Shown one piece after another: positions 1 to 64,000 of a stretch of 64,000 nt of DNA. The notes below the pieces were generated by a model that saw only the letters and a program-made list of their open reading frames with translations, was not told the origin of the DNA and did not search any database. Origin of the DNA: a virus; IMG/VR virus record IMGVR_UViG_3300025012_000045, positions 1 through 64,000 of that record. The stretch is one strand, 5' to 3'. The translations under genes and the position numbers were made by a program. Numbering within the stretch: the first letter of the stretch is position 1; the number at the start of each line of letters is the position of its first letter.

Positions 1-252
1 AAAGCGGAAGATGCTGGTACTTATTGTATAGCAGTAAATCCAAAAGGCACAACAATAAAATGCAGTAATTGTGGTACTCTCGAACCTAAAACCCTCTATG
101 AACGCTCTCATAAGTGTACTACTTGTGGGTTTGAAACTACGAGAGACCATAATGCTGCTATTAATATTCATAAGTTGGGTATCAACTTGGTTGGTAATCA
201 TAATCATTTATGCTTATTTTCCGAATCTTCTTTGCCCCTTGGCAAGAAGTAG
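1..252 (+). CDS. tnpB: TnpB (IS200/IS605-family RNA-guided nuclease), C-terminal part, truncated by the window edge
   Basis: Frame 1 (not in the ORF track) reads KAEDAG..VNPKGTTIKCSNCG...HKCTTCGFETTRDHNAAINI...*: zinc ribbon plus RuvC-III motif. Confidence 0.9.
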   Translation, partial: KAEDAGTYCIAVNPKGTTIKCSNCGTLEPKTLYERSHKCTTCGFETTRDHNAAINIHKLGINLVGNHNHLCLFSESSLPLGKK

Positions 253-257
253 TTCAC
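223..257 (+). mobile_element. IS200/IS605 right end (subterminal hairpin, probable omegaRNA 3' end)
   Basis: GAAT-CTTCTTTGCC-CCTT-GGCAAGAAG-TAGTTCAC: hairpin followed by TTCAC at the end of tnpB. Confidence 0.75.
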
Positions 258-280
258 GTCCATTATGTCTACCGTTTCCA

Positions 281-607
281 TCACTCTGGTATAATTTTTT
301 TTATATTATTAAATTTCCATTCTGTAGAAGTATATCTATCATTATGCGCAAATTCAATATTATTAATTTTATATTTTCTTAATATATGACCAATAAATTC
401 TAAAAACCATTTATCTAAAGTAACCCATTCATAATCAAGTCCAAACCTATCTGCAAATTTTCTTTTTATACCTTTCTGTGAATCAATATAATACCCCCTG
501 CAAATTTTATCATCTTCAAATAACGAGAATTTTCCTCCAATAATATCAAATCCTTTTGAATCTACATAACTTTTGATTTCCTCTTTACATTTTTTTGGTA
601 ATCTCAT
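281..607 (-). CDS. hypothetical protein
   Basis: 108-aa ORF overlapping the upstream gene by 4 nt. Confidence 0.7.
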   Translation of the reverse strand: MRLPKKCKEEIKSYVDSKGFDIIGGKFSLFEDDKICRGYYIDSQKGIKRKFADRFGLDYEWVTLDKWFLEFIGHILRKYKINNIEFAHNDRYTSTEWKFNNIKKIIPE

Positions 608-1170
608 AATAATTTTTCAATTTTTTCAATAGTTTCTTTTAATAATTTATTATTAAATCCATTTTTAAATTCGGTTTTTATACAATGTTTTTTATCAATG
701 TATTGAATAATATCATAATTAATATCATCATCAATAACCATGTAAATTGAATTTTCTTTATCATTATCTTTTAACCATTGTAAAATTTCCTTCCCCCTGG
801 GGCTGTCATGTAATCTAACTCTGTCTGTTTTTCCAATAATATTTGTTAAATATAGACCTTTGATATTGAATAAATCTTTTAATTCTTCAATTGTTCTTCC
901 TATTCTCCACGTACTTGAAATAACATAATTAACAATATATCCCTGTTCGTGGAAATATAATTGTAATTTATGGATGTTTGAAATACAATTTCTATCAAAG
1001 GGCCAATATTTCATAGACGTATTAATGAACGGTAAATTTTTTCTCTTTAATATTTCATTGAACTTGGTGGTTGGTTTTTCACCCATGTATTCTTTCCATA
1101 AATCATAAATGGAATTATTTGTTGCAATAACCCCATCAATATCCAAAAATATTATAATTTCTTTTTTCAT
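604..1170 (-). CDS. HAD-superfamily phosphatase (Swiss Army Knife RNA-repair-like HAD)
   Basis: IFLDIDGV (DxD), ISSTWR, RGKEILQWL, VIDDD motifs. Confidence 0.85.
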   Translation of the reverse strand: MKKEIIIFLDIDGVIATNNSIYDLWKEYMGEKPTTKFNEILKRKNLPFINTSMKYWPFDRNCISNIHKLQLYFHEQGYIVNYVISSTWRIGRTIEELKDLFNIKGLYLTNIIGKTDRVRLHDSPRGKEILQWLKDNDKENSIYMVIDDDINYDIIQYIDKKHCIKTEFKNGFNNKLLKETIEKIEKLL

Positions 1171-1448
1171 TTTTTGTATAAATCGTGAGTATCTATATCC
1201 GTATAAGTTTTAACTAATTTTCTGACATCTTGACCAACCTTTTCAACCATGTTTATTCTATCTTGAATATCCATTTTTTCATCGGATTGCAATTCCCAGA
1301 TTTTATCCATTAAAACGGACATAAATATTTTAATTCCTGCTCTAAATCCATCTATTGTATATTCTGGTTTTATTCTTGAATTTAGTTCAAATTCCCAAAG
1401 AGTGTCCTCTATTTCAGATAAAATCGGACTTAATTTTTTTCCTATCAT
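1167..1448 (-). CDS. hypothetical protein
   Basis: First ORF after an early promoter; overlaps the next gene by 4 nt. Confidence 0.7.
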   Translation of the reverse strand: MIGKKLSPILSEIEDTLWEFELNSRIKPEYTIDGFRAGIKIFMSVLMDKIWELQSDEKMDIQDRINMVEKVGQDVRKLVKTYTDIDTHDLYKK

Positions 1449-1470
1449 GCTATTTTTTATTTATTAATAA

Positions 1471-1505
1471 TACAAAGGTAAGTAAAATAATTGAAATAAA
1501 CAAAT
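1471..1505 (-). promoter_or_regulatory. Bacteroidota-type early promoter (TTTG...TACCTTTG)
   Basis: Minus strand reads ttattttactTACCTTTGta; near-identical copies at about 42431, 44204, 44758 and 63969. Confidence 0.75.
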
Positions 1506-1534
1506 ATTTTATCAATTTTTTTAATATAAGTAAA

Positions 1535-1542
1535 TATTTATA
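1535..1542 (+). promoter_or_regulatory. putative late promoter TATTTATA (representative copy)
   Basis: Motif recurs on the sense strand shortly upstream of many structural genes. Confidence 0.65.
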
Positions 1543-1549
1543 TAAAAAT

Positions 1550-2107
1550 ATGAAAATAGTAATCACAGAAAGTCAATTAAAACGAGTTATTGAAAATATT
1601 ATAAATGAAGTTTATGATGATATTAATGAACCAGCAAAATTGAAAAATGTTAATATAGAAAAAAGTGATGAAAAACAATTAATTATTAAATTTTCAACAA
1701 TATCTGGAAATAATTATGCTATTGAAGCATATGTTGATAATTTTGATAGTAAAGTGGGGGAAACAACAATAAAAACAATACAACAATATAATGAAAATAA
1801 ACCAGTATATTTTATAAGATTTGGAACTTATGAAAATAATAAAATAGATGTAAAACCATTAACACAGAATAAAGAATCATTAACTATTTTAAGAACAGTT
1901 TTTCATTATTTAAATGAATACATTAATAAATATGATGTAAGAGTTATATATTTTACGGCAGATTCGGATAGTAGAATAGTTGCATATAAAAGATTTATAG
2001 ATAAATTTGGTAAAGATTTTCTATTATTTAGTGAAAAAGATAGATTAGTTGGCAATATTGGTTTTGTTATTAAAAAGGAAGATTATGAAAAAGCAATACA
2101 AAAATAA
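1550..2107 (+). CDS. putative head-packaged protein, module gene A copy 1 (possibly GNAT-like)
   Basis: Probable start ATG 1550 (MKIVITESQLKRVIE); paralog of 30057-30629 and 32508-33071. Confidence 0.75.
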   Translation: MKIVITESQLKRVIENIINEVYDDINEPAKLKNVNIEKSDEKQLIIKFSTISGNNYAIEAYVDNFDSKVGETTIKTIQQYNENKPVYFIRFGTYENNKIDVKPLTQNKESLTILRTVFHYLNEYINKYDVRVIYFTADSDSRIVAYKRFIDKFGKDFLLFSEKDRLVGNIGFVIKKEDYEKAIQK

Positions 2108-2363
2108 ATTATTAAAACTTAAAAATAATCATAAATTAACTTATAATGAATGTTATATAGTTTTAAAAGATATTTTATTTAAAGAATTAAATATAAAGAA
2201 TATAATAAAAGGTGATTTTCTTAATATTTATGAATTATATTATCAAATTGAAAAAATATTAAATATTCATATATGGGACGATGTGGCAGAAGAAATAAAA
2301 ACAGTTAATGATTTAAGTTTAATCGTTTTTAATGAATTATTAAATAAGAAGATAATAAAATAA
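2085..2363 (+). CDS. acyl carrier protein-like protein lacking the Ppant serine, module gene B copy 1
   Basis: GDFLNIYEL..IEKILNIHIWDDVAEEIKTVNDL aligns with ACP DSLDxVEL..[20 protein letters not shown]; probable start ATG 2085. Confidence 0.65.
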   Translation: MKKQYKNKLLKLKNNHKLTYNECYIVLKDILFKELNIKNIIKGDFLNIYELYYQIEKILNIHIWDDVAEEIKTVNDLSLIVFNELLNKKIIK

Positions 2364-2364
2364 T

Positions 2365-2925
2365 ATGAATATATTAATAACAGAATCCCAGTTTAAAAGA
2401 TTAATTGAAAATATTATTGATGAAAATATTAATCCAAAATATTTAACAGTTGATTATTTTAAAGAGAGAATTCCTTTTTTAAAAGAATACAAAATTATAC
2501 ATAGTCCAGATATTAATCCTCATCAAACCATAAAAGATAGAATTGAAATGAGACTGGAATCATATAATAAAAATATTGATTCATATGTTGGTGATACCAT
2601 TTATACTTTTCCCCAGTTTAATATAATATCAGAATTTATGTATTATTCTTATAAAATTCGTGATAACATTTTTTATATATTTTTGATAAAAAATAGATTT
2701 TATATTATTAAACCAAAAAATATGGATGATTTATTATATCGAGTATTTTTAGAGGGAGGTAAAATGAAAGAAAAAGAATTTTCAAAAACACATGAAATTA
2801 TTTTAAAGGGGGGAGAAAAAATACCAGAACAAAAATTAAATGAAATAGTTAATGATATTAATAGTAGATTATTCAAAATAGAAGAGTTTAGCAATAAATT
2901 AGGCATACCTTTATTTAATTTTTAG
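2365..2925 (+). CDS. hypothetical protein with ITESQ leader
   Basis: MNILITESQFKRLIENIIDE N-terminus. Confidence 0.75.
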   Translation: MNILITESQFKRLIENIIDENINPKYLTVDYFKERIPFLKEYKIIHSPDINPHQTIKDRIEMRLESYNKNIDSYVGDTIYTFPQFNIISEFMYYSYKIRDNIFYIFLIKNRFYIIKPKNMDDLLYRVFLEGGKMKEKEFSKTHEIILKGGEKIPEQKLNEIVNDINSRLFKIEEFSNKLGIPLFNF

Positions 2926-2950
2926 ATATTTATTAATAAAAATATAATCA

Positions 2951-4387
2951 ATGGGAATTTATAAAACATTTTTTAGTGCTTCAACAGCAATTCAAAGAAA
3001 TAAACTAACTAATATTAGTTTGAATCCAGTTTATGAACTATATTATGGTGGGGGGTCAGTTACAGCATCAACTAAATATACCAGATTTATATTTAGATTT
3101 GATACGTCAAAAATAAGAAAAAAGTATTCTGATAAAGAAATAATGAGTGGAAATGTTATTTCTCATAAAATAAAGATGACGAATAGTTCTTCATTTGATG
3201 AAAGATTATTAGGAAACGAATTAGTAAAAGGTAGAACAAGAGCAAATGACATACCATTAATTTTATGGCAAGTTCCAACAGGAGAAACGTGGAATTCTGG
3301 GATTGGCTGGGAATATGATTTTGCAAATAAAAATGCAGATTTTGGACTTACGCAAAAAATAACAGAAGATTCACCTAATTGGTTTGATAGAAATAAAACA
3401 ACTAAATGGTTACAATCTGGAATTTATTCTGGAAATACACCTACAGATTTAATTGGTTCACAACACTTTTCATTAGGAAATGAAAATTTGGAAATTGATT
3501 GTACAGAAATTGTTGAAAAATGGATAAGCGGGGGGACAGCAAATAATGGCCTGGGACTATCCTTGTCAGGAAATTTTGAAACTCTCACCTCAACTACAAT
3601 TAATACAATTGGTTTTTTTAGCCGTCATACAAATACAATTTATGAACCTTATTTGGAAACAATATGGAGTGGAGATACAATAAATGATAATAGAAACAGG
3701 TTTTTTATTGATAAAACTAATAGATTATTTTTATATACAAATAAAGGAAAAGACCCCACTAATTTAGATTCAATTCCTTCACAAGTAACTATAAGAGATT
3801 ACGATGATAATATTTTCAGTGCAATAACTGGCACAAATGTTAATCAATTAACTAAAGGAGTTTATTATGTTGATGTATTAGTACCCAATTCTGCCAATAC
3901 AATGAATAATTATACATTAACTCAATGGCTAGATGTATGGAGTGGAATTACAATTGACAAAATTTCCCTTCCAGCCATAGAAATGAATTTTATTTTAAAA
4001 GATAATAAAGAATATTATAATTTTGGAAATAATAGTGAAGAACCAGATAAATTTGGTTTTTCTTTCTATGGAATTCTTCGTGGAGAACGAATTCTTAGGG
4101 GTGATATTAAAAAATTATTTGTTATTGCCAAAAAAGAATTTAATCCAGAAGATGAGGTTGTAATTGGCGGTTTACAATACCGTTTGTATATAAAACAGGG
4201 CCGGGAACAAATTGATATAATTTCATGGACCGATGTTCATAGAACATTCAATAATAATTATTTAACCATTGACACATCGTTTTTATTGGAACATGAATAT
4301 TTTATTCAATTAAAATTAAAAAGTAATAATACTGAAGTAACGATTAATGAGAATTTAAATTTTTTTGTTGTTGAAAATTTAAATTAA
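2951..4387 (+). CDS. putative virion structural protein (beta-rich)
   Basis: 478 aa, Ser/Thr/Gly/Asn-rich, late-type motif upstream. Confidence 0.55.
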   Translation: MGIYKTFFSASTAIQRNKLTNISLNPVYELYYGGGSVTASTKYTRFIFRFDTSKIRKKYSDKEIMSGNVISHKIKMTNSSSFDERLLGNELVKGRTRANDIPLILWQVPTGETWNSGIGWEYDFANKNADFGLTQKITEDSPNWFDRNKTTKWLQSGIYSGNTPTDLIGSQHFSLGNENLEIDCTEIVEKWISGGTANNGLGLSLSGNFETLTSTTINTIGFFSRHTNTIYEPYLETIWSGDTINDNRNRFFIDKTNRLFLYTNKGKDPTNLDSIPSQVTIRDYDDNIFSAITGTNVNQLTKGVYYVDVLVPNSANTMNNYTLTQWLDVWSGITIDKISLPAIEMNFILKDNKEYYNFGNNSEEPDKFGFSFYGILRGERILRGDIKKLFVIAKKEFNPEDEVVIGGLQYRLYIKQGREQIDIISWTDVHRTFNNNYLTIDTSFLLEHEYFIQLKLKSNNTEVTINENLNFFVVENLN

Positions 4388-4421
4388 GTTTTTTATCAAA
4401 AAATAGATATTTATAAATAAT

Positions 4422-4805
4422 ATGACTAGTAAATATTTATTTTATCCTTTTACAGGACAATATGAAAATGATAATAGTTTTAATGTTGCATTAATTAATT
4501 GTTGTGTTTATAAACAAATAGAAGTTCCATTATTAATCAATGTTGATAAAAATAAAGAAGAATATTTAAAAAAATTAAATCTTAAAAATGGGAATAACCT
4601 AAATAAGTTATTTCAATATGGGGGAATTGTTATAATAAATCATCCTTTATTAAATATTAATCATTCTTTTTTAATGATAAAAGATGAAGATAATACTTAT
4701 GTTTTGATTAATTCATTTATGGGCCCAAGGATATTATCTGGAATATCAAAAGAAAGAATAGAAAATACTTTTAATATCGTTGATGGATATTATTTTTCAA
4801 AGTGA
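4422..4805 (+). CDS. hypothetical protein
   Basis: ORF preceded by TATTTATA at 4408. Confidence 0.65.
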   Translation: MTSKYLFYPFTGQYENDNSFNVALINCCVYKQIEVPLLINVDKNKEEYLKKLNLKNGNNLNKLFQYGGIVIINHPLLNINHSFLMIKDEDNTYVLINSFMGPRILSGISKERIENTFNIVDGYYFSK

Positions 4806-4806
4806 A

Positions 4807-4863
4807 TGCTATTGACTTTTTAAAATATTATGTTTATCTTTGTATTATATATTAAAAAAATAA
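4807..4863 (+). promoter_or_regulatory. 57-bp early promoter, duplicated at 45276-45332
   Basis: tgctaTTGActtttt(a/c)aaatattatgttTATCTTTGtattatatattaaaaaaataa; one mismatch between copies. Confidence 0.8.
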
Positions 4864-5126
4864 CGTTTTAAGGGTTTATGAAGTTGGGGTTTAAAAATTC
4901 AAATGATATTAATGAAAACATAATGTAAAAAAATATTTTCCTGGACGGATTTGAACCGACATCTTCCTCTCAGTCTCGTAGTATCTTTTAAAAAGGATAT
5001 TATTAAAATTAAACAAAGAGGTGTTTTATCCGGTTAAACTACAGGAAAATATTTTTTTATTTCACAAAGATAACTGTTTAAAATGAAATTGTCAACCCCA
5101 ATTTCATAAACCCTTTGTTATCACAC
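4861..5126. repeat. attC-like imperfect inverted repeat
   Basis: TAAC-GTTTT-AAGGGTTTATGAAGTTGGGGTT ... AACCCCAATTTCATAAACCCTT-T-GTTATCACAC; homolog at 49313-49446. Confidence 0.7.
4936..5048 (-). ncRNA. tRNA-like RNA with a 46-nt expanded anticodon loop and no encoded CCA
   Basis: TTTCCTG TA GTTT AACCGGATA AAAC A CCTCT [46 nt] AGAGG AAGAT GTCGG TTCAAAT CCGTC CAGGAAA A; own TATCTTTG promoter at 5065-5072. Confidence 0.7.
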
Positions 5127-5159
5127 GTTTTAAAATCTTTTTTGTCAATCGGGATGATA

Positions 5160-5429
5160 TTATTTACAGAAATTCAATATCAATTCTTTTAGTTCAATGA
5201 AAAATTTGTATATTTCATATCTGTTAACAATAATCGCAATAATAATCGCAATAATCGCAAATAACTGTGTTGGTTTTTGTTTATGTAGTTTTGTTATTGG
5301 ATTAAATATAGTTGATTTTTTTAGTAGTTCAGATTCAGACGAATAGTCGGGGTTAACTGGTTTAATATTATTTCTGAATTTATTCCTTATACTTTCCAGA
5401 AATTTGTAATAAATGTCAAGTTGATTCAT
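5160..5429 (-). CDS. small membrane protein (island A cargo)
   Basis: One hydrophobic segment LFAIIAIIIAIIV; flanked by 17-bp direct repeats. Confidence 0.55.
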   Translation of the reverse strand: MNQLDIYYKFLESIRNKFRNNIKPVNPDYSSESELLKKSTIFNPITKLHKQKPTQLFAIIAIIIAIIVNRYEIYKFFIELKELILNFCK

Positions 5430-5671
5430 TTTTGTCAGTCGGGATATTTATAAGTATATGAAAATACATTCAATATCATATTCACCAAAATTAATAAAAC
5501 TTATTAAGATTTTTTATGATTATTTTAAAAAAGAAAATAAAATATGTAACTTATCCTAACTCTGTACCTGGAAAGAAAATCATAACTTATTATCTGTTTT
5601 TTGTACCAGTTTTAAGATTAACAGTAGAACATCAAAAACCAGATAATTATGATTTTAGAATACTATTAGAT

Positions 5672-5869
5672 TCACCTAGATTTTAAGGTTTTATTTATTT
5701 CTTTGAGTTCTTTACCAATTGTCTCAAGTGTAGTCAAAATGTGTTCATTTACTCTGGAATTAAAATAATGAATATACTCATTCATTTTTTCTTCTGGTAT
5801 TAGTCCTCCAGTATCTTTTTCAAATGATTTCTTCCAAAGTTCAAAATAATTTGGTGGTTTGTAAGTCAT
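5672..5869 (-). CDS. hypothetical protein (island A cargo)
   Basis: Directly downstream of TATCTTTG promoter (5874-5881, minus). Confidence 0.65.
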   Translation of the reverse strand: MTYKPPNYFELWKKSFEKDTGGLIPEEKMNEYIHYFNSRVNEHILTTLETIGKELKEINKTLKSR

Positions 5870-6034
5870 ACCACAAAGATATAACTTTATATTCTAAAAT
5901 CAAATTTATTTAATTTGTATAATACTAAAATCTTTATCTATTAATTTTTTATTTAAATACCAAACCAAAAATACTATTGTAAGTGAAAGTGTCAATAATA
6001 TAACTGTCCCAAAATAAAGAATTGTTATCACACT

Positions 6035-6829
6035 TTATTTTTGTCCGATTAAATCCTTATCAGGATCTAGATAATTGTCCTCAAGTATTGATTTGTCAAT
6101 TTTAATAACAAATTGGTCTTTAATATTTTGAAATGGTATCCCACCAGTTTTAACTATATTTATTCTAAATTCTTTTATGTCCTCATTTTTGTCCTCTATT
6201 TCATAATATACTTTACTGTTTATGATTTTCATTCTTTCAAGTTCTAATTTTAAGGTCTTGTACCCTTGAATCCCTTGTGTGTTTCTTATTATCTCTTCTG
6301 TCCGTTTCAAATGTTTTTTTGACATTATTTTCTGTCTTTTACAACCACCGTCAAGATGAAAACTTATTTTTAATTGTTCATAAATATTATTGTAAAGATT
6401 AATAGATTCGTCTTCATCTACAAGATAACATATTATTGGTAATTTATAATAATTAAGATGATCAAGAGTCATAAAATTGAATTCAAGATAGTATGTTTGT
6501 AATTGATTTTCTAAAACTTTCTTTAATGTCTTAATAAACATAAGTCGTAATTTATTTGATGTTTTTTTAAAATATTCTACTGTTCTTTTAAAATGTGTGA
6601 TAACTTGTTTATATAAAAATAATTTGGTTTTTAATATAATTTTACATACCTTTGTAAAGTAAAAGGGGGAAATATTCCGGGGAAATGGTGAGGATTTATC
6701 CAATCCACTGACCATACGGTGATCCCCCTTTTTATTATATCTACTGTCTTTTTTAAAATGTGTGATAACTAACAATAAATGAAGTTTTTTGGTCAAAAAC
6801 ATTCCAATTTTATTTAATATATTTTTCAT
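6035..6829 (-). CDS. island A leader-fused ORF (constant N-terminus MKNILNKIGMFL..VITHFKK)
   Basis: First 27 aa nearly identical to 45390; internal VITHFK and MTLDHL shared with 45882. Confidence 0.55.
   Translation of the reverse strand: MKNILNKIGMFLTKKLHLLLVITHFKKDSRYNKKGDHRMVSGLDKSSPFPRNISPFYFTKVCKIILKTKLFLYKQVITHFKRTVEYFKKTSNKLRLMFIKTLKKVLENQLQTYYLEFNFMTLDHLNYYKLPIICYLVDEDESINLYNNIYEQLKISFHLDGGCKRQKIMSKKHLKRTEEIIRNTQGIQGYKTLKLELERMKIINSKVYYEIEDKNEDIKEFRINIVKTGGIPFQNIKDQFVIKIDKSILEDNYLDPDKDLIGQK
6660..6734 (+). ncRNA. putative ~75-nt structured small RNA
   Basis: TTTG(6623)-N20-TACCTTTG(6647) promoter, then nested stems AAAAGGGGGA/TCCCCCTTTT, CCG/CGG, ATGGT/ACCAT, GGATT/AATCC. Confidence 0.55.
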
Positions 6830-6876
6830 AATTTATTTAATCTTAAAAGTTATAAAATAGCAATAAAAATTTCATT

Positions 6877-7110
6877 TTATTGTTTTTTATTTTTTGGTTT
6901 GATAATTGTATAGAGACATTTTTTACATGATAATCCTTTTTCATCATAAAATGTTGTTTCTCTAAATTCGTGTTCACATTTGATTTGTTCAATTATACCC
7001 TTGAATGCCCAATAAATTTTTTCTTTGGAAAAATTATCAAGTTCTTTCCACCATTTATTAACTTTTTTTCTATGTTTTAAAACATCTTGTTTTGTCAATA
7101 ATCTCACCAT
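6877..7110 (-). CDS. hypothetical small Zn-binding protein
   Basis: CEHEF...CKKC; its 3' end lies within the island A terminus. Confidence 0.6.
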   Translation of the reverse strand: MVRLLTKQDVLKHRKKVNKWWKELDNFSKEKIYWAFKGIIEQIKCEHEFRETTFYDEKGLSCKKCLYTIIKPKNKKQ

Positions 7111-7149
7111 AATTATTAAATATAAGTATATAAATTATAAAAGTAAATA

Positions 7150-7407
7150 TTATTTTTTATTAAAATAATTATTAATTCTTTCTTTGGTTTTTAATCTCAT
7201 TGCTCTTAATTCTCCAACAGTAATATTATGTCTTCTGGATAACCAGTTATCATAATATTCGTTATCATCTGTAAAATAAATATCATCAAGTGGAACCCAA
7301 ATTTTTAATATATCTTTTGTAATAAACCCAGAAATTCTTCCATCAGATTCAAGAATTTCATCATTATATGTTAAATCTTTTATCTGCTGTTTAGTAAATT
7401 TAATCAA
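7150..7407 (-). CDS. hypothetical protein
   Basis: ORF in the minus-strand operon. Confidence 0.6.
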   Translation of the reverse strand: MIKFTKQQIKDLTYNDEILESDGRISGFITKDILKIWVPLDDIYFTDDNEYYDNWLSRRHNITVGELRAMRLKTKERINNYFNKK

Positions 7408-7618
7408 TATCTTCTTTATTTTTCCTAAATTTTTTTACTTTTTTATTAGAAACATCATCAACATCATTTTCATATATGTGTACGATTTTTTTACAATCTG
7501 GGCACTCTACAAATTCAGTTCCCAAATTGTCTATTTTAACATTGCATTCTTTAAATTTTTCACATTTATCACAATGCCATTCTTCTTTGTCTATAATTCT
7601 CGTTTCAATCATACTCAT
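7400..7618 (-). CDS. zinc-ribbon protein
   Basis: CDKC...CPDC. Confidence 0.65.
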   Translation of the reverse strand: MSMIETRIIDKEEWHCDKCEKFKECNVKIDNLGTEFVECPDCKKIVHIYENDVDDVSNKKVKKFRKNKEDID

Positions 7619-7913
7619 TAATTAAAGGTTTTAATAATAAAAACGTTAAATAACAAATAAAACTACCCATAAATCCATAATTTATTAACTCTCCCAAATT
7701 AATATTAATAATAGGTATAATATAAGTTATTTTATATAAAAAATAAATAATAAATCCTGAATAAATTCCAGTACATTGACTACAACTGGTTAAATATCCC
7801 AATAATTTATTTTTTCTTTTACACCATTCTCTAAACGGTTTAAATAATTTAGATTGAGTTAAAATAAATGTCAACCCAATGGTAGATAATAAAAATTTAA
7901 TTAAATCTAACAA
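7605..7913 (-). CDS. DUF1360-like membrane protein
   Basis: Hydrophobic segments, LFKPFREW and LTSCSQCTG motifs. Confidence 0.6.
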   Translation of the reverse strand: MLDLIKFLLSTIGLTFILTQSKLFKPFREWCKRKNKLLGYLTSCSQCTGIYSGFIIYFLYKITYIIPIININLGELINYGFMGSFICYLTFLLLKPLINEYD

Positions 7914-8164
7914 TTTTCTTCTATTATAAATTTCATTATTGAATCGCTTAATGGATTATTAAATGATTTAGGTAAAGGAATTTTTTTAAATCCAGGTGAT
8001 AAAGAAATATCTTTATTTTCTTCATATGTATTTTTTTTATATACCCACTCTTTCAATTCTTTTTCAAATTGATTTAATAATTTATTAAATACTTCATTTT
8101 TTTGTTCTATTGTATTTAATTTAGATATATCTGGACATTCAAATCCATATTTATAATATTCCAT
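7907..8164 (-). CDS. hypothetical protein, paralog of the C-terminus of 17031-17429
   Basis: YxxGFECPDIxxLxTxEQK...LKEWxYK shared. Confidence 0.7.
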   Translation of the reverse strand: MEYYKYGFECPDISKLNTIEQKNEVFNKLLNQFEKELKEWVYKKNTYEENKDISLSPGFKKIPLPKSFNNPLSDSIMKFIIEENC

Positions 8165-8165
8165 T

Positions 8166-8816
8166 TTATTTACGATATTTACTCAATATTTCAGCAGTTT
8201 CTTCACCAATTCTCTGCCAATCTTCTTCTGTTAAAGGTATTGGAACAAACTCTTTTTCACTTTCCTTTATTTCTTGTTTTGTTTTTTCAACAAATTTCCA
8301 GAATTTTCTTCCTGTTAATTTATTTATTCCTTGTTCATCAATATTATATCCGTTTTTTAATATTAATTCAATTATATTTTCAATCCTTTTTAAACTTTCT
8401 CCTTCTAAATCTTCATATAATTCAATAAAAAATATGTCTGGCTTTTCCATTTCTATTAATTTTTTAAACATTTCATTTATTTTTGATACAAATATCCTTT
8501 GATTTTGTAATTGTTTTGGTATATATTGTTTTGCTTCATCTCTTTTATAAATAGTTTTTACTGTTTTATTATTAACATCAGAAACAAGAAAATAATATAT
8601 TAATTCATTATATCCTTTACTTTTATCAAATCGTATAATCAAATCTAAATAATGAGTTTCATTATCATCTGGATCTTCCCCAATTGTAATAAAGGATATT
8701 TTATGCTCTTTATCCACTTTAGAATCATTACTAAATTCTGGAGAAACTTGCATTTCTTCTAATAATAATTTAGGATAATAAATTAATTCTTTAATCCTTT
8801 TTAATTGACTTTTCAT
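8166..8816 (-). CDS. putative head-packaged protein, paralog of 54580-55281
   Basis: QLKRIKELIYY..LLLEE leader; EEMQxS, TIYxR, LKNGY shared. Confidence 0.7.
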   Translation of the reverse strand: MKSQLKRIKELIYYPKLLLEEMQVSPEFSNDSKVDKEHKISFITIGEDPDDNETHYLDLIIRFDKSKGYNELIYYFLVSDVNNKTVKTIYKRDEAKQYIPKQLQNQRIFVSKINEMFKKLIEMEKPDIFFIELYEDLEGESLKRIENIIELILKNGYNIDEQGINKLTGRKFWKFVEKTKQEIKESEKEFVPIPLTEEDWQRIGEETAEILSKYRK

Positions 8817-11217
8817 TTTTAAATTTTTCTCTCCAATACTCTAATCTTTCTTTACCAATATCAACATATTCTTGATTTATTTCACAAGCATAAATATTTT
8901 CTTCCTTATATCCAGATTTTATTGCACCGATTACTTCACTCATTACCCCAGCAAAGGGAATATATAATTTTTGATCACACTCTTTAGGCAATTTAAACAA
9001 ATTCAAAATTCTATAATTTAATGATATTGGTTTTAAACAAATATGTTTATTTTTTTCTTCATTTAATCCTGCATTTTTTTCTTCTCCAGATACTTTTTTA
9101 CAATAATTCAATAAATCATGTTCTCCTTCTTCATATCGACTTATTGGGTTTAACCACTCAAAAAAATCATATAATAAATACTTATTTGACCCATAAATAG
9201 AATGAAAAATTTTATGACAATTTTCACATAATGTTATTCCATTATTTATATATAATCTATATTCAGGATAAGTTGAATAAGGTAAAATATGATGAGCAAC
9301 TAAATCACCTTCGGATTTTTTATAACATTTTTGACAAATATATTTATCTCTATAGAATATTTCTTTTCTCCAAATATTATATTCATAGCCTTCTCTTTTT
9401 TTTATTCTATCTTCTTCTAATTTTTCTGAATTCCAATTTGGGCTAGTTTCACCAGTTAATCCAAACATAGGATTTTTATCACCAGATCTAAATAATTTCT
9501 TTTCACAAGAATTACACCTAAATAGTTCTTCTTTTTTTATAAAAAATCTCCATTGGGGGGTATCAATTTTATTACAATATTTACACATATATTTTATTCT
9601 AATTGAAGAATTTTCAGGTAAGTCCCAAACCTCTATCCAAATTTTAGTATTAAATGGAACTCTTATTCCATTACTTTTTGTTTTTCTTTTTGGTATAATG
9701 TATCCATTTTTAATATATTCTTCTATTTTTCTACATCCTCTGTCTATTCTAATTTCCACTTGCTTAGAAATTAAAAATTCTTCATCATTTTTATCACATT
9801 TATGTAACACTCTTGAACATCCACCACTATCTCCATAAGTTTCTAAAAGATATTTATTGTCAAACTTACCGTATATTCCTCTATCACTTTGATATTCCCC
9901 CTGTGTTTTATTTCTTTTATGTTTATCTGGAGACATATATCCAGATTTTAATATTCCAGACTGGGTATTAAGAATTTGGGAAGTGCCATTATCCACAAAT
10001 ACTTGAGCTGGATATCTTCCAGATTCATGTAATTTTATATCTTTACCTTCATATCCACCCTCATATACATTTTTTGCTGCCTTATCTGTTTTCCAGCTAC
10101 CTTTTCCACCTAATCTTGGATCATCAACTTCTGGGTTAATTGGTACACGGTTTTCATTAATATTTACAACACTAGGAGATATTGTTGAATCTTCGTTAAA
10201 AGATAATAAATCATTTAAAACAGAACCATTTTTACATGGTTTATGAAAAATCATAATTGTCTCAACACATTGTTTAAATGGGGCAACCCCATATTTAAAT
10301 GAATCAAAACATTTTGCTAAATCACTAGCTGGTAAAGTTATATCAAATTCTTCTTCACCAGAAAATGACCACACATTTCCTTTTGTTAATCCTGCCTTAC
10401 CCCTTCCAATTATTTCCCTTTCAAGTTCTTCAATATTATCAAATGGGGCACTTAATAATTCACATAATTTATTAAATTGTTCTATTGTTGGGGTAGTTTT
10501 TCCTGTTATCCAATTATGAACTCGTCCAGTCAATCCATCAGTTTTAGAAAGAAAATGTTTTGATATATCATTTTGATTTAAATTTAATTCTTTCATTCTT
10601 TTTTCCATCCACTTTCCAAACCAAACATAATTTTTTCCTCCTCTTTTATCAATCATTTTTCCAGCATCAACCCCTTTTGGCATTGAATTTATAAAATACC
10701 AATATAGTGATTGTTGAATTTCAAATCCATTTTTAACAGCATAATATTGAAATGCTGGGAGTTGTCTATCAATTCCATAAATTATTGTAAACCCTCCATG
10801 TTTTAATATTCTAAAACTTTCTTTAAAAAATAAATCAAGTGTATTTTCATCAAACCCATCCCATTTATTCATGAAATCTTTTGGTTTCCCTTCTATAATA
10901 AATCTTCCTGTTTCTTTATCTATGATCCATTTTGAAGATAAATTATAAGGTACATCACTAAATATAGTATTAAAATAAAAATCTGGATATGTTTTTATAT
11001 CATCAAAAACATTATCACATTTAATATTAACAGATTTATTTATTTTTTTAAATACAGGAATATTACCATGTTCTAATTCATATTCTTTATTATCTTTTAA
11101 ATTTTTCAACAAATACTTATCATTATCTAATTTTTTTAAATATTGCCCCTCATTACCTTTTTTAGTAATAAATAAATCACCTTCATTGAGGTCTTTTAAT
11201 AAAACTTGACTTTCCAT
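8791..11217 (-). CDS. N6A/N4C DNA methyltransferase with in-frame XRE-HTH and HNH insertions
   Basis: SDVPY catalytic motif, RILKHGG, H..LKPISL, IPFAG SAM motif; inserted HTH; CQKC..AHHI..NGITLCENCHKIFH HNH. Confidence 0.85.
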   Translation of the reverse strand: MESQVLLKDLNEGDLFITKKGNEGQYLKKLDNDKYLLKNLKDNKEYELEHGNIPVFKKINKSVNIKCDNVFDDIKTYPDFYFNTIFSDVPYNLSSKWIIDKETGRFIIEGKPKDFMNKWDGFDENTLDLFFKESFRILKHGGFTIIYGIDRQLPAFQYYAVKNGFEIQQSLYWYFINSMPKGVDAGKMIDKRGGKNYVWFGKWMEKRMKELNLNQNDISKHFLSKTDGLTGRVHNWITGKTTPTIEQFNKLCELLSAPFDNIEELEREIIGRGKAGLTKGNVWSFSGEEEFDITLPASDLAKCFDSFKYGVAPFKQCVETIMIFHKPCKNGSVLNDLLSFNEDSTISPSVVNINENRVPINPEVDDPRLGGKGSWKTDKAAKNVYEGGYEGKDIKLHESGRYPAQVFVDNGTSQILNTQSGILKSGYMSPDKHKRNKTQGEYQSDRGIYGKFDNKYLLETYGDSGGCSRVLHKCDKNDEEFLISKQVEIRIDRGCRKIEEYIKNGYIIPKRKTKSNGIRVPFNTKIWIEVWDLPENSSIRIKYMCKYCNKIDTPQWRFFIKKEELFRCNSCEKKLFRSGDKNPMFGLTGETSPNWNSEKLEEDRIKKREGYEYNIWRKEIFYRDKYICQKCYKKSEGDLVAHHILPYSTYPEYRLYINNGITLCENCHKIFHSIYGSNKYLLYDFFEWLNPISRYEEGEHDLLNYCKKVSGEEKNAGLNEEKNKHICLKPISLNYRILNLFKLPKECDQKLYIPFAGVMSEVIGAIKSGYKEENIYACEINQEYVDIGKERLEYWREKFKNEKSIKKD

Positions 11218-11223
11218 AATAGT

Positions 11224-11493
11224 TTAATAATGTATTATAGTTTTGAATATTTCTTTTGACTCTTCTATAATTACATATTTATTTATATAATCTATTTGTG
11301 TCTGTGCTTCATCTTTTGTAGAATACCTTTCACAATTAAACCAAGGAATATCAATATGATAAATACAACAATTTTCTCTTATATAATCATTTGTTGATCT
11401 CCACCAATGCCAATATAAAAATGATTCTTTATATTGTGGAATAAAATAATGTTCTCCAGAATATAATATTATTTCTTTTATTCTTGTTTCCAT
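11224..11493 (-). CDS. hypothetical protein
   Basis: 89-aa ORF. Confidence 0.6.
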   Translation of the reverse strand: METRIKEIILYSGEHYFIPQYKESFLYWHWWRSTNDYIRENCCIYHIDIPWFNCERYSTKDEAQTQIDYINKYVIIEESKEIFKTIIHY

Positions 11494-11563
11494 AACTATT
11501 AATAATTATTAGTTGAAAATATAAAAACAAATATAAACATAATATTTTAAAAAATCAATAAAA

Positions 11564-14080
11564 TTAACCACATTTGGAAAATTTGCATTGTAAACATCGT
11601 AAACACCCCTCTTCTCTTATCAAACTATCTTGTTTACATTCTGGACATTTTTTATCACTTAATTCTTCATTATTATCAATATATCTTCTTAACGTTCTTG
11701 ATATTGCTTTTCCAAAAGAAACAATCGTACCTTCTGACTTATCCAGTTGTTCAACAACATATTTTATGTCAGCGCCATGTCTTAATCCAGTTGAAATCAT
11801 TCTGGTTAATGTTTCATGTTCATCTTTATCAAAGTGGGAGGTTAAATCTTCCAATATAAATCCATTGTCCAATTCCAGATCATAATATCCTTTTTTTATT
11901 TTTATTAATTTTCCTTTTTTAACAGTTTGTGGAATATGAATTTTCTTTAATTTTAAACCAAAAACTTCATATGGATCTCCTTCATATAATCCAACAATTA
12001 CTAACCATTTTTTTCCAAGTGCAGTAACATTATAAATATCGCATTCAAGTTCCTTTGGTCTTTTAGGTGCTTGAGTTTTATTAATTTTATTATTATTTTT
12101 TTTAACTTCTGATAATACTGTTGTCATTGTCCCTGCACGATATGTTGTACATCCTTTTATTGTTCCTGTTTCATATGCATTTAAATATACTTTTTTAAAA
12201 TTTTCATAACTATAATCATTAGGTAAGTTTATAGTTTTTGAAATTGATGAATCTATGTATTTAGCAAATATTGCCATGGGGTTAATGTGTTCATCAATAG
12301 TTAATTCAGTAGTTGTTGCAGCCCATTTTGCATTTGGATCCCATTCATTTTTTTCTTCTAAATATCTTACAGCATAATCTTTTACTTTAGTTTCTTTTGT
12401 TAATCCTCTATTTTTATCATATTTCCAAATATTATTATTAAACTCTGTAAATAAAATACTTTCATCCCCTTCTTTTTTCCATTTCCAAATTGTACCATTT
12501 GTATTAAATTTTTTATTATCCCAATCAATATTTTTCGGTTCTAACACTCCTTCTGGTGGAAACGGTTGCATTGTTGTTCTAATATATTCTGGCATAAATA
12601 TTGGTTCTAACCCACCAGAAACATTATTAACATAAACTGAAGAATTACCAGTTGGTTGAATTGATAATAAATGTGAGTTTCTTATTCCATATTTTTCAAT
12701 TAATTCTTTTGTTTCTTTAAATAATACTTTAACAAATTTGCTTTTTAAATATTTTTCTTTATCAAATAATAGAAAATGCCCTTTTTCTTTAGATAATAAA
12801 GCAGATGATTCATATGCACAATTACTAATAAAAGTCATTAATTTTTCTGTTAATTTTAATGCTTTATCAGAACCATATCTAATTTTCATCATCATAAGTG
12901 CAGATCCATAACCTAAAATACCCAACCCTATTCTTCGTTTATTTTGTAAATTTTCTTTTTGAATATCTAAAGGGACGTATGTTATATCATTAACATTATC
13001 AAGAAATCTAACCGATATTGGAATAATTTTTTTTAATTTATTATAATCCCAATCATTATTTTCTTTATTAATAAATTGAGTTAAATTTAAAGAGCCCAAT
13101 AAACAAACTGCACCAATAGGAAGACATTGTTCACCACAAGGATTCACTGCATCAATATTTTCACAATAATACAAATTATTCAACCTATTAATCGTATCAA
13201 TAAAAATTATTCCTGGTTCATTTCTATTATATGTAGATTTCATTATAAGATCCAAAAGTTCATTAGCATTTTTATATTCTTTATAAACTTTAACAGGATA
13301 TCCTTTTTGTTTCCAGTTATCTAAATTACCTTCCCATTCTTTTTTATATTTTTCTTTTATCTCATCAGAATACTCATAATCTGGAAATTCTAATTTCCAT
13401 TCTTTATTTTCTTTAACTGAATTCATAAAATTATCAGTTATCAATACTGACATATTAAATTTAGTTAATCTTCCTGGAGTTTGTTTTGCAATTATAAATT
13501 CTTCAATATCTGGGTGCCAACAATACATTGTTACCATCTGGGCTCCTTTTCTTATTTTAACTTTAGCTTTTCTATTTATATTGTTTTTCCCGCTGCCTTC
13601 TGTAATTACAGCACTTTGTGTATCCCACATATCTAACATCTTAACTGAACCAGGAGATTCATTTCCAATTCCGCCAATAAATGAACCCCTCGGTCTCATT
13701 GTACTAGCACAAAAACCATAACCCCCTTCTGATTTTAAAATCAACGCTTGTCTTCTTAATTCAGCTAAAATTCCTTCCATTGAATCATTATCTTCTCCTT
13801 GAAAACCTGATACAAAACAATTGATCAAACTAGTTCCTTTTAATCCTGTTCCAGCATTTGATGTAATTCTACCCCCAGGAACAAATTTAAAATCATGTAG
13901 AATATCTAAAAACTTTTCAGTCCAATATTCTTTATCTTTTTCAACAGAAGCAATATTTTTAGCAACTCTTAAAAACGTATCATTTATTATTTCGTCCCCA
14001 TATTTATAAGTTTGTTCATAAATTTCTTTGCTAAAATCATCTATAAATTTAGTTTCTCTTTCTATTAACACTTCTTCCAT
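11564..14080 (-). CDS. nrdJ: class II (adenosylcobalamin-dependent) ribonucleotide reductase
   Basis: PGGRI, NCFV, NPCGEQ, RRIGLG, QPTG motifs; C-terminal TSCPD-like domain and zinc ribbon. Confidence 0.93.
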   Translation of the reverse strand: MEEVLIERETKFIDDFSKEIYEQTYKYGDEIINDTFLRVAKNIASVEKDKEYWTEKFLDILHDFKFVPGGRITSNAGTGLKGTSLINCFVSGFQGEDNDSMEGILAELRRQALILKSEGGYGFCASTMRPRGSFIGGIGNESPGSVKMLDMWDTQSAVITEGSGKNNINRKAKVKIRKGAQMVTMYCWHPDIEEFIIAKQTPGRLTKFNMSVLITDNFMNSVKENKEWKLEFPDYEYSDEIKEKYKKEWEGNLDNWKQKGYPVKVYKEYKNANELLDLIMKSTYNRNEPGIIFIDTINRLNNLYYCENIDAVNPCGEQCLPIGAVCLLGSLNLTQFINKENNDWDYNKLKKIIPISVRFLDNVNDITYVPLDIQKENLQNKRRIGLGILGYGSALMMMKIRYGSDKALKLTEKLMTFISNCAYESSALLSKEKGHFLLFDKEKYLKSKFVKVLFKETKELIEKYGIRNSHLLSIQPTGNSSVYVNNVSGGLEPIFMPEYIRTTMQPFPPEGVLEPKNIDWDNKKFNTNGTIWKWKKEGDESILFTEFNNNIWKYDKNRGLTKETKVKDYAVRYLEEKNEWDPNAKWAATTTELTIDEHINPMAIFAKYIDSSISKTINLPNDYSYENFKKVYLNAYETGTIKGCTTYRAGTMTTVLSEVKKNNNKINKTQAPKRPKELECDIYNVTALGKKWLVIVGLYEGDPYEVFGLKLKKIHIPQTVKKGKLIKIKKGYYDLELDNGFILEDLTSHFDKDEHETLTRMISTGLRHGADIKYVVEQLDKSEGTIVSFGKAISRTLRRYIDNNEELSDKKCPECKQDSLIREEGCLRCLQCKFSKCG

Positions 14081-14179
14081 TTATTAATGTTTAATAAAAT
14101 AATGATTATTTTCAAACTGTAAATCAATCAAATATTGAACCTCATCAGGATTAACTGTAGTAGTTTCTTTTCTCACGTT

Positions 14180-15595
14180 TTAATTATTTATTTCTTTTTG
14201 TTTCATTCTTTCTATTGCACTCAAAACTCTTTCTCTGTTTGTTGAAGATTCACTATCAGATTTTTCATTTTCATAATTAAATGTTGTGATAATTTTTTTT
14301 GATGCAGTGTCAATATAAACTCTTGAATTATCAAAAGTACAATCCTGAAATATAACTCCGTCTCTTCCAAATCTTGATTTAAGTATGGCAATAGTTGCTA
14401 AACCAAGTTCTTTTTGTTGTAAACTTTTAGCAATAGAAATTACTAAATGTCCCACTTGAGCTCTTTTAATTGAGCCCCCCATTTGGTCCAATTTAACAAT
14501 ATCACCTGATGTGGATGATCTATTTCCTTGTAACCCGCACCAACCCACCATATCCAAATCATATAACATTGATTCAAATGATCTAATAACTGATCCCTCT
14601 GCAACATTAATATCATCTATTCTTTTATCTGGTAATACACAATCCAAATAATCTAAAATTACAATATCTGGTTTAAACCCTATTGATATTAATCTTTTAA
14701 TAAAATTTTTAATTTTATTCATAGATACAGTACCAGAAGGAAATCTTTTTATTTGTAATATACCATCACTAAATTTAGGATTTTCTTTTTTTATTTCATC
14801 TAGTATCTTAATTACTTTCTCTTTATTTTTTGATAATTCGTTTAATTCAATTCCAGTCCAACAAGATAAATGTTTTCTTCTTATTTGTATATCACTATCC
14901 TCAAAAATTAATTGTAAAACATTATATCCCATATTCTTTCCTGTATTGGCTATTTTAGTAAGTATTGTGGTTTTTCCGGCACCAGTCCCAGCAAAAATAA
15001 CACCCAATTCTCCTTTTGATAACCCACCATCTATTGTTTTATCAATTCCTTTTATTCCTGTTGGAATTGGTCTTCTAAAATTTTCTGCCAAAACATCTTC
15101 TAACCCTGACATAACATCAATTCCATCATCATTTTCTTCACCAATATTTAGAGTTTCCCTTAATTTTTCTTCTAACTTATCATAATTTTCAAACTCACCC
15201 CTTTCCAATACATTATTACAATATTGTAGTGCTTTTTTCAATGATTGTTGTTTGCAAAATTTAAGTGATTTATCTTGAATAAATTTACTATCTTCTAATG
15301 ATTGATTTTTAATTAATTTAATTAAAGAATGTAAATATTCTTTTTGAATGTCATCCTTAATCTCAATTGAAATCATTTGCATTATATTATCATATGTAGG
15401 AATATTCTCATATTTTTCATAATAATCTTTTATAAAGACAACAATTTGTCTATAATTCATATTATCAAAATATTTTGTCTTAATTACATTAAGAATTCTA
15501 TCTGCAAATTTACGATCTGAAAATATCTGAGTCAATAATTTTAATTGAAATGTTTGACCTAAAAAACTAAATGATTGTATGTTTTTTTGTTGCAT
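14180..15595 (-). CDS. replicative DnaB-like helicase (T4 gp41-like)
   Basis: Walker A GTGAGKT, DYLD, QGNR, KSRFG. Confidence 0.92.
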   Translation of the reverse strand: MQQKNIQSFSFLGQTFQLKLLTQIFSDRKFADRILNVIKTKYFDNMNYRQIVVFIKDYYEKYENIPTYDNIMQMISIEIKDDIQKEYLHSLIKLIKNQSLEDSKFIQDKSLKFCKQQSLKKALQYCNNVLERGEFENYDKLEEKLRETLNIGEENDDGIDVMSGLEDVLAENFRRPIPTGIKGIDKTIDGGLSKGELGVIFAGTGAGKTTILTKIANTGKNMGYNVLQLIFEDSDIQIRRKHLSCWTGIELNELSKNKEKVIKILDEIKKENPKFSDGILQIKRFPSGTVSMNKIKNFIKRLISIGFKPDIVILDYLDCVLPDKRIDDINVAEGSVIRSFESMLYDLDMVGWCGLQGNRSSTSGDIVKLDQMGGSIKRAQVGHLVISIAKSLQQKELGLATIAILKSRFGRDGVIFQDCTFDNSRVYIDTASKKIITTFNYENEKSDSESSTNRERVLSAIERMKQKEINN

Positions 15596-15696
15596 GGTTA
15601 TCTTATTTTAAAAATGTTATGTATAACTTATAAATATTAATATTAGATAAAAAAACTAAAATATTTTTATTAAAATTTTTTTGAATATTGAGATAT

Positions 15697-15945
15697 TTAG
15701 TTACTGGATTCCTCTTGTCCGTTGCCAGTGGAGTACCAAAATTTTGGTCTAAGATCATATTCTTGCCACATATATCTTATATCTCTTTTTTTCAATGTCT
15801 CTTGTATTATTTCAACAATTTCATCCACCATATATCTTATATCTACAGAATTACGAACCTGTGGATTATAAACATCTGCTGAAAAATATCTAGATATCAC
15901 AATATTGTTATTAATCTTTAACTGAAACTCAAACTTATTTTCCAT
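15697..15945 (-). CDS. conserved phage hypothetical protein
   Basis: ORF in the replication block. Confidence 0.65.
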   Translation of the reverse strand: MENKFEFQLKINNNIVISRYFSADVYNPQVRNSVDIRYMVDEIVEIIQETLKKRDIRYMWQEYDLRPKFWYSTGNGQEESSN

Positions 15946-15965
15946 TTTTATTTGTTTTTAATATT

Positions 15966-16643
15966 TTATTTTTCACTTTTTTTACAAATTAAACAGGAAC
16001 CATAACATCCACTTTCTCCACAAAATTTACATTTATGAATAGGTATTTTTGTATTGGTATCAATCACATGCACAGGTCTCATTCCAATATCATAAATACG
16101 TCCATAATTATTTTTAAAAATAACATTCTTTTTTGATTTATATTTAAGTTCTGAAACTTCTTTTTGATATATATTAATTTCTTCAACAATCAATTTGTAT
16201 TTTGGGTGTTTCTCAAGTTGTTCTTTAAGTGCGGTTTCTCTACTACCTTCATTTGGATATGTTTTTTTATTTTGTGAATCCCAAATAACTTGTTTATATT
16301 CCAATTCAATTAAATCTTTTTGTTCTATTAACTTACTTATTTTTATATTTAATTTATCAATTGTTTTTTCAATATCCAGATTTTCAAGTTCAATACATGT
16401 TATCTGGGCTGATAAACCTAATGGAGATAAAGTATCATCTTTTTCATCTGGTGGATATTTTTCTAATACTTTTTTAACCTCATCATCTGGTAATCCCTTA
16501 CTTAATATTTCTTTAGCTTCTTTCGATGGTAAACCAGTGGATTTATTTAATATTTCTTCAATTTCCTTATCTGATAAAGTATTTATATATTTATCAAAAT
16601 TTATTTTTTCAGATATTTTATTTTCTTTTGTTTCCATAATCAT
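15966..16643 (-). CDS. coiled-coil protein with C-terminal Cys cluster
   Basis: CKFCGESGCYGSCLIC. Confidence 0.6.
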   Translation of the reverse strand: MIMETKENKISEKINFDKYINTLSDKEIEEILNKSTGLPSKEAKEILSKGLPDDEVKKVLEKYPPDEKDDTLSPLGLSAQITCIELENLDIEKTIDKLNIKISKLIEQKDLIELEYKQVIWDSQNKKTYPNEGSRETALKEQLEKHPKYKLIVEEINIYQKEVSELKYKSKKNVIFKNNYGRIYDIGMRPVHVIDTNTKIPIHKCKFCGESGCYGSCLICKKSEK

Positions 16644-16690
16644 TTAATTTTTTTAAATATAAGATATAATTCAAAAAATGTAAATAGTTA

Positions 16691-17014
16691 TTATTTATTT
16701 TTTTTATTGTCTTTATTAATTATTATTTTTTTACCTTTAATAACTTTATTAACACTATTCATAAATTCAAGTGTTGTCATTTCTCCATATTTAACACACA
16801 AAGAATCACAACCAAAATTATTTCTATATTTTTTAATTGACATTTTTTCAATCTTTTTAAGTTTATTTTTATTTTCTTGTAATTGTGCATATCTCATTAC
16901 AACCAATTCATCAAAAATATTTATTGGTAATACATCTGATGATAAATGAATACTATCATTATCTTTATCGTCAGTACCGACCCAAGTATAATATCTGCCC
17001 CTTATATAACTCAT
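16691..17014 (-). CDS. hypothetical protein
   Basis: 107-aa ORF. Confidence 0.65.
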   Translation of the reverse strand: MSYIRGRYYTWVGTDDKDNDSIHLSSDVLPINIFDELVVMRYAQLQENKNKLKKIEKMSIKKYRNNFGCDSLCVKYGEMTTLEFMNSVNKVIKGKKIIINKDNKKNK

Positions 17015-17030
17015 AATTTTTTAAATTTTA

Positions 17031-17429
17031 TTATTTATAAATCCATTCTTTTAATTGTTCTTGAAAACTATTTAAAATTTTATTATAAATTTCATCTTTC
17101 TGTTCTTTTGTTATTAAATTATTAATATCTGGACATTCAAATCCCCAGGTATAATATTTTAATTCTGGTTTGTTATCCAAACCATTAGTTAATTCTTTAT
17201 ATATTCCTTGTTCAAATGAATTCATTTCATCTGAATATATATGATAATAAAAATTATTATGCCCATCTTTAAATTTTGACCATTTTAACAGACCTTTTTT
17301 ATCATATGATAGTTCATATTCGATTGCAACAATATCATCTAGTTTCAATTCATTAATCTCTCCAAATATTCTTTTAACATATTCTTTATCAAACTCACCA
17401 TTCACTTTAACTGTTACTTTATCATTCAT
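17031..17429 (-). CDS. hypothetical protein
   Basis: C-terminus paralogous to 7907-8164. Confidence 0.65.
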   Translation of the reverse strand: MNDKVTVKVNGEFDKEYVKRIFGEINELKLDDIVAIEYELSYDKKGLLKWSKFKDGHNNFYYHIYSDEMNSFEQGIYKELTNGLDNKPELKYYTWGFECPDINNLITKEQKDEIYNKILNSFQEQLKEWIYK

Positions 17430-18453
17430 AATTTTTCAAATAATCCTTCTCGCTATTTACGATTCGAATAAATGGTTCCAAATAATCAACATAATCTTGA
17501 TTCCAGATTACATTAATGAATCCAGAATCTGTCATGAGTTTCAAAAGATTTTTTGACCCTCTGTTTTCATCGTCCAAAGGCAATGTGTGTATGTCTTTTA
17601 CCATTTCTATAGCTTCATCTGTTATAAATGGTTTAGATAAGTCAACTAATTTTAAATTTCTTTCATATATATCTCTACCATTTAATAAATTATTTAAACT
17701 TTTTAATGGTTTATTTTTATTTTTTATTCTTTCTTCTTGAATTAATTTTGTTTTATCTATTATTTCATTAAAAGTAATGGTTTTCTTTTTTATTTCTGGA
17801 AAATATTTTAAAAGTGTTTTTTCTTTGATCATTTTTATGCCTGATATATTATCGCTAGTATCGCCTTCGATTGCCTTAACTAATACTGTATTAGATAAAT
17901 GATGTTTAAAAAATAAAAAATAATTATTTTTTGTAATTATTGTTTTTTTATTAGCTAAATATAAACTGACTCTATTATTTATTAATTGTAACAAATCTCT
18001 ATCATTAGTATATATTACCACTTCTTCATTTTCTAATAAATTTTGACAATAATAAGAAATCATATCATCTGCTTCTGTTTCATCATCTTCTACCTGCCTA
18101 AAAAACAATTCTTCTGCAAATTTTTTTATGTTTATTCTTTGTATTAAAATAGATTTATCTTTCTCTAATTCCTTTTTTATTTCTTTATCGGTTAATTCTA
18201 ATGGATTTGAATACCACGATTTACCTATACGATTAGATTTATATTCTGAAAATATACGATATCGTAATATTCCAGAATGAATCCCATCAAAAAATAATAT
18301 GATTCTATCTGGATTAATGATCGGTAATAATTTTCTTATTATAGTAAAAAAACCAAATAACCCCCCAATATGATTATCTGCAAAATATAAATCTTTCCAA
18401 GCATTTATTGATTGTTTTAATAAATATTGTGCATCTACACAAAGAGTTTTCAT
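17422..18453 (-). CDS. 5'-3' exonuclease / flap endonuclease (T4 RNase H / PolA N-terminal type)
   Basis: VDA, FDG, YKSNR, EADD, DRDLLQL, GDTSDNISGI motifs. Confidence 0.92.
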   Translation of the reverse strand: MKTLCVDAQYLLKQSINAWKDLYFADNHIGGLFGFFTIIRKLLPIINPDRIILFFDGIHSGILRYRIFSEYKSNRIGKSWYSNPLELTDKEIKKELEKDKSILIQRINIKKFAEELFFRQVEDDETEADDMISYYCQNLLENEEVVIYTNDRDLLQLINNRVSLYLANKKTIITKNNYFLFFKHHLSNTVLVKAIEGDTSDNISGIKMIKEKTLLKYFPEIKKKTITFNEIIDKTKLIQEERIKNKNKPLKSLNNLLNGRDIYERNLKLVDLSKPFITDEAIEMVKDIHTLPLDDENRGSKNLLKLMTDSGFINVIWNQDYVDYLEPFIRIVNSEKDYLKNYE

Positions 18454-18505
18454 ATTCTTATTTTAAATTATTATTTGCCAACTCTCAATAACTTACTGTA
18501 TAATT

Positions 18506-19342
18506 TTATATATTTTCTTTTACTATTTTTATTGCATTTGGTGGAACATTAACTAAAATATAATATCCCATATTTTTATAATTTGGATCATCAAATACTC
18601 TCAAATGTTTTATTTGTTTTGGATCTATCTCCAATAAAGTATATTTCTGATCCTTTTTTCCTTTTAGCCCTGCCTGTTTTTTAAATATATCAACTAATGA
18701 TAATGTTTCATTATAATCTATCCCAAAATATATTCTTTCTGGATGTTTTGATAATTTTGATTCTGCTCTTGGTGTTAATCCTATTTTTTTAATTTTGTGT
18801 AAAACATCTTGTCTTGTAATATGATACAATTTATCTGATATTTTATCTTTATCCAATTCAACATCAAATTTTGCTTCAATAGTGACATCAAATTGTTCCA
18901 GAAAATCATATTTTTTTATTAATTCAAATAAAAATTCTTCATTATATGATACTTTTTTTAAATTTAATTTTCTTTTTTCTTTATAATCTATTACAGTTAG
19001 AAAATATCCAAGATTATTTATATAAGCTAATATATGTTTTGCATCTTCTATATCATTTCTTAACGGTAAAAAACTAACAATTAGTGTTCCATCTGGATGA
19101 GTTTCTATTTTTGGTTGGGTTGTAACTGGACCTATTTTTAATCTGGTACTAAATATATTTTTACCATATCCTACTGTTAAAAACATTCTTTCTAATAAAT
19201 TTTTTGCTAATTTTGGTGATTGAGTTTTTATTAGTCCTTCATAAATAACAAAATAATCATCTTCATAATAATCCCCACTATTATAATTAATTAAATCAAC
19301 CATTCTCTCCAGTTGTTCATATAAATTTTTAAAATTACTCAC
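18506..19342 (-). CDS. ART/Tpt1 (KptA)-like domain protein with putative packaging leader
   Basis: LYHITRQ..KIKKIGLTP, RIYF, LLEID, VPP; N-terminal LYEQLERMVDLINY. Confidence 0.6.
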   Translation of the reverse strand: MSNFKNLYEQLERMVDLINYNSGDYYEDDYFVIYEGLIKTQSPKLAKNLLERMFLTVGYGKNIFSTRLKIGPVTTQPKIETHPDGTLIVSFLPLRNDIEDAKHILAYINNLGYFLTVIDYKEKRKLNLKKVSYNEEFLFELIKKYDFLEQFDVTIEAKFDVELDKDKISDKLYHITRQDVLHKIKKIGLTPRAESKLSKHPERIYFGIDYNETLSLVDIFKKQAGLKGKKDQKYTLLEIDPKQIKHLRVFDDPNYKNMGYYILVNVPPNAIKIVKENI

Positions 19343-19344
19343 TT

Positions 19345-20415
19345 TTATAATTCCGCTTTAACTGGTTGATTTGTATTTAATATTTCTCCTGTTTCCGTAT
19401 CAACACTCAAATCTTGTTCATTGTCAAATTTTCCTACTCTCTCTTCCCAACTACTTTTCATTTTTTCTTTATATCTATCAATTTCAGATTTATCATTTTT
19501 TAAAAATCCATGTGGTGTTAAAAATACTTTTTCTTCCAAAATTGTAAATTCATCTTCATGATTTTTTTCTATTGCTATTTTAGTAACATCACCAACTTTA
19601 ACTTTTTTTCCACTTACAATACAACTAATTTTATTTAAACCAGAATCAGTAATCCCACCGCATCTGAAAATATAAGTTGATGAATATGTCATTGCCTCAC
19701 CACCTTTTGGAATAAGTTTTGGTTGCCCCATCGGAACCATAGCAGGTTTTATATATCCTTGATTTACTGCCAATATAGTATTTGTATATGGTGAATCAAC
19801 TTTTCTTGACATTCCAATTCTACTTTTCATTCCCTTACCCATAAGGGAAGAATACACTACAGCATCTTGCATATTTCCCCCCTTAAGTGATCCGTCTTCA
19901 TTTATCTGTGCATTCATTCTACCTGATATTGAACCAAAACTATCAATAACGAATACAATATCAAATGGAATTTCTCCCTTATCCTGAAGATCTAATATTT
20001 TATTTATTTCCAAAAATAAATCTTCAATATTTTTAAATCCGTCTTTATATAAGAAAAATCCATCATATATTGGTAATCCATTTTCGTCTGTATCAACAAC
20101 ATTTCCTTTATCAAATCCAATTAATTGAAGATGATTCCAATCAAATTTATTTTCTGTTATAATAAAAACTGGTAAAATACCCCGCTTTTGAGCTGCAGTG
20201 GCGCACTCAAAAAGTAGAGTTGTTTTTCCTGCCCCGCTATGTCCAATAATTTGATGAACATATCCCACAGGAATTCCTTCCATTCTCAGTGCATCTTTAA
20301 TAGCATAAGAAAAAGGAATATATTTATCATCTTTATATGCTGTTACCGTTTCAACTTTCTTTTTTAAATCAAGAATATTAAATTCTTTCTTTTTAATTGT
20401 TTTTTTTTCTAACAT
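19345..20415 (-). CDS. uvsX: RecA/UvsX-like recombinase
   Basis: GHSGAGKTT, IDSFGS, VNQ, PKGGEA. Confidence 0.85.
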   Translation of the reverse strand: MLEKKTIKKKEFNILDLKKKVETVTAYKDDKYIPFSYAIKDALRMEGIPVGYVHQIIGHSGAGKTTLLFECATAAQKRGILPVFIITENKFDWNHLQLIGFDKGNVVDTDENGLPIYDGFFLYKDGFKNIEDLFLEINKILDLQDKGEIPFDIVFVIDSFGSISGRMNAQINEDGSLKGGNMQDAVVYSSLMGKGMKSRIGMSRKVDSPYTNTILAVNQGYIKPAMVPMGQPKLIPKGGEAMTYSSTYIFRCGGITDSGLNKISCIVSGKKVKVGDVTKIAIEKNHEDEFTILEEKVFLTPHGFLKNDKSEIDRYKEKMKSSWEERVGKFDNEQDLSVDTETGEILNTNQPVKAEL

Positions 20416-20416
20416 A

Positions 20417-20572
20417 TTATTTGTTTTTTAATTTTTCTCTATTTTTTAAAAATGTTTTATATTGTTCTACGGTCAAATATTGTTTATCACCATTATCTAT
20501 TTGAATAATAACTCCATAAGGTTCTTTAAACCCATCACCTACAACCCATTGTAATACTGTGTGTTCCCACAT
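20417..20572 (-). CDS. small hypothetical protein (51 aa, not in the track)
   Basis: MWEHTVLQWVVG...KNK*; stop abuts the recA start. Confidence 0.5.
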   Translation of the reverse strand: MWEHTVLQWVVGDGFKEPYGVIIQIDNGDKQYLTVEQYKTFLKNREKLKNK

Positions 20573-20707
20573 ATTATTTTTGTATTTTTAATTAGTTAAA
20601 AAAACAGATAGGTAACATAGGCATTGAATATTCTATTTTGGATAGATTGGATATGTATATTACTAGTCTATCATCTCCAACTTCTATCTGTTGTATTATT
20701 TTTTTAA

Positions 20708-21691
20708 TTAAAATGGGAGATCGTTTGATTCCTCTTCTCCATCATCAGAACCATCAGAAACATCTGAAGTTTCAAAAACATCTTCAGTTTGTTTTTTCAA
20801 CTTTTTACTTGATTTAGTATTATCTACTTCTTTACCATTTGTTCGTGGTGAAGTAGTTTCTGTTTTTGTTTCAATAGTAATATCATTCTTAATAACAGAA
20901 TCAACAACTTTCAATGTTTTTTTACTAGCTCCACCTGGAGTTATCATTTTCTTCTGAGATTCATCCCAATAGGGTGCTTTCCCTTCAACAACTGCTTGAA
21001 GATATTCAACATCTTTTGGTTTATAAACATCTTTCCATGTTAATTTATCATTAACCAACTCTTTTAATTGTTCATCATCATCAGATAATCTTGACACATC
21101 TTCTGGCATAATTGAAGAAACTGTTGTATATACAATATTATTTGTACCTGTTGTTTCAGTAGCTGTAATTATTATATCCCTTCCATTAATAGGATCTGTT
21201 ATATCACCTTTTTTTGTAAAAACTGGTAATATCTTATCAAAAATTCCATTTTGTTTCCAATTATGTTTAAATCTCCAAAATTTAACTCCATCTTCAACTT
21301 TTTCTCTATCAATTCCTTTTACAATATAAAAAAGAGATGATTGATATGTTCTAGATAATTCAAAGTCCCCCTCTTTCCCAGTTGATTTTAATGCATCTTC
21401 TGCTTCACACAAAGGACATTTTTCTTTATCATTTTTTTGTGGACAAGATAATTTATTCCATTTACCATTTACTTTTATGTGATGAAAATATCCCTCTTTA
21501 AATGGTGAACTGTCATCATTAGTTGGAAGAATTCTAAAAATATATTCTCCAGGGTTTGCTGTATTAAAATATTTTTTTAAAAATTCTTCTCTCTGCTCAG
21601 CAGTGAATTTTTGTTTTTTTGGTTTTGGTTGATTCTTAGTATATTGGCTTTTAATTCTTTCAAGAATTTCATTTGTTTTTGTTGTACTCAT
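20708..21691 (-). CDS. single-stranded DNA-binding protein (T4 gp32-like)
   Basis: FRILP, His/Cys zinc site (CP..CPLCE), DPINGRD, acidic tail ending DLPF. Confidence 0.85.
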   Translation of the reverse strand: MSTTKTNEILERIKSQYTKNQPKPKKQKFTAEQREEFLKKYFNTANPGEYIFRILPTNDDSSPFKEGYFHHIKVNGKWNKLSCPQKNDKEKCPLCEAEDALKSTGKEGDFELSRTYQSSLFYIVKGIDREKVEDGVKFWRFKHNWKQNGIFDKILPVFTKKGDITDPINGRDIIITATETTGTNNIVYTTVSSIMPEDVSRLSDDDEQLKELVNDKLTWKDVYKPKDVEYLQAVVEGKAPYWDESQKKMITPGGASKKTLKVVDSVIKNDITIETKTETTSPRTNGKEVDNTKSSKKLKKQTEDVFETSDVSDGSDDGEEESNDLPF

Positions 21692-21818
21692 TTTTTTAAT
21701 TTTTTAATTGTTAATAATTATGGTGATTTATCACCTTGATTTAATTTTATAACACAAAGATAAATATAATGAAATGAAAAGTAAATATTAAATTAAAAAA
21801 TATTTTTTTTAAAAAACA

Positions 21819-22700
21819 CTAGTACCCCATTTTTCTTCTAGTTGCCATGGATTCTTCTTCATCTTTATCACCAGTGCTAAATAAAGAATTTTTAATTTCG
21901 TTTTGATCGTAATTTATAATGTCACTTTTATCAAGAGTCAATTTTTCTGGTTCTTTTTCAGATTCTTCATTATCATCTGCCCCCCAATAATCAGATAATG
22001 TTTGATTAAATGGGCCACTTTTAAGTGAAATCATTTCAAGTTGATCCTTATAAGATGGTGGTTTCATTTCACCAACATCAGATGATAATTTATCAACTTT
22101 TTGAGATAATTGATCAACACCCCCTAATTTAGATGTTAAATCTTGTATTGATGCCAATATTTCAGCTTGCTGTGTCATTACCTTTTTTGAATAATCTCCA
22201 ACAGATTCAATATCTTTTTCAACATCTTTAACATCACTTTTTGATGCTGTTTCTGGTTCTTTTTTCTCTTCTTCTGGTGGTGTTTCTGGCATAGGTGGGG
22301 GTGTTGTAGTATCAACAGGAGTTTCTTCACCAGGAGCACCCGGTGCAACTCCAACAGGCGGTTCTTGTTTATTGTCAATTGGAGGTAATTCTGGTACTTC
22401 GCCAGCTGATGGAGCTGCGGCTGGTTCTTTTTTTGGTGGTCTTCCAACAGGTTTTTTCCCAGCTGGTTGCTCATCAATCATATATTCATTTTCATATTGA
22501 TGATTGGCAGGATATCCTTTTTCATTTTCTTTCTCTATTTTTGAATACTCAATTTCTTGTTGATCATAGTAATTTTCTTTTATAATTTTTGGTGGATTAT
22601 TAAGATTATAATTTGAAATAAATAATATTCTTTTTATTTCTTCTTGTAATAATTTATTATTTTTATTCATTAATTTATTATTTTTTATAATAAGAGACAC
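21819..22700 (-). CDS. acidic Pro-rich protein, possible head scaffold or internal protein
   Basis: LLQEEIKRI..NY leader, Pro/Glu low-complexity linker, coiled coil. Confidence 0.5.
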   Translation of the reverse strand: MSLIIKNNKLMNKNNKLLQEEIKRILFISNYNLNNPPKIIKENYYDQQEIEYSKIEKENEKGYPANHQYENEYMIDEQPAGKKPVGRPPKKEPAAAPSAGEVPELPPIDNKQEPPVGVAPGAPGEETPVDTTTPPPMPETPPEEEKKEPETASKSDVKDVEKDIESVGDYSKKVMTQQAEILASIQDLTSKLGGVDQLSQKVDKLSSDVGEMKPPSYKDQLEMISLKSGPFNQTLSDYWGADDNEESEKEPEKLTLDKSDIINYDQNEIKNSLFSTGDKDEEESMATRRKMGY

Positions 22701-22722
22701 ATTGTTCTTTATTTAGAACAAA

Positions 22723-23061
22723 TTACTTTTTAACAATTTCTTTTGATTTTAATGGTTTTTCTTCGTTAAGTTTCTTTTTTACGGATTCATAAATTAATTC
22801 AGGATTTTTTGAACCATACTTTTTTGCCAGATTAATAACTTCTTCTTTTAAATCATTTTTAACTTCTTTAACAATTTCTTTTTTAATTATTTGTTCTGAT
22901 TTTGGTTGTTCTTCTTCCTTTATAACCATTTTTTCTTTTATTTCTTCACTATTAGCTGGAGTTTCAACAAATCCATATCCTTTAGGTTGAAAATTATAAT
23001 TAACCAGTTCTTTAAATCTATTAACTGTTTCTTTAAGTAATTGTTCTTTTATTTTTTCCAT
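22723..23061 (-). CDS. hypothetical protein with putative packaging leader
   Basis: LLKETVNRFKELVNY; several I/L-x-E sites. Confidence 0.65.
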   Translation of the reverse strand: MEKIKEQLLKETVNRFKELVNYNFQPKGYGFVETPANSEEIKEKMVIKEEEQPKSEQIIKKEIVKEVKNDLKEEVINLAKKYGSKNPELIYESVKKKLNEEKPLKSKEIVKK

Positions 23062-23091
23062 AATTTTTGTTTTTTTAAATTTATTAATTAT

Positions 23092-23289
23092 TTAGTCTGT
23101 TAACAACTGACGACCATCAGAAGTAATAAATACTTTATTTACTCTTTCTATAATTGAATCTTTATTTTTCATACGACACTCCTCCGTAGTACATTTTTCC
23201 TGGACAATTTTATTTTCCTGTTTTTCTTTTTCAGAAAGAAAATCATCAACTGTTGTATTTAATTTTTCCAGATTTTTATCTTTTTCCAT
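23092..23289 (-). CDS. conserved small phage protein
   Basis: Late motif upstream; ends DGRQLLTD. Confidence 0.65.
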   Translation of the reverse strand: MEKDKNLEKLNTTVDDFLSEKEKQENKIVQEKCTTEECRMKNKDSIIERVNKVFITSDGRQLLTD

Positions 23290-23339
23290 AATATTGTTAT
23301 TTTTTTATATAAATATCACGTAAAATAAAAAAAGACTAA

Positions 23340-23786
23340 TTATAAATTATTTTTTATGAATATACGCTTAGTGCTATTTTTTATCAATTCTCCATTTTTA
23401 AGAATTATACACATATTTCTATATTTGGACCAATCTATGCTAACCGATTTATAATCAATATTTCCTTCATTTAAACCAGATTCTTTTTCAATTAATTTAT
23501 TTAAAGAGTTAATAGTAAAAATTACATTATTTTGTTTATCTTTTTGAATTGGTATCGTCCCAGGATATATTGAATTAAAATTTATTTTATTATTAACATC
23601 ATATTCAAATATATAAGTAATTAAATATTGTTGTTTATTGGTAAGATTTTTTATAATAAATATTTTTTCTTTGGGGATAGAATATTCCTGATTTAACTTA
23701 TCAATAAAATCATTAATTTTTTCTTTATAATCATCTTCTTCTTTTATGTCTAAAAAAGAACATAATAGTAATTTTTTATCTTGCAC
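23340..23786 (-). CDS. conserved phage hypothetical protein
   Basis: 148-aa ORF. Confidence 0.65.
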   Translation of the reverse strand: MQDKKLLLCSFLDIKEEDDYKEKINDFIDKLNQEYSIPKEKIFIIKNLTNKQQYLITYIFEYDVNNKINFNSIYPGTIPIQKDKQNNVIFTINSLNKLIEKESGLNEGNIDYKSVSIDWSKYRNMCIILKNGELIKNSTKRIFIKNNL

Positions 23787-23802
23787 TGCTAAACATTAAA
23801 TT

Positions 23803-24438
23803 TTATTTTGAAAAGTTATCCATCAAATATGGTAGGTATATATAATAATTATCTATTTTTTTAAAAACCTTTTCTATATTTTTATTAATTTCAGTTATAA
23901 ATAGTTGAGAATTATTTTTTATCTCATTTATTAATAAATATCTATCCCAACCTAAAAAATCAATCACATTTAGATTAATTGAAAAAATTTTATTATTTTT
24001 TTCAGTTTTACTATTTACTTTTGAAAAATATATCGTATTGTTGCTTGCAACATAGCAATTTATTTTTTTATCTTCTTTTTTAAATATATAATATAATAAT
24101 TGATCTAGAGAATTAAGCTTAATAATTAAAGGATCAATATGTTCAAATTTTATATTTTTTATAAAATCTTCTGGTAATTGATTTATAAATTTTTCAACAT
24201 CTTCATTATAATCAATTTGTTTTTCCTTTTTTGAAAATGTCCAAAATAAATTATCTTTTATTTTTTTATTTAAGATGGTAACATTTTCCTCTCCAAATAT
24301 ATTTTTAGTTAGTTTCCATCCTATTATCAGTGTTGGAAGATTATTATTTTTTTCTTCAATATTATTATAATAATTAATAATATTTTCTTTATTTATTATT
24401 TCTTGTTGGAAAATAATATTTCCAAGTTTGATATTCAT
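23803..24438 (-). CDS. hypothetical protein
   Basis: 211-aa ORF (LPTLIIGW). Confidence 0.65.
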   Translation of the reverse strand: MNIKLGNIIFQQEIINKENIINYYNNIEEKNNNLPTLIIGWKLTKNIFGEENVTILNKKIKDNLFWTFSKKEKQIDYNEDVEKFINQLPEDFIKNIKFEHIDPLIIKLNSLDQLLYYIFKKEDKKINCYVASNNTIYFSKVNSKTEKNNKIFSINLNVIDFLGWDRYLLINEIKNNSQLFITEINKNIEKVFKKIDNYYIYLPYLMDNFSK

Positions 24439-24513
24439 TATTTTTTGCTGGGTTTTTAATTAAAAAACTTATAATAATTATAAATATAAACTATTATTAT
24501 TAAAAGTAAATAA

Positions 24514-27500
24514 TTAAGCATTATTATAATCTATACCATCACCAATTCCATCATCACCAGTACCACTATCTATTATTTGTTGATTAAATTTATCCTTTGA
24601 AGTAGGTTTACTATCAAATGGAAAACTATATAATAATGCTAATTCTTTTTGTTTTGTTGGTACTTTTATTCCTAATTTTTTTATTTTATCTTTGTTATTA
24701 TTGCTAAAAAATTGTTCCATTTTATTGTCTTTAATTTCAAAATGATGTATTTCATCTATTCTTACTGATAATGATTCTGTTATTTTTTCTTGTCTTCCAT
24801 TTTTAAAATGTCCACCCCATTTAATTAAATCTTTATATTTTGAATCAGTAAGAACAAACTGATTTATTTTTATCATAAGATTTTTATTTTTTACTAGTTC
24901 TTTATTAGCTAATGGCCATCCCAAATCTTTGTAATTTACATCATCAGTACTAATTAATAAATCAATTGCTAATCCTGCCCCATGTTTAGAGGTTTTACTT
25001 CTACTAGGGCCACCAGCAACAACTGATTCTAAATCCCTTGTAATACCATTATTACCAAGAGTTGCAGAATTTCCTAAAAATTTTTGTAAATCTTTCATAA
25101 ATTCCAATAACTTATCTCCTGCAACACCTTTATTCATATCTATAACATAATATTTACCAACAGAACCAGATTGTACATATAATCCATTCGAATTATTAAT
25201 TTTATTAATATCAATAACACCCTTAACTGGACTTTCCCCTGTACTACTCCCTTCTCCAAAAACTGAGTCATCGCATAAATCAAATCCAATTGCTGTTGCA
25301 TAATCTGTTACAATTGGTAATCTGTTTGTTGCAATTCTAACACCCTTGAATTTTGTTATCATATGATTTGGAACAATACTATGATTTACTTGAATTATCA
25401 TATATGCGCCATGAAACATTGGTATATTTTCAAGATTAAAATATTGTGTCGGTTGAATCATTACATTTCCCAACATTTCAACTTCACATGAATAGCTTCT
25501 TTGTTCATATGTGTTAAATAAATTTTGACCTTGAAGTTGAGTTTTAGCATCAACATCGCTTGAACCTAATTGTGAAATATTATCTAATATTTTAATAGAT
25601 TCTATGGTTTCTTTAAATTCTGCCTGGTCAAGAGCAATATCTTTAAACATACTTTGATTTGGATCACCATATTTAACACTAAACGCATTAACTTGAAGAC
25701 CAGAGTTAGGGTCCTTTTGATCTTCTCTGAAATCATCTGGTAATGTCGTATCTTTAAAATTAAAACCACTATCTTTATACAAATCATCAGATTCATTTAA
25801 TTTTAAATCTAAAAAAGATGATGTACTATCAATATAGACACATAAAAACATCGGTGCTTGTTTAATATCTCCTATTATATTTGTATTAATTCCAAATATA
25901 CTTTGTATGTCCCAATTACCGGAATCAAACAACATAAAATTTTGTAATGGAAAAAATTGAAAACCATTGTTTACTAATAATAACTCTATAAGTGTTAATA
26001 AACTCATACTAGCGTTATCATTAATGTTTTCAATTTTATTAAAATTAATAATCATACTTTCATTATTATTTTCAGTTCCAGTATTAAATTTTCCAGATTC
26101 TGGCTTCACTCCAACATCTCTCATTACTCTATCAACAAATCTAAATCTGGATATCAATTTATCATCTGATAAATTTGATTTTTTTGTTCTTCTGCCAAAA
26201 GGAGCGAAATCACCAGACAACCACCTATCATATATTGATTTGAATGATAAATAAAGTGATAGTTTAGCTTTATTGTCATTTAATCTTGATAATATATCTT
26301 TTTTTGTTTTTTCAAGTTCCTCTATTTTTGTTTTAGAATTATCTTTAACGTATTGTAATGCAGATTTTATAATTAATTTAAGTAATTTTTTATCAGTATC
26401 AAATTTATTTTTGTTTAATAATAATTGGCCATTATCATCAAAAAAATATTTATTCTCTATTTCTTTCCTAGTAGTAAATGCTAGTGGAGTTCCAATAAAA
26501 ACATATCTTTGTTCATAAATATTGTCCCATATATCTGTTCCTTCTTTAATTTTCCCCCACTCTTCAAAATCATCTAATGTTAAATCTTCATTTTTTTTAT
26601 CATCTGGTTCCGTTATAAAAAATTCTGGATCTAATTCCCAAATAGAATTATTTGGATCTAATATAATTTTATTTCTAACCAGATCCTCAAAATTATTTTT
26701 AAAATCTATAAATTGGTCTCTAAACACTTTTTTTGTTATTTCTGGTAAATCCTTTAATTCATTTTCTTTTATGTTTAAATGTTTAAAAAATATATTTCTA
26801 TCAATATTAAAATCATTTAATAACGTAGAAACTGGATCATTATCTATAATTGAAATAATCCAACCCCAACCAGCACAAACAATAAACGGAATTTCCATTA
26901 TACCTGGTAAAGTTTTATATTTATCTGTAATTTTAAATGAGTTTGTATTTTTATTCAAGAATAATGTATTGGTTCTGGAGCCAGCAAAAAACTTATCCGT
27001 AATTTCTGCTCTTATTTTTTCATCAACTGTTACAGACCCGGTAGCTCTTGTGCCTAGTACAGTACCACCATAACTATAAAATAAAAATGTTTCAGCATTT
27101 TGTAAAATTTTATGTAAAAAAATAGAATAAAAATTTATTCTACCTTGTTTTAATAATTCTTTTGTATCGCTAATATTTAATTTTTTATTGACTTTATCTT
27201 CTACTGATAATATTGATGGAAGTCCAAAAGATTTAATTGATTTTTCTTTAGTAAAAAAATCACTTTCTCCTTCTTCATCTTTTCTTCTCATATCTGGGAA
27301 ATAAAATTCATTTCTCTCTGTTACTTGAATATTTCCTTTGCTAAAAAAATCAAAAATACCCTCAAGCCAATCTGAAATGTTTAATATTTTAATAAATTCA
27401 TTGGTTGGTTCTTCTGGAGTTCTATTAAGTCCATTTTTAATTTCAATTACAGATTTTGTTAATCCAGAAATTGAAAATAAATAATTACCCCCATGTCTAA

Positions 27501-29415
27501 AATTTATTTCTTGTATATTAATATCATTTAATATATCAAAAGCGGTATCATCAAAACCTAAAGTAATATCTTGATCTACTTCATCTTCTTTAAGTATTTT
27601 ATCAATATCATCTAAATTTAAACCTTTAAAATATCCTAATATTTTTTCATCTCTAATTCTATCAATAATATTTCTTCCTTCTAATTTACCATAAGATTCT
27701 ATTTGATTTTCAGTCATAAACATTTGATCTATAAATCCTTGAAATATAATAGTTCTTTTTACTAATGCCCCCAATATATCAGATATTTGTGTTACATCAT
27801 AATCTGTTGATATCGTTAAATCTTCAAATGGTCCCAGAGGAAACCATATTTGTTTTCCCGCCTCATCTTTAGATTCATCAATAAATGTTTGAGTCAAATC
27901 CAGTTGTGCAATATCAATTGAAGATTCAATAAATGTTTCAACAAAATCTATTTCTGGCATCTCATCTCTTGAAAATAACTCACCCGGATAAACTTTAGTA
28001 GTTTTATTTCCAGTACTTTTTATTACTTCTGGCCATGCAAATCTTATATTACTTTTATCTGATATTTTAGTATCTTTTGCATTTCTTTCAAGCTTTGGAT
28101 TTTTTAATAATTTACCCTCGTCATTTTGTGCTCTTTCTGAATATTGTATTAATAAATCAATAAAAATATCAGTATTATCACAAATTATTTTAAAAATATT
28201 ATATATTGAAGGTAAAAATCCAAGAGTTTTTCCTAATTTTCCTTTTATTTCATTTTGAACATTTCTACATTTTTTATTTCTTAAATTCCTATATTTAGTT
28301 AATTCTCCCATAATAGAATTAATTCTTTTTTTAACATTTATAAATGCAATCCAATATGAAGATTTTCTTTCTGACAATTCGAGAAGAGTCCCAGACTTAG
28401 CATTAATAGTTATATTTTTAGATATATCTTCTCCAATTATAAAACTCAATTCTTTTTTAAGTTTAGAACCAAATTCTGGAATATTTTTAGTTTCACCAGT
28501 CGATAAAAAATCTGTTGTTAATTTATATATACCAGAGGAATCATCAAACCCTACATCAGTTATTGTTATTTTAGTTTTTTCAATATTAAAACTTTGTTCT
28601 TCAAATAAATTTTTTAAATTTTTTAATGTATTTAATTCTCTATTCAATTTATCTATTTTATCTTTATGTTCAATAAGACTTTTATAATCGGGGCTTTCTT
28701 GTTTTATTTTTTGTACTTCTTTATTTAATGATTTTGAAGCAATAATTAACTCGTAAATAGTATCTATATTATTACTATCCTGGGGATTAGGAACATCTTT
28801 TATTGTTTTAGATCTCCTTGCCATAAAGGGGGCAGCCTTAATATACGCAACAGGAATATCAGCAAGTGGTGCAAATGTAACAGCAATAAATTCAGCAGTT
28901 ATTTCAAAATTACCTGATTTACTATTGAATTTTGTATTTTGTTTTAATAAATGTAATAAATAAGTTAAACTTTTCCCAAAATAACCTTTAATGGTTAATT
29001 CAAATTCTGGTGGTGGGAATTGAAATAATACTGCATATTTTGAATTTGCTCCAACATTAAATAAACTTGACCCTCTTATATCAACAAAACTAATTGTTAC
29101 TTTTGGTATATAACTTGTATTAACATCAATATTTATACTTGTAATTCCAAAACCCTCTGGTTCATTACCTGATGTATGTGGGCCACTTATTTCTGACCAG
29201 TTCGTTGTAAATGCTTTTGTTTTTTCATCAAAACCTAAAAAATTAACTTCAACCCCTTCAACCCCTTTTCTACTTTCTATTGTAAGACCACCACCTTCTT
29301 TATCTTCAATAATACTTCTTCCTCTTGTTTTAACTCTAAGATTTACATAAATATTGGTTTCTTCCATCTTAGGAATACCACCATCAAATGCTTTTAATGG
29401 ATCAATTAATGCCAT
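24514..29415 (-). CDS. baseplate hub-like protein with C-terminal M15-family peptidoglycan peptidase
   Basis: Hub-like EVEMLGNVMIQP..GAYMIIQVNHSI; SKHGAGLAIDL, KWGGHF, EIHHFE zinc peptidase motifs. Confidence 0.7.
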   Translation of the reverse strand: MALIDPLKAFDGGIPKMEETNIYVNLRVKTRGRSIIEDKEGGGLTIESRKGVEGVEVNFLGFDEKTKAFTTNWSEISGPHTSGNEPEGFGITSINIDVNTSYIPKVTISFVDIRGSSLFNVGANSKYAVLFQFPPPEFELTIKGYFGKSLTYLLHLLKQNTKFNSKSGNFEITAEFIAVTFAPLADIPVAYIKAAPFMARRSKTIKDVPNPQDSNNIDTIYELIIASKSLNKEVQKIKQESPDYKSLIEHKDKIDKLNRELNTLKNLKNLFEEQSFNIEKTKITITDVGFDDSSGIYKLTTDFLSTGETKNIPEFGSKLKKELSFIIGEDISKNITINAKSGTLLELSERKSSYWIAFINVKKRINSIMGELTKYRNLRNKKCRNVQNEIKGKLGKTLGFLPSIYNIFKIICDNTDIFIDLLIQYSERAQNDEGKLLKNPKLERNAKDTKISDKSNIRFAWPEVIKSTGNKTTKVYPGELFSRDEMPEIDFVETFIESSIDIAQLDLTQTFIDESKDEAGKQIWFPLGPFEDLTISTDYDVTQISDILGALVKRTIIFQGFIDQMFMTENQIESYGKLEGRNIIDRIRDEKILGYFKGLNLDDIDKILKEDEVDQDITLGFDDTAFDILNDINIQEINFRHGGNYLFSISGLTKSVIEIKNGLNRTPEEPTNEFIKILNISDWLEGIFDFFSKGNIQVTERNEFYFPDMRRKDEEGESDFFTKEKSIKSFGLPSILSVEDKVNKKLNISDTKELLKQGRINFYSIFLHKILQNAETFLFYSYGGTVLGTRATGSVTVDEKIRAEITDKFFAGSRTNTLFLNKNTNSFKITDKYKTLPGIMEIPFIVCAGWGWIISIIDNDPVSTLLNDFNIDRNIFFKHLNIKENELKDLPEITKKVFRDQFIDFKNNFEDLVRNKIILDPNNSIWELDPEFFITEPDDKKNEDLTLDDFEEWGKIKEGTDIWDNIYEQRYVFIGTPLAFTTRKEIENKYFFDDNGQLLLNKNKFDTDKKLLKLIIKSALQYVKDNSKTKIEELEKTKKDILSRLNDNKAKLSLYLSFKSIYDRWLSGDFAPFGRRTKKSNLSDDKLISRFRFVDRVMRDVGVKPESGKFNTGTENNNESMIINFNKIENINDNASMSLLTLIELLLVNNGFQFFPLQNFMLFDSGNWDIQSIFGINTNIIGDIKQAPMFLCVYIDSTSSFLDLKLNESDDLYKDSGFNFKDTTLPDDFREDQKDPNSGLQVNAFSVKYGDPNQSMFKDIALDQAEFKETIESIKILDNISQLGSSDVDAKTQLQGQNLFNTYEQRSYSCEVEMLGNVMIQPTQYFNLENIPMFHGAYMIIQVNHSIVPNHMITKFKGVRIATNRLPIVTDYATAIGFDLCDDSVFGEGSSTGESPVKGVIDINKINNSNGLYVQSGSVGKYYVIDMNKGVAGDKLLEFMKDLQKFLGNSATLGNNGITRDLESVVAGGPSRSKTSKHGAGLAIDLLISTDDVNYKDLGWPLANKELVKNKNLMIKINQFVLTDSKYKDLIKWGGHFKNGRQEKITESLSVRIDEIHHFEIKDNKMEQFFSNNNKDKIKKLGIKVPTKQKELALLYSFPFDSKPTSKDKFNQQIIDSGTGDDGIGDGIDYNNA

Positions 29416-29471
29416 TGAAAATATATTTTTTTATATAAATATTTGAGAATGATTTTTAATAAAAAACAATA

Positions 29472-29780
29472 TTATAACTTTAAATAATTATTTAATACTT
29501 GATGATATTGTTCAATTGTTTGTTTAAAAGGAAATGGAATTCGTATAATAGTACCATCTGGAATATCTCCATCCAGTGACCATTGAGGATTTGCAAGTAA
29601 AATTAGAAATCCATGTGTGGATGTTCCATAATATTTTTGACTTAATTTATCCATTCTACTAAAACCTAATCTCCAAACTTCTTTTTTATCTGATAGTTTT
29701 CCTGGAATTGGAATAAACGGTACATTTTTAACCTGTCCGTTTTCTCTCAAAAGTTGATATCTGTCATAATATTCTGCCAT
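29472..29780 (-). CDS. baseplate wedge protein (gp53/LysM-like)
   Basis: RMDKLSQKYYG..LILLANP..IPDGTIIRIP. Confidence 0.75.
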   Translation of the reverse strand: MAEYYDRYQLLRENGQVKNVPFIPIPGKLSDKKEVWRLGFSRMDKLSQKYYGTSTHGFLILLANPQWSLDGDIPDGTIIRIPFPFKQTIEQYHQVLNNYLKL

Positions 29781-29782
29781 AA

Positions 29783-30076
29783 TTAATTATTTTTATATTT
29801 ATCATATAACAATTCATGAGTAACAATTAATGTTAAATCACCAATTGTTTTTAATAGTTCTAAATCTTCATCCCAAATATTAATATCCAAATCGCTCTCA
29901 ACTTCACATAAATAAGCCAAAATTTCTCCGAATTCATCACCTTCTAATTTATCTGATTTTTTAAATTTTTTATTTTTACTTATAAAATATTTTTTTAAAT
30001 ATTCATAACACTCATCATAAGTTAAATTATCTATTTTTTTTAATTCCGATAAAATTTTATTTAATTGATCTATCAT
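29783..30076 (-). CDS. ACP-like protein lacking the Ppant serine, module gene B copy 2
   Basis: EVESDLDINIWDEDLELLKTIGDL. Confidence 0.65.
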   Translation of the reverse strand: MIDQLNKILSELKKIDNLTYDECYEYLKKYFISKNKKFKKSDKLEGDEFGEILAYLCEVESDLDINIWDEDLELLKTIGDLTLIVTHELLYDKYKNN

Positions 30077-30629
30077 AATCTTCTTTTTTAATCATAAAAC
30101 TTATATTACCCACTAACCTATCTTTTTCATTAAAAAGATAAAAATCATAAAAATGTTTATTAATTATATATTTATATACTTCAATTTTTTTTTCTCCTTC
30201 TGATATAAAATAAATAATTCTTACATCATATTTATCAATATATTTTTTTAAATAATGAAAAACAACTCTAAATATTAAAAATTGTTCATGTTCATTTGTT
30301 ATTATTCTGGCATCAATTTTACCATCTTTATAAATTCCAAATCTTACTTTATATACTGGTTTATTCCCATTATATTGTTGTATTGTTTTTATTGTTGTTT
30401 CTCCAAGTTTACTATCAAAATTATCAATAATTGCCTCTAAAACATAATTATTCATATTTGTAGAAAATGTTATAACTATTTCTTTTCCATTATCCTTTAA
30501 TATTTTTACATTTTTTATATCATTTTCTGAAACATTAAGATCAGAAAATATTTCTGATAATATTATATTTTCATCAATAATATTCTCTATTAATCTTTTA
30601 AATTGATTTTCTGTTAATTTTATTTTCAT
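30057..30629 (-). CDS. module gene A copy 2
   Basis: MKIKLTENQFKRLIE; DNFDSKxGETTIKTIQQYN, EKDRLVGNI. Confidence 0.75.
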   Translation of the reverse strand: MKIKLTENQFKRLIENIIDENIILSEIFSDLNVSENDIKNVKILKDNGKEIVITFSTNMNNYVLEAIIDNFDSKLGETTIKTIQQYNGNKPVYKVRFGIYKDGKIDARIITNEHEQFLIFRVVFHYLKKYIDKYDVRIIYFISEGEKKIEVYKYIINKHFYDFYLFNEKDRLVGNISFMIKKEDYDRSIK

Positions 30630-30630
30630 T

Positions 30631-31527
30631 TTATATAAATAGATTGTATAATCTAAATAATTTTCTTTTTAATTTTTCTCCTTGTTTATTAATAAATAGT
30701 TGATATTTTTTCATTAATGAATTAACTTGGTCTGGTGTTAACAACATAACATTTCTATCTGATTTTAGGTATTTATTTATGTTTTCTTTTTGTTTTGAAA
30801 TTAGTTTATTAAATAATGTAAAATAAACTATTTTTTCATATTCATCTATCCCTTTTAATCTATTATTAAAATCTTTAAAAATATTATAATTAATCATTTT
30901 CCATGACAATCCATATCCATTTGTATTTTTAATATTTATAGTAAACCAATTTCTCATAGTTTCATCATTTTTTAACATTTTTCTTTTAAATCCTTTTTCT
31001 CCAAGCTTATGTTTTAGTATACTATAAGTTCCTGCCACTGTTGCATTAATTTCTGATTCTTTTGATCTATCCATTAAATCTTTAAAATAATCAATTATAT
31101 TTTCATTTCTTTTAACAACTTTTTTTGATATATCTGATGCAATTAAATAATCTATCATTTTTTCTGACCTTTCTTTTCCAAGAACAAAAAATTGTAAGGC
31201 ATGATTCATTTCATGATAAACATCTTCTTTAATATCTCCATTTATAATTGTAAAATATAAAACAGCCCCTTGATTTGTTGTTTGAGATTTTTTAATATCA
31301 AAATAACTTACATTTTCTTTATTTGTATAATTAACTATAATTTTATCTATTTTAACCTTATTTAATTTGGGTAATTGGTTTTCAGTAAAAGTATATATAT
31401 CATAATGTTTATCTTTTATATAATTTATAATATAATCAGATAAATTATTAACATCATTATGAATCCCCAATTCTTCTTTTATTAATTGTTTTAATTCTTG
31501 TTCGGTTATTTTGATAGTTTCATTCAT
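30631..31527 (-). CDS. putative zincin (HExxH) protein with packaging leader
   Basis: YHEMNHALQ, ESEINA; paralog of 58670-59608. Confidence 0.65.
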   Translation of the reverse strand: MNETIKITEQELKQLIKEELGIHNDVNNLSDYIINYIKDKHYDIYTFTENQLPKLNKVKIDKIIVNYTNKENVSYFDIKKSQTTNQGAVLYFTIINGDIKEDVYHEMNHALQFFVLGKERSEKMIDYLIASDISKKVVKRNENIIDYFKDLMDRSKESEINATVAGTYSILKHKLGEKGFKRKMLKNDETMRNWFTINIKNTNGYGLSWKMINYNIFKDFNNRLKGIDEYEKIVYFTLFNKLISKQKENINKYLKSDRNVMLLTPDQVNSLMKKYQLFINKQGEKLKRKLFRLYNLFI

Positions 31528-31531
31528 TTTA

Positions 31532-32236
31532 TTATAACTTATAATTTATATTTACTTTACTATCTTTTAAATCATCCTGCAGTGGAATATTACCAGTTAA
31601 ACTATTACCACTATCCACACTAATTAATTTTCCCTCACTACTTTTCATATTATTATAATTATTATTTAATGTGGTAACAGAATTACTCATTGACGTGAAA
31701 GAAGTTCCTGTTGTAAATAAAACATATCTATCATCTATATTATCTGATTGAACTTTTAATAAGTTCCCCCAGACATCATCAAAATCCCTTTTATACTTTT
31801 TTAATCTTCTGTTATATAAACTTATAACACTTCTTTTGTCATCCAATTCTCTGGAAATAATAAAACAAGTATTTGTTTCACCAGTATTTGGTGTATTATC
31901 TGCACAATTATATGTGTCATTTATTTCTTTAAATAAATCATATACATGATTTAAATCAAATGTTCCCCATTTATTTAAATCAAATAGATCTCCTTTTAAT
32001 TTACTTACAAATGTTTTTATAGTATTATCATTGTTATATTTATTAAAAAAATTATTACTTTCAAGTTGTTGTTTAATTTTTATTATATCACTGGACCAAT
32101 TGATTAAAATATCTTTAACATTATTGAGAACTTGTTCATAATCAATTGATTTACTATCAATTAAATCACCAACAACCTGAGTATTTCTAACTGACTGTTG
32201 ATTTTGAGTTCTATGTAAATCTGAAAAAATTGACAT
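31532..32236 (-). CDS. hypothetical (possibly structural) protein
   Basis: 234-aa ORF in the tail operon. Confidence 0.6.
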   Translation of the reverse strand: MSIFSDLHRTQNQQSVRNTQVVGDLIDSKSIDYEQVLNNVKDILINWSSDIIKIKQQLESNNFFNKYNNDNTIKTFVSKLKGDLFDLNKWGTFDLNHVYDLFKEINDTYNCADNTPNTGETNTCFIISRELDDKRSVISLYNRRLKKYKRDFDDVWGNLLKVQSDNIDDRYVLFTTGTSFTSMSNSVTTLNNNYNNMKSSEGKLISVDSGNSLTGNIPLQDDLKDSKVNINYKL

Positions 32237-32245
32237 TTTATATGA

Positions 32246-32533
32246 TTACCTTTTTTTATTTCTTATCAATTCATGAGTAACAATTAATGTCAAATCATTA
32301 ATTGTTTTTAATCCTTTTAAATCTTCATCCCAAATATTAATATTTAAATCTTTCTCCAACATACAAAATAACCATAAAATACCATATCCGTCTCCATCTT
32401 TTAATTTATTTGATTTTTTAAAATTCATAATTTCTGACATTATTTCTTTTAAAATATCATAACATTTATTATATGTTAAATTATCTATTTTTTTTAATTT
32501 TAATATTTTATTTTTTATTTGTTGATCTGTCAT
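32246..32533 (-). CDS. ACP-like protein lacking the Ppant serine, module gene B copy 3
   Basis: MLEKDLNINIWDEDLKGLKTINDL. Confidence 0.65.
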   Translation of the reverse strand: MTDQQIKNKILKLKKIDNLTYNKCYDILKEIMSEIMNFKKSNKLKDGDGYGILWLFCMLEKDLNINIWDEDLKGLKTINDLTLIVTHELIRNKKR

Positions 32534-33071
32534 AATCTTCTTTTTTAATCATAAAACTTATATTACCTATTAATCTATCTTTTTCATTAAAAAAATAAAA
32601 ATTTTTAAAGTGTTCATTAATTATGTATTGGTACAATCTAATTTTTTGCTCTCCTTCAGATATAAAATAAATAATTCTTATATCATATTTATCAATATAT
32701 TTTTTTAAATAATTAAAAACAACTTTTAATATTAAATATATTTCATTATAATTTGTTATAGTTCTGGCATCAATTTTACCATTCTTATAAATTCCAAATC
32801 TTACTTTATAAACTGGTTTATTTTCATTATATTGTTGTATTGTTTTTATTGTTGTTTTTCCAACTTTACTATCAAAATTATCTATAACTCCTTCTAAAAC
32901 ATAATTATCTATATTCGTAGAAAAAGTTATAACTATTTCATTTTCATTATCTTTTAATATTTTTACATTTTGTATTTCGTTTTTAGAGATGTTAAGGTCA
33001 GAAAATATTTCTGATATTATTATATTTTCAATTAATCTTTTAAATTGGGATTCTGTTATTAATATTTTCAT
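32508..33071 (-). CDS. module gene A copy 3
   Basis: MKILITESQFKRLIE; highly similar to 30057-30629. Confidence 0.75.
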   Translation of the reverse strand: MKILITESQFKRLIENIIISEIFSDLNISKNEIQNVKILKDNENEIVITFSTNIDNYVLEGVIDNFDSKVGKTTIKTIQQYNENKPVYKVRFGIYKNGKIDARTITNYNEIYLILKVVFNYLKKYIDKYDIRIIYFISEGEQKIRLYQYIINEHFKNFYFFNEKDRLIGNISFMIKKEDYDRSTNKK

Positions 33072-33097
33072 AATATTTATATATGAATATTCTATTT

Positions 33098-36000
33098 TTA
33101 TATAGCAATAAATCTATTATCTGTTGTACGTTTAATGGTTCCTCTCTCTATTAATTCACTTATTAACGTGTCTCTTGTACTAGTTGGATTAGTTTCCAAT
33201 TCTTTATCAATTCTCCATTCTGCAAGTTCAAAAGAATTTTCTTGATGATTAGCATAAAATTTACTTGAAATTGCATTTTGTAATTGAGTAATTGGTTCTT
33301 TTAAACTTGCTCCGCCTATAATATTACAGTTTATGTTAACATTACATAACATTGGTTGTACTCCACTTCCTTCTGGATTTAAATCCCATATTAAAGGATC
33401 ATAAGAAAAACCAATATTATTAATTATAATTCTACAATTAAAAAAATCACCAATTCTTAATACACAAACTGGCATCCTACCAAATACACTATTTTTTGGT
33501 AAATCTTCATCTTTTCCATTACTTGATGTTGTAAATGGTTTTCCTTGTCTTGTACATTGATGTAAAAATGTTAATCTTTTATTAAAATCTTCTGGAGTTT
33601 GAGAGTGAAATCCGGGATGAAAATAATCAATTTTTTGTTTATATGAATTAAATACAAATGGGTCATTTTCTTTTAATTCTTTAAAATATAAACACTCACC
33701 ACCTATAAAATTGCCAGCTCTTTGTTCATTTAATTGTTTTTCAATATTATCAAGTTTATCTATAAGTAATTTTTTTTCTGTTTGATTTAATTCTTCAGGA
33801 TCAACATTTGGATTTATTTCTAACCAAACTTTAACAAATCTTTCTTTTATTTGGTTTTCAGTATTTTTATTTTCTTTTAATTCATCACCCCCCTTACCTA
33901 AATTACTTTCTATAATCGTATTAATATTTGAATCATCTTGTTTTGTTTTACTATATTCTTTAAATGTGTCGCCTCGTTCCTCTAAAAATTTTTTAACAGC
34001 GTTTATTCTACTTTTTGCTAATTTATTATTAAAATCATCGCTTCCAACTTTACTTGTATGGCCTTCCAATTTTAAATCATAATTTTTGGCATCACTACTA
34101 TTATTTAAAAATGTAACTAAATCTGAAGCATCATTTTCTATATTTTTATTTAAATCTAATGATGGAATTCCATTATATGATGAATCAAAAGTATCTTGAG
34201 ATTCTTTATCAGAATGATCAAAATAAAATTTAATCGAATCTGATTCTGATTTTCCTGGTCCTGTATATTTCTCAAGTTCAATATTTGTTTCTGGTTGTTC
34301 CAGCGATTTAGATATTTCTTCTTTTTTAACATCCAGTTTATTAATATCTTCTTGAGATAACGGCCTTGCTTGGGTTTTTGATGGTTCATCGGATCCAGCA
34401 AAAAAAGTATCAGCATCATTTCTATTTGAATCAATATTTGATCTTAAATTTGATGGATAATCAACAATCAATTTAAATTGAAAGTTTAATGTTCTTTCAG
34501 AATTATTATAAGTATAAACTGGTTCACCACGAGCAATAAAATCCGTTCTTTCCCAACTTGCATTTATGTTTTCATCCAATCCGATATCATAAGGTGGAAA
34601 CCACATAATTCTTCCTTTATTTGGGCCAATTTCACATAATGGTAAACTCTGTAAATCATCAATATCCCATGCGAGATTTTCAATTGAAAACATCATCGGT
34701 TTCATATTTACATCTATCTTTTTGTCCTTATTGATTCCATTAAAAGGTCCAACTGGATGTATTCTTGGTATTCCTATATTATTTAATACAGAATTAGTTT
34801 TTAAATTACTTAAATTACCTTCTCTTATTAGATAATGGTTGGAACTTCTTATTGCTTTTTTATATGAATCATATTGATCCGTTTTAATCCATGATCTGGT
34901 AATAACAACTTTACCATCTTTTAATTTTAAAAGTTTTCTACCTTTCGTTTCTTGTTTATCGTCTAATTCCATCTCTCCATGACCGAATTTATGGCTTATT
35001 CTTTTGCCAACAGCATGTCCACTATCAACAATATCTTGTGTAAATTTTAATAATCCTCTCCAACCAGTACCAGCAAGTTCTTCACCTCTACCTTGTTCCC
35101 ACCCTCTTAAATCATCTGATGATTGTTGTAAAGAATCTTTTAAATTTTGTTTAAAAAAATTATCAACTTGTTTTTCTGTTGGAAACCCTAAAGAATCTTC
35201 TAATCTTTGTTGTGGGGATAAAGCATTTCCAATTCCTTTATATTTTGGATCATTAATTACTACATGTTTTCCTGTAACATCTGTTGGAACATAATTTACA
35301 GGGTCATAACTATGAGGTAGTGTTGTTTGAGTATCGCTTGTTTCATTTTTATTTGGAAATAACCATTTATTTATTTTACCAATAACTTTTGTTAAAAATC
35401 CGCCAACACCAAATCCCTCAATTCCTTGTGGACTATATATATTTTGTTCAATATTTTGTTTTAATAAACTAATTTGCCCAGAACCAGTTCTTTTAATTAA
35501 TTCTTCTGGTGTAACAAATGATTTTTGACCATATATATCTTCCAAGGGATTTTTATTTGATTCAAAACCAGTAAATAAATTAACATAATATTCAGTATCT
35601 CTTTCACCAGAGGGTAATTTTGTAATAATAAATTCTTGAGCTGGTCTAATAAGAGGTTCTTTTGGTCCTAATCCTATTTTTCCAGCAATAAATCCACCAA
35701 GATTAATTGTTGGCAATAAATTTTTTGTTAATTGACCAGCAACTCTTCTTGTAAATTCCAATACCAATCTTGAATTGGCAATCTGAATCATTGGTGTTTT
35801 TGGTCCAACCCCCAAAAATCTACCTAAAACAGTATTTTCAAAATTAACCAAACTTCCCAAACCTATCTGACTTACCACATCTTTTAATATTGGGGGGGAT
35901 TGTTGTTCCATTGTGAATAAATCATATTCATTTGTAGGCTTCCATAAAACATTTTTTGATAATTGTTCATTTGCTAGAGTTTCCAAATTACTTCCTGCCA

Positions 36001-36145
36001 ATTCTGTATTTAGTTGAACAGTAGTCTGATCTGAATTAATTGTATCATACTCATTACTTTTTGTAAACTTATTTACATTGGTTACACTTGAACCGTGAGG
36101 ATTAAGTTTTGTTGAATCTTGTTGTATTTGTGAACCGTGTGGCAT
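33098..36145 (-). CDS. baseplate / tail-tube initiator-like protein with inserted OmpA-like peptidoglycan-binding domain
   Basis: FPPY..ASW..FIARGEPVYTYNNSERTLNFQF; LEGHTS..NNKLAKSRINAVKKFL. Confidence 0.65.
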   Translation of the reverse strand: MPHGSQIQQDSTKLNPHGSSVTNVNKFTKSNEYDTINSDQTTVQLNTELAGSNLETLANEQLSKNVLWKPTNEYDLFTMEQQSPPILKDVVSQIGLGSLVNFENTVLGRFLGVGPKTPMIQIANSRLVLEFTRRVAGQLTKNLLPTINLGGFIAGKIGLGPKEPLIRPAQEFIITKLPSGERDTEYYVNLFTGFESNKNPLEDIYGQKSFVTPEELIKRTGSGQISLLKQNIEQNIYSPQGIEGFGVGGFLTKVIGKINKWLFPNKNETSDTQTTLPHSYDPVNYVPTDVTGKHVVINDPKYKGIGNALSPQQRLEDSLGFPTEKQVDNFFKQNLKDSLQQSSDDLRGWEQGRGEELAGTGWRGLLKFTQDIVDSGHAVGKRISHKFGHGEMELDDKQETKGRKLLKLKDGKVVITRSWIKTDQYDSYKKAIRSSNHYLIREGNLSNLKTNSVLNNIGIPRIHPVGPFNGINKDKKIDVNMKPMMFSIENLAWDIDDLQSLPLCEIGPNKGRIMWFPPYDIGLDENINASWERTDFIARGEPVYTYNNSERTLNFQFKLIVDYPSNLRSNIDSNRNDADTFFAGSDEPSKTQARPLSQEDINKLDVKKEEISKSLEQPETNIELEKYTGPGKSESDSIKFYFDHSDKESQDTFDSSYNGIPSLDLNKNIENDASDLVTFLNNSSDAKNYDLKLEGHTSKVGSDDFNNKLAKSRINAVKKFLEERGDTFKEYSKTKQDDSNINTIIESNLGKGGDELKENKNTENQIKERFVKVWLEINPNVDPEELNQTEKKLLIDKLDNIEKQLNEQRAGNFIGGECLYFKELKENDPFVFNSYKQKIDYFHPGFHSQTPEDFNKRLTFLHQCTRQGKPFTTSSNGKDEDLPKNSVFGRMPVCVLRIGDFFNCRIIINNIGFSYDPLIWDLNPEGSGVQPMLCNVNINCNIIGGASLKEPITQLQNAISSKFYANHQENSFELAEWRIDKELETNPTSTRDTLISELIERGTIKRTTDNRFIAI

Positions 36146-36344
36146 TAAAAGTATTTTTATATAAATATTTGTTTTTTTAATTTATTTTACTTATCTTTGT
36201 ATTATTAAAATGTAAAACATGGAATCAAAAAGAAAATGGTATAAAAATAAAAAAAATCACTTGGGGCTTGACTTTGTCATTTATTATGTTTATCTTTGTA
36301 TTTTAAAATTAAATAATTTATTAACTAAAACAAAAAATAATAAA

Positions 36345-36617
36345 ATGACAGCAACAATCAAAAGAGTGCCAAAAGAAACAAAATTGGCAAGAATTATTGG
36401 AAAAAATCTTCCAGATGATGTTCTCACATATTTGAGAAAGAACCCTAAACAAGTTTACACAAACTTTAGAAGGGGGACTTCCATATTTGGAAGAAGAACA
36501 CCTGATGTTTCTCCAGTAACAGTAAAGAGGGTTTTAAAGGATAGAAAAACTATCCGTAAAGAGTGGGAATCTCTTTATACCCCAACACAACTTAGAACGT
36601 TTTCACTTTATAATTAA
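36345..36617 (+). CDS. small basic early protein
   Basis: Probable start MTATIKR after TATCTTTG at 36291. Confidence 0.6.
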   Translation: MTATIKRVPKETKLARIIGKNLPDDVLTYLRKNPKQVYTNFRRGTSIFGRRTPDVSPVTVKRVLKDRKTIRKEWESLYTPTQLRTFSLYN

Positions 36618-36647
36618 TTTTTTAAGTTTCATGGTTTTTAAGTTGGT

Positions 36648-36690
36648 TAGACCCCCACTCTTTAATTAGTTTGGGGGTTTAATTTTTTAT
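36648..36690 (+). terminator. rho-independent terminator
   Basis: tagaccccca...tgggggttta followed by T-rich tract. Confidence 0.6.
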
Positions 36691-36760
36691 TAATAGAATA
36701 TTTGGAAATGTGATTTATTTTACTTATCTTTGTAATTAATTAACTAAAAACACAAAAAAT

Positions 36761-36934
36761 ATGAAAACAATACAAATTTCAACAGTGGAAAATATTCTTC
36801 TTAATATGCAAGGAGGATTATTACCAAAAGATTTAACAAAAAAAGAAATTAATCTTTTAAAAAAAGAGTATGGTGAAAATTGGTTTGAAGAATTGGGATA
36901 TAATGAACCAGAATATAAAAAACCAAAATATTAG
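36761..36934 (+). CDS. small early protein (57 aa, not in the track)
   Basis: MKTIQISTVENILL...KKPKY* after TATCTTTG at 36725. Confidence 0.6.
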   Translation: MKTIQISTVENILLNMQGGLLPKDLTKKEINLLKKEYGENWFEELGYNEPEYKKPKY

Positions 36935-36942
36935 ATAACACT

Positions 36943-37245
36943 ATGAAATGGATATTATTTATCTTATCAATAATTATTTTTGGAAGTTTATTATCACTTT
37001 ACCAATCATTTATTATATTGGAGATTTCAAGGTATTTTTCCATTGGTTTTATCTCACAATTCACAATTTTTCAAATTTTTGCTATTTTATGTTTAATTAA
37101 TATAATAAATTACAAACATAAAGATAAAGAAACAAAACCATTTACTGGGCAAGTTCAAATGGCCATTAAAGACCTTACTGAAAAATTTATAAATCTTTCA
37201 GTAGGTTGGCTAATTATATATGTGATATCATTAATAATATTATAA
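36943..37245 (+). CDS. membrane protein
   Basis: Three hydrophobic segments. Confidence 0.65.
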   Translation: MKWILFILSIIIFGSLLSLYQSFIILEISRYFSIGFISQFTIFQIFAILCLINIINYKHKDKETKPFTGQVQMAIKDLTEKFINLSVGWLIIYVISLIIL

Positions 37246-37248
37246 AAA

Positions 37249-37560
37249 ATGAAAGAGTTTTACTATACATATTCGAGAAAACATAAATTATCTGTGGTAG
37301 GATATGTCAATAAAAAAGAAAATAACTTCCAAATTGGAATTTCCAAATGTTCAGATAAAGATGAATATAATAAAAAATTTGGTAGAGAGATAGCAAAAGG
37401 AAGATCAATAAAAAATCCTTTTTCAATATTTAGTTTGGATAATAAAGAACAACCTGAACTTCTTCAAATACTTTTTGATACAAGGGATACAATAATTGGA
37501 AAATCTGATAAATATATTGAAACATGGAAAAAATATAAACTTTTAAGTAAAATAATATGA
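37249..37560 (+). CDS. phage hypothetical protein
   Basis: GISKCSDKDEYNKKFGREIAKGR motif. Confidence 0.7.
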   Translation: MKEFYYTYSRKHKLSVVGYVNKKENNFQIGISKCSDKDEYNKKFGREIAKGRSIKNPFSIFSLDNKEQPELLQILFDTRDTIIGKSDKYIETWKKYKLLSKII

Positions 37561-37841
37561 AATTATTAGATAAAATAAAAAAATTAAAAGAGGGGGGTTT
37601 AATTACAGAAAAGGAATATAATGAGATTAAACAAACCCTTAAAAATCAAGGTCTTCAGGATTTAACAAAAAATGATTCTTATAATGTTGATAATCATGAA
37701 CTACCAGAACAAGGGAAATTAACAAATCACGAACAAAAAATAATTAATAAATATAAAGATAAAGGAATTGATTTTACAAATCTTGTATTAATCTTAAATC
37801 AATTTGAAAAAGAATACAAGGAAAAATATAATAAGAAATGA
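37557..37841 (+). CDS. SHOCT-like domain protein
   Basis: KLKEGGLITEKEY. Confidence 0.55.
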   Translation: MKLLDKIKKLKEGGLITEKEYNEIKQTLKNQGLQDLTKNDSYNVDNHELPEQGKLTNHEQKIINKYKDKGIDFTNLVLILNQFEKEYKEKYNKK

Positions 37842-37935
37842 AAATAATTCTTTGGATAATTGTTTTTATTTTGATTATAGTTCTGTTATTTGGACGTGAT
37901 GATGATTTCATGGGTTATTCTTAACCTACTAACCT

Positions 37936-40308
37936 TTATTTATTATAATAAACTCTTTCAAATTGAACTTCTGCAACGGTAGATGCTGTTTTTTTACCAA
38001 CTACAGTTGAATCCATCTCCGCAGTAAAATCTATATTTAATGCAACATTTTTATCCTTAAATTCAACCTGAAGAGGTCTTGAACCAAATAATTCACCCAA
38101 ACCACCAAAAGCACTTGCTGCAATTGCCATATTTCTTAATGATTCTGCAGTTTGTCTTATTTCTTTTAATTTACTTGAATCTATTGCATTTACTGATGTT
38201 TTAATTGTATCAAAACCCTTACCAATATTTGGAATGTTTGCCTCAGATAATGTTTTCATTGCACCCCCAACAACCCATAACGAAGCACCCATCGCTGCCA
38301 GACCAGCAACTCCAGCACCAAATATAAGAGCACCAATTCCACCAGTCGCAGTGAATGTTAAACCCAAACCATAAATTGCAGATGTTAATCCTAAAATTGC
38401 AGTACCAGCAATTCCCAATGTTTCCCAACTTATACCTTCAAATTGTTGTAATGCTAAACCAACTAATGATAATCCGCCGGCAGCAATAGAAAGTATTGCT
38501 GCCCCTTTAACTATTCCACCAAAACCAATTCCACCAAATAAATTTCCAATAATGCCACCTTTAGGCATACCTTTTGACATTGCTGAAAATTTACCCATAT
38601 TCTTACCCATTATACTCATTTGTAAATTCATTTTTCCCAAAGAGATTAAAGAACTTAATATTGTTCCTCCAAACATTGTAAATGCACCCATTGCAACAGT
38701 ACCAAACATAATAAATCCTTTACCTAAACCACTAACACCTTCTGTTACTTTTTGAATCCAATTTGTTACTTTATTTAATCCACTTAATAATGGTAAAAAT
38801 GCACTTTTTATTGTGTTTGTTAAATTAATCCAAACCGCTTGAAAATCTTGGGTATCTTTTGCCCTTTGTTCTATTGATACTCCAGCAGATTTAAATGAAT
38901 CAAGTTCTGTTTTTGATATTTTACGAATATCTATTGCTCTTTTTGGATTGAACGGATCAACAATTTCAAATATTTTTAAATCTTTATTCCACTCAGCCTG
39001 ACCTTCAATTAAATTTTTATATTCTTTATTTGTTCTAGCAAATCCAGGAATACTTTTTTGCATAATATTAATTTGTGCTGTTCTTCTGGCTTGCTCTGCA
39101 AGTTTTTCAATAGGAATTGATGTTGCTTCTGAAATTATTTTTAATCTATCAAATCCAGTGCTAAGAATCTCAAATTCTCCTTCTTTATTTAAAATAGAAA
39201 TATCTTTTGTCATTTCTTTTATCATTTCGGCAAACTGTTTAGGAGAATTCCTTGCAGCAAAAAGAAGCTTAAATGGATCAGCAACAGCACTTGCGGCACC
39301 ACCTGCAAGACGAAGTTGGGCTGAAAGTTCTACGACTGATCCAAGATATCTTCCTTTTTCCATTGAGCTTAAAGTATCAGAAACATCCATTTTAAATTTG
39401 GTTGAAAATACAACAAGTTCAGATAATTCTTTTATTCCTCTTTTAAAATGAAATTTTGATAATGCTGAAAAATTATTTGATATTGATTTTAAAATTTTAT
39501 CAGCATTTAATGCCATTCTTTCTGAAGTATTTAATACATTTTCTATTTCTTTATTTGCTCCCATTGCATTAACGCCAATTTCAGAAAATTTTGCAGCCAA
39601 TCTTCCAGCCTCAACATTCCCAAGAGACGTTCCAGCTGCGAGTTCTGCAATAAATTTTTGAGACTGCTGTGTCATTAATCTGGCACGGCCACTTTCATCC
39701 GCATAAGAGGTTATCATTTCAGTAATATCTTTAAGTCCCTTTCCTAAATTTCGAACTTCAAAGGTGGTATTAGCAACAGATTCCTGTAATATTTTTGATT
39801 TTTGACCTGATATTGCAAGTTGAAGATTTGTTTGTTTTACTGCTTTTTGTTGTTCAATTAAATGACTTAATATATATTTTACTGAAAGTTCTTTTTCTAT
39901 ATCAAGACCAGATAATTCTTTAGTTACTAACCACATAGAATTTAATCCAGCCCCAATTAACTTTCCTAATGTTACTTGTTTACTTAAAGAAGATAATCTT
40001 GTATTATCATACCGTATAAGATATGATACAGTATCAAGTTCTTTCTCTAAATTTTCTAATTTTTTAGTTTGAGTTTTTAATTCTTTACCTTTTAATCCTT
40101 TTAATTTTTCTTGTTGTTTATTTGCTTGTTCGTTTAATGACACCCATAACTTTTGTTGTATATTAATTTGTTCATTTAATTTAGATATATTTTTTTGAGT
40201 GTTAAAATATTGATTTAAATTCATAGCAATATCTTTTGAATATTCATTTTCTTGTTTTAATAAATCAAGTTTTATTTTTAACTCCCTTATATTTTTTTCA
40301 TCTGCCAT
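37936..40308 (-). CDS. tail tape measure protein
   Basis: Long helical protein with Gly/Ala-rich hydrophobic C-terminal region; near baseplate genes; late motif at 40328. Confidence 0.75.
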   Translation of the reverse strand: MADEKNIRELKIKLDLLKQENEYSKDIAMNLNQYFNTQKNISKLNEQINIQQKLWVSLNEQANKQQEKLKGLKGKELKTQTKKLENLEKELDTVSYLIRYDNTRLSSLSKQVTLGKLIGAGLNSMWLVTKELSGLDIEKELSVKYILSHLIEQQKAVKQTNLQLAISGQKSKILQESVANTTFEVRNLGKGLKDITEMITSYADESGRARLMTQQSQKFIAELAAGTSLGNVEAGRLAAKFSEIGVNAMGANKEIENVLNTSERMALNADKILKSISNNFSALSKFHFKRGIKELSELVVFSTKFKMDVSDTLSSMEKGRYLGSVVELSAQLRLAGGAASAVADPFKLLFAARNSPKQFAEMIKEMTKDISILNKEGEFEILSTGFDRLKIISEATSIPIEKLAEQARRTAQINIMQKSIPGFARTNKEYKNLIEGQAEWNKDLKIFEIVDPFNPKRAIDIRKISKTELDSFKSAGVSIEQRAKDTQDFQAVWINLTNTIKSAFLPLLSGLNKVTNWIQKVTEGVSGLGKGFIMFGTVAMGAFTMFGGTILSSLISLGKMNLQMSIMGKNMGKFSAMSKGMPKGGIIGNLFGGIGFGGIVKGAAILSIAAGGLSLVGLALQQFEGISWETLGIAGTAILGLTSAIYGLGLTFTATGGIGALIFGAGVAGLAAMGASLWVVGGAMKTLSEANIPNIGKGFDTIKTSVNAIDSSKLKEIRQTAESLRNMAIAASAFGGLGELFGSRPLQVEFKDKNVALNIDFTAEMDSTVVGKKTASTVAEVQFERVYYNK

Positions 40309-40428
40309 AATATAAAACTATTTTTTATATAAATATTTTGTTAAATTTTTTTTATAAAAATTGGTTTTTTTCTATTTTACGATATATTTATAATATACAG
40401 TTAAATAACTATAAAAACATATATTAAG

Positions 40429-40602
40429 ATGAATAAATATAAAACAAAGAAAAGAATTAATTTAACAATTGATAAAGAAATATGGAAAATATTTAATATA
40501 TTATCAGAAGAAAAATCAATTAACAAGAGTAAATTTTTTCAAAATTGTTGTAAAATATTTATTGAAAAAAATAAGAACTATGATATTAACAAAAAAAGTT
40601 GA
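40429..40602 (+). CDS. ribbon-helix-helix protein (57 aa, not in the track)
   Basis: KKRINLTIDKEIWKIFNILSEEKSINKSKFF fits the RHH pattern; overlaps the endonuclease start. Confidence 0.65.
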   Translation: MNKYKTKKRINLTIDKEIWKIFNILSEEKSINKSKFFQNCCKIFIEKNKNYDINKKS

Positions 40603-42013
40603 AGTAAAAATTAATAATAGTGCAATAAATTATTATAAAAATTTAGGATATAATGTTAAAACGGGGCAAGTAATTACCATTCCAATCAAACATTTATCAA
40701 AAGGCAGTAATATAAAAATAAAAGTACAATGCCAAGAATGTGATAAAATAAACACAACTGGATATAGTAGTTATAACAGACAGATTAAAAAACATGGATA
40801 TTATACTTGTAAAGGCATATGTAGTACAAAAAAAATTATAAAAACGAGTCTTGAAAAATATGGAACAAAAAATCCAGCGCAATCTGACAAAGTTAAAAAT
40901 ATAACAAAAAAAAATAATATGAAAAAATACAATGTTGAATATATAATGCAAATAGATGAATTTAAAAATAAAATGATTAATACAATGTTTAATAGATATG
41001 GGGTTAGTAGTTTTACACAAACAGAAGAATATATTATAAAAACCAATGAAACTAATATGAAAAAATATGGAGTACCTTGGTCACTTCAATCTGAAAATAA
41101 TAAAACAAAATCTAAACAGACTAAAAAAGAACTGTATGGCAATGAAAATTATAATAATCCAGAAAAAAGAGATCAAACAAATATAGAAAGATATGGAGTA
41201 AATACCCCATTACAAAATAAAGATATTAAAAATAAAATAGAAATTTCTAATATAAAAAAATATGGTTCCAAATATCCAATAACCACGCCAGAAATCAAAC
41301 AAAAATCAAAAAATACACTATTTAAAAATTTTGGCGTTAAAAATACTTGGGATTCAAAAGAAATTAGTGATAAAGGAAGAAAAACTAAAAAAGAACTGTA
41401 TGGGGATGAAAATTATAATAATCCAGAAAAAATATCAAAAACACTTCTTAATAAAACAGAAGAAGAAAAACAAATATCAGTAAAAAAAAGAAAAAAAACT
41501 AAAGAAAAATTATATGGAGATCCTAACTATAGTAACAGAAAGCAATCAGAAAAAACTTGTTTAAAAAAATATGGAGTAAAAAATGTGTCTCAAGATATAA
41601 TAATATATAAAAAAATATTATCTAAATTATTTACAACAAAAAATTACATTTTACCCTCTGGCAAAATTGTTAAAATTCAAGGATATGAAAACATAGCATT
41701 AGATTTATTGTTAAAAATTTATAATGAAAATGTTCTGGTAGTTGAAGATAAAAAAATTGAAGATATTATAGGAAAAATATATTATATAAAAGAAAACAAT
41801 AAAAAAGGAAGATATTTTCCAGACATTTATATTATTTCAGAAAATAAAATAATTGAAGTTAAAAGTGATTATATTTTTAAACTTGATAAAAATAATAATT
41901 TATTAAAAAAACAAAAATGTTTGGAAATGGGAATAAATTTTGAATTTATGATTTTTAATGGTAAAAAACAACTATTAACTGAACAAGAGGTTAATAGTTT
42001 AATTAATACTTAA
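40580..42013 (+). CDS. homing-endonuclease-like protein (KYGV/LYG repeats, C-terminal PD-(D/E)XK)
   Basis: Probable start MILTKKV; CQEC/C..C zinc motif; T..(K/R)YGV repeats; YFPDIYI..IIEVKS. Confidence 0.75.
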   Translation: MILTKKVEVKINNSAINYYKNLGYNVKTGQVITIPIKHLSKGSNIKIKVQCQECDKINTTGYSSYNRQIKKHGYYTCKGICSTKKIIKTSLEKYGTKNPAQSDKVKNITKKNNMKKYNVEYIMQIDEFKNKMINTMFNRYGVSSFTQTEEYIIKTNETNMKKYGVPWSLQSENNKTKSKQTKKELYGNENYNNPEKRDQTNIERYGVNTPLQNKDIKNKIEISNIKKYGSKYPITTPEIKQKSKNTLFKNFGVKNTWDSKEISDKGRKTKKELYGDENYNNPEKISKTLLNKTEEEKQISVKKRKKTKEKLYGDPNYSNRKQSEKTCLKKYGVKNVSQDIIIYKKILSKLFTTKNYILPSGKIVKIQGYENIALDLLLKIYNENVLVVEDKKIEDIIGKIYYIKENNKKGRYFPDIYIISENKIIEVKSDYIFKLDKNNNLLKKQKCLEMGINFEFMIFNGKKQLLTEQEVNSLINT

Positions 42014-42387
42014 ATAGACAATTTTCTTCCCAACAATCTTTCAAGCCTTTTATCCCCCGCAGCCCTTCCTGTTAATTCAGTAATTAAATCATCAACCACA
42101 TCAGACATATTTTTATTTGATTGTTGGGATATTTTAGGACGATTTGCAATCTCATCAATAGTTGGGGCATCATCATAATAATCAGGACCTTTTTCTGATT
42201 TTTCTTTTCTTATTGCTGATAGTTCTTTTGCATGATTTTCCATTTGAATATCCTCAGAATTCAAAATTTTTACATTTTCATCAGAAGATTTCAATATTTC
42301 TTCTTTAAGACCGTCAAATTCCTGTTGGGTAATAACTTTATCCTTTAAAAGTTGTCCCAGCTCCGTTAATTGTTCAATTTTTTTCAT
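42010..42387 (-). CDS. SHOCT-like early protein
   Basis: LLKDKVITQQEFD; early promoter at 42431. Confidence 0.6.
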   Translation of the reverse strand: MKKIEQLTELGQLLKDKVITQQEFDGLKEEILKSSDENVKILNSEDIQMENHAKELSAIRKEKSEKGPDYYDDAPTIDEIANRPKISQQSNKNMSDVVDDLITELTGRAAGDKRLERLLGRKLSI

Positions 42388-42508
42388 TGTTTTTATGTTT
42401 TAATTATTAAATAAATATCATTTTATAGTACAAAGGTAAGTAAAATAATTGACATTTCCAAGTAAAAAGTGAATTATTTTTAAAATAAATAGATATTTAT
42501 ATAAGAAT

Positions 42509-43543
42509 ATGAATATTTTAACAAGAGACTATTTAAAGAAATTTCATAAATTATCAAATTATGATCTTTCAGGTGAAATTATAAAAGAAGAAAAGGAATT
42601 GCTTGAAGAAGGCTGGCTGGGAAGAATTGCTGGTCTTTTGGGTATTACCGTTGCCTCATTTAGTTCAGCAATATCTCAAAAGGTGGATGTGCAACAATTA
42701 TCAAATAAAGTTGATTCAGAAACATTAAATAAAATTGAAATGGCAATGAAAGATCCATCAGTTGAACAAAAACTCAATCAACTGGGTGTTCCTGATAATA
42801 ATATTCAAAGAGTAATTAATAGATTAGAAAAAACAAGAAAAGTTAGTGGAGTTAAAGAAAAACAAGTTTTAAGTGATCAGGAATTAGTAAACTTATTAAA
42901 ACGAGAGTGGAATTTAACTGGGGTACAAACTGATACAATAATTGATACTTTAAAAGTAATAGCACCAGATACCACATCCTCTCAATACTTATTAAATTTT
43001 GGAGATTCTACATTTTTTGAAAGTGGTGGATATAATTTAAATAATCAAGAAATACAAAAAATAAATAATGTTGTTGATTTTATACAACAAGAAGGGAATG
43101 TTCTATTAAATATAACAATAGAAACTTCAACCGATAAACAAGGATTATCTATTAATTTACAAAATAAATTAGAAGATCTAGGTTATTCAAAAAATAATAA
43201 TGGTCTTTCTCAAGCAAGAAATAATCAAATAAAACAAATATTAATTAAGCAAGGGATTAATGATAGTTTAATTGGACAGGTAATATTATCAGAACAAGGA
43301 ACTCAAACAATTGATCAAAATGCAAGATATGTTAAGGTTAGATTTAATATTATTAATATTAAAAAAGATATAACATTTAAAGAGAAAGAAGAAATAAAAA
43401 CAACATATAAAAATACTTATAATCTAATATATTTTTATGCCAAATCAAAACAAATAAAAGAAAAACCTAAAATTAAATTACCTTCTTGCAAAATAAAAAT
43501 AAAATTGTTTAAAAAGGAAAGTTATTGCCCAGCATATCAATAA
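42509..43543 (+). CDS. OmpA-like domain protein with packaging leader and hydrophobic segment
   Basis: FESGGYNL, ETSTD, NNGLSQAR, ARYVKV; LLEE followed by GWLGRIAGLLGITVASF. Confidence 0.6.
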   Translation: MNILTRDYLKKFHKLSNYDLSGEIIKEEKELLEEGWLGRIAGLLGITVASFSSAISQKVDVQQLSNKVDSETLNKIEMAMKDPSVEQKLNQLGVPDNNIQRVINRLEKTRKVSGVKEKQVLSDQELVNLLKREWNLTGVQTDTIIDTLKVIAPDTTSSQYLLNFGDSTFFESGGYNLNNQEIQKINNVVDFIQQEGNVLLNITIETSTDKQGLSINLQNKLEDLGYSKNNNGLSQARNNQIKQILIKQGINDSLIGQVILSEQGTQTIDQNARYVKVRFNIINIKKDITFKEKEEIKTTYKNTYNLIYFYAKSKQIKEKPKIKLPSCKIKIKLFKKESYCPAYQ

Positions 43544-43548
43544 AATTA

Positions 43549-44160
43549 TTAATTTTTATTAAAAACGTGCTCAGCATTATTTGTTGTTTTTTCACATATC
43601 CCATTAAATGTTGACCAATACATTTTAACTGATGAAGTAATTATTTTATTATTAAAATTTATTATGTATTTTTTTTCTATAATGCTACATGCGCCATATA
43701 TTAGATTTTTATCTAATAAAAATTCATTATGTCCCCTTGAAGTTTTCCATCCATCCATAATTTTTTCTATAATATAAAACATATCACGGATATTAGTATC
43801 ATAAGTCCCAAAGTAAAAATTTTCACCCCAGCACATAATATCATTTTTATTTTTTACATATTTATTAAATCTATCTTTTAATGTTTTCAATTGTAAAAAA
43901 TTATCTTTTTGATTTTCTTTATGCCCAGCATATGCAATTATAGAATCTTTATCATCTATTATTGAATCGGTTTGTAGTGATAAATATGTTGAATGATGGA
44001 CAGACATATTATATACTTCTTCGTTCCAAATAAGTTCATTTAGTCCATTTGATACTCTGTATTCATTAATTTTTTCAAATAATAGAGAATCATATTTGGT
44101 TTGTGAGAATAAATTAAACCAAATAAAAGTTAAAAATAATATCATTATAAGTTTTTTCAT
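43549..44160 (-). CDS. CAP/SCP domain secreted protein
   Basis: Signal peptide; INEYRVSNGL, GEN, WKTSRGHN. Confidence 0.8.
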   Translation of the reverse strand: MKKLIMILFLTFIWFNLFSQTKYDSLLFEKINEYRVSNGLNELIWNEEVYNMSVHHSTYLSLQTDSIIDDKDSIIAYAGHKENQKDNFLQLKTLKDRFNKYVKNKNDIMCWGENFYFGTYDTNIRDMFYIIEKIMDGWKTSRGHNEFLLDKNLIYGACSIIEKKYIINFNNKIITSSVKMYWSTFNGICEKTTNNAEHVFNKN

Positions 44161-44235
44161 TGTTTTTATGTTTTAATTATCAAATAAATATCATTTCATA
44201 ATACAAAGGTAAGTATAATTTTTGACATATCCAAA

Positions 44236-44718
44236 TTATTTCAAAGAAAAATCAATTATATTAACTAATTCATTATCTAGAAATTCTTTGTTTATAGTAC
44301 CGTCAGATAATTTTTTAGATACCCTATCAAAAAATCCCCTTACTAAAGGTATTAATCCCTCAATGTTAATATTTTCTTTTGAAACTAATCCTTCTTTTTT
44401 AATCATTGCTATCTCTATCCATTTTTCAAAATTTTCTTCTTCTGGTTCTACTGGTCCAGTATATAATAAATCAAAGTAGATTTCTTTTTTTAATCTTTTG
44501 TTATTAGGCTTTGTTCTATATATATTTAATTGAAGTAGTTTTCCTACTATTTCTTTTTTCCAGTGATTTACATTTTCTTTTTCATGTGGAAAAGTTATAA
44601 TATAAAATATATGATTCAAAATATCATCAGAAATATTATTTAAAAGAATTTCCAGTCTTTTCCTCTCAACTGCCAATTCAGTCATAAGAATTGATTCGTA
44701 TATGGACATTAATTTCAT
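44236..44718 (-). CDS. DUF29-like protein
   Basis: ILNHIFY..NHWKKEI. Confidence 0.45.
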   Translation of the reverse strand: MKLMSIYESILMTELAVERKRLEILLNNISDDILNHIFYIITFPHEKENVNHWKKEIVGKLLQLNIYRTKPNNKRLKKEIYFDLLYTGPVEPEEENFEKWIEIAMIKKEGLVSKENINIEGLIPLVRGFFDRVSKKLSDGTINKEFLDNELVNIIDFSLK

Positions 44719-44805
44719 TTTCTTTAAATTTAATATTTTTAATTGTTAATTAGAATACAAAGGTAAGTATAATTTTTGACATTTCCAAATATAAAGTGAA
44801 TTATT

Positions 44806-45222
44806 TTAATAGTTAATTAATGTTTTCATTCTATTCAATTGTTCATATAAACCAGACCCATAATAAATTTTTTTATTTATTTCTTCTAATATTTTTTTAA
44901 AATTAGTCCAATATTTTTTATCTTGTGGTTTAGATTTTTTTATTACTACTTCTAATTTTTCAATTAAACATTGATTAATATCGTATTTATTACTTTCTTT
45001 CCAACACATATTATAAGCTTTTGTTTTTTCAAATTCTTTCATTTGAGCCGTATAAGTATCCTCACGAATTCCAAACCTTTTTAAAATTTCTAGTATATCA
45101 GAATTATCTAATGTTTTTTTATCAAAATAAGTCCCACTCCCACCAAGTTCTCTTGATAATTTTTCTGCTGTACTTGCGGCTCTTATTAATGGCTCAAATT
45201 CATGTGGTTGTTTTTCTGGCAT
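44806..45222 (-). CDS. hypothetical protein with C-terminal packaging-type motif
   Basis: Ends LYEQLNRMKTLINY. Confidence 0.65.
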   Translation of the reverse strand: MPEKQPHEFEPLIRAASTAEKLSRELGGSGTYFDKKTLDNSDILEILKRFGIREDTYTAQMKEFEKTKAYNMCWKESNKYDINQCLIEKLEVVIKKSKPQDKKYWTNFKKILEEINKKIYYGSGLYEQLNRMKTLINY

Positions 45223-45275
45223 CTTAAATATATTTTTATATAAATATCACTTAAATATAAAAAATTAATTATTTT

Positions 45276-45332
45276 TGCTATTGACTTTTTCAAATATTAT
45301 GTTTATCTTTGTATTATATATTAAAAAAATAA
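45276..45332 (+). promoter_or_regulatory. 57-bp early promoter, copy 2
   Basis: Matches 4807-4863 with one mismatch. Confidence 0.8.
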
Positions 45333-45389
45333 AGAACAATAAAATGAAATTTTTATTGCTATTCTATAATCTTTAGAATTAAATAAATT

Positions 45390-45629
45390 ATGAAAAATAT
45401 ATTAAATAAAATTGGAATGTTTTTGATCAAAAAACTTCATTTATTGTTAGTTATCACACATTTTAAAAAAGGGGAATTTATAACAGAAGAATCCATACAA
45501 ATATTAAAAGAATGTGTATTAGACCTCAAAAAATGTAATCAAACATTAGACAGAATAGACAAGGGACTTGAAGATTATGAAATGAAATTAATAGAGGACG
45601 ATTTTAATAATAAAATAAACTACAATTAA
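45390..45629 (+). CDS. island B leader-fused ORF
   Basis: MKNILNKIGMFLIKKLHLLLVITHFKK, then diverges from the island A copy immediately after the core site. Confidence 0.6.
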   Translation: MKNILNKIGMFLIKKLHLLLVITHFKKGEFITEESIQILKECVLDLKKCNQTLDRIDKGLEDYEMKLIEDDFNNKINYN

Positions 45630-45631
45630 TA

Positions 45632-45799
45632 TTACCAAATATGTTCTCTTTTTAAACTACCCATTTTTTCTATTGACTTATTATGATAATCTCTTAATTT
45701 TTCAACACGTTCCTCAATTTTATTTAGTTTCTCACTTAATACTTTGACTTCTTTTTGAAGTTCCTGAACTATTTTATTGATATTGTTTTCCATAGACAT
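45632..45799 (-). CDS. 55-aa coiled-coil protein (not in the track)
   Basis: MSMENNINKIVQELQKEV...HIW*; TAAATTTG promoter at 45815-45822. Confidence 0.55.
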   Translation of the reverse strand: MSMENNINKIVQELQKEVKVLSEKLNKIEERVEKLRDYHNKSIEKMGSLKREHIW

Positions 45800-45881
45800 T
45801 TTTGTTGGTGTTTACAAATTTACAACATTTTACTCTTTACAAAAATAAAAATTAGATTATATTTATAAAAAAAATAAAATT

Positions 45882-46154
45882 ATGAAAAAAATAATTTACT
45901 TCTTTATACAAGTTATCACACATTTTAAAAAAACATTTCAGTATTTTGACAGACATTTTAAAAAAAGACGACAGAAAAGTGAATTTAGAAAAATGACATT
46001 AGACCATCTTGACACACTTAAAAGTTTACCAAAACAAAATAGAAAAGAATATTTAAAAAGATTGGATTATATGGAAAATACATTAGGATTTCTTGGACGA
46101 GATTTTGTAGCCAGAAAACGTTTCTTCAACAGACTTCAAAATTTCTTCAATTGA
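45882..46154 (+). CDS. island B ORF spanning the second core site
   Basis: QVITHFKK..EFRKMTLDHL, homologous to the internal part of 6035-6829. Confidence 0.6.
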   Translation: MKKIIYFFIQVITHFKKTFQYFDRHFKKRRQKSEFRKMTLDHLDTLKSLPKQNRKEYLKRLDYMENTLGFLGRDFVARKRFFNRLQNFFN

Positions 46155-46454
46155 AATATAATCCATTAAAATTATGTTTTGGAATTCATATAAGTTTTTA
46201 GGTTTTATTTGTTCTTCAAAACGTCTCATAACATCACCGTTACGTGAAGATAAAATATTATAATACATATCATCAGTTATGACTGTAAATTTATTAGGGT
46301 TGTTTCTTTTGACAATATCAAAAATTTTATATGAATATGTGTCAAAATTTTTATTTTCAAACAAATTTCTTAACTCTTTGACTTGACTTTTATTAAAATA
46401 TTTAATACCAAATAAAAAACGATATTGTTTACTTGATTTAATTTTGTTAAACAT
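46083..46454 (-). CDS. hypothetical protein downstream of a tRNA 5'-half
   Basis: 123-aa ORF. Confidence 0.5.
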   Translation of the reverse strand: MFNKIKSSKQYRFLFGIKYFNKSQVKELRNLFENKNFDTYSYKIFDIVKRNNPNKFTVITDDMYYNILSSRNGDVMRRFEEQIKPKNLYEFQNIILMDYISIEEILKSVEETFSGYKISSKKS

Positions 46455-46468
46455 ATTAAAAAAATTAA

Positions 46469-46500
46469 AGGGGTGTTTTATCCGATTAAACTACAGGGAC
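46469..46500 (-). other. tRNA-like 5' half (acceptor 5' strand, D-arm, anticodon 5' strand)
   Basis: GTCCCTG TA GTTT AATCGGATA AAAC A CCCCT; homolog of 5017-5048. Confidence 0.65.
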
Positions 46501-46503
46501 ATT

Positions 46504-46731
46504 TTATTCATTATCAAATTCATTAAAAAATTCCTCAAATGTAATATTCAAATATTTACAAATCAAATCCAATGTTATTATCCCAATATTTCTGTTTGCC
46601 AGTTCAATTCTTCCTATGTTTATTCCAGTATCAAAAAAAAATACTTCCTGTGTTATTTTTCTTTCCTCTCTTAACTGTTTTATTCTCAAACCTATTTTCT
46701 TCAACAATATCTCATTTTTCCTCTTTCCCAT
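46504..46731 (-). CDS. XRE-family HTH regulator
   Basis: IGLRIKQLREERKITQE..IGRIE..N...TLDLICKYLNITFEEFF. Confidence 0.9.
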   Translation of the reverse strand: MGKRKNEILLKKIGLRIKQLREERKITQEVFFFDTGINIGRIELANRNIGIITLDLICKYLNITFEEFFNEFDNE

Positions 46732-46827
46732 GATAAAAAATTTGTGGGAAAGAACAGATTAAATAAAAAAATTATTAAATACCATTTGGTATTTTCAATA
46801 ATTATGTTTTTCTTTGTCGGTTTAAAA

Positions 46828-47265
46828 ATGAGAAAAAAAAGTCAAAATATATTTTTTCATATTATTTTTCCTTTATTTGTTGGGGGAATGATATATATTC
46901 TGTTTCGTAATGAAAATCTATTAATGTTCAGATGGTTTGAATTTTGGGGACTAAATGATTTAATATTGAATATAAGAAGATTGGTTAATGGTATTCAATT
47001 ATTTGAATGGGTTTTATATTCTTTACCAAATGGTTTATGGATTTATTCTTTAATATCATTTATGATAATATTATGGAATAAGAAAATAAATTTGGATAAT
47101 ATTTTATGGTTTATTATAATAATATCATTGGGGATTTTTTGGGAAATATGTCAGGGAATTGAAATTATAAGTGGTACATTTGATTGGATTGATTTGATTT
47201 TTTGTTTTGTTTTATCCGTTATTTCTTTATTTCAAATTAAAATTATTAACCTTAAAAAAATATAA
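46828..47265 (+). CDS. multi-pass membrane protein
   Basis: LYSLPNGLW, EICQ..ISGTFDWID; probable start ATG 46828. Confidence 0.7.
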   Translation: MRKKSQNIFFHIIFPLFVGGMIYILFRNENLLMFRWFEFWGLNDLILNIRRLVNGIQLFEWVLYSLPNGLWIYSLISFMIILWNKKINLDNILWFIIIISLGIFWEICQGIEIISGTFDWIDLIFCFVLSVISLFQIKIINLKKI

Positions 47266-47269
47266 AATT

Positions 47270-47533
47270 ATGAAAACAATAAAACATTTAATTTCGGTAT
47301 TGATTATTGGGTTTTTTATTATTATAGGAGTAGGAAGTAATAATGATAATAATACAACCAAAACAGAGGAAAAAGAATATAATTATGTACAATGTTGTAA
47401 AAATTGTAAAGGTAAGGGTACTGTTAGAGAATTTAGTAACAAAACTTATGATTGGGTGTACAGTTCTTGTCCAAATTGTAATGGTACGGGAGAAAATATT
47501 TATAAAGAAAAAGGTCAATGGAGATGTTTGTAA
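47270..47533 (+). CDS. membrane-anchored DnaJ-type zinc-finger protein 1
   Basis: N-terminal TM; CKNCKGKG...CPNCNGTG. Confidence 0.75.
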   Translation: MKTIKHLISVLIIGFFIIIGVGSNNDNNTTKTEEKEYNYVQCCKNCKGKGTVREFSNKTYDWVYSSCPNCNGTGENIYKEKGQWRCL

Positions 47534-47575
47534 CTAGAAATTATAAATTCTCCTTTGTTATAAAATCTATAAATT

Positions 47576-47836
47576 ATGAAAACAATAAGACACATTTTAT
47601 CAGGGTTATCTATTATATTTTATATTTTTCTAGGATTTGGAAGTGATGATTCTACTTCATCAACTGATGAAACAAAAGATAACTCAACAAGAGAAAAAAA
47701 ATCAACATGTTGTTGTCATTGTTATGGGTTGGGTAAAAGATTAAATGAAATAACAGGTGAATATGGAATATGTAATTCTTGTGATGGAACTGGTAAAGAT
47801 ATATATAATGTAACTGGTAGATGTAATTGTAACTAG
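47576..47836 (+). CDS. membrane-anchored DnaJ-type zinc-finger protein 2
   Basis: Paralog of the previous gene; CCHCYGLG...CNSCDGTG. Confidence 0.75.
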   Translation: MKTIRHILSGLSIIFYIFLGFGSDDSTSSTDETKDNSTREKKSTCCCHCYGLGKRLNEITGEYGICNSCDGTGKDIYNVTGRCNCN

Positions 47837-47860
47837 TAAATATAATTATCATTAAAAATT

Positions 47861-48475
47861 ATGAAAAATTTATTTTTAATAGGATTTCTTATAATACAAA
47901 TAATAAATACATATTCACAAACATATTCAGTGGAATATATTCGGTCTGAAACAACGAAATACTTGGAAAGATGTAAAGGAAGTATGTTATATCTTTATGG
48001 AGATAAAACTCCTTCTATGTGTAAAAACTCTCCTTACTGGGGTAAGAAAAAAATATACGAGCCAGAGATGATTGACGAAACCACCTATTCAGGTAAAATG
48101 ATCAGATATTTTGAGGGGACAAATAATATTTGTACAATTTCCTATTACTCAACTGGAAAAGAAACCAAAGATATTTTATTTCATCCAGATGGGACGATTT
48201 ATTCAATAATAAAATATCAATATGGGAAAAAAGAAGGGGAAGTAACTTTTGTTGACAGAAAAGGGAAAATAATATTAATAGGTAACTATGAAAATGACGA
48301 CCCTGTTGGTAATTGGTATACTCCTACTTGGTGGGATAATGGTTTTCCTATTACAAGTTCTTATGCCCGTAATCAATTTCCAGGTGCCATAGATGAAATG
48401 GTTCAAATAATACAATTTTATAAAAATAGTCATTATAGATTTATAGGTAATTTAGATATTCAAAATTGTGAATAA
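47861..48475 (+). CDS. secreted MORN-like repeat (YwqK-like) protein
   Basis: Signal peptide; FHPDGTI..YQYGKKEG..GNYENDDPVGNW. Confidence 0.6.
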   Translation: MKNLFLIGFLIIQIINTYSQTYSVEYIRSETTKYLERCKGSMLYLYGDKTPSMCKNSPYWGKKKIYEPEMIDETTYSGKMIRYFEGTNNICTISYYSTGKETKDILFHPDGTIYSIIKYQYGKKEGEVTFVDRKGKIILIGNYENDDPVGNWYTPTWWDNGFPITSSYARNQFPGAIDEMVQIIQFYKNSHYRFIGNLDIQNCE

Positions 48476-48785
48476 ATTATTTCTTTTCATCATTTTATTA
48501 TTCTCGTTAAAATCAGACAGAATATTTATTAACACTGACTGTTCTTTCAAAGGTCATAAACTATACGGAAAAATACAATATGTTGACAAATTCCCTGACG
48601 TTAAAGTACAGGTAGTTGATAATTTTCCAGATTTAAAAGTACAAATAGTTGACAATTTCCCAGACAAGTGTGGAAAATGGAAGATTGTTAAAGAATTCCC
48701 AGACCTTAAAGTTCAAATTGTAAAATCTTTCCCAGATATTAAAATTCAGTATGTTGACAAATTTCCAGGGTTAAACAAAAATTAA
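48468..48785 (+). CDS. secreted repeat protein (VDxFPDLKVQ repeats)
   Basis: About six FPD-containing repeats after a signal-like N-terminus. Confidence 0.7.
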   Translation: MNKLFLFIILLFSLKSDRIFINTDCSFKGHKLYGKIQYVDKFPDVKVQVVDNFPDLKVQIVDNFPDKCGKWKIVKEFPDLKVQIVKSFPDIKIQYVDKFPGLNKN

Positions 48786-48789
48786 ATCT

Positions 48790-49065
48790 TTGTCTCTAAA
48801 AAAAGAACAAGTCAAAGAATTGTCTGAATTATTAACAGATGAGGATATTTTTATAGTTTTTATAAAACTTGTAGAATTTTTACAGTCAGAAATTAATGAG
48901 TTTATTGGTTCCAATAAAAATGAAATTGTTAAAGATTTTATGAACTCTAGTTTTGTTAAACATGATTATTCTGAAATATCAAATGAAAATAAAGAAGAAA
49001 TTTTAAAATTGACCTATTATCACTTAAAACAATACTTTCTAAAAAAACTAGATAGAACAACTTAA
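48790..49065 (+). CDS. hypothetical protein
   Basis: 91-aa ORF. Confidence 0.5.
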   Translation: MSLKKEQVKELSELLTDEDIFIVFIKLVEFLQSEINEFIGSNKNEIVKDFMNSSFVKHDYSEISNENKEEILKLTYYHLKQYFLKKLDRTT

Positions 49066-49248
49066 TTTTTTCAATCTATCATTAACGTCTTTAATTATCC
49101 AAGAAATTGTTAACATATCATAAAGTATTTTTGATTTTTCCATCTCACATTTGACACCTTTTGTTTTCCATAAATAACATGGATGAACTAACATTTTTTC
49201 AATAGTATCAGTTTTACAATAATCTATTTTTGGTTTTTCATTTTTCAT
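49048..49248 (-). CDS. hypothetical protein
   Basis: Late motif directly upstream. Confidence 0.5.
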   Translation of the reverse strand: MKNEKPKIDYCKTDTIEKMLVHPCYLWKTKGVKCEMEKSKILYDMLTISWIIKDVNDRLKKLSCSI

Positions 49249-49312
49249 ACACCTATAAATATACAGACAAGGAATTTTTTAATATTCTGACAATAACGGA
49301 GGACATTAAAAC

Positions 49313-49446
49313 GTGTGATAACAAAGGGTTTAAGAAATGGTTTAGGATTGTGTGTGAGGTTATTTTGAATTATTCACTTACTTTTGTGTTTATATGACAG
49401 TTTTGTAATTTTTTAAACCACCACTTCTCAAACCCTTAAAACGTTA
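49313..49446. repeat. attC-like imperfect inverted repeat, copy 2
   Basis: GTGTGATAAC-A-AAGGGTTTAAGAAATGG ... CCACTTCTCAAACCCTT-AAAAC-GTTA. Confidence 0.7.
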
Positions 49447-49511
49447 TTTTTTGTTAAATATTATTTACTTTTATTATTTTATTAGTATTTTTGTATTAAA
49501 TAAGTAATAAA

Positions 49512-49733
49512 ATGAAAAAAAATAAACAAACATTAAGTCAGAGAAGAAGAAAGGCAACAAAACAAAAGAAAAAACATGATAAGGATTCTAAAAATAGGCC
49601 CAAAAGATTATTAAGTTTTAAAAGGGGACGAGCACAAATGGCATATACTTTCAATAAAAAAAGAATTGAGGAAATTCAAAAGATTCTTAAAGAACAATCA
49701 GAAGGGAAAGAAAGTATTATTGAAAATAAATGA
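49512..49733 (+). CDS. small basic protein
   Basis: Lys/Arg-rich ORF. Confidence 0.55.
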   Translation: MKKNKQTLSQRRRKATKQKKKHDKDSKNRPKRLLSFKRGRAQMAYTFNKKRIEEIQKILKEQSEGKESIIENK

Positions 49734-49807
49734 AAGGTCAATAAATAAATGATTTTTTTGAAATTAACTGATATTTATATAAATAAAATAATTATTTTTA
49801 ATTAAAA

Positions 49808-50209
49808 ATGAAAGGAGTAAAAATTATGAAAAAACTGTTTAAAATATTTCTTGGTATTGTAATGTTTATGTTTGTTACAATACAAGTGAAAGGACAAGAT
49901 TCAATAGTTGATAATAAATCAATTTCTAATCTTAATGGGGTAATTACTTCATTAAAAGAGTTAAACGATAATAATTTAGTAAATATTATTAATACTTTAG
50001 AAAAATTATCTACTGAAACATTGGGAGTTTGTCAATTTCAAGAATTATCTTCAAGGGAAAAGGAAGAAGTTGTTTTTGTTATAGATAATGTTAATTTTAC
50101 TTTGAGTAAAATTAATTATGGTTCCTATGATAGTGTTATTGTAAATTTGGAAGAAATATTAAAAGAATATAGCTCATATGGAAATTTGAAAAACAGTATT
50201 GTAAAATAA
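49808..50209 (+). CDS. secreted or membrane hypothetical protein
   Basis: Signal peptide-like N-terminus. Confidence 0.6.
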   Translation: MKGVKIMKKLFKIFLGIVMFMFVTIQVKGQDSIVDNKSISNLNGVITSLKELNDNNLVNIINTLEKLSTETLGVCQFQELSSREKEEVVFVIDNVNFTLSKINYGSYDSVIVNLEEILKEYSSYGNLKNSIVK

Positions 50210-50238
50210 AGTATTGCGTCTCAGGGGTGAATGTTATC

Positions 50239-50271
50239 AAGGTTAGATATTAATTTATCTAACCTTTTTTT
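50239..50271 (+). terminator. rho-independent terminator
   Basis: aaggttagata-ttaatt-tatctaacctt followed by T-run. Confidence 0.8.
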
Positions 50272-50354
50272 ATGCGTTTTTTTGGGAAATAATTGGGTTT
50301 TTTTGATTTAATAGATATTTATAATATGAAAAATAATACATCAGTTAATTACTG

Positions 50355-51674
50355 ACATATTCTTTTAATTAAGAATACATATTATTAATAATGAAACTTG
50401 TAGAACGACATATTAGATTAAATGATAAAGCAATAAAAGATATTTGTTTTAAATCAGCTCGTCTTTATAATTTCTGCAATTATTATAAACGACAGGCATA
50501 TTTTGGTAAAATAAGTAAATTCGGGGAATATGAATTATCAAAATTACTTGGTGAATTTAATCAGGAAGATTATAGAAATTTACCAGCACAAACATCACAA
50601 CAAATAATAAAATTACTTTTTAAAAACTGGAAATCATATTTTAAAGCATTAAAAGAATATAAGAAGTATCCAAGTAAATTTAAAGGAAAACCCAAGCCAC
50701 CAAAATATAAAAAGAAAGATGGATATTTTATTTGTATTTTTACCAATCAGCAAATAAAATTAAAAGATAAGAATATTCATTTTCCAAAACAAACAAATAT
50801 TAAACCATTAAAAACTAAAGTAAATAATATACAACAAGTTAGGATAATTCCACAAGCAACTTGTTTTATAATAGAAATAATTTATAATAAAAAGGAGGTA
50901 AAACATGAAAACATAAAAGAAGAAAATATTTTAAGCATTGATCTGGGAGTAAATAATCTTATCACAGCAATAGATAATGTCGGTAATTACCCTTTCATTA
51001 TTAACGGTAAAGGATTAAAATCTATAAATCAATATTTTAATAAAAAGAAAGCTAAGCTAATGAGTTATGTTGGAGACAAAGGTACTTCAAACAAAATAAA
51101 AAAATTGACATTTGACAGAAATAATAAGATTGAAAATGCCCTACACCAGGTGAGCAGTTTTATACTTAAATACTGTTTAAAGAATAATATTGGGACAGTT
51201 ATTATTGGCAAAAATGAACAATGGAAACAGAAAATAAATATTGGAACAAAAAACAATCAGAATTTTGTTTTTATTCCCCATTCTAAACTTATTAATAAAA
51301 TAAAATATAAGTTGGAACTAAATAATATTAAACTTATTGAGCAGGAAGAAAGTTATACAAGCAAATGCGATAATCTAGTATTAGAACCAATACAAAAACA
51401 AAAAGTATATCTTGGCAAAAGAATAAAACGAGGCTTGTTTTTAAGCAGCATAGGTAAGGTAATAAATGCAGATGTTAATGGTGCAATTGGAATAATGTTA
51501 AAATCAAAAGTAATTCCTGAGTGTGAAAGATTTATTCAGAACATAAGGAATACGGGGTTGGGGTTTAATCCATATAGAATTAATTCTATAAAATCATTTG
51601 AACTCAAATGTAATGTTTGATGTAAAAATGAATAACCTCTAACATGTTCTTTTTAATTAAAGAACACATATTAT
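50355..51674 (+). mobile_element. non-autonomous IS200/IS605 (IS1341-type) element
   Basis: tnpB only, bracketed by homologous hairpins at 50355-50385 and 51642-51674. Confidence 0.65.
50391..51620 (+). CDS. tnpB: TnpB RNA-guided endonuclease
   Basis: LYN..Y, PKPPKYK, SIDLGVNNL, EESYTSK, INADVNGA. Confidence 0.92.
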   Translation: MKLVERHIRLNDKAIKDICFKSARLYNFCNYYKRQAYFGKISKFGEYELSKLLGEFNQEDYRNLPAQTSQQIIKLLFKNWKSYFKALKEYKKYPSKFKGKPKPPKYKKKDGYFICIFTNQQIKLKDKNIHFPKQTNIKPLKTKVNNIQQVRIIPQATCFIIEIIYNKKEVKHENIKEENILSIDLGVNNLITAIDNVGNYPFIINGKGLKSINQYFNKKKAKLMSYVGDKGTSNKIKKLTFDRNNKIENALHQVSSFILKYCLKNNIGTVIIGKNEQWKQKINIGTKNNQNFVFIPHSKLINKIKYKLELNNIKLIEQEESYTSKCDNLVLEPIQKQKVYLGKRIKRGLFLSSIGKVINADVNGAIGIMLKSKVIPECERFIQNIRNTGLGFNPYRINSIKSFELKCNV

Positions 51675-51682
51675 AAATATAA

Positions 51683-52423
51683 ATGGGTTATATAACTAAA
51701 ATAGATGCGGTCCGCCAACTTAAACAATTTTCCGGTACAACAATAGTTTTAAGTGGTTCCACTAATATTAAAGAAAATTTAACTGTTATTGGGAATTTCT
51801 CAGGTGGGACAATCTCTGGTGGGACATTATTTTCTGGATCATCAGATATAGATACATTATTTATTCATAAAGGAGTTTATGAGGATTTTTATATTGATGC
51901 TATTGGGTTTACTGAATTACAAAATAGTGGAGCAACCCAGAATTCTGAAGAATATACAGGAACATCATTAAATACAGATAATTTGATTTCTGATTATTTT
52001 TCATTTACAGCCCAAACTAGGGACGAAGCAATACAGGCGAGATTAAAATTTCCAGATATCTGGGATTTGGGAACAATAAAAGCTAAAATATATTGGGATA
52101 CGGATGTTGGTTCAAGAGTAGGCGATGGAGTTACATGGGGAGTTAAGGGTGGGTCATTATCAAATAGTGATGTTTTAAGTGGAGAAACAATATATGGTAC
52201 TGAAGTTAATGTTTCTGATACAATAATTAATCCAAAAACTTTACATATTTCATCTGCTAGTACAACAATAGCAATAGGGGGGAATCCCATACTGAATGAT
52301 CTTATTTATTTACAGGTAAGCAGAAAAGTAAATGATGGAAATGATATATCAACAAAAAGTGCAAAATTTCTGGGAATGTCTATACAATATAAACAAAAAT
52401 TAACAGGAACAACTCAGTGGTAA
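51683..52423 (+). CDS. putative tail fibre or structural protein
   Basis: Gly/Ser/Thr-rich beta protein. Confidence 0.55.
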   Translation: MGYITKIDAVRQLKQFSGTTIVLSGSTNIKENLTVIGNFSGGTISGGTLFSGSSDIDTLFIHKGVYEDFYIDAIGFTELQNSGATQNSEEYTGTSLNTDNLISDYFSFTAQTRDEAIQARLKFPDIWDLGTIKAKIYWDTDVGSRVGDGVTWGVKGGSLSNSDVLSGETIYGTEVNVSDTIINPKTLHISSASTTIAIGGNPILNDLIYLQVSRKVNDGNDISTKSAKFLGMSIQYKQKLTGTTQW

Positions 52424-52448
52424 AAAAAAATATAAATTAACTTAAATT

Positions 52449-53225
52449 ATGGCATTTACGGTAGCAAAAGGAAAATCATTTAGCTTTAGATATAAAAACA
52501 ATTACTCTTATTTATTTGATGGGGTTAATGAACGGATAAATATTAATTCTGTTAGAACTGCTCTAGCGGCAACAACTGTAGGAACTTGGAGTTGTTGGGT
52601 TAAACTTGTTGATGCAACACCTGCGGACTTTAGTGTATTTATTTCATTTGCAAATGGGGATACAACAGATATGATACAAATTTTAATTAATATTACTACT
52701 GGACTATTAAGAGTAATGGGTGTTAATAACGGAATAATTTTGTGGGATTTAAATACGGATGTTGCTCCATTTTCTGATAATGTTTGGGCGCACGTTGCAA
52801 TAGTTCAAAATGGGGTTTCGCCCGTATTATATGTTAATGGGGTTGCCCCGGCTCAAACATTTAGTGTTACAACTGATAAAACAATATGGTTTAATAATTT
52901 GGTTTTAAATAATGGAAGAATCGGGGCCAGGTTTTGGGCTGCTGCGGCAGGCGATGGACAATATCCTTTTAACGGAAATATTGATGAGGTAGGATTTTGG
53001 AACACAAATTTAACCTCAACACAGATAAGTGAGATATACAATAATGGAAAACCAAAAAATTTATTAAAACATTCAGCAAACCAAAATTTGGTTTCTTATT
53101 TCGGAATGGGAGATAAAGATACATTTGACGGAACAAATTGGACCTTAATAGATAAAAAAGGAACAAATAATGGGACAAGTGTAAATATGGAAGAAAGTGA
53201 CCGTAAGCAAGACGTACCTGGTTAA
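52449..53225 (+). CDS. LamG / concanavalin A-like domain protein
   Basis: FDGVNE, SCWVK, WAHVAIV, LYVNG, FNGNIDEVGFWN. Confidence 0.85.
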   Translation: MAFTVAKGKSFSFRYKNNYSYLFDGVNERININSVRTALAATTVGTWSCWVKLVDATPADFSVFISFANGDTTDMIQILINITTGLLRVMGVNNGIILWDLNTDVAPFSDNVWAHVAIVQNGVSPVLYVNGVAPAQTFSVTTDKTIWFNNLVLNNGRIGARFWAAAAGDGQYPFNGNIDEVGFWNTNLTSTQISEIYNNGKPKNLLKHSANQNLVSYFGMGDKDTFDGTNWTLIDKKGTNNGTSVNMEESDRKQDVPG

Positions 53226-53283
53226 AAATAATAATTTAATAAATAAGTTTTTTAGTTAATATTTATATAAAAAAATAATATAA

Positions 53284-54579
53284 ATGAATAGTAAATTAGA
53301 TTTTGAAGAATACTTTGATATTGAACTGGCAAATTCAGATGATTATGATAAAAATATTATTAATCGTACAACTCATATTGAAGATGATTTGGCAATATAT
53401 TTTGATACAAATGATTCAAGGTGCTTCTCAGGTTTTAATAGTAATAATTTAACAACTCTTCTTTCTTTAAGTGCCTGGACTGGTGCCAATATTACAAATA
53501 ATTTTACTCTTTATGATGTAGGATTAACAGGTATTGATAATGGTAGATTTAAATCATTAACAGGAGAAACTTTAAATATTAATACAGTAGATACAAAAAT
53601 TCAATTATTTCAAATTACAGGGAAAACAGGTTCCACATCTTATAATATAACATCAGCAACAACAAACGGATATATATATATATCACTTTCAGGGGGTGGA
53701 GGTTTTCAAGGATTTTATAAATTAGCAGGATATGACCAGTATAATATTTTCCCAAATAGAACAGAACTTGGATGGTATGTAGAACAATGGATAAAATATT
53801 CTGGTGTTTCAAATAATACAAATTCTAATTTCTTTTTTTATATGGGAGCAAAACAAGAGAATAAATTTTGGAATATTTTCAGTGGCGAGACGGGCCTCAC
53901 CACAACTTCTGGAATTTCTATAAGTCCTTCTGTAAGCGCCAATACAGATCTGGATTTAAATGGAAATTGTATTGGATTTAGGTTTTCTGGTTCATCTTTA
54001 GGTGTCCGTTGGCTAAGCGGTACAACCGATTGTAATAATAATATAACAGGAATCACAATGCAAGAATCATATTCAAAACATGGCATATTTGATAATTTTT
54101 CTGGAAATTCCGATTCAACAGATTGGATAAATATTGGAATAAGATTTAGAAGATATAATTTAATTGATGATTGTGCAATAAAAAGTGGAACAACCGCATA
54201 TAAAGGAGATTTAACATTTTATTTAAATGCCAGGCCAATATATGAAGTTAAAAATTTTGAAGAACCAATATTTAAATCATTAAACACACATAAAACAAAA
54301 CAGCAGGGTGTCCCATTTAATTTATCATGGGGTTTTGGAAGTATTGGTTTAAAGGAATCTCAAACTTTTTCTGGTCCAGATAATTCTGATTCTGGTTTAA
54401 CAATATCAAATAATTTTGATGGAAATTTAACTGGCGGATTAAGTCAATTAAGATTTTATGTGAAACCCTTATCATTAGATAAAATCATTCATAATTTTGA
54501 GTTAGAAAAATCAAGATATAATCGTAATGAGAATTTCGGGTCAAGAGTTGTGAGAATAAATCGGGGGATATCCACATAA
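53284..54579 (+). CDS. LamG-like structural protein
   Basis: EQWIK, GGLSQLRFYVKPLS..IIHNF. Confidence 0.6.
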   Translation: MNSKLDFEEYFDIELANSDDYDKNIINRTTHIEDDLAIYFDTNDSRCFSGFNSNNLTTLLSLSAWTGANITNNFTLYDVGLTGIDNGRFKSLTGETLNINTVDTKIQLFQITGKTGSTSYNITSATTNGYIYISLSGGGGFQGFYKLAGYDQYNIFPNRTELGWYVEQWIKYSGVSNNTNSNFFFYMGAKQENKFWNIFSGETGLTTTSGISISPSVSANTDLDLNGNCIGFRFSGSSLGVRWLSGTTDCNNNITGITMQESYSKHGIFDNFSGNSDSTDWINIGIRFRRYNLIDDCAIKSGTTAYKGDLTFYLNARPIYEVKNFEEPIFKSLNTHKTKQQGVPFNLSWGFGSIGLKESQTFSGPDNSDSGLTISNNFDGNLTGGLSQLRFYVKPLSLDKIIHNFELEKSRYNRNENFGSRVVRINRGIST

Positions 54580-55281
54580 ATGGAAAATTTGAAAGAACAA
54601 ATATCCAGAATGAAAGAATTGATTAATTATAATATTAATTATGGATATATAAATGAAGAAATGCAGATTTCTGATGATTTTAATGAAGAAAATTTTATTT
54701 TAGAAAAAGAAAATAGAAGAGTTTATATAGATGTTGGAATTGATATACAAAATGAAAAAGAACATAAATCGTACTTAATTGTACTTTTTACTAATAAGCA
54801 AGGGTTTGAAGAACTAATGTTTTATTTCATGGTTTTAGATAAGAATGATCGAGCAGTTCCTGGATTAGAAACTATTTATGATAGAAAAATAGCAAATAAA
54901 TATATTCCAGATGAATTAAAGGGAACTGGAAAACTTAAAGATAAAATAATAAAAATGACACAAAAATTATTAAATATGGAAAATCCAGCAAGATTTATTG
55001 TTCAAACATATGAGGATTATAAAGATGAAAAACAATTAGATTGGCATCAGCCAATAATTGATTTATTATTAAAAAATGGATATATGCTAAAAAATAAAGG
55101 ATTAACTTATGATAAAAAAAATTACTACTGGGAATTTGTTCAAGCAACTAAAGAAACATTACCAGAAGGATATGAGCCAATTAAATGGAAACCAAGAGAT
55201 AAAGAATTTTATGATAATATTCGTGGGATATCGGAATCTATTGCCAAAAATATAAGAGAAAGAAATAAAAAAATTATTTAA
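54580..55281 (+). CDS. putative head-packaged protein, paralog of 8166-8816
   Basis: MENLKEQISRMKELINY leader. Confidence 0.7.
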   Translation: MENLKEQISRMKELINYNINYGYINEEMQISDDFNEENFILEKENRRVYIDVGIDIQNEKEHKSYLIVLFTNKQGFEELMFYFMVLDKNDRAVPGLETIYDRKIANKYIPDELKGTGKLKDKIIKMTQKLLNMENPARFIVQTYEDYKDEKQLDWHQPIIDLLLKNGYMLKNKGLTYDKKNYYWEFVQATKETLPEGYEPIKWKPRDKEFYDNIRGISESIAKNIRERNKKII

Positions 55282-55290
55282 CAATAAAAA

Positions 55291-55581
55291 ATGAAAATAA
55301 GATTAACCGAAAGTCAATTAAGACAATTAATAGAGAATATTATTAAAGAGGAGGATAAAGAATTTTCAACTAAATTACTAAGTATTGATCCAATAACTGG
55401 TGAAAGGTCTTGGGATGTAAAATATAAAACAAATTTAAATACTATATATAAAGATATTGATGATATTGTAAATAAAATAGAAAAATTGGTTGTTAAAAAT
55501 AGAAATGATTTGGAAGCAAAAGAATTATTGAAAATATCCAAATTATTGAGAAATAAATTTTCAAGGTATATATTAAAATAA
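55291..55581 (+). CDS. hypothetical protein with ITESQ leader
   Basis: MKIRLTESQLRQLIENIIKEE. Confidence 0.7.
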   Translation: MKIRLTESQLRQLIENIIKEEDKEFSTKLLSIDPITGERSWDVKYKTNLNTIYKDIDDIVNKIEKLVVKNRNDLEAKELLKISKLLRNKFSRYILK

Positions 55582-55586
55582 AAATT

Positions 55587-55982
55587 ATGCTATTTACAAT
55601 TAGAAAAAACAGTACATTACCAATACTTAGAATGAAAATAATTGAAGATTCCAATGTTGATTATAATAAATTTATGACTATGTTAGAAAATAGTGCTATC
55701 ACTTTTTCAATGAGAGATAAATTAACAGGAATTTATAAAATAGCCAATAAAAAAGGAAATATTGTTTTAAGGAAAAAAAGAGTTAATAATGCCCAACCAG
55801 ATGAATATTATATTTATTATAAATGGGCAAAAAAAGATGTTGATAAAGCAGGTGTGTTCGAAGGACAGTTCTCAATTGATTTTGTTGGTTCAGAAACCGG
55901 GAATTTGGTTGTACCAATAAATGAAGAATTAATAATTCATGTTTTAGATTCTTTTACTTTAACAACAGTTACATCAGTTTAA
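55587..55982 (+). CDS. BppU-like baseplate-associated protein
   Basis: FTIRKNSTLPIL, YKW..DVDKAGVFEGQF. Confidence 0.6.
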   Translation: MLFTIRKNSTLPILRMKIIEDSNVDYNKFMTMLENSAITFSMRDKLTGIYKIANKKGNIVLRKKRVNNAQPDEYYIYYKWAKKDVDKAGVFEGQFSIDFVGSETGNLVVPINEELIIHVLDSFTLTTVTSV

Positions 55983-56101
55983 AAAAATGAAAAAATAAGT
56001 AATTTTTCTAATATTTAAACTATTTATATAAAAAAATCTTGTCCTAAATATAGTATATGAATGGGACAAATAAATAATTTAATAAAATTAAAAAATATAT
56101 T

Positions 56102-56335
56102 ATGAGTAAAATTGAAGATATAGGTAATGAACAAAGACCTAAGAATACCAGTATTAATAAGGCGAATCAGAATAATGAATATGATTCAAATAATCCTGAT
56201 GCCATTTCAGATGGAGATGAACCAGGAAAAGGGTTAAATAATGGTCAAGCTGGTGGAAAAACCGACATTAAAAGAAGAGAGGAATTAAAGAAAATTAATT
56301 TATTTTCTGGTGCCAATGAGTATCCTCTAGCGTAA
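56102..56335 (+). CDS. small late protein
   Basis: Late motif upstream. Confidence 0.6.
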   Translation: MSKIEDIGNEQRPKNTSINKANQNNEYDSNNPDAISDGDEPGKGLNNGQAGGKTDIKRREELKKINLFSGANEYPLA

Positions 56336-56400
56336 TAATGTAACTTTAGTCAATTATTGAGATAAATTGACGTTTGTTACATTTTATAAATATTTAAAAA

Positions 56401-56802
56401 ATGATGCTATTAGAGGATATATTTAAGGAGATAATTACTGAAACGGTTGCTAGAGATAAAATAAATAGAGCAATTGATGAACGTGATGTTGTAACTATAT
56501 ATTATAATGATCCTTCTGATGAGGTGTTAAATGGATATAGACGATGTGAAATTTGGTGCTATGGGCGTAATCATTACAATAATGATGTTATTAGGGTATG
56601 GATATTACCAAAAAGTGTTTCAAAATCATACCCTCCAGGTAAACCATATGACCCGCTCACATTTAAACCTGGCTGGCGAATGATGAGGACTGACAGGATC
56701 AATAGTATTAGGCGCATAGGGTTGAAGATAAAACAACAAAGACCAAAATTTAATGCTCAAGATAAGGACATGCAAGTTGTATATAATTATATGAAAATAT
56801 AA
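56401..56802 (+). CDS. WYL-like domain protein
   Basis: AIDERDVVTIYY, R.CEIWCYG, GWRMMRTDRI. Confidence 0.65.
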   Translation: MMLLEDIFKEIITETVARDKINRAIDERDVVTIYYNDPSDEVLNGYRRCEIWCYGRNHYNNDVIRVWILPKSVSKSYPPGKPYDPLTFKPGWRMMRTDRINSIRRIGLKIKQQRPKFNAQDKDMQVVYNYMKI

Positions 56803-56814
56803 TATTTTTTTATT

Positions 56815-57630
56815 ATGGAAAAAACAAAAATATGTATTAAATGTAATATTGAGAAATCAGTAGAAGAGTTCTATATTGATAAAAAACTTAAAGATGGATA
56901 TCGTAGTTATTGTAAGGTATGTGTAAAAGAAAGTAGTAAAAAATGGAAAGAAAATAATCCTGATAAAGTTAAAGAAATAAGTAAAAAAAGTAGTAAAAAA
57001 TGGAAAGAAAATAATCCTGATAAAGTTAAAGAAAGTAAAAGAAAATATAGAGAAAATAATCCTGATAAAGTTAAAGAAAATAATAAAAAATGGAAAGAAA
57101 ATAATCCTGATAAAGTTAAAGAAATAAGTAAAAAAAGTAGTAAAAAATGGAAAGAAAATAATCCTGAAAAAGTAAAAAAAATTAAAAAGATTTGGTATAA
57201 AAATAATCCTAAAAAAGTAAAAGAAAATCGTAAAAAATGGAAAGAAAATAATCCTGAAAAAGTAAAAGAAATAAATAAAAATTACATTAAAGGAAGAAAG
57301 AAAATTGATATCAACTTTAAAATATTAATAAATTTAAGGAGTAGATTAATACACGCATTAAGGGGAAAACTTAAAGCTGATACTACAAAAAAATTACTGG
57401 GCTGTTCAATTGAAATATTAAAACTACATTTGGAAAATCAATTTGATGATAATATGAACTGGGAAAATTATGGAATATATTGGGAGATTGATCATATTTT
57501 ACCCTGCAGTTCGTTTGTTTTAACGGATGAAATAAATCAAGAAAAATGTTTTAATTGGGCAAACTTGCAACCATTAACCGTTAAAGATAATAGAGAAAAA
57601 AGTGATAAATTAAATTGGAAGAAAATGTAA
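56815..57630 (+). CDS. HNH-type endonuclease with tandem KKWKENNP repeats
   Basis: CIKC..CKVC; WEIDHILP..FNWANLQPL..DNREKS. Confidence 0.85.
   Translation: MEKTKICIKCNIEKSVEEFYIDKKLKDGYRSYCKVCVKESSKKWKENNPDKVKEISKKSSKKWKENNPDKVKESKRKYRENNPDKVKENNKKWKENNPDKVKEISKKSSKKWKENNPEKVKKIKKIWYKNNPKKVKENRKKWKENNPEKVKEINKNYIKGRKKIDINFKILINLRSRLIHALRGKLKADTTKKLLGCSIEILKLHLENQFDDNMNWENYGIYWEIDHILPCSSFVLTDEINQEKCFNWANLQPLTVKDNREKSDKLNWKKM
56926..57270 (+). repeat. coding tandem repeat (aaatggaaagaaaataatcctga.aaagt.aaagaa)
   Basis: Seven near-identical units of 14-18 codons. Confidence 0.85.
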
Positions 57631-57738
57631 AATATAAAAAATATTTAAAAAATGAAGTAGTTGAAGAATATGATAAAACAATAATTAAACAATAATAAAC
57701 TATTTATAAAGACAACAAAAATTAAAAAAAATTAAATT

Positions 57739-58272
57739 ATGGCAACAATACCAGTACCAATAGAACAATTAGCCCAAAGATTAAACATTGAAGCAATAAG
57801 AAAAATAACAGGAAAAGTAGAGAAAAAAGAAGTTAAAGATTTTAAAATAGATAATAAAACACTTTTAGAATCAATAAGGACAAGAAGAAAACCAATGAAT
57901 GCATCAATCACAAAAATGCCAATAGCATTTTATGAAAATATGATGCCATCATTATCAGAAGAAAGAGAGCCACCTCAAGATAAATTTGAAACCATGAGAT
58001 TAATCAATGAAAGATTAAGTAATAAAACCTATCCAACATCAGAACCAATTAATAATTATAATGGAAACGGAAACGGAAAACAACAACAATCTTTACCTAT
58101 TTCAGAAGAAAGAATAAGAGAACTCATCAGAGAAGAAATATATAACGTATTAGAGAAAATAGTAAAAAAGGAAAATGAAAATAGATTAAATGAAGAGACT
58201 ATTCAAATAAGGGTGGGGGAATCGTTATTCAGTGGTAAATTAACACCATTAATTAAATTAAATAAAAAATAA
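57739..58272 (+). CDS. conserved phage hypothetical protein
   Basis: Late motif upstream; ends IQIRVGESLFSGKL. Confidence 0.65.
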   Translation: MATIPVPIEQLAQRLNIEAIRKITGKVEKKEVKDFKIDNKTLLESIRTRRKPMNASITKMPIAFYENMMPSLSEEREPPQDKFETMRLINERLSNKTYPTSEPINNYNGNGNGKQQQSLPISEERIRELIREEIYNVLEKIVKKENENRLNEETIQIRVGESLFSGKLTPLIKLNKK

Positions 58273-58278
58273 ATAATT

Positions 58279-58680
58279 ATGAATATAGAAAATTTAAATC
58301 AAAAAATTGAAGAAGGAATTAAAAAACTGGTCAAAGAGAGGGCTAAATCAAAAAGTCAAAGGAAGTTATTTGCTTTGGCAAAATCAGTAAAATCTGGTGA
58401 AACACTAAGAAGTGAAGTATCAAAAGATGTATTGGATATTGCAGATAAAGTATCTGGAAAAGAAATTGATAAATTTGCAAGTACAAAAGAAAAAGGATTA
58501 CCAGAGAAAGTAAAAAAAGATAAAGTAGAAGAAACAAGTAATGACAATCTTGCACAGGCATATGGTGGAGACAGTAATTCTTGGCCATCTGGAACTGGGG
58601 AATGGAATAATTTAGAAGAAGAAAGTGAAATTCCAACATTAAATCTTGATGATGTTGATTTAACAGAAGATGACAAATAA
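58279..58680 (+). CDS. DUF3008-like protein
   Basis: AKSKSQRKLF..FASTKEKGLPEKV. Confidence 0.7.
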   Translation: MNIENLNQKIEEGIKKLVKERAKSKSQRKLFALAKSVKSGETLRSEVSKDVLDIADKVSGKEIDKFASTKEKGLPEKVKKDKVEETSNDNLAQAYGGDSNSWPSGTGEWNNLEEESEIPTLNLDDVDLTEDDK

Positions 58681-59608
58681 AATTATAAAAATTAAAGAAT
58701 CAGAACTAGTTCAATTATTAGTAGAAAGTTTAGGAGTTAATATTGATGTTGACATATTGTCAAAATTTTTAATAGATTATTTAAAAGATAAAAAATATGA
58801 CCAACATATAATTAATAAGAATCAATTACTTGAACTAAATAAAGTTAATATAAATAAAATTATTATTGATTATAGTGATAAAAATCAGGTAGATTATTTT
58901 GATATTAAAAAATCAAGGAAAACAAATGATGGTGAAGTTCTTTATTTTCATTTTGACGATTTAAATCCTAATTCCATATATCATGAAATAAATCATGCAT
59001 TGCAATTTTTTATTATGGGTAAAGAAAGAAATAAAGAACAATTAACATCAATAAAGGCATCAAGAATATCCAGAATTTTTATTGATAAAAATAATGAAGT
59101 AATTAAAAGATTTTCTGATTTAATATATAAATCTACCGAGCAAGAAATTAATTCAGAGGTATCTGGTTTATATGGTGAACTAATAACACATCTTAGAAAT
59201 AAAGGATGGAAAAAAGGTCAATTTAAAAATGATGAACATTTTAAATTAATATTTGAACAATATGTTAATAATAGTGAAGCATATAATATTGCATTAAATA
59301 TGATTAATTATAATATTTTTGAAGAGTTTGATATTAAAAATTTAATAGGTATTGATGATTATGATAAAAGAGTTTATTTCACTATCATGCAAGATGTGAT
59401 TAAATCAAAACCTTTTTATAGTGGAATATTAGATTTGTTTAGATTATTTAAAGAATTATTGACATATAAATATAATCAAATGTTTAATGTGAATATTTTA
59501 ACAGAAGAACAAGTTAATTCCTTAATGAAAAAATATCAATTATTTATTAATAAACAGGGAGAAAAATTAAAAAGAAAATTATTTAGACTATATTATTTAT
59601 TTTTATAA
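58670..59608 (+). CDS. putative zincin (HExxH) protein, paralog of 30631-31527
   Basis: YHEINHALQ; identical C-terminal QVNSLMKKYQLFINKQGEKLKRKLFRLY. Confidence 0.65.
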   Translation: MTNKIIKIKESELVQLLVESLGVNIDVDILSKFLIDYLKDKKYDQHIINKNQLLELNKVNINKIIIDYSDKNQVDYFDIKKSRKTNDGEVLYFHFDDLNPNSIYHEINHALQFFIMGKERNKEQLTSIKASRISRIFIDKNNEVIKRFSDLIYKSTEQEINSEVSGLYGELITHLRNKGWKKGQFKNDEHFKLIFEQYVNNSEAYNIALNMINYNIFEEFDIKNLIGIDDYDKRVYFTIMQDVIKSKPFYSGILDLFRLFKELLTYKYNQMFNVNILTEEQVNSLMKKYQLFINKQGEKLKRKLFRLYYLFL

Positions 59609-59691
59609 TTTAACTGATATTTATAATAAAATAAATTATGAAAAATAAAAAAATAATAAGATTAACAGAAAGTCAATTAAAATATTAGATA

Positions 59692-61041
59692 ATGAAAACT
59701 AAAGATAAAAAACAAATAATAAAAGAGGAAGCAAGTCCAAGATATTTACCACAATTATCAGCCCCATTCACAGATATTGTTAATGGGTTGGAACAAGAAA
59801 ATATTTCTTGGAGACCTGTAATTGTCAGAGTTGGACAACTTAAACCACTTCAAAATACGGTTGAAGTTTCAAAAATGAAAGATATTTCTCAAGAATTTAA
59901 AAACGCTGGTGAATATAATATGGATCCCGTTTTCATTTCTAATGATGACTATATTTTGGACGGTCACCATCGGACTGCTGGGCTTATTAATTCCCTTGGA
60001 AAAGATGCAAAAGTCAAATGTATAAGAATAGATTTGGATGAAAAAGAAGCAGTAAGAACAATGAATAAAATAGAGGACATATACGAATATAAACAAAAAA
60101 ATAATAAAAATGTTAAAAGATTAAAAAAATCTGATTTGGAAGAATATGCAAAAAAAGTTATTGAGCAAAATTTGGAAGAAATTGATTTAAATGATGATGA
60201 TACTATGAATCATGTTGATTTGTTAGATGAATATGTGGCTTATGCTGAAACCCATCATGAAGATGTAACTATTTACAATTTTATTGATTTTACTGATAGA
60301 GAGTATCCAGATATAGATCCAAAAATAGTACGTCTGGCAATGAAAGATGTGGAAATAATAGAAAGAGAAAATGAAGATAATCTTGGAAGAATTTCTGAAA
60401 ATGATTTGGAAGAAGGTCCAAGAACCCATTCTTCTTTAAGAACACAAAGATTGAAATCTCAACCGGAAAAACAATATGCCAAATCACGCATAAGACCAGC
60501 AGAAAGAGATTTATCAGAAGAAAATATTGAACAAGAGAAAAATTATGTTGTAAGTGCATTTAATAGAAATACTAATCAAAGAGAAATTTTAAATAATCCA
60601 TCAACAAGAGAAGAAGCGGAGGGATTTAAAAGAGATTATGGAAAAATGGGAATGGGAAAGTATAGTGATTTTCAAGTTGAACCAAGAGCAGTTTATGATG
60701 CCAAAATGGAAAGGCATAGAGGATTTGAAGATTTTTATTCATTAAATGAAAAAGATATTTCAGAAGACAAAATTAATAAATATTTAAAATTAAAGGAGAA
60801 ATATGATATAAAAGGTTTACCTTCTGAAGAACTTGATTTGAATGAGCAAGAAAGATTTATGGAAGAATTTAATTTAGGTGATAATGAAGATAATGTAAAT
60901 AATCCTGGAAGAAGTGATGAAATAAATAAAAAAAATACTGTAAGATTGTCAGAAATACAATTAAAAGAAATAGTTGAAAAATTAAAAAAAGAGTATGCAA
61001 CCCCATCAGTACCTATTGCTAATGAAATGCCTTCTATGTAA
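59692..61041 (+). CDS. ParB/Srx-like domain protein with acidic tail
   Basis: LKPLQ, PVFISNDDYILDGHHR; upstream in-frame leader (59638) interrupted by TAG. Confidence 0.7.
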   Translation: MKTKDKKQIIKEEASPRYLPQLSAPFTDIVNGLEQENISWRPVIVRVGQLKPLQNTVEVSKMKDISQEFKNAGEYNMDPVFISNDDYILDGHHRTAGLINSLGKDAKVKCIRIDLDEKEAVRTMNKIEDIYEYKQKNNKNVKRLKKSDLEEYAKKVIEQNLEEIDLNDDDTMNHVDLLDEYVAYAETHHEDVTIYNFIDFTDREYPDIDPKIVRLAMKDVEIIERENEDNLGRISENDLEEGPRTHSSLRTQRLKSQPEKQYAKSRIRPAERDLSEENIEQEKNYVVSAFNRNTNQREILNNPSTREEAEGFKRDYGKMGMGKYSDFQVEPRAVYDAKMERHRGFEDFYSLNEKDISEDKINKYLKLKEKYDIKGLPSEELDLNEQERFMEEFNLGDNEDNVNNPGRSDEINKKNTVRLSEIQLKEIVEKLKKEYATPSVPIANEMPSM

Positions 61042-61215
61042 AACTATATGATTAAAAAAATAAAATATTTTATTATTATATTTTTAATATTTTTATTTAT
61101 TACTAATGGTTGTAGGGTAACTAAATCTGGATCTGGCCCAAAGTTCCCAGGGATTGAACAAAAAAATAAGTTTTAAGGCATTCATTACTATTTATCATTA
61201 TAAAAGAAATAGTAA

Positions 61216-61908
61216 ATGAAAAATTTATCCCAAAACTGGTTTTTTGATAGACCAATAGACCTTGAACATAAAACTTATGTTCTTCTTGATTACCTTCAAC
61301 AAGTTAATAAATTTTATGAACAAAATAAGTTATATCCATATTTAAAGGAACTTATTTTTCATTATAACAATATTAATATTTTTTTAAATAATAAAGAAAA
61401 TTTTAAAAATAAACTTAAAAAAGATTTAATAGAATTTGATTTTGATAATTATTTTTTAAAATATTGTGATTTGGAAGATATTAATGAATTAAAAGAGGTT
61501 GATAATATTTTGAATTATTCTTTTTCAAAACTTAAAGATTATATAGATCAAGGAAAAGAAATTTATAATTTTATTGAAAAAAATTTAATAATTGAACCTG
61601 TTGGTATTATCCCTATCAATAAACGAGAAGGTTATATACTTATAAAAAATGATAAAAATATTTATGTTTTTAAATATGATAATTTTGTTTTGAGAGAAGA
61701 TAAAGATAACACTATTATTATAAAAACCGAATTTTATAAAATGTTTAATATTAAAATATTTGAAAAGGTAAAAGAAAAATTGTTGGAGATAAATAAAGAA
61801 TTACCAAATCCAATGGTTTTTGGGATTGAATCAAAAATTAAATTTCCTTTAATGGAAAGTGTCTTACCTATTGTGAAAAGAAGAATGTTTAAATTATTGG
61901 ATATTTAA
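61216..61908 (+). CDS. conserved hypothetical protein
   Basis: WF..PIDLEHKTYVLLDYLQ, PVGIIP, ESVLPIVKR. Confidence 0.7.
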   Translation: MKNLSQNWFFDRPIDLEHKTYVLLDYLQQVNKFYEQNKLYPYLKELIFHYNNINIFLNNKENFKNKLKKDLIEFDFDNYFLKYCDLEDINELKEVDNILNYSFSKLKDYIDQGKEIYNFIEKNLIIEPVGIIPINKREGYILIKNDKNIYVFKYDNFVLREDKDNTIIIKTEFYKMFNIKIFEKVKEKLLEINKELPNPMVFGIESKIKFPLMESVLPIVKRRMFKLLDI

Positions 61909-61929
61909 TTTTAAAAGTTAATAAGGGAA

Positions 61930-62934
61930 TTATTTTCTCGTATCATAATGTTTATTAATTATTTTAAACGATCCATTTTTGTGTTTTATAACAACCCCTT
62001 CAAATGGTATTTCATCAATTTTTGTAATTACTGAAGAATAGTTTTCAATTAATTCTTTTGATAACATAACATTTTCTTTCAATAAAGGAACAATTTCAAT
62101 GTCTAATTCCTTACAAACATCAATATAATAAAATTTTGATCCCTTATTTTCATATTTTTTTTCTTTTAAATTATAAACAGAAAAACATGCAAAGGATTTT
62201 TGTAATTTTGAATGTGGGTTATATTCTCCTTTTTGTATTCCTTGTCCATAACATTCACCCCTTAATGCTAAACTAACCTTATGTTTTTCACAAAAATTGA
62301 TTAATTTATCTTTTATTTTTGGAATGTGCAAAGTATAATTATTTATTGATTCTGGTTTAATTTCAAGATTTCTTCCACAAACACCAAAAACTTTATCGTC
62401 AAAATTATAATAAAATGTACAACTTGTTCCATCAATTTTTAATGTAACATCAACAATTTCTAAAAAAGGTATATTTTCAATATTTTCGTAACGTTCTTCA
62501 TCTGTTGGTCCAAGACCAAAAGGTAAATAACCTTTTGCTTGTAAATCTTGTGGTATTGGTGGTTCATATTTTATAACTCCAAGTTCTTTTGAATAATCTT
62601 TCCCCATTTCTAAATTTGATGGTAATAAATCTTTAATTAAATCAAGAGGAACAATAATCCCTTCTGACCACTCATTTCTTAATTTTATTGCCTTAACTCT
62701 TTTGGGGGAATATTTTTTATATGTTTCAGCCCATTTGGAATCCGGTAAAATTGTATCTGGCTGAATAAATATAATTTCATTTCCAGATTTATATTGTTCT
62801 TTTGGAATGATACATTGAAATCCAAGAACAGTTGCAATTTCCAATTTATCAGCATTTGGATGCTCTGATATTTTTTGAATTAGCTCAAGAGATGATAATT
62901 TTTTCATATTTAAATAATTATTTAAATTAGTCAT
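61930..62934 (-). CDS. RNA ligase (DRB0094 / Rnl2-like family)
   Basis: HPNADKLE N-domain, KIDGTS adenylation motif, GECYG, EGVV, FKIIN. Confidence 0.9.
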   Translation of the reverse strand: MTNLNNYLNMKKLSSLELIQKISEHPNADKLEIATVLGFQCIIPKEQYKSGNEIIFIQPDTILPDSKWAETYKKYSPKRVKAIKLRNEWSEGIIVPLDLIKDLLPSNLEMGKDYSKELGVIKYEPPIPQDLQAKGYLPFGLGPTDEERYENIENIPFLEIVDVTLKIDGTSCTFYYNFDDKVFGVCGRNLEIKPESINNYTLHIPKIKDKLINFCEKHKVSLALRGECYGQGIQKGEYNPHSKLQKSFACFSVYNLKEKKYENKGSKFYYIDVCKELDIEIVPLLKENVMLSKELIENYSSVITKIDEIPFEGVVIKHKNGSFKIINKHYDTRK

Positions 62935-63157
62935 TAAAAAATATTTTAACTAAAATTACAAAACAAACAACAATTAGAATAAGTTGAATTCCCATTAAAA
63001 AATATAATCCAAGACCCATTAAAATAAGTTCTTGCCAAAACCCCTCTGGTTGAAATAGTGTTCTTGTTAATAGATATAACCACGTTGGGATAAATGTTAA
63101 CCCTATAGTTAATAGAGCAGTTCCTATTTTAATTAAGAAATTTGTTATTTTTTTCAT
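62927..63157 (-). CDS. small membrane protein
   Basis: Two TM segments. Confidence 0.65.
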   Translation of the reverse strand: MKKITNFLIKIGTALLTIGLTFIPTWLYLLTRTLFQPEGFWQELILMGLGLYFLMGIQLILIVVCFVILVKIFFND

Positions 63158-63302
63158 TGTTTTTAATGTTTTAAGTTAATAAATTAATTTTTATTGTTTT
63201 AATTTCCTCAAATATTTTAAAAAATTCTTCTGGTTCTTGTAGGTCAAGATTTATTCCAAATGGAGTTCTTCTTAAATTTTCATATTTTATATGAATTAAT
63301 AA

Positions 63303-63734
63303 TTAATTATTTTCATATTCAACTAATTGTTCTCTATCATATAGTTCTTTCCAAATTTTCATATTGGTATCAATTCCCTGATATGTATTTGATACTATAT
63401 TATGTCTGCCAAATACATATTTTTTCTTTTTATAATTTTTATAAACTTGATGTGGATTTTTTCTCATATATTTTGAAACTTTATTAGATAATTTATATTC
63501 AAATAAAATATTAAGTTTTTGTTCTTTATTTGTTAAATCTGGGACCAATTCAAATTTGTTTGAATGTATTTTATTAAAATGAATTAATATTCTTTTTATG
63601 GAGGATAACAAATCATTGAAACTAAATTTATCTACATGGTCTTTTTGGTCTGGATAAAGTTTAATCATAAAATCAGATAATGATTGTTTATTGGTTAAAT
63701 CAGGTATGTTAATTTTTGTTTTCATTTTATTCAT
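63303..63734 (-). CDS. hypothetical protein
   Basis: 143-aa ORF. Confidence 0.6.
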   Translation of the reverse strand: MNKMKTKINIPDLTNKQSLSDFMIKLYPDQKDHVDKFSFNDLLSSIKRILIHFNKIHSNKFELVPDLTNKEQKLNILFEYKLSNKVSKYMRKNPHQVYKNYKKKKYVFGRHNIVSNTYQGIDTNMKIWKELYDREQLVEYENN

Positions 63735-63936
63735 CGTTAAATTTTATATTTTTAATTACTTTATCCCATTTTTTAAAAAAACTTTCTTCTTTAATGTTTT
63801 CTTTTGATTTCTTTTTAGATTTTGAATTGTTTTTATTTTTTCTGACTATTACCTTAGTAGATTTGAGTTTTTTATTGATGAGCATTTTCAATTCAATAAG
63901 TTCTGCAATTGACATATTTTTGATTAAGTTTTCCAT
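63727..63936 (-). CDS. small basic early protein
   Basis: Directly after early promoter at 63969-63976. Confidence 0.6.
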   Translation of the reverse strand: MENLIKNMSIAELIELKMLINKKLKSTKVIVRKNKNNSKSKKKSKENIKEESFFKKWDKVIKNIKFNDE

Positions 63937-64000
63937 GATTTTTAAGGTTTTGACAGTTAATTATGACACAAAGGTAAGTAAAATAATTGATATATCCAAA

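Follow-up and report, generated by a model that had tools for sequence, protein, structure and literature searches.

The window, by which we mean the whole stretch of 64,000 nucleotides analysed here, is part of an IMG/VR virus record of 100,074 bp that has a G+C content of 24.8% and a completeness of ~30% as estimated by CheckV. Its source is an uncultured, very AT-rich groundwater phage. The window carries a unit of two genes, A and B, in three copies, which are located at 1550-2363 on the plus strand (pair 1) and at 29783-30629 and 32246-33071 on the minus strand (pairs 2 and 3, respectively), as had been noticed in a preliminary description of this DNA and is confirmed by the open reading frames.

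Three overlapping A/B gene pairs

The first gene of each pair encodes a protein of the DUF6934 family (PF22028) with an N-terminal leader. A1 (1550..2107, plus strand) has 185 aa and the leader MKIVITESQLKRVIENII, which matches the leader profile, and its PF22028 match is above the cut-off (E 1e-9). A2 (30057..30629, minus strand), with 190 aa and the leader MKIKLTENQFKRLIENII, lies at the cut-off (E 5e-6), and A3 (32508..33071, minus strand), with 187 aa and the leader MKILITESQFKRLIENII, is the copy that was used for folding (E 1.7e-9). The second gene encodes a smaller protein with the fold of an acyl carrier protein (ACP) and a replaced cofactor serine: B1 (2085..2363, plus strand; 92 aa) has Phe at the Ser position (GDFL), B2 (29783..30076, minus strand; 97 aa) has Glu (GDEF), and B3 (32246..32533, minus strand; 95 aa) has Gly-Tyr in the loop (GDGY).

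The two genes of each pair overlap in the same manner. At the A1/B1 junction (2078..2107, plus strand), the purine-rich sequence AAGGAAGA is followed by the ATG of B1 within the last codons of A1, giving an overlap of 23 nt, and the A2/B2 (30057..30085) and A3/B3 (32508..32542) junctions on the minus strand both contain AAGAAGATTATGA, with overlaps of 20 and 26 nt, respectively. These lengths agree with the range of 20-26 nt given before, as does the placement of the start codon; the conserved GAAGATTATGA end of A contains the ATG of B in all three pairs. The context of this ATG is AAGAAGATTATGA in copies 2 and 3 and in a relative (L004), and AAGGAAGATTATGA in copy 1. A and B of each copy are probably translationally coupled through the overlapping message.

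The relative is a 1.8-kb contig from a 0.1-um metagenome of Hainich groundwater, which carries a fourth A/B pair that is ~70% identical, with an identical junction and an overlap of 20 nt. Hence the pair is conserved as a unit. Identities among the copies of the window are 55-80% for A and 39-64% for B, far beyond chance, and rough Nei-Gojobori estimates of dN/dS range from 0.33 to 0.62 for A and from 0.36 to 0.92 for B. Values below 1 for both indicate that A and B are real, constrained genes. The rate of change of B is about double that of A, with dN values of 0.235 and 0.102, respectively, between copies 2 and 3.

Searches for close relatives returned little else. No relatives of A were found by blastn or tblastn in a phage GenBank collection, nor in IMG/VR or GTDB genomes, and word-index searches gave only five relatives each for A and B. 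In the literature that was searched, DUF6934 appears only in an unrelated context and nothing was found on serine-less phage ACPs. As far as these literature and database searches reach, the coupled and triplicated A/B unit is new, although both kinds of component are already known.

Gene B and the acyl carrier protein fold

B is a remote homologue of the ACP fold over its whole length, with four helices, since profile, PHROG and model comparisons all lead to carrier proteins. A profile built from five family members was compared with all PDB sequences and gave only ACPs among the 60 matches listed, of which B. subtilis ACP was the best (E 2.6e-4). PHROG 5934, 'acyl carrier protein', matches B with an E value of ~1e-3 (1.2e-3 for B1), and when 1.8 billion representatives were searched exhaustively with a profile, only four close relatives of B were listed ahead of ordinary ACPs. 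Furthermore, the structures nearest to an ESM Atlas model of B3 (pTM 0.67) are PP-binding clusters, with TM scores of 0.62-0.64 over residues 18-95. The likeness to ACP put forward in the preliminary description, whose proposal depended on an ACP fold of B, is therefore upheld by this model, but its limitation to the C-terminal helices is not, since residues 18-95 of the four-helix fold align.

Compared to type II AcpP, as represented by the B. subtilis structures 1HY8, 2X2B, and 1F80, B has the same fold and a recognisable sequence pattern from helix II to helix IV, whereas it lacks the DSL serine and any match to the Pfam PP-binding domain. No match to PF00550 was obtained in the record at E ≤ 10, or with hmmscan at E ≤ 1. 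In the alignment of the B profile, G-D-f is placed on A-D-S of ACP, so that the consensus Phe falls on the Ser. The replaced region described earlier (GDFL, GDEF, and GDGY) does lie at the DSL position of ACP. DSL is found in none of the seven members of the B family, in which the Ser position is occupied by F, E, G, V, or a similar residue, and one relative has N-S-N. In addition, no phosphopantetheinyl transferase or acyl-related gene was found in the record. Judged from its sequence, B cannot serve as a carrier, and with its cofactor site lost it would act only as a protein-binding module.

A phage ACP homologue with a replaced cofactor serine (GDELD) is also encoded by Dickeya phage RC-2014 (DA66_0071, 'putative acyl carrier protein'). 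That protein is acidic and near AcpP, whereas B is far more diverged and variable at the Ser position (F, E, or G). Phage ACP homologues that lack the cofactor site are not known to us to have a partner or a role.

The surface chemistry of B is also distinct. AcpP is strongly acidic and has an acidic helix II for recognition, whereas two of the three B proteins are basic, with pI values of 9.10 for B1, 4.60 for B2, and 9.06 for B3, and the equivalent of helix II is hydrophobic (ILWLFCML, IYELYYQI) rather than acidic. In electrostatic terms, B does not resemble host AcpP, and the earlier suggestion that it is a decoy of this protein is at odds with the hydrophobic helix II and with the pI of ~9.1 of B1 and B3.

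Gene A and the DUF6934 family

The PF22028 scores of A1, A3, and A2 are 39.0, 38.3, and 27.0 bits, respectively, relative to a gathering cut-off of 27 bits, and a six-frame search gave 39.6, 38.6, and 26.5 bits. For a deeper comparison, 401 Bacteroidota genomes were sampled, 17 of which have the family, and more than 100 further members came from a profile search; A aligns coherently with 112 of the DUF6934 members and shares with the family the blocks F-x-S, VY-x-x-FG, and R-x-x-LY. A belongs to the DUF6934 family, of which it is a divergent phage representative. A scan of IMG/VR with the bacterial DUF6934 alignment found one prophage-like locus only.

The divergence of A concerns both its length and its conserved positions. 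A carries ~60 additional N-terminal residues, comprising the leader helix and two strands, which the Bacteroidota members do not have. Eleven near-invariant residues of the family, F66, S68, N89, G93, D102, T117, G138, S139, R143, Y147, and G162 in A3 numbering, were inspected. The phage copies retain F66, S68, VY, FG93, R/K143, and Y147, whereas N89, D102, G138-S139, and G162, with a conservation of 96-100% among bacterial members, are substituted in all of them, and T117 is replaced in three of the four copies.

A model of A from only four sequences reached a pLDDT of 58 and had no useful Foldseek match. An AlphaFold2 model of A3 from 116 sequences has a pLDDT of 69, with 77-87 in the C-terminal half. 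When this model was compared with the PDB by Foldseek, the list consisted mostly of GNATs, including SpeG, the GNAT-like domain of ICL2, antizyme, Naa10/50, and the GNAT toxin 7byy, with E values of 0.012-0.1 and none below 0.01, probabilities up to 0.82, and TM scores of ~0.3. VIA-align gave full-length GNAT matches with Z scores of 4.6-5.6, while the top Z score of 7.8 belongs to generic beta-alpha-beta similarity of the confident C-terminal half. In BFVD, many phage proteins were matched with a probability of ~1 and TM scores of 0.40-0.46, among them NAT_SF proteins (E 3.5e-3 for one of them), and large multi-enzyme proteins of phages, for example fusions with a deaminase or a zeta-toxin kinase, contain the fold as one of their domains. 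Collectively, these comparisons suggest with moderate confidence that A has a GNAT-like shape, and the earlier remark that A weakly recalls GNAT folds is borne out to the extent of a weak fold signal from Foldseek, VIA-align, and BFVD.

In GNAT enzymes, the pyrophosphate-binding loop for acyl-CoA, Q/R-x-x-G-x-G/A, precedes helix alpha3. This motif is absent from A as far as can be read from the sequence. The loop ahead of its predicted long helix 108-129 would be TNYNE, TNEHE, or TQNKE, with no Gly, whereas the bacterial DUF6934 members have NNGD. Signs of an active acyltransferase, whether catalytic or acyl-related, were not found in A.

These features bear on the mechanism first proposed for the pair, in which A would be an injected GNAT acyltransferase effector dependent on acyl-ACP, and B would mimic AcpP and block the ACP site of A late in infection, making the two an effector/immunity pair. 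The GNAT-like fold signal of A, its leader, the coupling of the genes, and the ACP fold of B without the serine are all compatible with it, and GNAT-like enzymes that use acyl-ACP do exist, such as LuxI and HlyC. Against it stand the loss from A of the near-invariant N89, D102, G138-S139, and G162, the Gly-free loop, the basic B1 and B3 with a helix II unlike the acidic recognition helix of AcpP, and the record itself, which has neither an acyl-related gene nor a phosphopantetheinyl transferase. We rate this mechanism as quite improbable because both the conservation pattern of A and the surface chemistry of B fit it poorly, and the claim of ACP dependence, which is met by several lost DUF6934 residues and no catalytic or acyl-related sign, is not retained here.

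Leader, neighbourhood, and a possible role for the pair

A small downstream partner is typical of the DUF6934 family. In Bacteroidota, ~19 of 22 DUF6934 genes (loci L128-L150) are followed within 80 nt by an ORF of 48-70 aa that ends in LF..K...A...L..VGLPK. One Bacteroidota genome (G388) contains eight copies of this two-gene cassette, and the cassettes are scattered beside unrelated housekeeping genes. The phage pairs and these cassettes have in common the PF22028 score, the shared sequence blocks, and the small gene downstream; they differ in the partner itself, a protein of ~52 aa with the VGLPK ending in Bacteroidota as opposed to an ACP-fold protein of 92-97 aa in the phage. The Bacteroidota partner was considered as a relative of B and rejected, with an hhalign probability of 0.2%, and no ACP-like ORF occurs in those loci (best E 0.3). 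Since the partners are unrelated, the analogy to A/B is limited to architecture. An ACP-like gene was likewise not seen next to DUF6934-like genes in phages RC-2014, CBA120, or Atu_ph07. In Atu_ph07, no ACP-like gene was matched though DUF6934-like genes are present, and in RC-2014 the serine-less ACP gene follows a gene for a vWA-domain protein and not a DUF6934 gene. Co-occurrence of A and B in other phages, on which the preliminary description had made its proposal depend, is found only in the close relative L004, so that, to date, the A/B combination is confined to one lineage.

The architecture of the bacterial cassettes, with up to eight copies per genome, raises the question of whether A and B form an unpackaged cytoplasmic cassette of the toxin-antitoxin or counter-defence type, in which A would act in the infected cell, B would tune it, and the leader would be a helix common to paralogous modules. 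Overlapping genes and a fast-evolving B would fit such a cassette. The GNAT toxin/antitoxin pairs TacT-TacA, AtaT-AtaR, and KacT-KacA likewise consist of a GNAT-shaped protein and a small cognate partner whose genes overlap; however, the antitoxin of these pairs is an upstream DNA-binding RHH protein, whereas B is encoded downstream of A and has the fold of an ACP, and no acetyl-CoA motif is recognised in A. Moreover, the pairs of the window lie in long same-strand runs with very large envelope-related proteins, namely an OmpA-domain protein of 1015 aa, a LysM-like protein of 102 aa, and a protein of 1633 aa, outside any early or moron-like island, and the leader is shared with unrelated proteins and matches the type seen in T4 Alt and Atu_ph07. 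We regard the unpackaged cassette as unlikely.

The leader, M-x-I-x-[IL]-T-E-[SNQ]-Q-[FL]-K-R-L-I-E-N-I-I, is found at the N-termini of ORFs starting at 1550, 2365, 30629, 31527, 33071, and 55291 of the window, and weakly at 58670. The six ORFs matched by its profile are the three A copies together with 2365-2925, 30631-31527, and 55291-55581, and the weak match is to 58670-59608. The ITESQ leader had been described as present on A and absent from B, and the profile indeed matches all three A proteins and no B protein. It is a portable tag, and the protein bodies that carry it are of at least four unrelated kinds; for example, the gene directly after B1 (2365..2925, plus strand) encodes a 186-aa protein with the same leader and an otherwise unrelated body. 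A second leader class, E-x-x-R-[MI]-x-x-L, is seen in the gene that follows the fourth pair (L004:1474-1761, plus strand), the product of which starts with ...EYDEMNRMRKLSGL.

In A, the start MKILITE is followed by LIE and IISE, an N-terminal tag that ends in (L/I)-x-E, the cleavage motif of the protease-trimmed internal proteins that T4-type phages target to the capsid. T4 Alt begins with MELITELFD, and the likeness to the leader of A spans only 4-6 residues in a very AT-rich phage whose proteome is rich in Ile and Glu. In T4, the gp21 protease cuts an N-terminal propeptide of ~7 residues off Alt, according to a review of T4 head assembly (PMC9026906). The body of Alt is unrelated to A, and the N-terminal region of Alt was rejected as a DUF6934 relative (hhalign probability 0.2%), with no PF22028 match in T4. 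A 294-aa protein of the Agrobacterium jumbo phage Atu_ph07 has two domains that resemble DUF6934, with E values of 7e-5 to 8e-3 by HMM and 0.004 by hhalign and a BFVD probability of 0.98, and each of them is preceded by LSELFD or LTELFD. At this locus (AUZ95242, L162:7505-8389, minus strand, and the neighbour at 6667-7503), DUF6934-like domains lie in tandem within a single protein, with LTELFD at the interdomain joint; the internal LTELFD would fit a polyprotein cut by a protease. The recurrence of an Alt-like (I/L)(T/S)E leader before DUF6934-type domains in distant phages favours, without proving, head loading and trimming of A. Whereas T4 has gp21, no protease gene is seen in the present record, in which searches with PF03420 and PF07068 for a prohead protease and a major capsid gene gave no match in the 100 kb (~30% complete by CheckV), so that the argument for injection of A is the resemblance of its leader. 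Late-promoter-like sites of the form TATAAATA occur at a frequency near chance, with 43 found and 30 expected in AT-rich DNA.

Pairs 3 and 2 belong to one long minus-strand run of genes, in which a 1015-aa OmpA-domain protein is followed by A3-B3, a 234-aa protein, a 298-aa HExxH protein, A2-B2, a protein of 102 aa with a weak match of the LysM/baseplate type, and a protein of 1633 aa. A plus-strand run starts with pair 1 and continues with the leader-tagged protein at 2365..2925 and a 478-aa protein. Since most of the neighbours have no family match, 'tail/baseplate module' is a weak label for this neighbourhood. The HExxH protein (30631-31527, minus strand; 298 aa), located between pairs 3 and 2, and a protein at 58670-59608 on the plus strand (312 aa) are leader-tagged paralogues that are 48% identical and share YHE[MI]NHALQF, an HExxH zinc-peptidase-like motif; their sole family match is a weak one to a PHROG 'peptidase' (E 0.02). 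The C-terminal ~200 aa of the 1633-aa protein (24514-29415, minus strand) contain SKHGAGLAIDL ... EIHHFE, which appears to recall the S-x-H-x-x-G-x-A-x-D / H-x-H signature of LAS (M15-type) cell-wall peptidases, and this region had no Pfam match and no match in a PDB sequence search.

Alternatively, A itself could be a structural or accessory protein of the tail or baseplate, with B as its assembly chaperone and the three copies as versions for different hosts. Phage fibre genes commonly have a small chaperone gene downstream, and weak baseplate signals in the neighbourhood, namely phrog_7145 (E 0.004) and the OmpA domain, point in this direction. However, these assignments are themselves weak, and A is a small globular protein from a family whose bacterial members have no tail context. 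A structural role of this kind thus seems doubtful to us.

A direct association of A and B was addressed by complex prediction for A3 and B3 from custom alignments, with a partner pLDDT of at least 65 and a run-to-run contact agreement of at least 0%. The ipSAE is 0.54 (0.54, 0.00, and 0.57 in the individual runs), and the best control gave 0.00. Of 80 solved complexes, 58 pass the ipSAE mark, as do two of 110 mismatched pairs, and values up to 0.60 comprise only seven of the 80 solved complexes along with both mismatched pairs that passed; the prediction for A3 and B3 is accordingly classed as 'weak support' and not counted as evidence.

The reading that we tentatively prefer, while holding it at somewhat less than even, is that A and B are a cognate coupled pair, in which the ACP-fold B binds, as a chaperone or an inhibitor, a leader-tagged DUF6934 protein that is probably delivered with the virion. 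Each copy would produce A and B from one overlapping, probably translationally coupled message. B would most likely bind the A of the same pair during its late synthesis, serving this protein alone as chaperone or inhibitor. A, which has a leader of the short N-terminal (I/L)TE kind that T4 removes from packaged Alt, would then be loaded into the virion, and B, which has no leader, would probably stay behind. The triplication and the faster divergence of B would fit three co-diverging cognate pairs. A bolder form of this cognate-pair reading, to which we give only a slim chance, would make the A proteins virion-delivered GNAT-shaped effectors that an inhibitor on an ACP scaffold, translated together with them, keeps silent in the cell in which they are made, with three co-diverging pairs in one phage. 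If true, this would be the first effector/immunity-type pair with a cofactor-less ACP fold as the inhibitor.

Independently of such roles, four independent copies show a serine-less ACP tied by an overlapping start to the same specific neighbour, which provides a concrete candidate partner for this kind of protein and links two uncharacterised families, DUF6934 and the serine-less ACPs of phages. A is also a further example of a DUF6934-type domain with an Alt-like leader at its N-terminus, and such leaders could be a mark of cargo proteins in distant phages of the T4-like and jumbo kinds.

The only close relatives (contigs L004 and L005) come from the 0.1-um filter fractions Hain-H41-01um and Hain-H51-01um of Hainich groundwater, and this origin, together with the G+C content of 24.8%, hints at an ultra-small, AT-rich host. 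In two database proteins from ENA metagenome contigs (P0005 and P0007), a near-identical half of A3 or B3 is joined to unrelated sequence, namely an Asn/Thr-rich tail or a TrmB-like HTH; these proteins are probably assembly chimeras and not natural fusions.

Follow-up and report, generated by a model that had tools for sequence, protein, structure and literature searches.

The window analysed here (64,000 nt, one strand, from the genome of an uncultured phage) contains two blocks of accessory genes that are framed by the same short repeated word, and the question raised by these blocks is whether the words are sites of DNA recombination. A sequence-only reading had likened the blocks to the cassettes of integrons and shufflons. 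The source is an AT-rich jumbo phage (GC content, 24%) from groundwater with Bacteroidota-type promoters. Its genome size was estimated at ~330 kb, of which 191 kb (~58%) was covered by the 100,074-bp record that includes the window (G000, carrying islands A and B) and by a second fragment of 91 kb (G001, carrying island C), which is probably from the same phage. Islands A and B lie 38 kb apart, and together with island C they make up a paralogous family of accessory-gene islands that numbers three or more.

The repeated word is the 10-mer GTTATCACAC, which occurs seven times, at 5117 (+), 6024 (+), 6595 (−), 6760 (−), 45450 (+), 45912 (+) and 49313 (−), compared to 0.05 copies expected from shuffled sequences. 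These seven positions and the restriction of the word to two loci, both of which had been claimed from the window, were confirmed across the whole 100,074-bp record, where a scan for scattered copies gave none elsewhere even at one mismatch. Two forward and two reverse copies are present in island A, and two forward and one reverse in island B. Six of the seven extend to GTTATCACAC-R-TTTTAA, and four are located within coding sequence, encoding the V-I-T-H of a conserved N-terminal peptide. The form of the site was deduced to be a variable part followed by GTT-N7-R-TTTT-AA. When 191 kb was scanned for inverted pairs of GTT-N7-RTTTT and AAAAY-N7-AAC having an equal N7 within 8 kb, only the three islands were found. 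Resemblances of the core to a DnaA box or a CRP half-site were noted by eye and did not hold.

Read on the leader strand, the islands have a common frame consisting of a presumably strong promoter (P), a 21-codon leader ending in ...TTAG|TT, a 7-nt core, R-TTTT and the cargo, followed by the reverse complement of the core with AAC, a long imperfect hairpin and G|TT-ATTTTTT. A second copy of P, pointing inward, is found beyond the hairpin end in islands A and C. The cargo measures 1.5 to 3.9 kb and comprises 5 to 12 ORFs on both strands with their own promoters. Outside the cores (P, leader and stems), the identity between islands is 96 to 100%, while inside it is <65% or absent. Homologous genes, namely, an FKKT-type body and an 89/81-aa gene, are found at the two ends of the cargo in all three islands. 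The islands resemble copies that diverged from one ancestor more than cassettes captured independently. The cargo had been described as unrelated, which is correct in part only, as homology was found between the second gene of A and that of B.

On the basis of its consensus, P is presumed to act as a promoter. The copy facing the hairpin of island A (4807..4863, +) reads TTGACT-N-TATCTTTG, a Bacteroidota-type −33/−7 pattern, with the 3′ end AAAAAAATAA. By repeat comparison, it was matched over 57 nt at 98% identity to the copy facing the leader of island B (45276..45332, +). The proposal that both islands share one 57-bp promoter is thus upheld, with the correction that P is one of a broader group of Bacteroidota-type promoters found in the phage genome. 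The exact 57-bp P has just four copies in 191 kb, all at island ends, two of which face leaders and two of which face hairpins. Island C has P copies at both ends, and the leader end of island A, which abuts the end of gene 6877–7110, has none. An ancestral island with inverted P at both ends, as in C, accounts better than a flip for the opposite orientation of islands A and B. A search for relatives with a promoter 20-mer returned only an unrelated phage with a similar promoter.

In island A, the hairpin (4859..5133, +) has arms at 4870–4891 and 5094–5115 that form 22 bp with one G.T and are closed by AAC at 4862–4864 and GTT at 5117–5119. The fold of 4852–5150 gave −75.4 kcal/mol (z = −6.5). 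At the inner foot is core site Ah (5117–5126, +), which is GTTATCACAC followed by GTTTTAA. The loop of ~200 nt contains a tRNA-like gene (4936..5048, −; Rfam tRNA, 50 bits) with a 42-nt insert in the anticodon loop, its own −33/−7 promoter at ~5067–5095 and an acceptor stem extended to 19 bp, as seen in the hairpin A fold. The gene was not called by ARAGORN, and the Rfam scan gave no match besides tRNA. A solitary core (6024..6033, +), inverse to the two cores described below, lies 2 nt beyond the second gene body's stop codon, within a loop that a 9-bp A/T stem closes. It was considered as an attC remnant and rejected, since no long hairpin or stem follows 6024.

The leader module of island A (6770..6906, −), consisting of the 5′ untranslated part and the first 20 codons, is 92% identical to that of B and 96% identical to that of C. 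The repeat that it shares with island B (6748–6906, inverted relative to 45313–45471) extends over 159 nt at 92%, and the leader earlier put at ~147 bp is therefore real. Core site A1 (6760..6769, −) occupies codons 21 to 24 of the leader ORF. Core site A2 (6595..6604, −), a direct repeat of A1, encodes the V-I-T-H that starts the second gene body and is homologous to site B2 of island B (6544–6643 = 45972–45871, 72.5%). The 165-bp stretch between A1 and A2 (6605..6769, −) includes a GC-rich hairpin in the fold (~6664–6728), ahead of which is a plus-strand promoter, TTTG-N20-TACCTTTG (6623–6652). A contig joint 6608→6748 was observed here at full depth in runs X1 and X5. The leader (21 aa), core, 55 read-through codons, second core and A2 body together form a 264-aa ORF (6035..6829, −), which is open across the 55 intercore codons despite the 24% GC of the genome. 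The A2 body has a 45% homologue, P0005, with a different N terminus. While P0004 is the 264-aa form, the only natural variant found, P0003 (209 aa, two ENA contigs), has the leader joined straight to the A2 body and is without exactly the 165 bp separating the direct cores. This indel is in line with exchange at the cores but could also come from ordinary recombination between 19-nt direct repeats.

In island B, the leader module (45333..45459, +) ends in core site B1 (45450–45459), and ORF B1 (45390–45629, +) encodes 79 aa. Core site B2 (45912..45921, +) lies within an ORF of 90 aa (45882–46154), and a diverged copy of the leader is found upstream of it (45831–45932 = 45367–45470, 68%). The cargo (45460..49312, both strands) comprises ~12 small ORFs and includes an Xre-type HTH protein (46504–46731, −), a membrane protein, two Cys-rich paralogues, a phrog_6462 protein and a 204-aa protein with a signal-like N terminus. 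It also holds a copy of the 5′ half of the tRNA-like gene (46470–46505, −). Hairpin B (49313..49452, +) has arms at 49323–49343 and 49415–49437, a spacer AAAAC, and closing AAC at 49320–49322 and GTT at 49443–49445, followed by ATTTTTT. The inverse core at its foot is GTGTGAT+AAC (49313–49322), and the hairpin end is without an inward P. The terminal hairpins noted earlier for islands A and B are real, and both are closed by AAC and GTT.

The pairing of the cores was deduced from island C (L021:9889–11884, on the 91-kb fragment). In this island, the leader site reads GTTGTTTGTA and the hairpin foot TACAAACAAC; both words are unique within 20 kb and take the places of GTTATCACAC and GTGTGATAAC in A and B. 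The seven bases after GTT at the leader site are GTTTGTA in C, and their exact reverse complement is found at the C hairpin foot; in both A and B, the leader site holds ATCACAC and the hairpin foot GTGTGAT. The core change between the island types is a block of 6/7 bases, including four transversions, with invariant flanks. The two sites of island C, which are 1.6 kb apart, changed together, and the T-run after the core is longer at both. The chance of the 7-mer match in C was calculated to be ~3–4e-4. Since the leader-site core and the hairpin-foot inverse core change together, the cargo is bracketed by a covarying inverted repeat of 17 to 19 nt, with a core/inverse-core complementarity of 10 nt that reaches 17 to 19 with the flanks. 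Duplexes of cognate cores gave −15 to −23 kcal/mol versus −2 to −9 kcal/mol for non-cognate cores. In Markov shuffles, inverted repeats of 16/17 nt within 5 kb arose ~3 times per 100 kb, meaning that a single inverted repeat alone says little, and the weight was therefore placed on homologous position and covariation. This joint change in island C supports the earlier reading in that the sites behave as a functional pair rather than as scattered motifs.

The three hairpins are alike in form, each running from N7-AAC-A through a stem of 18 to 22 bp, a loop and the returning stem to AAAAC-GTT, and all are imperfect with AAC and GTT closing. ATTTTTT directly follows the outer GTT in all three islands. 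The stems of B and C are identical and their loops differ, while between A and B/C at least three stem pairs are altered on both sides, as read by eye from the arm sequences. All non-Watson-Crick positions in the stems and the core pair are G.T on the strand antisense to the leader. The arm duplexes on this strand and on the other gave −37.9/−34.1 for A and −29.9/−23.9 and −37.9/−26.2 for the remaining two; folding favours the strand antisense to the leader. The attC sites of integrons react as the folded bottom strand. The AAC/GTT triplets are the most conserved attC positions (PMC4889954). No further hairpin of the island type was found in 191 kb, leaving one hairpin per island.

From these data, we propose that the GTT+7 words serve for crossover in a site-specific recombination system and bracket the cargo, with a probability of roughly 0.45. 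Evidence counted against this includes the paralogy of the islands, the location of the leader-side core in a conserved coding motif and the presence of only one hairpin in each island. We infer recombination at the cores, and likewise the type of enzyme and any effect on expression; the switching of expression by cargo rearrangement, as envisaged in the sequence-only reading, is purely conjectural. By analogy, integron-type insertion would be the best-fitting layout, followed by shufflon- or Gin-type inversion between inverted cores. So compared, the layout matches that expected of a chimeric attI × attC junction and also the core-plus-right-arm form of shufflon sfx sites. In the proposed mechanism, a circular unit with a hairpin would have been inserted at G|TT into an attI-like site within the leader. 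The cargo start would then carry the palindrome half matching the inverse core at the hairpin foot, and the sequence after the outer GTT would be what once lay after the leader. A circle or tandem joint would consist of the hairpin outer end ...AAACCCTTAAAACG + TTATCACACATTTT (A and B) or TTGTTTGTAATTTT (C), and an empty site would read leader ...TTGTTAG + TTATTTTTTT. The inverted form would be leader ...GTTATCACAC + GTTTTAAAATC for A or GTTTTAATGTCC for B.

Integrase-less clusters of attC sites (CALINs), defined as at least two attC sites close together (PMC4889954), have been reported in phages (PMC4889954, PMC9892861). The islands share with integrons the polarity of promoter, docking G|TT, cargo, inverse core with AAC, imperfect hairpin and G|TT, as well as complementarity of the cargo start to the inverse core at its own hairpin and a chimeric outer core. 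Also shared are the closing of the fold by AAC/GTT, the favoured folding of the strand opposite the leader-driven genes and the upstream promoter for the cargo. Unlike integrons, there is no IntI or tyrosine recombinase in 191 kb, one hairpin per island rather than an array, and a cargo of 1.5 to 3.9 kb whose 5 to 12 ORFs lie on both strands and have their own promoters. The R-box analogue measures 10 nt, and with 18 to 22 bp the stems are far longer than attC L boxes. Compared to the attC consensus RYYYAAC/GTTRRRY, the islands fit the AAC/GTT triplets only: the TGATAAC and ACAAAAC types match just AAC, and GTTATCA and GTTGTTT match GTT and partly the next base. A second identical promoter faces the hairpin, and the docking site is inside an ORF, from which it follows that the first cargo gene would be a translational fusion.

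Shufflons were grouped as comparators with the Gin/Cin/Min invertible segments of phages Mu, P1 and p15B. Shufflon sites of the Rci/sfx type resemble the island sites in having a 7-bp core, a conserved right arm, a variable left arm and both orientations (PMC11852207). In R64-type shufflons, as in the islands, several sites are found within 2 to 4 kb, and the constant N-terminal coding part ends at the first site (PMC11852207, PMC5430464). The islands differ in that no Rci or Hin-family gene was found, there are no stored alternative C termini, and no inversion isomers are present in the assemblies. Furthermore, the core is constant within a shufflon but differs between the phage islands. Shufflon-style swapping of C termini is unlikely because no long reading frames open from the inverted sites, the alternative frames being 27 (Ah), 16 (6024), 25 (Bh) and 11 (Ch) codons.

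Tyrosine, serine, Y1, IS110 and rve recombinases (PF00589, PF00239, PF01797, PF01548 and PF00665) gave no match in the 191 kb, or ~58% of the estimated genome, and PF00589 gave none at E ≤ 1 in either G000 (100 kb) or G001 (91 kb). Recombinase domains were likewise absent from the genes flanking the three islands. The integrase expected elsewhere in the genome was thus not found among the searched families within this sequence. Inverted, circular, excised or empty forms were not seen in assemblies or Logan contigs, bearing in mind that contigs cannot show rare forms. The Logan contigs of four runs were colinear with the window and break at repeats, and an independent assembly compared for island C was identical. 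The contig joint 5414→6767 was attributed to cross-mapping of island C, and joints 4572→7808 and 6830→5526 were set aside for their short sides.

Covariation is also the classical signature of base pairing, and the core and inverse core might instead pair within a single long transcript and so draw the island into a loop; alternatively, the hairpin and adjacent core might have a role in regulation or RNA processing (for example, as an RNase III stem or as a small RNA derived from the 3′ end). The inward P would then make antisense (bottom-strand) RNA, on which all wobble positions are G.U. The helices of 17 to 19 bp are stabler on the bottom strand, which the hairpin-end P of A and C would transcribe, and with the U-run that follows it on the leader strand, the hairpin resembles an island terminator. 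However, the partners are 1.5 to 3.9 kb apart, the helix in the sense mRNA has a conserved A.C mismatch, and island B is without an inward promoter. The change of 6/7 bases as a block, with four transversions and invariant flanks, also contrasts with the scattered wobble-mediated pattern of evolving helices, and pairing at the RNA level was judged unlikely. A non-autonomous transposon with terminal inverted repeats GTT-N7-RTTTTAA and a transposase elsewhere would account for repeats of 17 to 19 nt that differ between island types, and TnpB genes are present in both fragments. This was considered highly improbable given that no target-site duplication flanks the repeats, the flanks (leader and hairpin) are the same modules in every copy, a search of the 191 kb gave no DDE, Y1 or IS110 transposase, the sequence beyond the TnpB right end is unrelated to the core, and the leader-side repeat is within a continuous conserved coding motif. 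A DDE-type transposon was rejected, as there is no target duplication and no transposase in these 191 kb.

The islands could also be old segmental duplicates in a hyperplastic region. Gene conversion would then keep their modules (promoter, leader and terminator) similar, these would act as homology arms in ordinary recombination, and the cores would have no dedicated role. This is consistent with the homologous genes at both cargo ends of A, B and C, with the sharp identity breaks, which are expected where homology arms end, and with the membership of the promoter in a genome-wide family; the P0003 deletion, moreover, needs just a 19-nt direct repeat. PeSL-type shuffling, which is documented in T4-type phages (PMC2839356, PMC4122927), offers a parallel: there too, small ORFan genes in the variable parts of a large, lytic-type phage genome are set between recurring promoter and stem-loop modules, which coincide with the borders of indels and replacements. 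In PeSL cassettes, however, a terminator stem-loop is followed between ORFs by an early promoter of the same direction, and the modules act by plain homology, whereas P points into the hairpin in islands A and C, and the islands have a separate covarying core pair around the cargo. Passive paralogy leaves unaccounted for both the concerted 6/7-base change at sites 1.6 kb apart (p ~3e-4) and the inverse core that always abuts the hairpin-closing AAC, and it was deemed rather doubtful. A long degenerate terminal inverted repeat (P + 120 nt + core) was rejected, as the similarity of the leader and hairpin regions did not exceed that of shuffled sequences, and gene conversion between the arms was therefore ruled out as an explanation.

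If the cores are crossover sites, a more specific and speculative form of this proposal, itself improbable, is a gene-capture platform of new design. The docking site would be in a short leader ORF and the cargo expressed as a leader fusion, with a long folded site having a 10-nt platform-specific core, identical promoters directed inward from both ends, and a recombinase that is unlike known families or supplied by the host. As the specificity core differs between platforms in one genome, the sites would be orthogonal to one another, as heterospecific lox sites are.

No related phage with these islands was found in the collections searched. The 17-mer core gave 13 matches in IMG/VR, all single chance matches, and a 26-mer of the tRNA-like gene gave none. 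Searches with the hairpin foot and outer end recovered only island C plus chance matches, with no hairpin relative in IMG/VR or GTDB genomes; a hairpin 19-mer gave 29 chance matches in GTDB genomes, none with the 3′ arm. In JGI metagenome contigs, the leader was found only in assemblies of island C, and searches via flanking or cargo proteins yielded no relatives.

The covarying pair provides a precise and testable handle under both DNA and RNA models. Should it act at the RNA level instead, the ends of a phage operon transcript would pair across kilobases, which would be a rarity. With recombination at the cores, the phage would hold and exchange accessory genes by a system akin in logic to integrons and shufflons. 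It would differ from these in three respects: single large units, translational fusion to a leader, and island-specific cores that would block recombination between units. Such short orthogonal site pairs could be of use for DNA engineering, and the islands would add to the cassette systems known in large Bacteroidota phages.

The 10-mer GTTATCACAC, GTT followed by a 7-nt core, was found at all seven positions attributed to it by the sequence-only reading (5117, 6024, 45450 and 45912, and in reverse complement 6595, 6760 and 49313; 0.05 expected). It is indeed confined to two loci, island A (about 4807-6906) and island B (about 45276-49452), as allowing one mismatch brought up no further copy anywhere in the 100-kb record, and six of the seven copies have the extended form GTTATCACAC-R-TTTTAA. 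The leader and promoter said to be common to both were also real: 6748-6906 matches 45313-45471 in inverted orientation over 159 nt (92%), and the predicted promoter P is shared over 57 nt (98%). A long hairpin closed by AAC...GTT was recovered at the end of each island (hairpin A, -75 kcal/mol, z = -6.5). The cargo had been called unrelated, which did not hold for the second gene of each island, as these two genes are homologous.

The leader protein (79 aa), used as query against proteins, led to P0002 (103 aa), in which an identical 21-residue leader is followed by VVCNFFKK in place of VITHFKK; V-I-T-H of this conserved N-terminal peptide is encoded by four cores in coding sequence. The P0002 gene lies on a second IMG/VR contig of 91 kb (G001, locus L021), in a third island, C (L021:9889-11884), which consists in order of P, the leader ORF, ~1.6 kb of cargo, a hairpin and a second, inverted P. 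At least nine similar predicted promoters form the P family in the whole first record (G000), and only four copies of the exact 57-bp P with its tail TATTATATATTAAAAAAATAA exist in the 191 kb of both contigs, 4/4 at island ends. A second, conserved promoter-like class on the minus strand (reading TTGAC/TTGAT-N-TACCTTTGTA in reverse complement, ~40 nt of extended identity) has five window copies (1424-1504, 42382-42462, 44155-44235, 44709-44789 and 63920-64000).

G000 measures 100,074 bp, of which the window is the first 64 kb; it derives from groundwater metagenomes, has 24% G+C and is densely coding under the standard code; its completeness of ~30% (CheckV) implies a genome of roughly 330 kb. 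Its genes include ribonucleotide reductase, a DnaB-type helicase, TnpB and an HNH-domain protein (808 aa, window 8791-11217, minus strand; HNH endonuclease domain at residues 628-671 and no other Pfam match). Intergenic regions contain TTG/TTTG-N19-21-TAnnTTTG motifs, which follow the Bacteroidota housekeeping promoter pattern and are presumed to act as promoters. G001 was deduced to be probably another part of the same genome, since it has the same G+C and end repeats in common with G000, and a contig carrying a paralogue equals the window in depth in groundwater run X1 (24.7 vs 21-24). The end repeats measure 198 bp (window 1-198, inverted at G001 566-763; 99.5%) and 143 bp (G000 99932-100074, at G001 78463-78605; 97.9%), and the assemblies probably broke at such repeats. 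Paralogous modules are abundant in the genome; one gene module is present in triplicate (1709-2168, 29993-30452 and 32512-32811) as a 460-nt inverted repeat at 74% and a 300-nt direct repeat at 87%. Two TnpB genes (OrfB_IS605 and Cas12f-like TNB; window 50391-51620, plus strand, and G001 89265-90520, minus strand) are 85% identical, with homology stopping 8 nt before and 18 nt after the ORF; tRNA-like sequence flanks the G001 copy on both sides, and no TnpA was found. A coding tandem array at 56866-57334, within ORF 56815-57630, has periods of 45 and 57 nt and about 8-12 units (AAAGAAAATAATCCTGATAAAGTTAAAGAAA...).

On the leader strand, each island reads P; the leader, ending ...TTAG|TT; the core, then A-TTTT; the cargo; AAAAC, the inverse core and AAC; one A, an 18-22-bp stem, a 70-200-nt loop and the second stem arm; and AAAAC, G|TT and ATTTTTT, followed in A and C by inverted P. 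Comparison of arm sequences between A and B/C demonstrated that stem pairing is kept despite two-sided changes, while hairpins B and C have identical stems and different loops. The strand opposite to the leader has G.T at every wobble position. The arm duplexes were more stable on this bottom strand than on the top strand (energies of -37.9/-34.1 in A, -29.9/-23.9 in B and -37.9/-26.2 in C), and so were the core pairs. Inter-island identity was 96-100% outside the cores and <65% or absent inside. The loop of hairpin A contains a tRNA-like gene (4936-5048, minus strand; Rfam tRNA, 50 bits; no ARAGORN call) with a 42-nt anticodon-loop insert that forms a small hairpin by itself, an acceptor stem lengthened to a 19-bp helix with a U-run at its end, and its own predicted -33/-7 promoter at about 5067-5095 (minus strand). 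A partial copy in island B (46470-46505, minus strand), comprising the 5' half and about the first 20 nt of the insert, lies directly upstream of a 123-aa ORF.

The sites themselves proved particularly informative. The leader site reads ...TTGTTA GTT ATCACAC A TTTT AA in A and B and ...TTGTTA GTT GTTTGTA A TTTTTTT in C; the hairpin foot, on the other strand, reads ...AACCCTTT GTT ATCACAC G TTTT AA and ...AACCCTTT GTT GTTTGTA G TTTTTT, respectively. Thus 6/7 core bases are changed at leader site and hairpin foot alike between constant flanks (GTT and R-TTTT), with a longer T-run in C at both sites, while position 11 is A in all leader sites and G in all hairpin sites. Cognate core pairs gave -15 to -23 kcal/mol vs -2 to -9 for non-cognate pairs. 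The C-type 10-mer has exactly two copies in its 20-kb locus, and the chance match of two such 7-mers, given composition, is p about 3-4e-4. A scan of 191 kb for inverted GTT-N7-RTTTT pairs that share their N7 and lie no more than 8 kb apart found the three islands alone. A lone 16/17-nt inverted repeat is unremarkable, as shuffles yield about 3 per 100 kb; the weight of the evidence lies in homologous position and concerted change. From P to the cores, no homology was found between leader and hairpin regions, so that the core pair is a discrete element, and a relic of long terminal inverted repeats was ruled out.

In an integrated integron cassette, the start following the docking-site G is the part of the cassette's own R' that is complementary to the R'' opening its own attC, and the R' at the far attC end forms a chimera with the unit that follows. 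Such attI/attC and attC/attC chimeras have been described, with AAC/GTT the most conserved attC positions (PMC4889954). The islands share the permuted-palindrome layout, the bottom-strand bias and the polarity with respect to a promoter upstream, but match the attC consensus in the triplets only. Each has a single hairpin, which puts it outside the definitions of both integron and CALIN. Like shufflon sfx sites (PMC11852207), theirs combine a 7-bp core with a left arm that varies and a right arm that is conserved, and occur in both orientations; storing alternative C termini in the shufflon manner was nevertheless not supported, because frames from the inverted sites have only 11-27 codons. 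The islands are placed outside both families, and their closest likeness is to a chimeric attI x attC junction.

The integron-like layout, polarity and strand bias, with the sfx-like site form, suggest that the cores are crossover sites, to which we assign a probability of about 0.45. Cargo would integrate or excise at G|TT, a better fit than inversion between inverted cores, since the invariable position of the inverse core, directly next to the hairpin-closing AAC, is then accounted for. Of the earlier proposal, the architecture of sites bracketing cargo stood; the tyrosine recombinase expected elsewhere was not found in 191 kb, nor were serine, Y1, IS110-type or rve recombinases, and none adjoins any island. 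Inverted, excised or empty forms were absent from a second island-C assembly and from Logan contigs of four runs, although contigs cannot show rare forms. The leader-side core also lies within a coding motif, which counts against recombination. Passive paralogy, with homologous exchange of the PeSL kind (PMC2839356, PMC4122927), accounts for the modules held in common and for the abrupt breaks in identity but leaves both the concerted core change and the fixed core position at the hairpin foot unaccounted for, and is considered doubtful.

Pairing of core and inverse core at the RNA level would equally be expected to produce covariation, and is in keeping with the bottom-strand bias and the inward-facing P of A and C. 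It was nonetheless judged improbable: the pairing would have to span kilobases, a conserved A.C mismatch sits in the sense-strand helix, island B has no inward promoter, and the core change is a block, mostly of transversions, between fixed flanks. That the cargo is a non-autonomous transposon is unlikely: target duplication is absent, every copy has identical flanks, and searches for a transposase in the 191 kb were negative.

Variation was observed at the cores. P0003 (209 aa, two ENA contigs) has the leader fused straight to the island A second-gene body at VITHFK|R and lacks exactly the 165 bp that separate core A1 from its direct repeat A2; the window's 264-aa form (P0004) occurs in seven contigs. 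This indel could reflect site-specific excision or ordinary recombination between 19-nt direct repeats and fits both. The 165-bp stretch, absent as a whole in P0003, has a promoter-like motif of its own followed by a GC-rich hairpin (6621-6735, plus strand, antisense to the 264-aa ORF: TTTG-N20-TACCTTTG, then a ~75-nt hairpin, GGGGGA...TCCCCC, and a U-run), which may together constitute an inserted gene for a small RNA that leaves the host ORF open. P0005, from another phage, is homologous (45%) to the island A second-gene body but has an unrelated N terminus, so the leader-plus-core module is portable relative to the fused bodies. Distinct from the P0003 deletion, a contig at full phage depth (runs X1 and X5) has 6608 directly followed by 6748, so that 139 bp are omitted and 25 nt separate two cores; this contig may represent a fourth locus outside the sampled sequence.

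Homologous genes at both cargo ends are common to the islands, which have the look of copies that diverged from a single ancestral island rather than of independent captures; this too counts against recombination. The opposite orientation of A and B behind P is most simply read as two remnants of a double-ended frame such as that of C, from which A would have retained P at the hairpin end and B at the leader end.

Follow-up and report, generated by a model that had tools for sequence, protein, structure and literature searches.

The window analyzed here (64,000 nucleotides) spans the first 64 kb of an IMG/VR virus contig of 100 kb, which CheckV estimates to be about 30% complete; the G+C content is 25%. 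Its replication genes encode a ribonucleotide reductase, a DnaB-like helicase, a gp32-like protein, a RecA/UvsX-like protein, and a 5'-3' exonuclease, and a TnpB-like gene is also among its gene content. The stretch was found in 14 runs, all of them DNA from groundwater or soil metagenomes and none of them RNA. Only one tRNA was found in the 100-kb contig, an Asn-type gene at 4936-5048 on the minus strand. Asparagine accounts for 8.4% of the phage codons, mostly as AAU (1,153 AAU versus 94 AAC), which ranks second among all codons, and this heavy use of AAU is a plain reason for the phage to carry a tRNA-Asn. The tRNA and its surrounding elements are arranged as follows.

4870-4901, unstranded: left arm of the outer inverted repeat I1 (32 nt, 88% complementary), which encloses the promoter and the tRNA
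4926-5059, minus strand: putative whole transcription unit for a 134-nt RNA, with start and end predicted from inverted repeat I2 and the fold
4936-5048, minus strand: tRNA gene body of the Asn(GUU) type (Rfam RF00005; ARAGORN -i)
4972-5010, minus strand: 39-nt insert under the 37/38 placement convention, with boundaries that slide within the loop 4971-5016 (ARAGORN -i; excision enumeration)
4973-4976, minus strand: AGAC at the 3' end of the insert, predicted from pair probabilities to pair with G34-U37 (5014-5011)
5012-5014, minus strand: anticodon GUU (positions 34-36), followed by U37 at 5011 (alignment; excision enumeration)
5065-5095, minus strand: promoter-like TTGACA-N17-TATCTTTG, directly upstream of the tRNA (motif match; sigma-70 scan)
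5084-5115, unstranded: right arm of I1 (88% complementary), which holds the -35/-33 box of the tRNA promoter

The locus is a genuine phage gene for an asparagine-type tRNA with the anticodon GUU. It matched Rfam RF00005 at 50.0 bits (cut-off, 29) over model positions 1 to 71, with 42 nt unaligned in the anticodon loop, and ARAGORN with the -i option called a tRNA-Asn(GTT) with a 39-nt intron. In default mode ARAGORN called no tRNA at the locus, because introns are ignored in that mode. The acceptor end has a U1-A72 pair and the discriminator A73 (4936), after which CCA is not encoded. The D-loop, AACCGGAUA, bears G18 G19 and A20, the T-loop is UUCAAAU, and the T-stem contains a single U50xU64 mismatch. 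The anticodon stem CCUCU/AGAGG encloses 46 nt instead of the usual 7. In total, 20 of the 21 stem pairs are intact, and from our reading of the alignment the tertiary-contact nucleotides are all present (U8, A14, the A15-U48 Levitt pair, G18 G19, A21, U54 U55 C56, and A58). The first-pass annotation had described a minus-strand cloverleaf with a canonical D-arm, a TTCAAAT T-loop, one T-stem mismatch, an anticodon loop widened to 46 nt, and no CCA; the ARAGORN and covariance-model results bear out this description. A class II reading with a long variable arm was rejected. The 3' strand AGAGG directly precedes a 5-nt variable loop, and thus the extra bases belong to the anticodon arm.

The insert resembles the background in composition, with a G+C content of 23% versus 25% for the genome, and the anticodon arm with the insert is weakly structured (-9 kcal/mol, z of -2.0). 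When the cloverleaf was enforced, GUUU/AGAC pairing was predicted with a probability of 0.83 to 0.97, in line with the extra GTTT/AGAC pairing claimed earlier, and this pairing would lock the anticodon in a helix. An inner hairpin, UAUC.UUUU/AAAAGAUA, had been proposed as well (TATC.TTTT in the DNA). Under the same constraint it proved to be a minor alternative (probability, ~0.2), with UUUUAA/UUAAAA favored (~0.6).

Every single excision was enumerated and a 5-bp stem with a 7-nt loop was sought. The 5-bp stem is made perfect again by one excision, which also leaves a loop of 7 nt with U33 and GUU, and position 37 of this product is U. In fact, position 37 is U under every stem- and loop-restoring excision (loops UUGUUUA, UUGUUUG, UUGUCUG, and UUGACUG), which argues against an ordinary decoding tRNA. 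Among the 101 intron-less tRNAs of the huge phages LR756501.1 and LR756502.1, none has a pyrimidine at this position (86 A and 15 G). A simple insertion cannot create U37, so it either predated the insert or mutated later.

Self-splicing by group I ribozymes is the only route of tRNA intron removal generally accepted for bacteria and their viruses. A group I intron was rejected here. The insert is 39 to 42 nt long, versus approximately 200 nt or more for the catalytic core P3-P9, and this size puts self-splicing out of the question; an Rfam search of 4800-5200 gave no intron match even at an E value of ≤1. A bulge-helix-bulge intron was also rejected, since the required two 3-nt bulges around a 4-bp helix are absent at the splice sites. 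The predicted arm consists of 6 bp, a 1x1 U-U mismatch, 4 bp, and a 2x9 internal loop, and the best 3-4-3 threading at 37/38, checked by hand, yields a mismatched central helix with no outer helix around it, and contains one G-A mismatch and two wobble pairs. Two further candidates were discarded: a mini-intron shaped like a tRNA and removed by RNase P and RNase Z, as the insert has no acceptor/T-arm-like minihelix, and a small repeated mobile element, as a second copy of the insert is absent from the contig.

The second unusual feature of the gene is the helix that closes it. Inverted repeat I2 pairs 4926-4943 with 5042-5059 over 18 nt with 100% complementarity, so the perfect 18-bp duplex reported to extend the acceptor stem is indeed there. 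The helix runs 11 bp past the acceptor stem (chance of ~3e-6 from base composition), while the leader-trailer extension in 105 tRNAs of the two huge phages is 0 to 1 bp. A U7 run lies in its 3' strand (4933-4927), and the 134-nt unit folds at -33.2 kcal/mol (z of -4.2). RNase P acts poorly on RNAs whose leader and trailer are fully paired.

Upstream of the helix, TTGACA-N17-TATCTTTG at 5095-5065 (minus strand) is an exact instance of a motif that is over-represented in the window, with 11 matches versus 4.4 expected and none of 100 shuffles reaching 11. The motif occurs at ≥9 sites in the 100-kb contig, and the element at 5095-5065 was also listed by a sigma-70 consensus scan. The earlier claim that the tRNA has its own promoter is thereby strengthened to an exact copy of a recurrent phage motif. 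We take its boxes to be those of a Bacteroidota-type promoter, with a -33 TTG and a -7 TAnnTTTG. A start a few bases past the -7 box would fall on the first base of the 18-bp helix. With this spacing and the U7 run of the 3' strand, the unit appears to constitute a self-contained gene with an RNA product of approximately 134 nt, whose start and end we infer.

A recurrent promoter element, TTGACTTTTTnAAATATTATGTTTATCTTTG, of approximately 31 to 50 nt and with Bacteroidota-like -33/-7 boxes, occurs at the following places.

4812-4842, plus strand: TTGACTTTTTnAAATATTATGTTTATCTTTG element in the window
11528-11558, minus strand: TTGACTTTTTnAAATATTATGTTTATCTTTG element in the window
36268-36298, plus strand: TTGACTTTTTnAAATATTATGTTTATCTTTG element in the window
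45281-45311, plus strand: TTGACTTTTTnAAATATTATGTTTATCTTTG element in the window
68931, 80576, and 88882, plus strand: TTGACTTTTTnAAATATTATGTTTATCTTTG elements in the contig

In groundwater runs, 4807-4863 was joined to many different contigs, and its depth reached ~420 versus 5 to 25 alongside; from this depth and the many joins, TTGACTTTTTnAAATATTATGTTTATCTTTG is a high-copy element in this phage or its relatives. The copy at 4812-4842 (+) faces the antisense of the tRNA and of the island in which the tRNA lies (island A), with no ORF downstream. This orientation would make sense if the segment 4860-6895 can invert.

The promoter and tRNA are enclosed by the outer hairpin, which has one homolog in the contig, at 49305-49447, at the end of a second island (island B). 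The hairpins at 4860-5130 and 49305-49447 have common flanks (AAAACGTGTGATAAC ... AAACCCTTAAAACGTTAT), but the tRNA module occurs only in the first; the second copy has a shortened promoter-like piece where the module would sit. Thus, the tRNA and inner helix were gained by one copy or lost from the other, and the role of the outer hairpin does not hinge on the tRNA. All seven occurrences of the 10-mer GTTATCACAC in the 100-kb contig fall within the two islands (5117, 6024, 6595, 6760, 45450, 45912, and 49313). The TnpB-like gene, at 50391-51620 (+), has OrfB_IS605 and Cas12f1-like TNB domains and lies approximately 1 kb downstream of the second hairpin. The tRNA unit itself sits between the convergent genes 4422-4805 (+) and 5160-5429 (-), with an A-run and a U-run on either side of the helix, and a terminator consensus scan found no terminator-like site there.

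Removal of the insert by proteins would call for enzymes that cut, heal, and seal RNA. The contig encodes two candidates.

604-1170, minus strand: HAD_SAK_2 phosphatase of the RNA-repair type, a candidate end-healing enzyme (PF18143, E value of 1.6e-18)
61930-62934, minus strand: ATP-dependent RNA ligase, NgrRnl/Rnl5-like, a candidate sealing enzyme (PF09414 and PHA02142 OB domain)

An RNA ligase, a HAD phosphatase, and a Tpt1-like gene had all been reported for the window; the first two are present, and the third is not. The ligase has a full-length match to the Naegleria RNA ligase 5cot (E value of 2.8e-27), and we take it to be of the nick-sealing Rnl5 type, that is, a duplex-nick sealer by family. 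It lies 57 kb from the tRNA, and the phosphatase lies 4 kb away. Tpt1 (PF01885) had no match at an E value of ≤1 in the whole 100-kb contig (~30% of the genome). Over the same contig, there was no match to EndA (PF01974) or RtcB (PF01139), and no AAA_33/PNK-like kinase, 2H phosphoesterase, RNase III, CCA-adding enzyme, or class IIb synthetase-like gene (PF00152) was found. A synthetase-like partner next door was considered and rejected, given the lack of a PF00152 match in the contig and the nature of the neighboring 478-aa protein, an uncharacterized viral protein with no relatives in viral or metagenome contigs. No family of dedicated aminoacyl-transfer partners occurs among the tRNA's neighbors.

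Searches of phage records, IMG/VR, JGI metagenomes, and GTDB genomes yielded no homolog of the tRNA, either carrying or lacking the insert. A DNA similarity search of 4400-5500 against 50,697 phage records found nothing, and exact-pattern scans of viral contigs (3' half, D-arm, and hypothetical spliced anticodon arm) gave nothing or unrelated sequences. A gapped D-loop...T-loop pattern returned only unrelated tRNAs or chance matches from the metagenome and genome collections, and a search for the locus based on the ribonucleotide reductase gave one distant match only. Among contigs from four DNA runs, the tRNA was covered in one run, with no joint across the insert. In DNA contigs of a second groundwater study covering 4836-5119, three places differed, all outside 4926-5059, which is a weak, non-significant sign of constraint on the 134-nt unit.

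The published huge phages LR756502.1 (642 kb) and LR756501.1 (735 kb) were used for comparison; their ribonucleotide reductases are 67% and 57% identical, respectively, to that of the window. The phage relatives of the helicase are all ≤29% identical. With a close reductase and a helicase without a near phage relative, kinship to the two phages is limited. The reductase (11564-14080, minus strand) and the helicase (14180-15595, minus strand) are adjacent, and the contrast between their sequences indicates that the genome is mosaic or that the reductase was transferred.

LR756502.1 and LR756501.1 have 50 and 66 tRNA matches, a few of which are over-long. Two of these, in LR756501.1, have a unique best cut.

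207096-207213, minus strand of LR756501.1: over-long tRNA-Arg(UCU), locus L038 (excision enumeration)
~173818-173957, minus strand of LR756501.1: over-long tRNA-Met(CAU), locus L049 (excision enumeration)

In both, the ACGGC/GCCGU stem is perfect and the loop normal after a cut at 29/30 (ACG|...|GC). The inserts, of 45 and 68 nt, respectively, are homologous, with a common hairpin and an ACAGCAA tail, and are the only two members in the genome; they look like a mobile intron family carrying its own flanking stem. Two more comparison tRNAs, with 16- and 31-nt inserts, yield canonical loops with A37 upon excision. The 16-nt insert of locus L041 in LR756501.1 (204246-204333, minus strand) leaves either Lys(UUU) or the ochre-suppressor anticodon UUA, depending on the cut chosen. 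A fifth over-long LR756501.1 tRNA (~363,400) gives a canonical arm under no excision. The comparison-phage inserts sit in the anticodon arm, except for one in the variable region, and with their clean excisions they behave like true introns. The window tRNA resembles these genes in that inserts of 16 to 68 nt in the anticodon arm can be removed by one clean excision to leave a 5-bp stem and a 7-nt loop. It differs in that their excised loops are canonical with A37, whereas its own has U37; in that the two homologous inserts lie at 29/30, inside the stem; and in its leader-trailer helix, which their tRNAs lack. The inserts show no sequence similarity to that of the window, and the ribonucleotide reductase is all that is common to the phages.

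Short inserts in the anticodon region are already known from giant phages; this case is set apart by the U37 loop and the closed 18-bp helix. As reported previously, Lak megaphages carry tRNA introns that were termed "enigmatic" (Devoto et al. 2019, Nat Microbiol, PMC6784885), and we found no paper after 2019 on how they are removed. In the Lak phages, as here, a short non-ribozyme insert of tens of nucleotides interrupts the anticodon region of a tRNA gene that is intact apart from it, and the phage is very large, has ~25% G+C, and probably infects Bacteroidota. Across cohorts the Lak introns are conserved, and alleles lacking the intron exist, whereas the window insert has no relative that we found. 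Moreover, the window product has U37, and its gene, solitary and with a promoter of its own, is closed by an 18-bp leader-trailer helix. A tRNA shape is seen in one Lak intron and not in the window insert.

Archaeal and eukaryal tRNA introns likewise lie next to 37/38, show anticodon-intron pairing, and need proteins for their removal. They use a 3-4-3 bulge-helix-bulge, EndA/Sen, and RtcB or Trl1 plus Tpt1, whereas the bulge-helix-bulge is missing from the window insert and EndA, RtcB, and Tpt1 are absent from the contig; in addition, the host of the window phage is bacterial. Group I introns of bacteria and phages also interrupt the anticodon loop of bacterial-type tRNAs, but at ~200 nt or more they are far longer than 39 to 42 nt.

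The explanation that we favor most, although tentatively and at less than even confidence, is a tRNA-Asn whose insert is removed by proteins. Transcription from the gene's own phage promoter would give a precursor of ~134 nt bounded by the 18-bp leader-trailer helix, which could not decode as made, its anticodon being paired with the 3' end of the insert. The long helix would be opened by RNase III, followed by RNase P and RNase Z or exonucleases. A protein endonuclease not of the bulge-helix-bulge type would cut out the insert, a ligase, either the phage Rnl5-like enzyme or one of the host, would seal the halves, and CCA would be added. The finished tRNA would then feed the phage's very heavy AAU codon use.

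Several observations support removal of the insert by proteins. The tRNA body fits the full model, with 20 of 21 stem pairs and the tertiary contacts kept, and the insert is confined to the anticodon loop, where one excision restores the stem, the loop size, U33, and GUU. The promoter motif is exact, the tRNA is the sole one in 100 kb, and there is demand for AAU decoding. Inserts recur in the two huge phages and in Lak phages (PMC6784885), and the same contig encodes both an RNA ligase and a HAD phosphatase of the repair type. On the other side, U37 together with the closed 18-bp helix weakens the case for an ordinary tRNA with an intron, as do the A73 discriminator and the T-stem U-U mismatch. 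There is no bulge-helix-bulge; EndA, RtcB, Tpt1, the kinase, the 2H enzyme, RNase III, and the CCA-adding enzyme are absent from the contig; and the ligase, presumably a duplex-nick sealer by family, is 57 kb off. A closed helix is poor for RNase P, the insert has background composition and weak structure, and homologs with or without the insert were not found in the collections searched.

The first-pass annotation had offered two explanations, protein splicing or a decoy. The genuine tRNA body, the non-self-splicing insert, the promoter, the ligase, and the HAD phosphatase speak for this pair of readings; against them stand the absence of Tpt1, EndA, and RtcB from the contig and a ligase that is presumably of the nick-sealing NgrRnl/Rnl5 type and is unlinked to the tRNA.

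It is somewhat unlikely that the RNA is never spliced and is instead a stable, hairpin-closed, tRNA-shaped molecule with an Asn-type body and a locked anticodon, which would stay off the ribosome and occupy a host protein that handles tRNA-Asn-type (GUN) tRNAs, for example an anticodon nuclease, a modification enzyme, or a synthetase. The unavoidable U37 fits well with such an RNA, since none of 101 normal phage tRNAs has a pyrimidine there and a pyrimidine at 37 marks the Staphylococcus non-proteinogenic tRNA-Gly, which is kept off the ribosome (PMC6103715). That tRNA, like the one in the window, has a good body apart from this position, and of the non-proteinogenic traits, a pyrimidine at 37 and a weakened EF-Tu-binding T-stem, the window tRNA shows the first as U37, while its U50xU64 mismatch may or may not weaken the T-stem. 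The Staphylococcus tRNAs have 7-nt loops and a partner in cell-wall synthesis, whereas no partner is evident for the window tRNA. The predicted pairing of the anticodon (0.83 to 0.97) and the gene's own promoter are also consistent with an unspliced product, and so is the 18-bp closing helix, unique in comparison with 105 tRNAs, which would hinder RNase P and protect the ends. Phage tRNAs are, moreover, known to counter tRNA-cleaving defenses (PMC10264068). However, no homolog turned up in the collections searched to give a signal of conservation or covariation, and the insert, weak in structure and of background composition, differs from known tRNA-like RNAs, whose domains are folded. No gene for a partner adjoins, as the neighbors are uncharacterized viral proteins and a class IIb synthetase-like gene is absent, and codon use simply explains why a decoding tRNA-Asn is carried. 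The more specific proposal, that the 134-nt unit is itself the finished product, a phage-made non-decoding tRNA-Asn mimic that would soak up or mislead a host enzyme attacking or handling tRNAs with GUN anticodons during infection, we regard as unlikely.

Equally doubtful is a young pseudogene, in which an AT-rich slip or insertion in the anticodon loop, together with substitutions of A37 by U and of one T-stem base, would have killed a tRNA-Asn. Huge phages tolerate some junk, and the palindrome could persist as a terminator or recombination hairpin. Three defects do occur together (the insert, U37, and U50xU64), the insert is of background composition (23% versus 25% G+C) with a fold z of about -2, the island is variable, with a homologous hairpin at 49305-49447 that has no tRNA, and relatives were not found in the collections searched. 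Decay of this kind is at odds with a gene in which 20 of 21 stem pairs and all the tertiary-contact bases are intact, the promoter boxes match exactly, and the 11-bp leader-trailer extension is perfect. The three strain differences all fall outside the 134-nt unit, and the comparison-phage inserts, which cluster in the anticodon arm with one in the variable region, follow a pattern of tolerated introns rather than of random damage.

It is very improbable that the DNA or RNA palindrome itself is what matters, either ending transcription in both directions where gene blocks converge or serving as an island recombination hairpin, with the tRNA as incidental cargo: the position between 4422-4805 (+) and 5160-5429 (-), the flanking A-run and U-run, and the one homolog of the outer arms at the end of the second island would suit it, but the consensus scan showed no terminator-like site, and the tRNA-less copy in island B means that a hairpin function leaves the tRNA, its promoter, and the inner 18-bp helix unexplained. 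The remaining probability belongs to something not yet thought of.

Short tRNA inserts in giant phages, noted in 2019, imply either a protein-based splicing route not yet described or tRNA-shaped RNAs with other jobs. As a single sequence, this locus does not by itself settle whether the insert is spliced. It is a compact, self-contained test case, however, in which the promoter, the 134-nt unit, and the U-run can be expressed as they stand. Because of U37 and the closed acceptor helix, protein splicing and a stable unspliced RNA predict different and easily measured RNA products.

Two features of the window's other genes were also observed. DUF6934 occurs on three paralogs, at 1355-2107 (+), 30057-30629 (-), and 32508-33071 (-). 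The product of 8791-11217 (-) is 808 aa long and contains an internal HNH endonuclease domain (residues 628 to 671).
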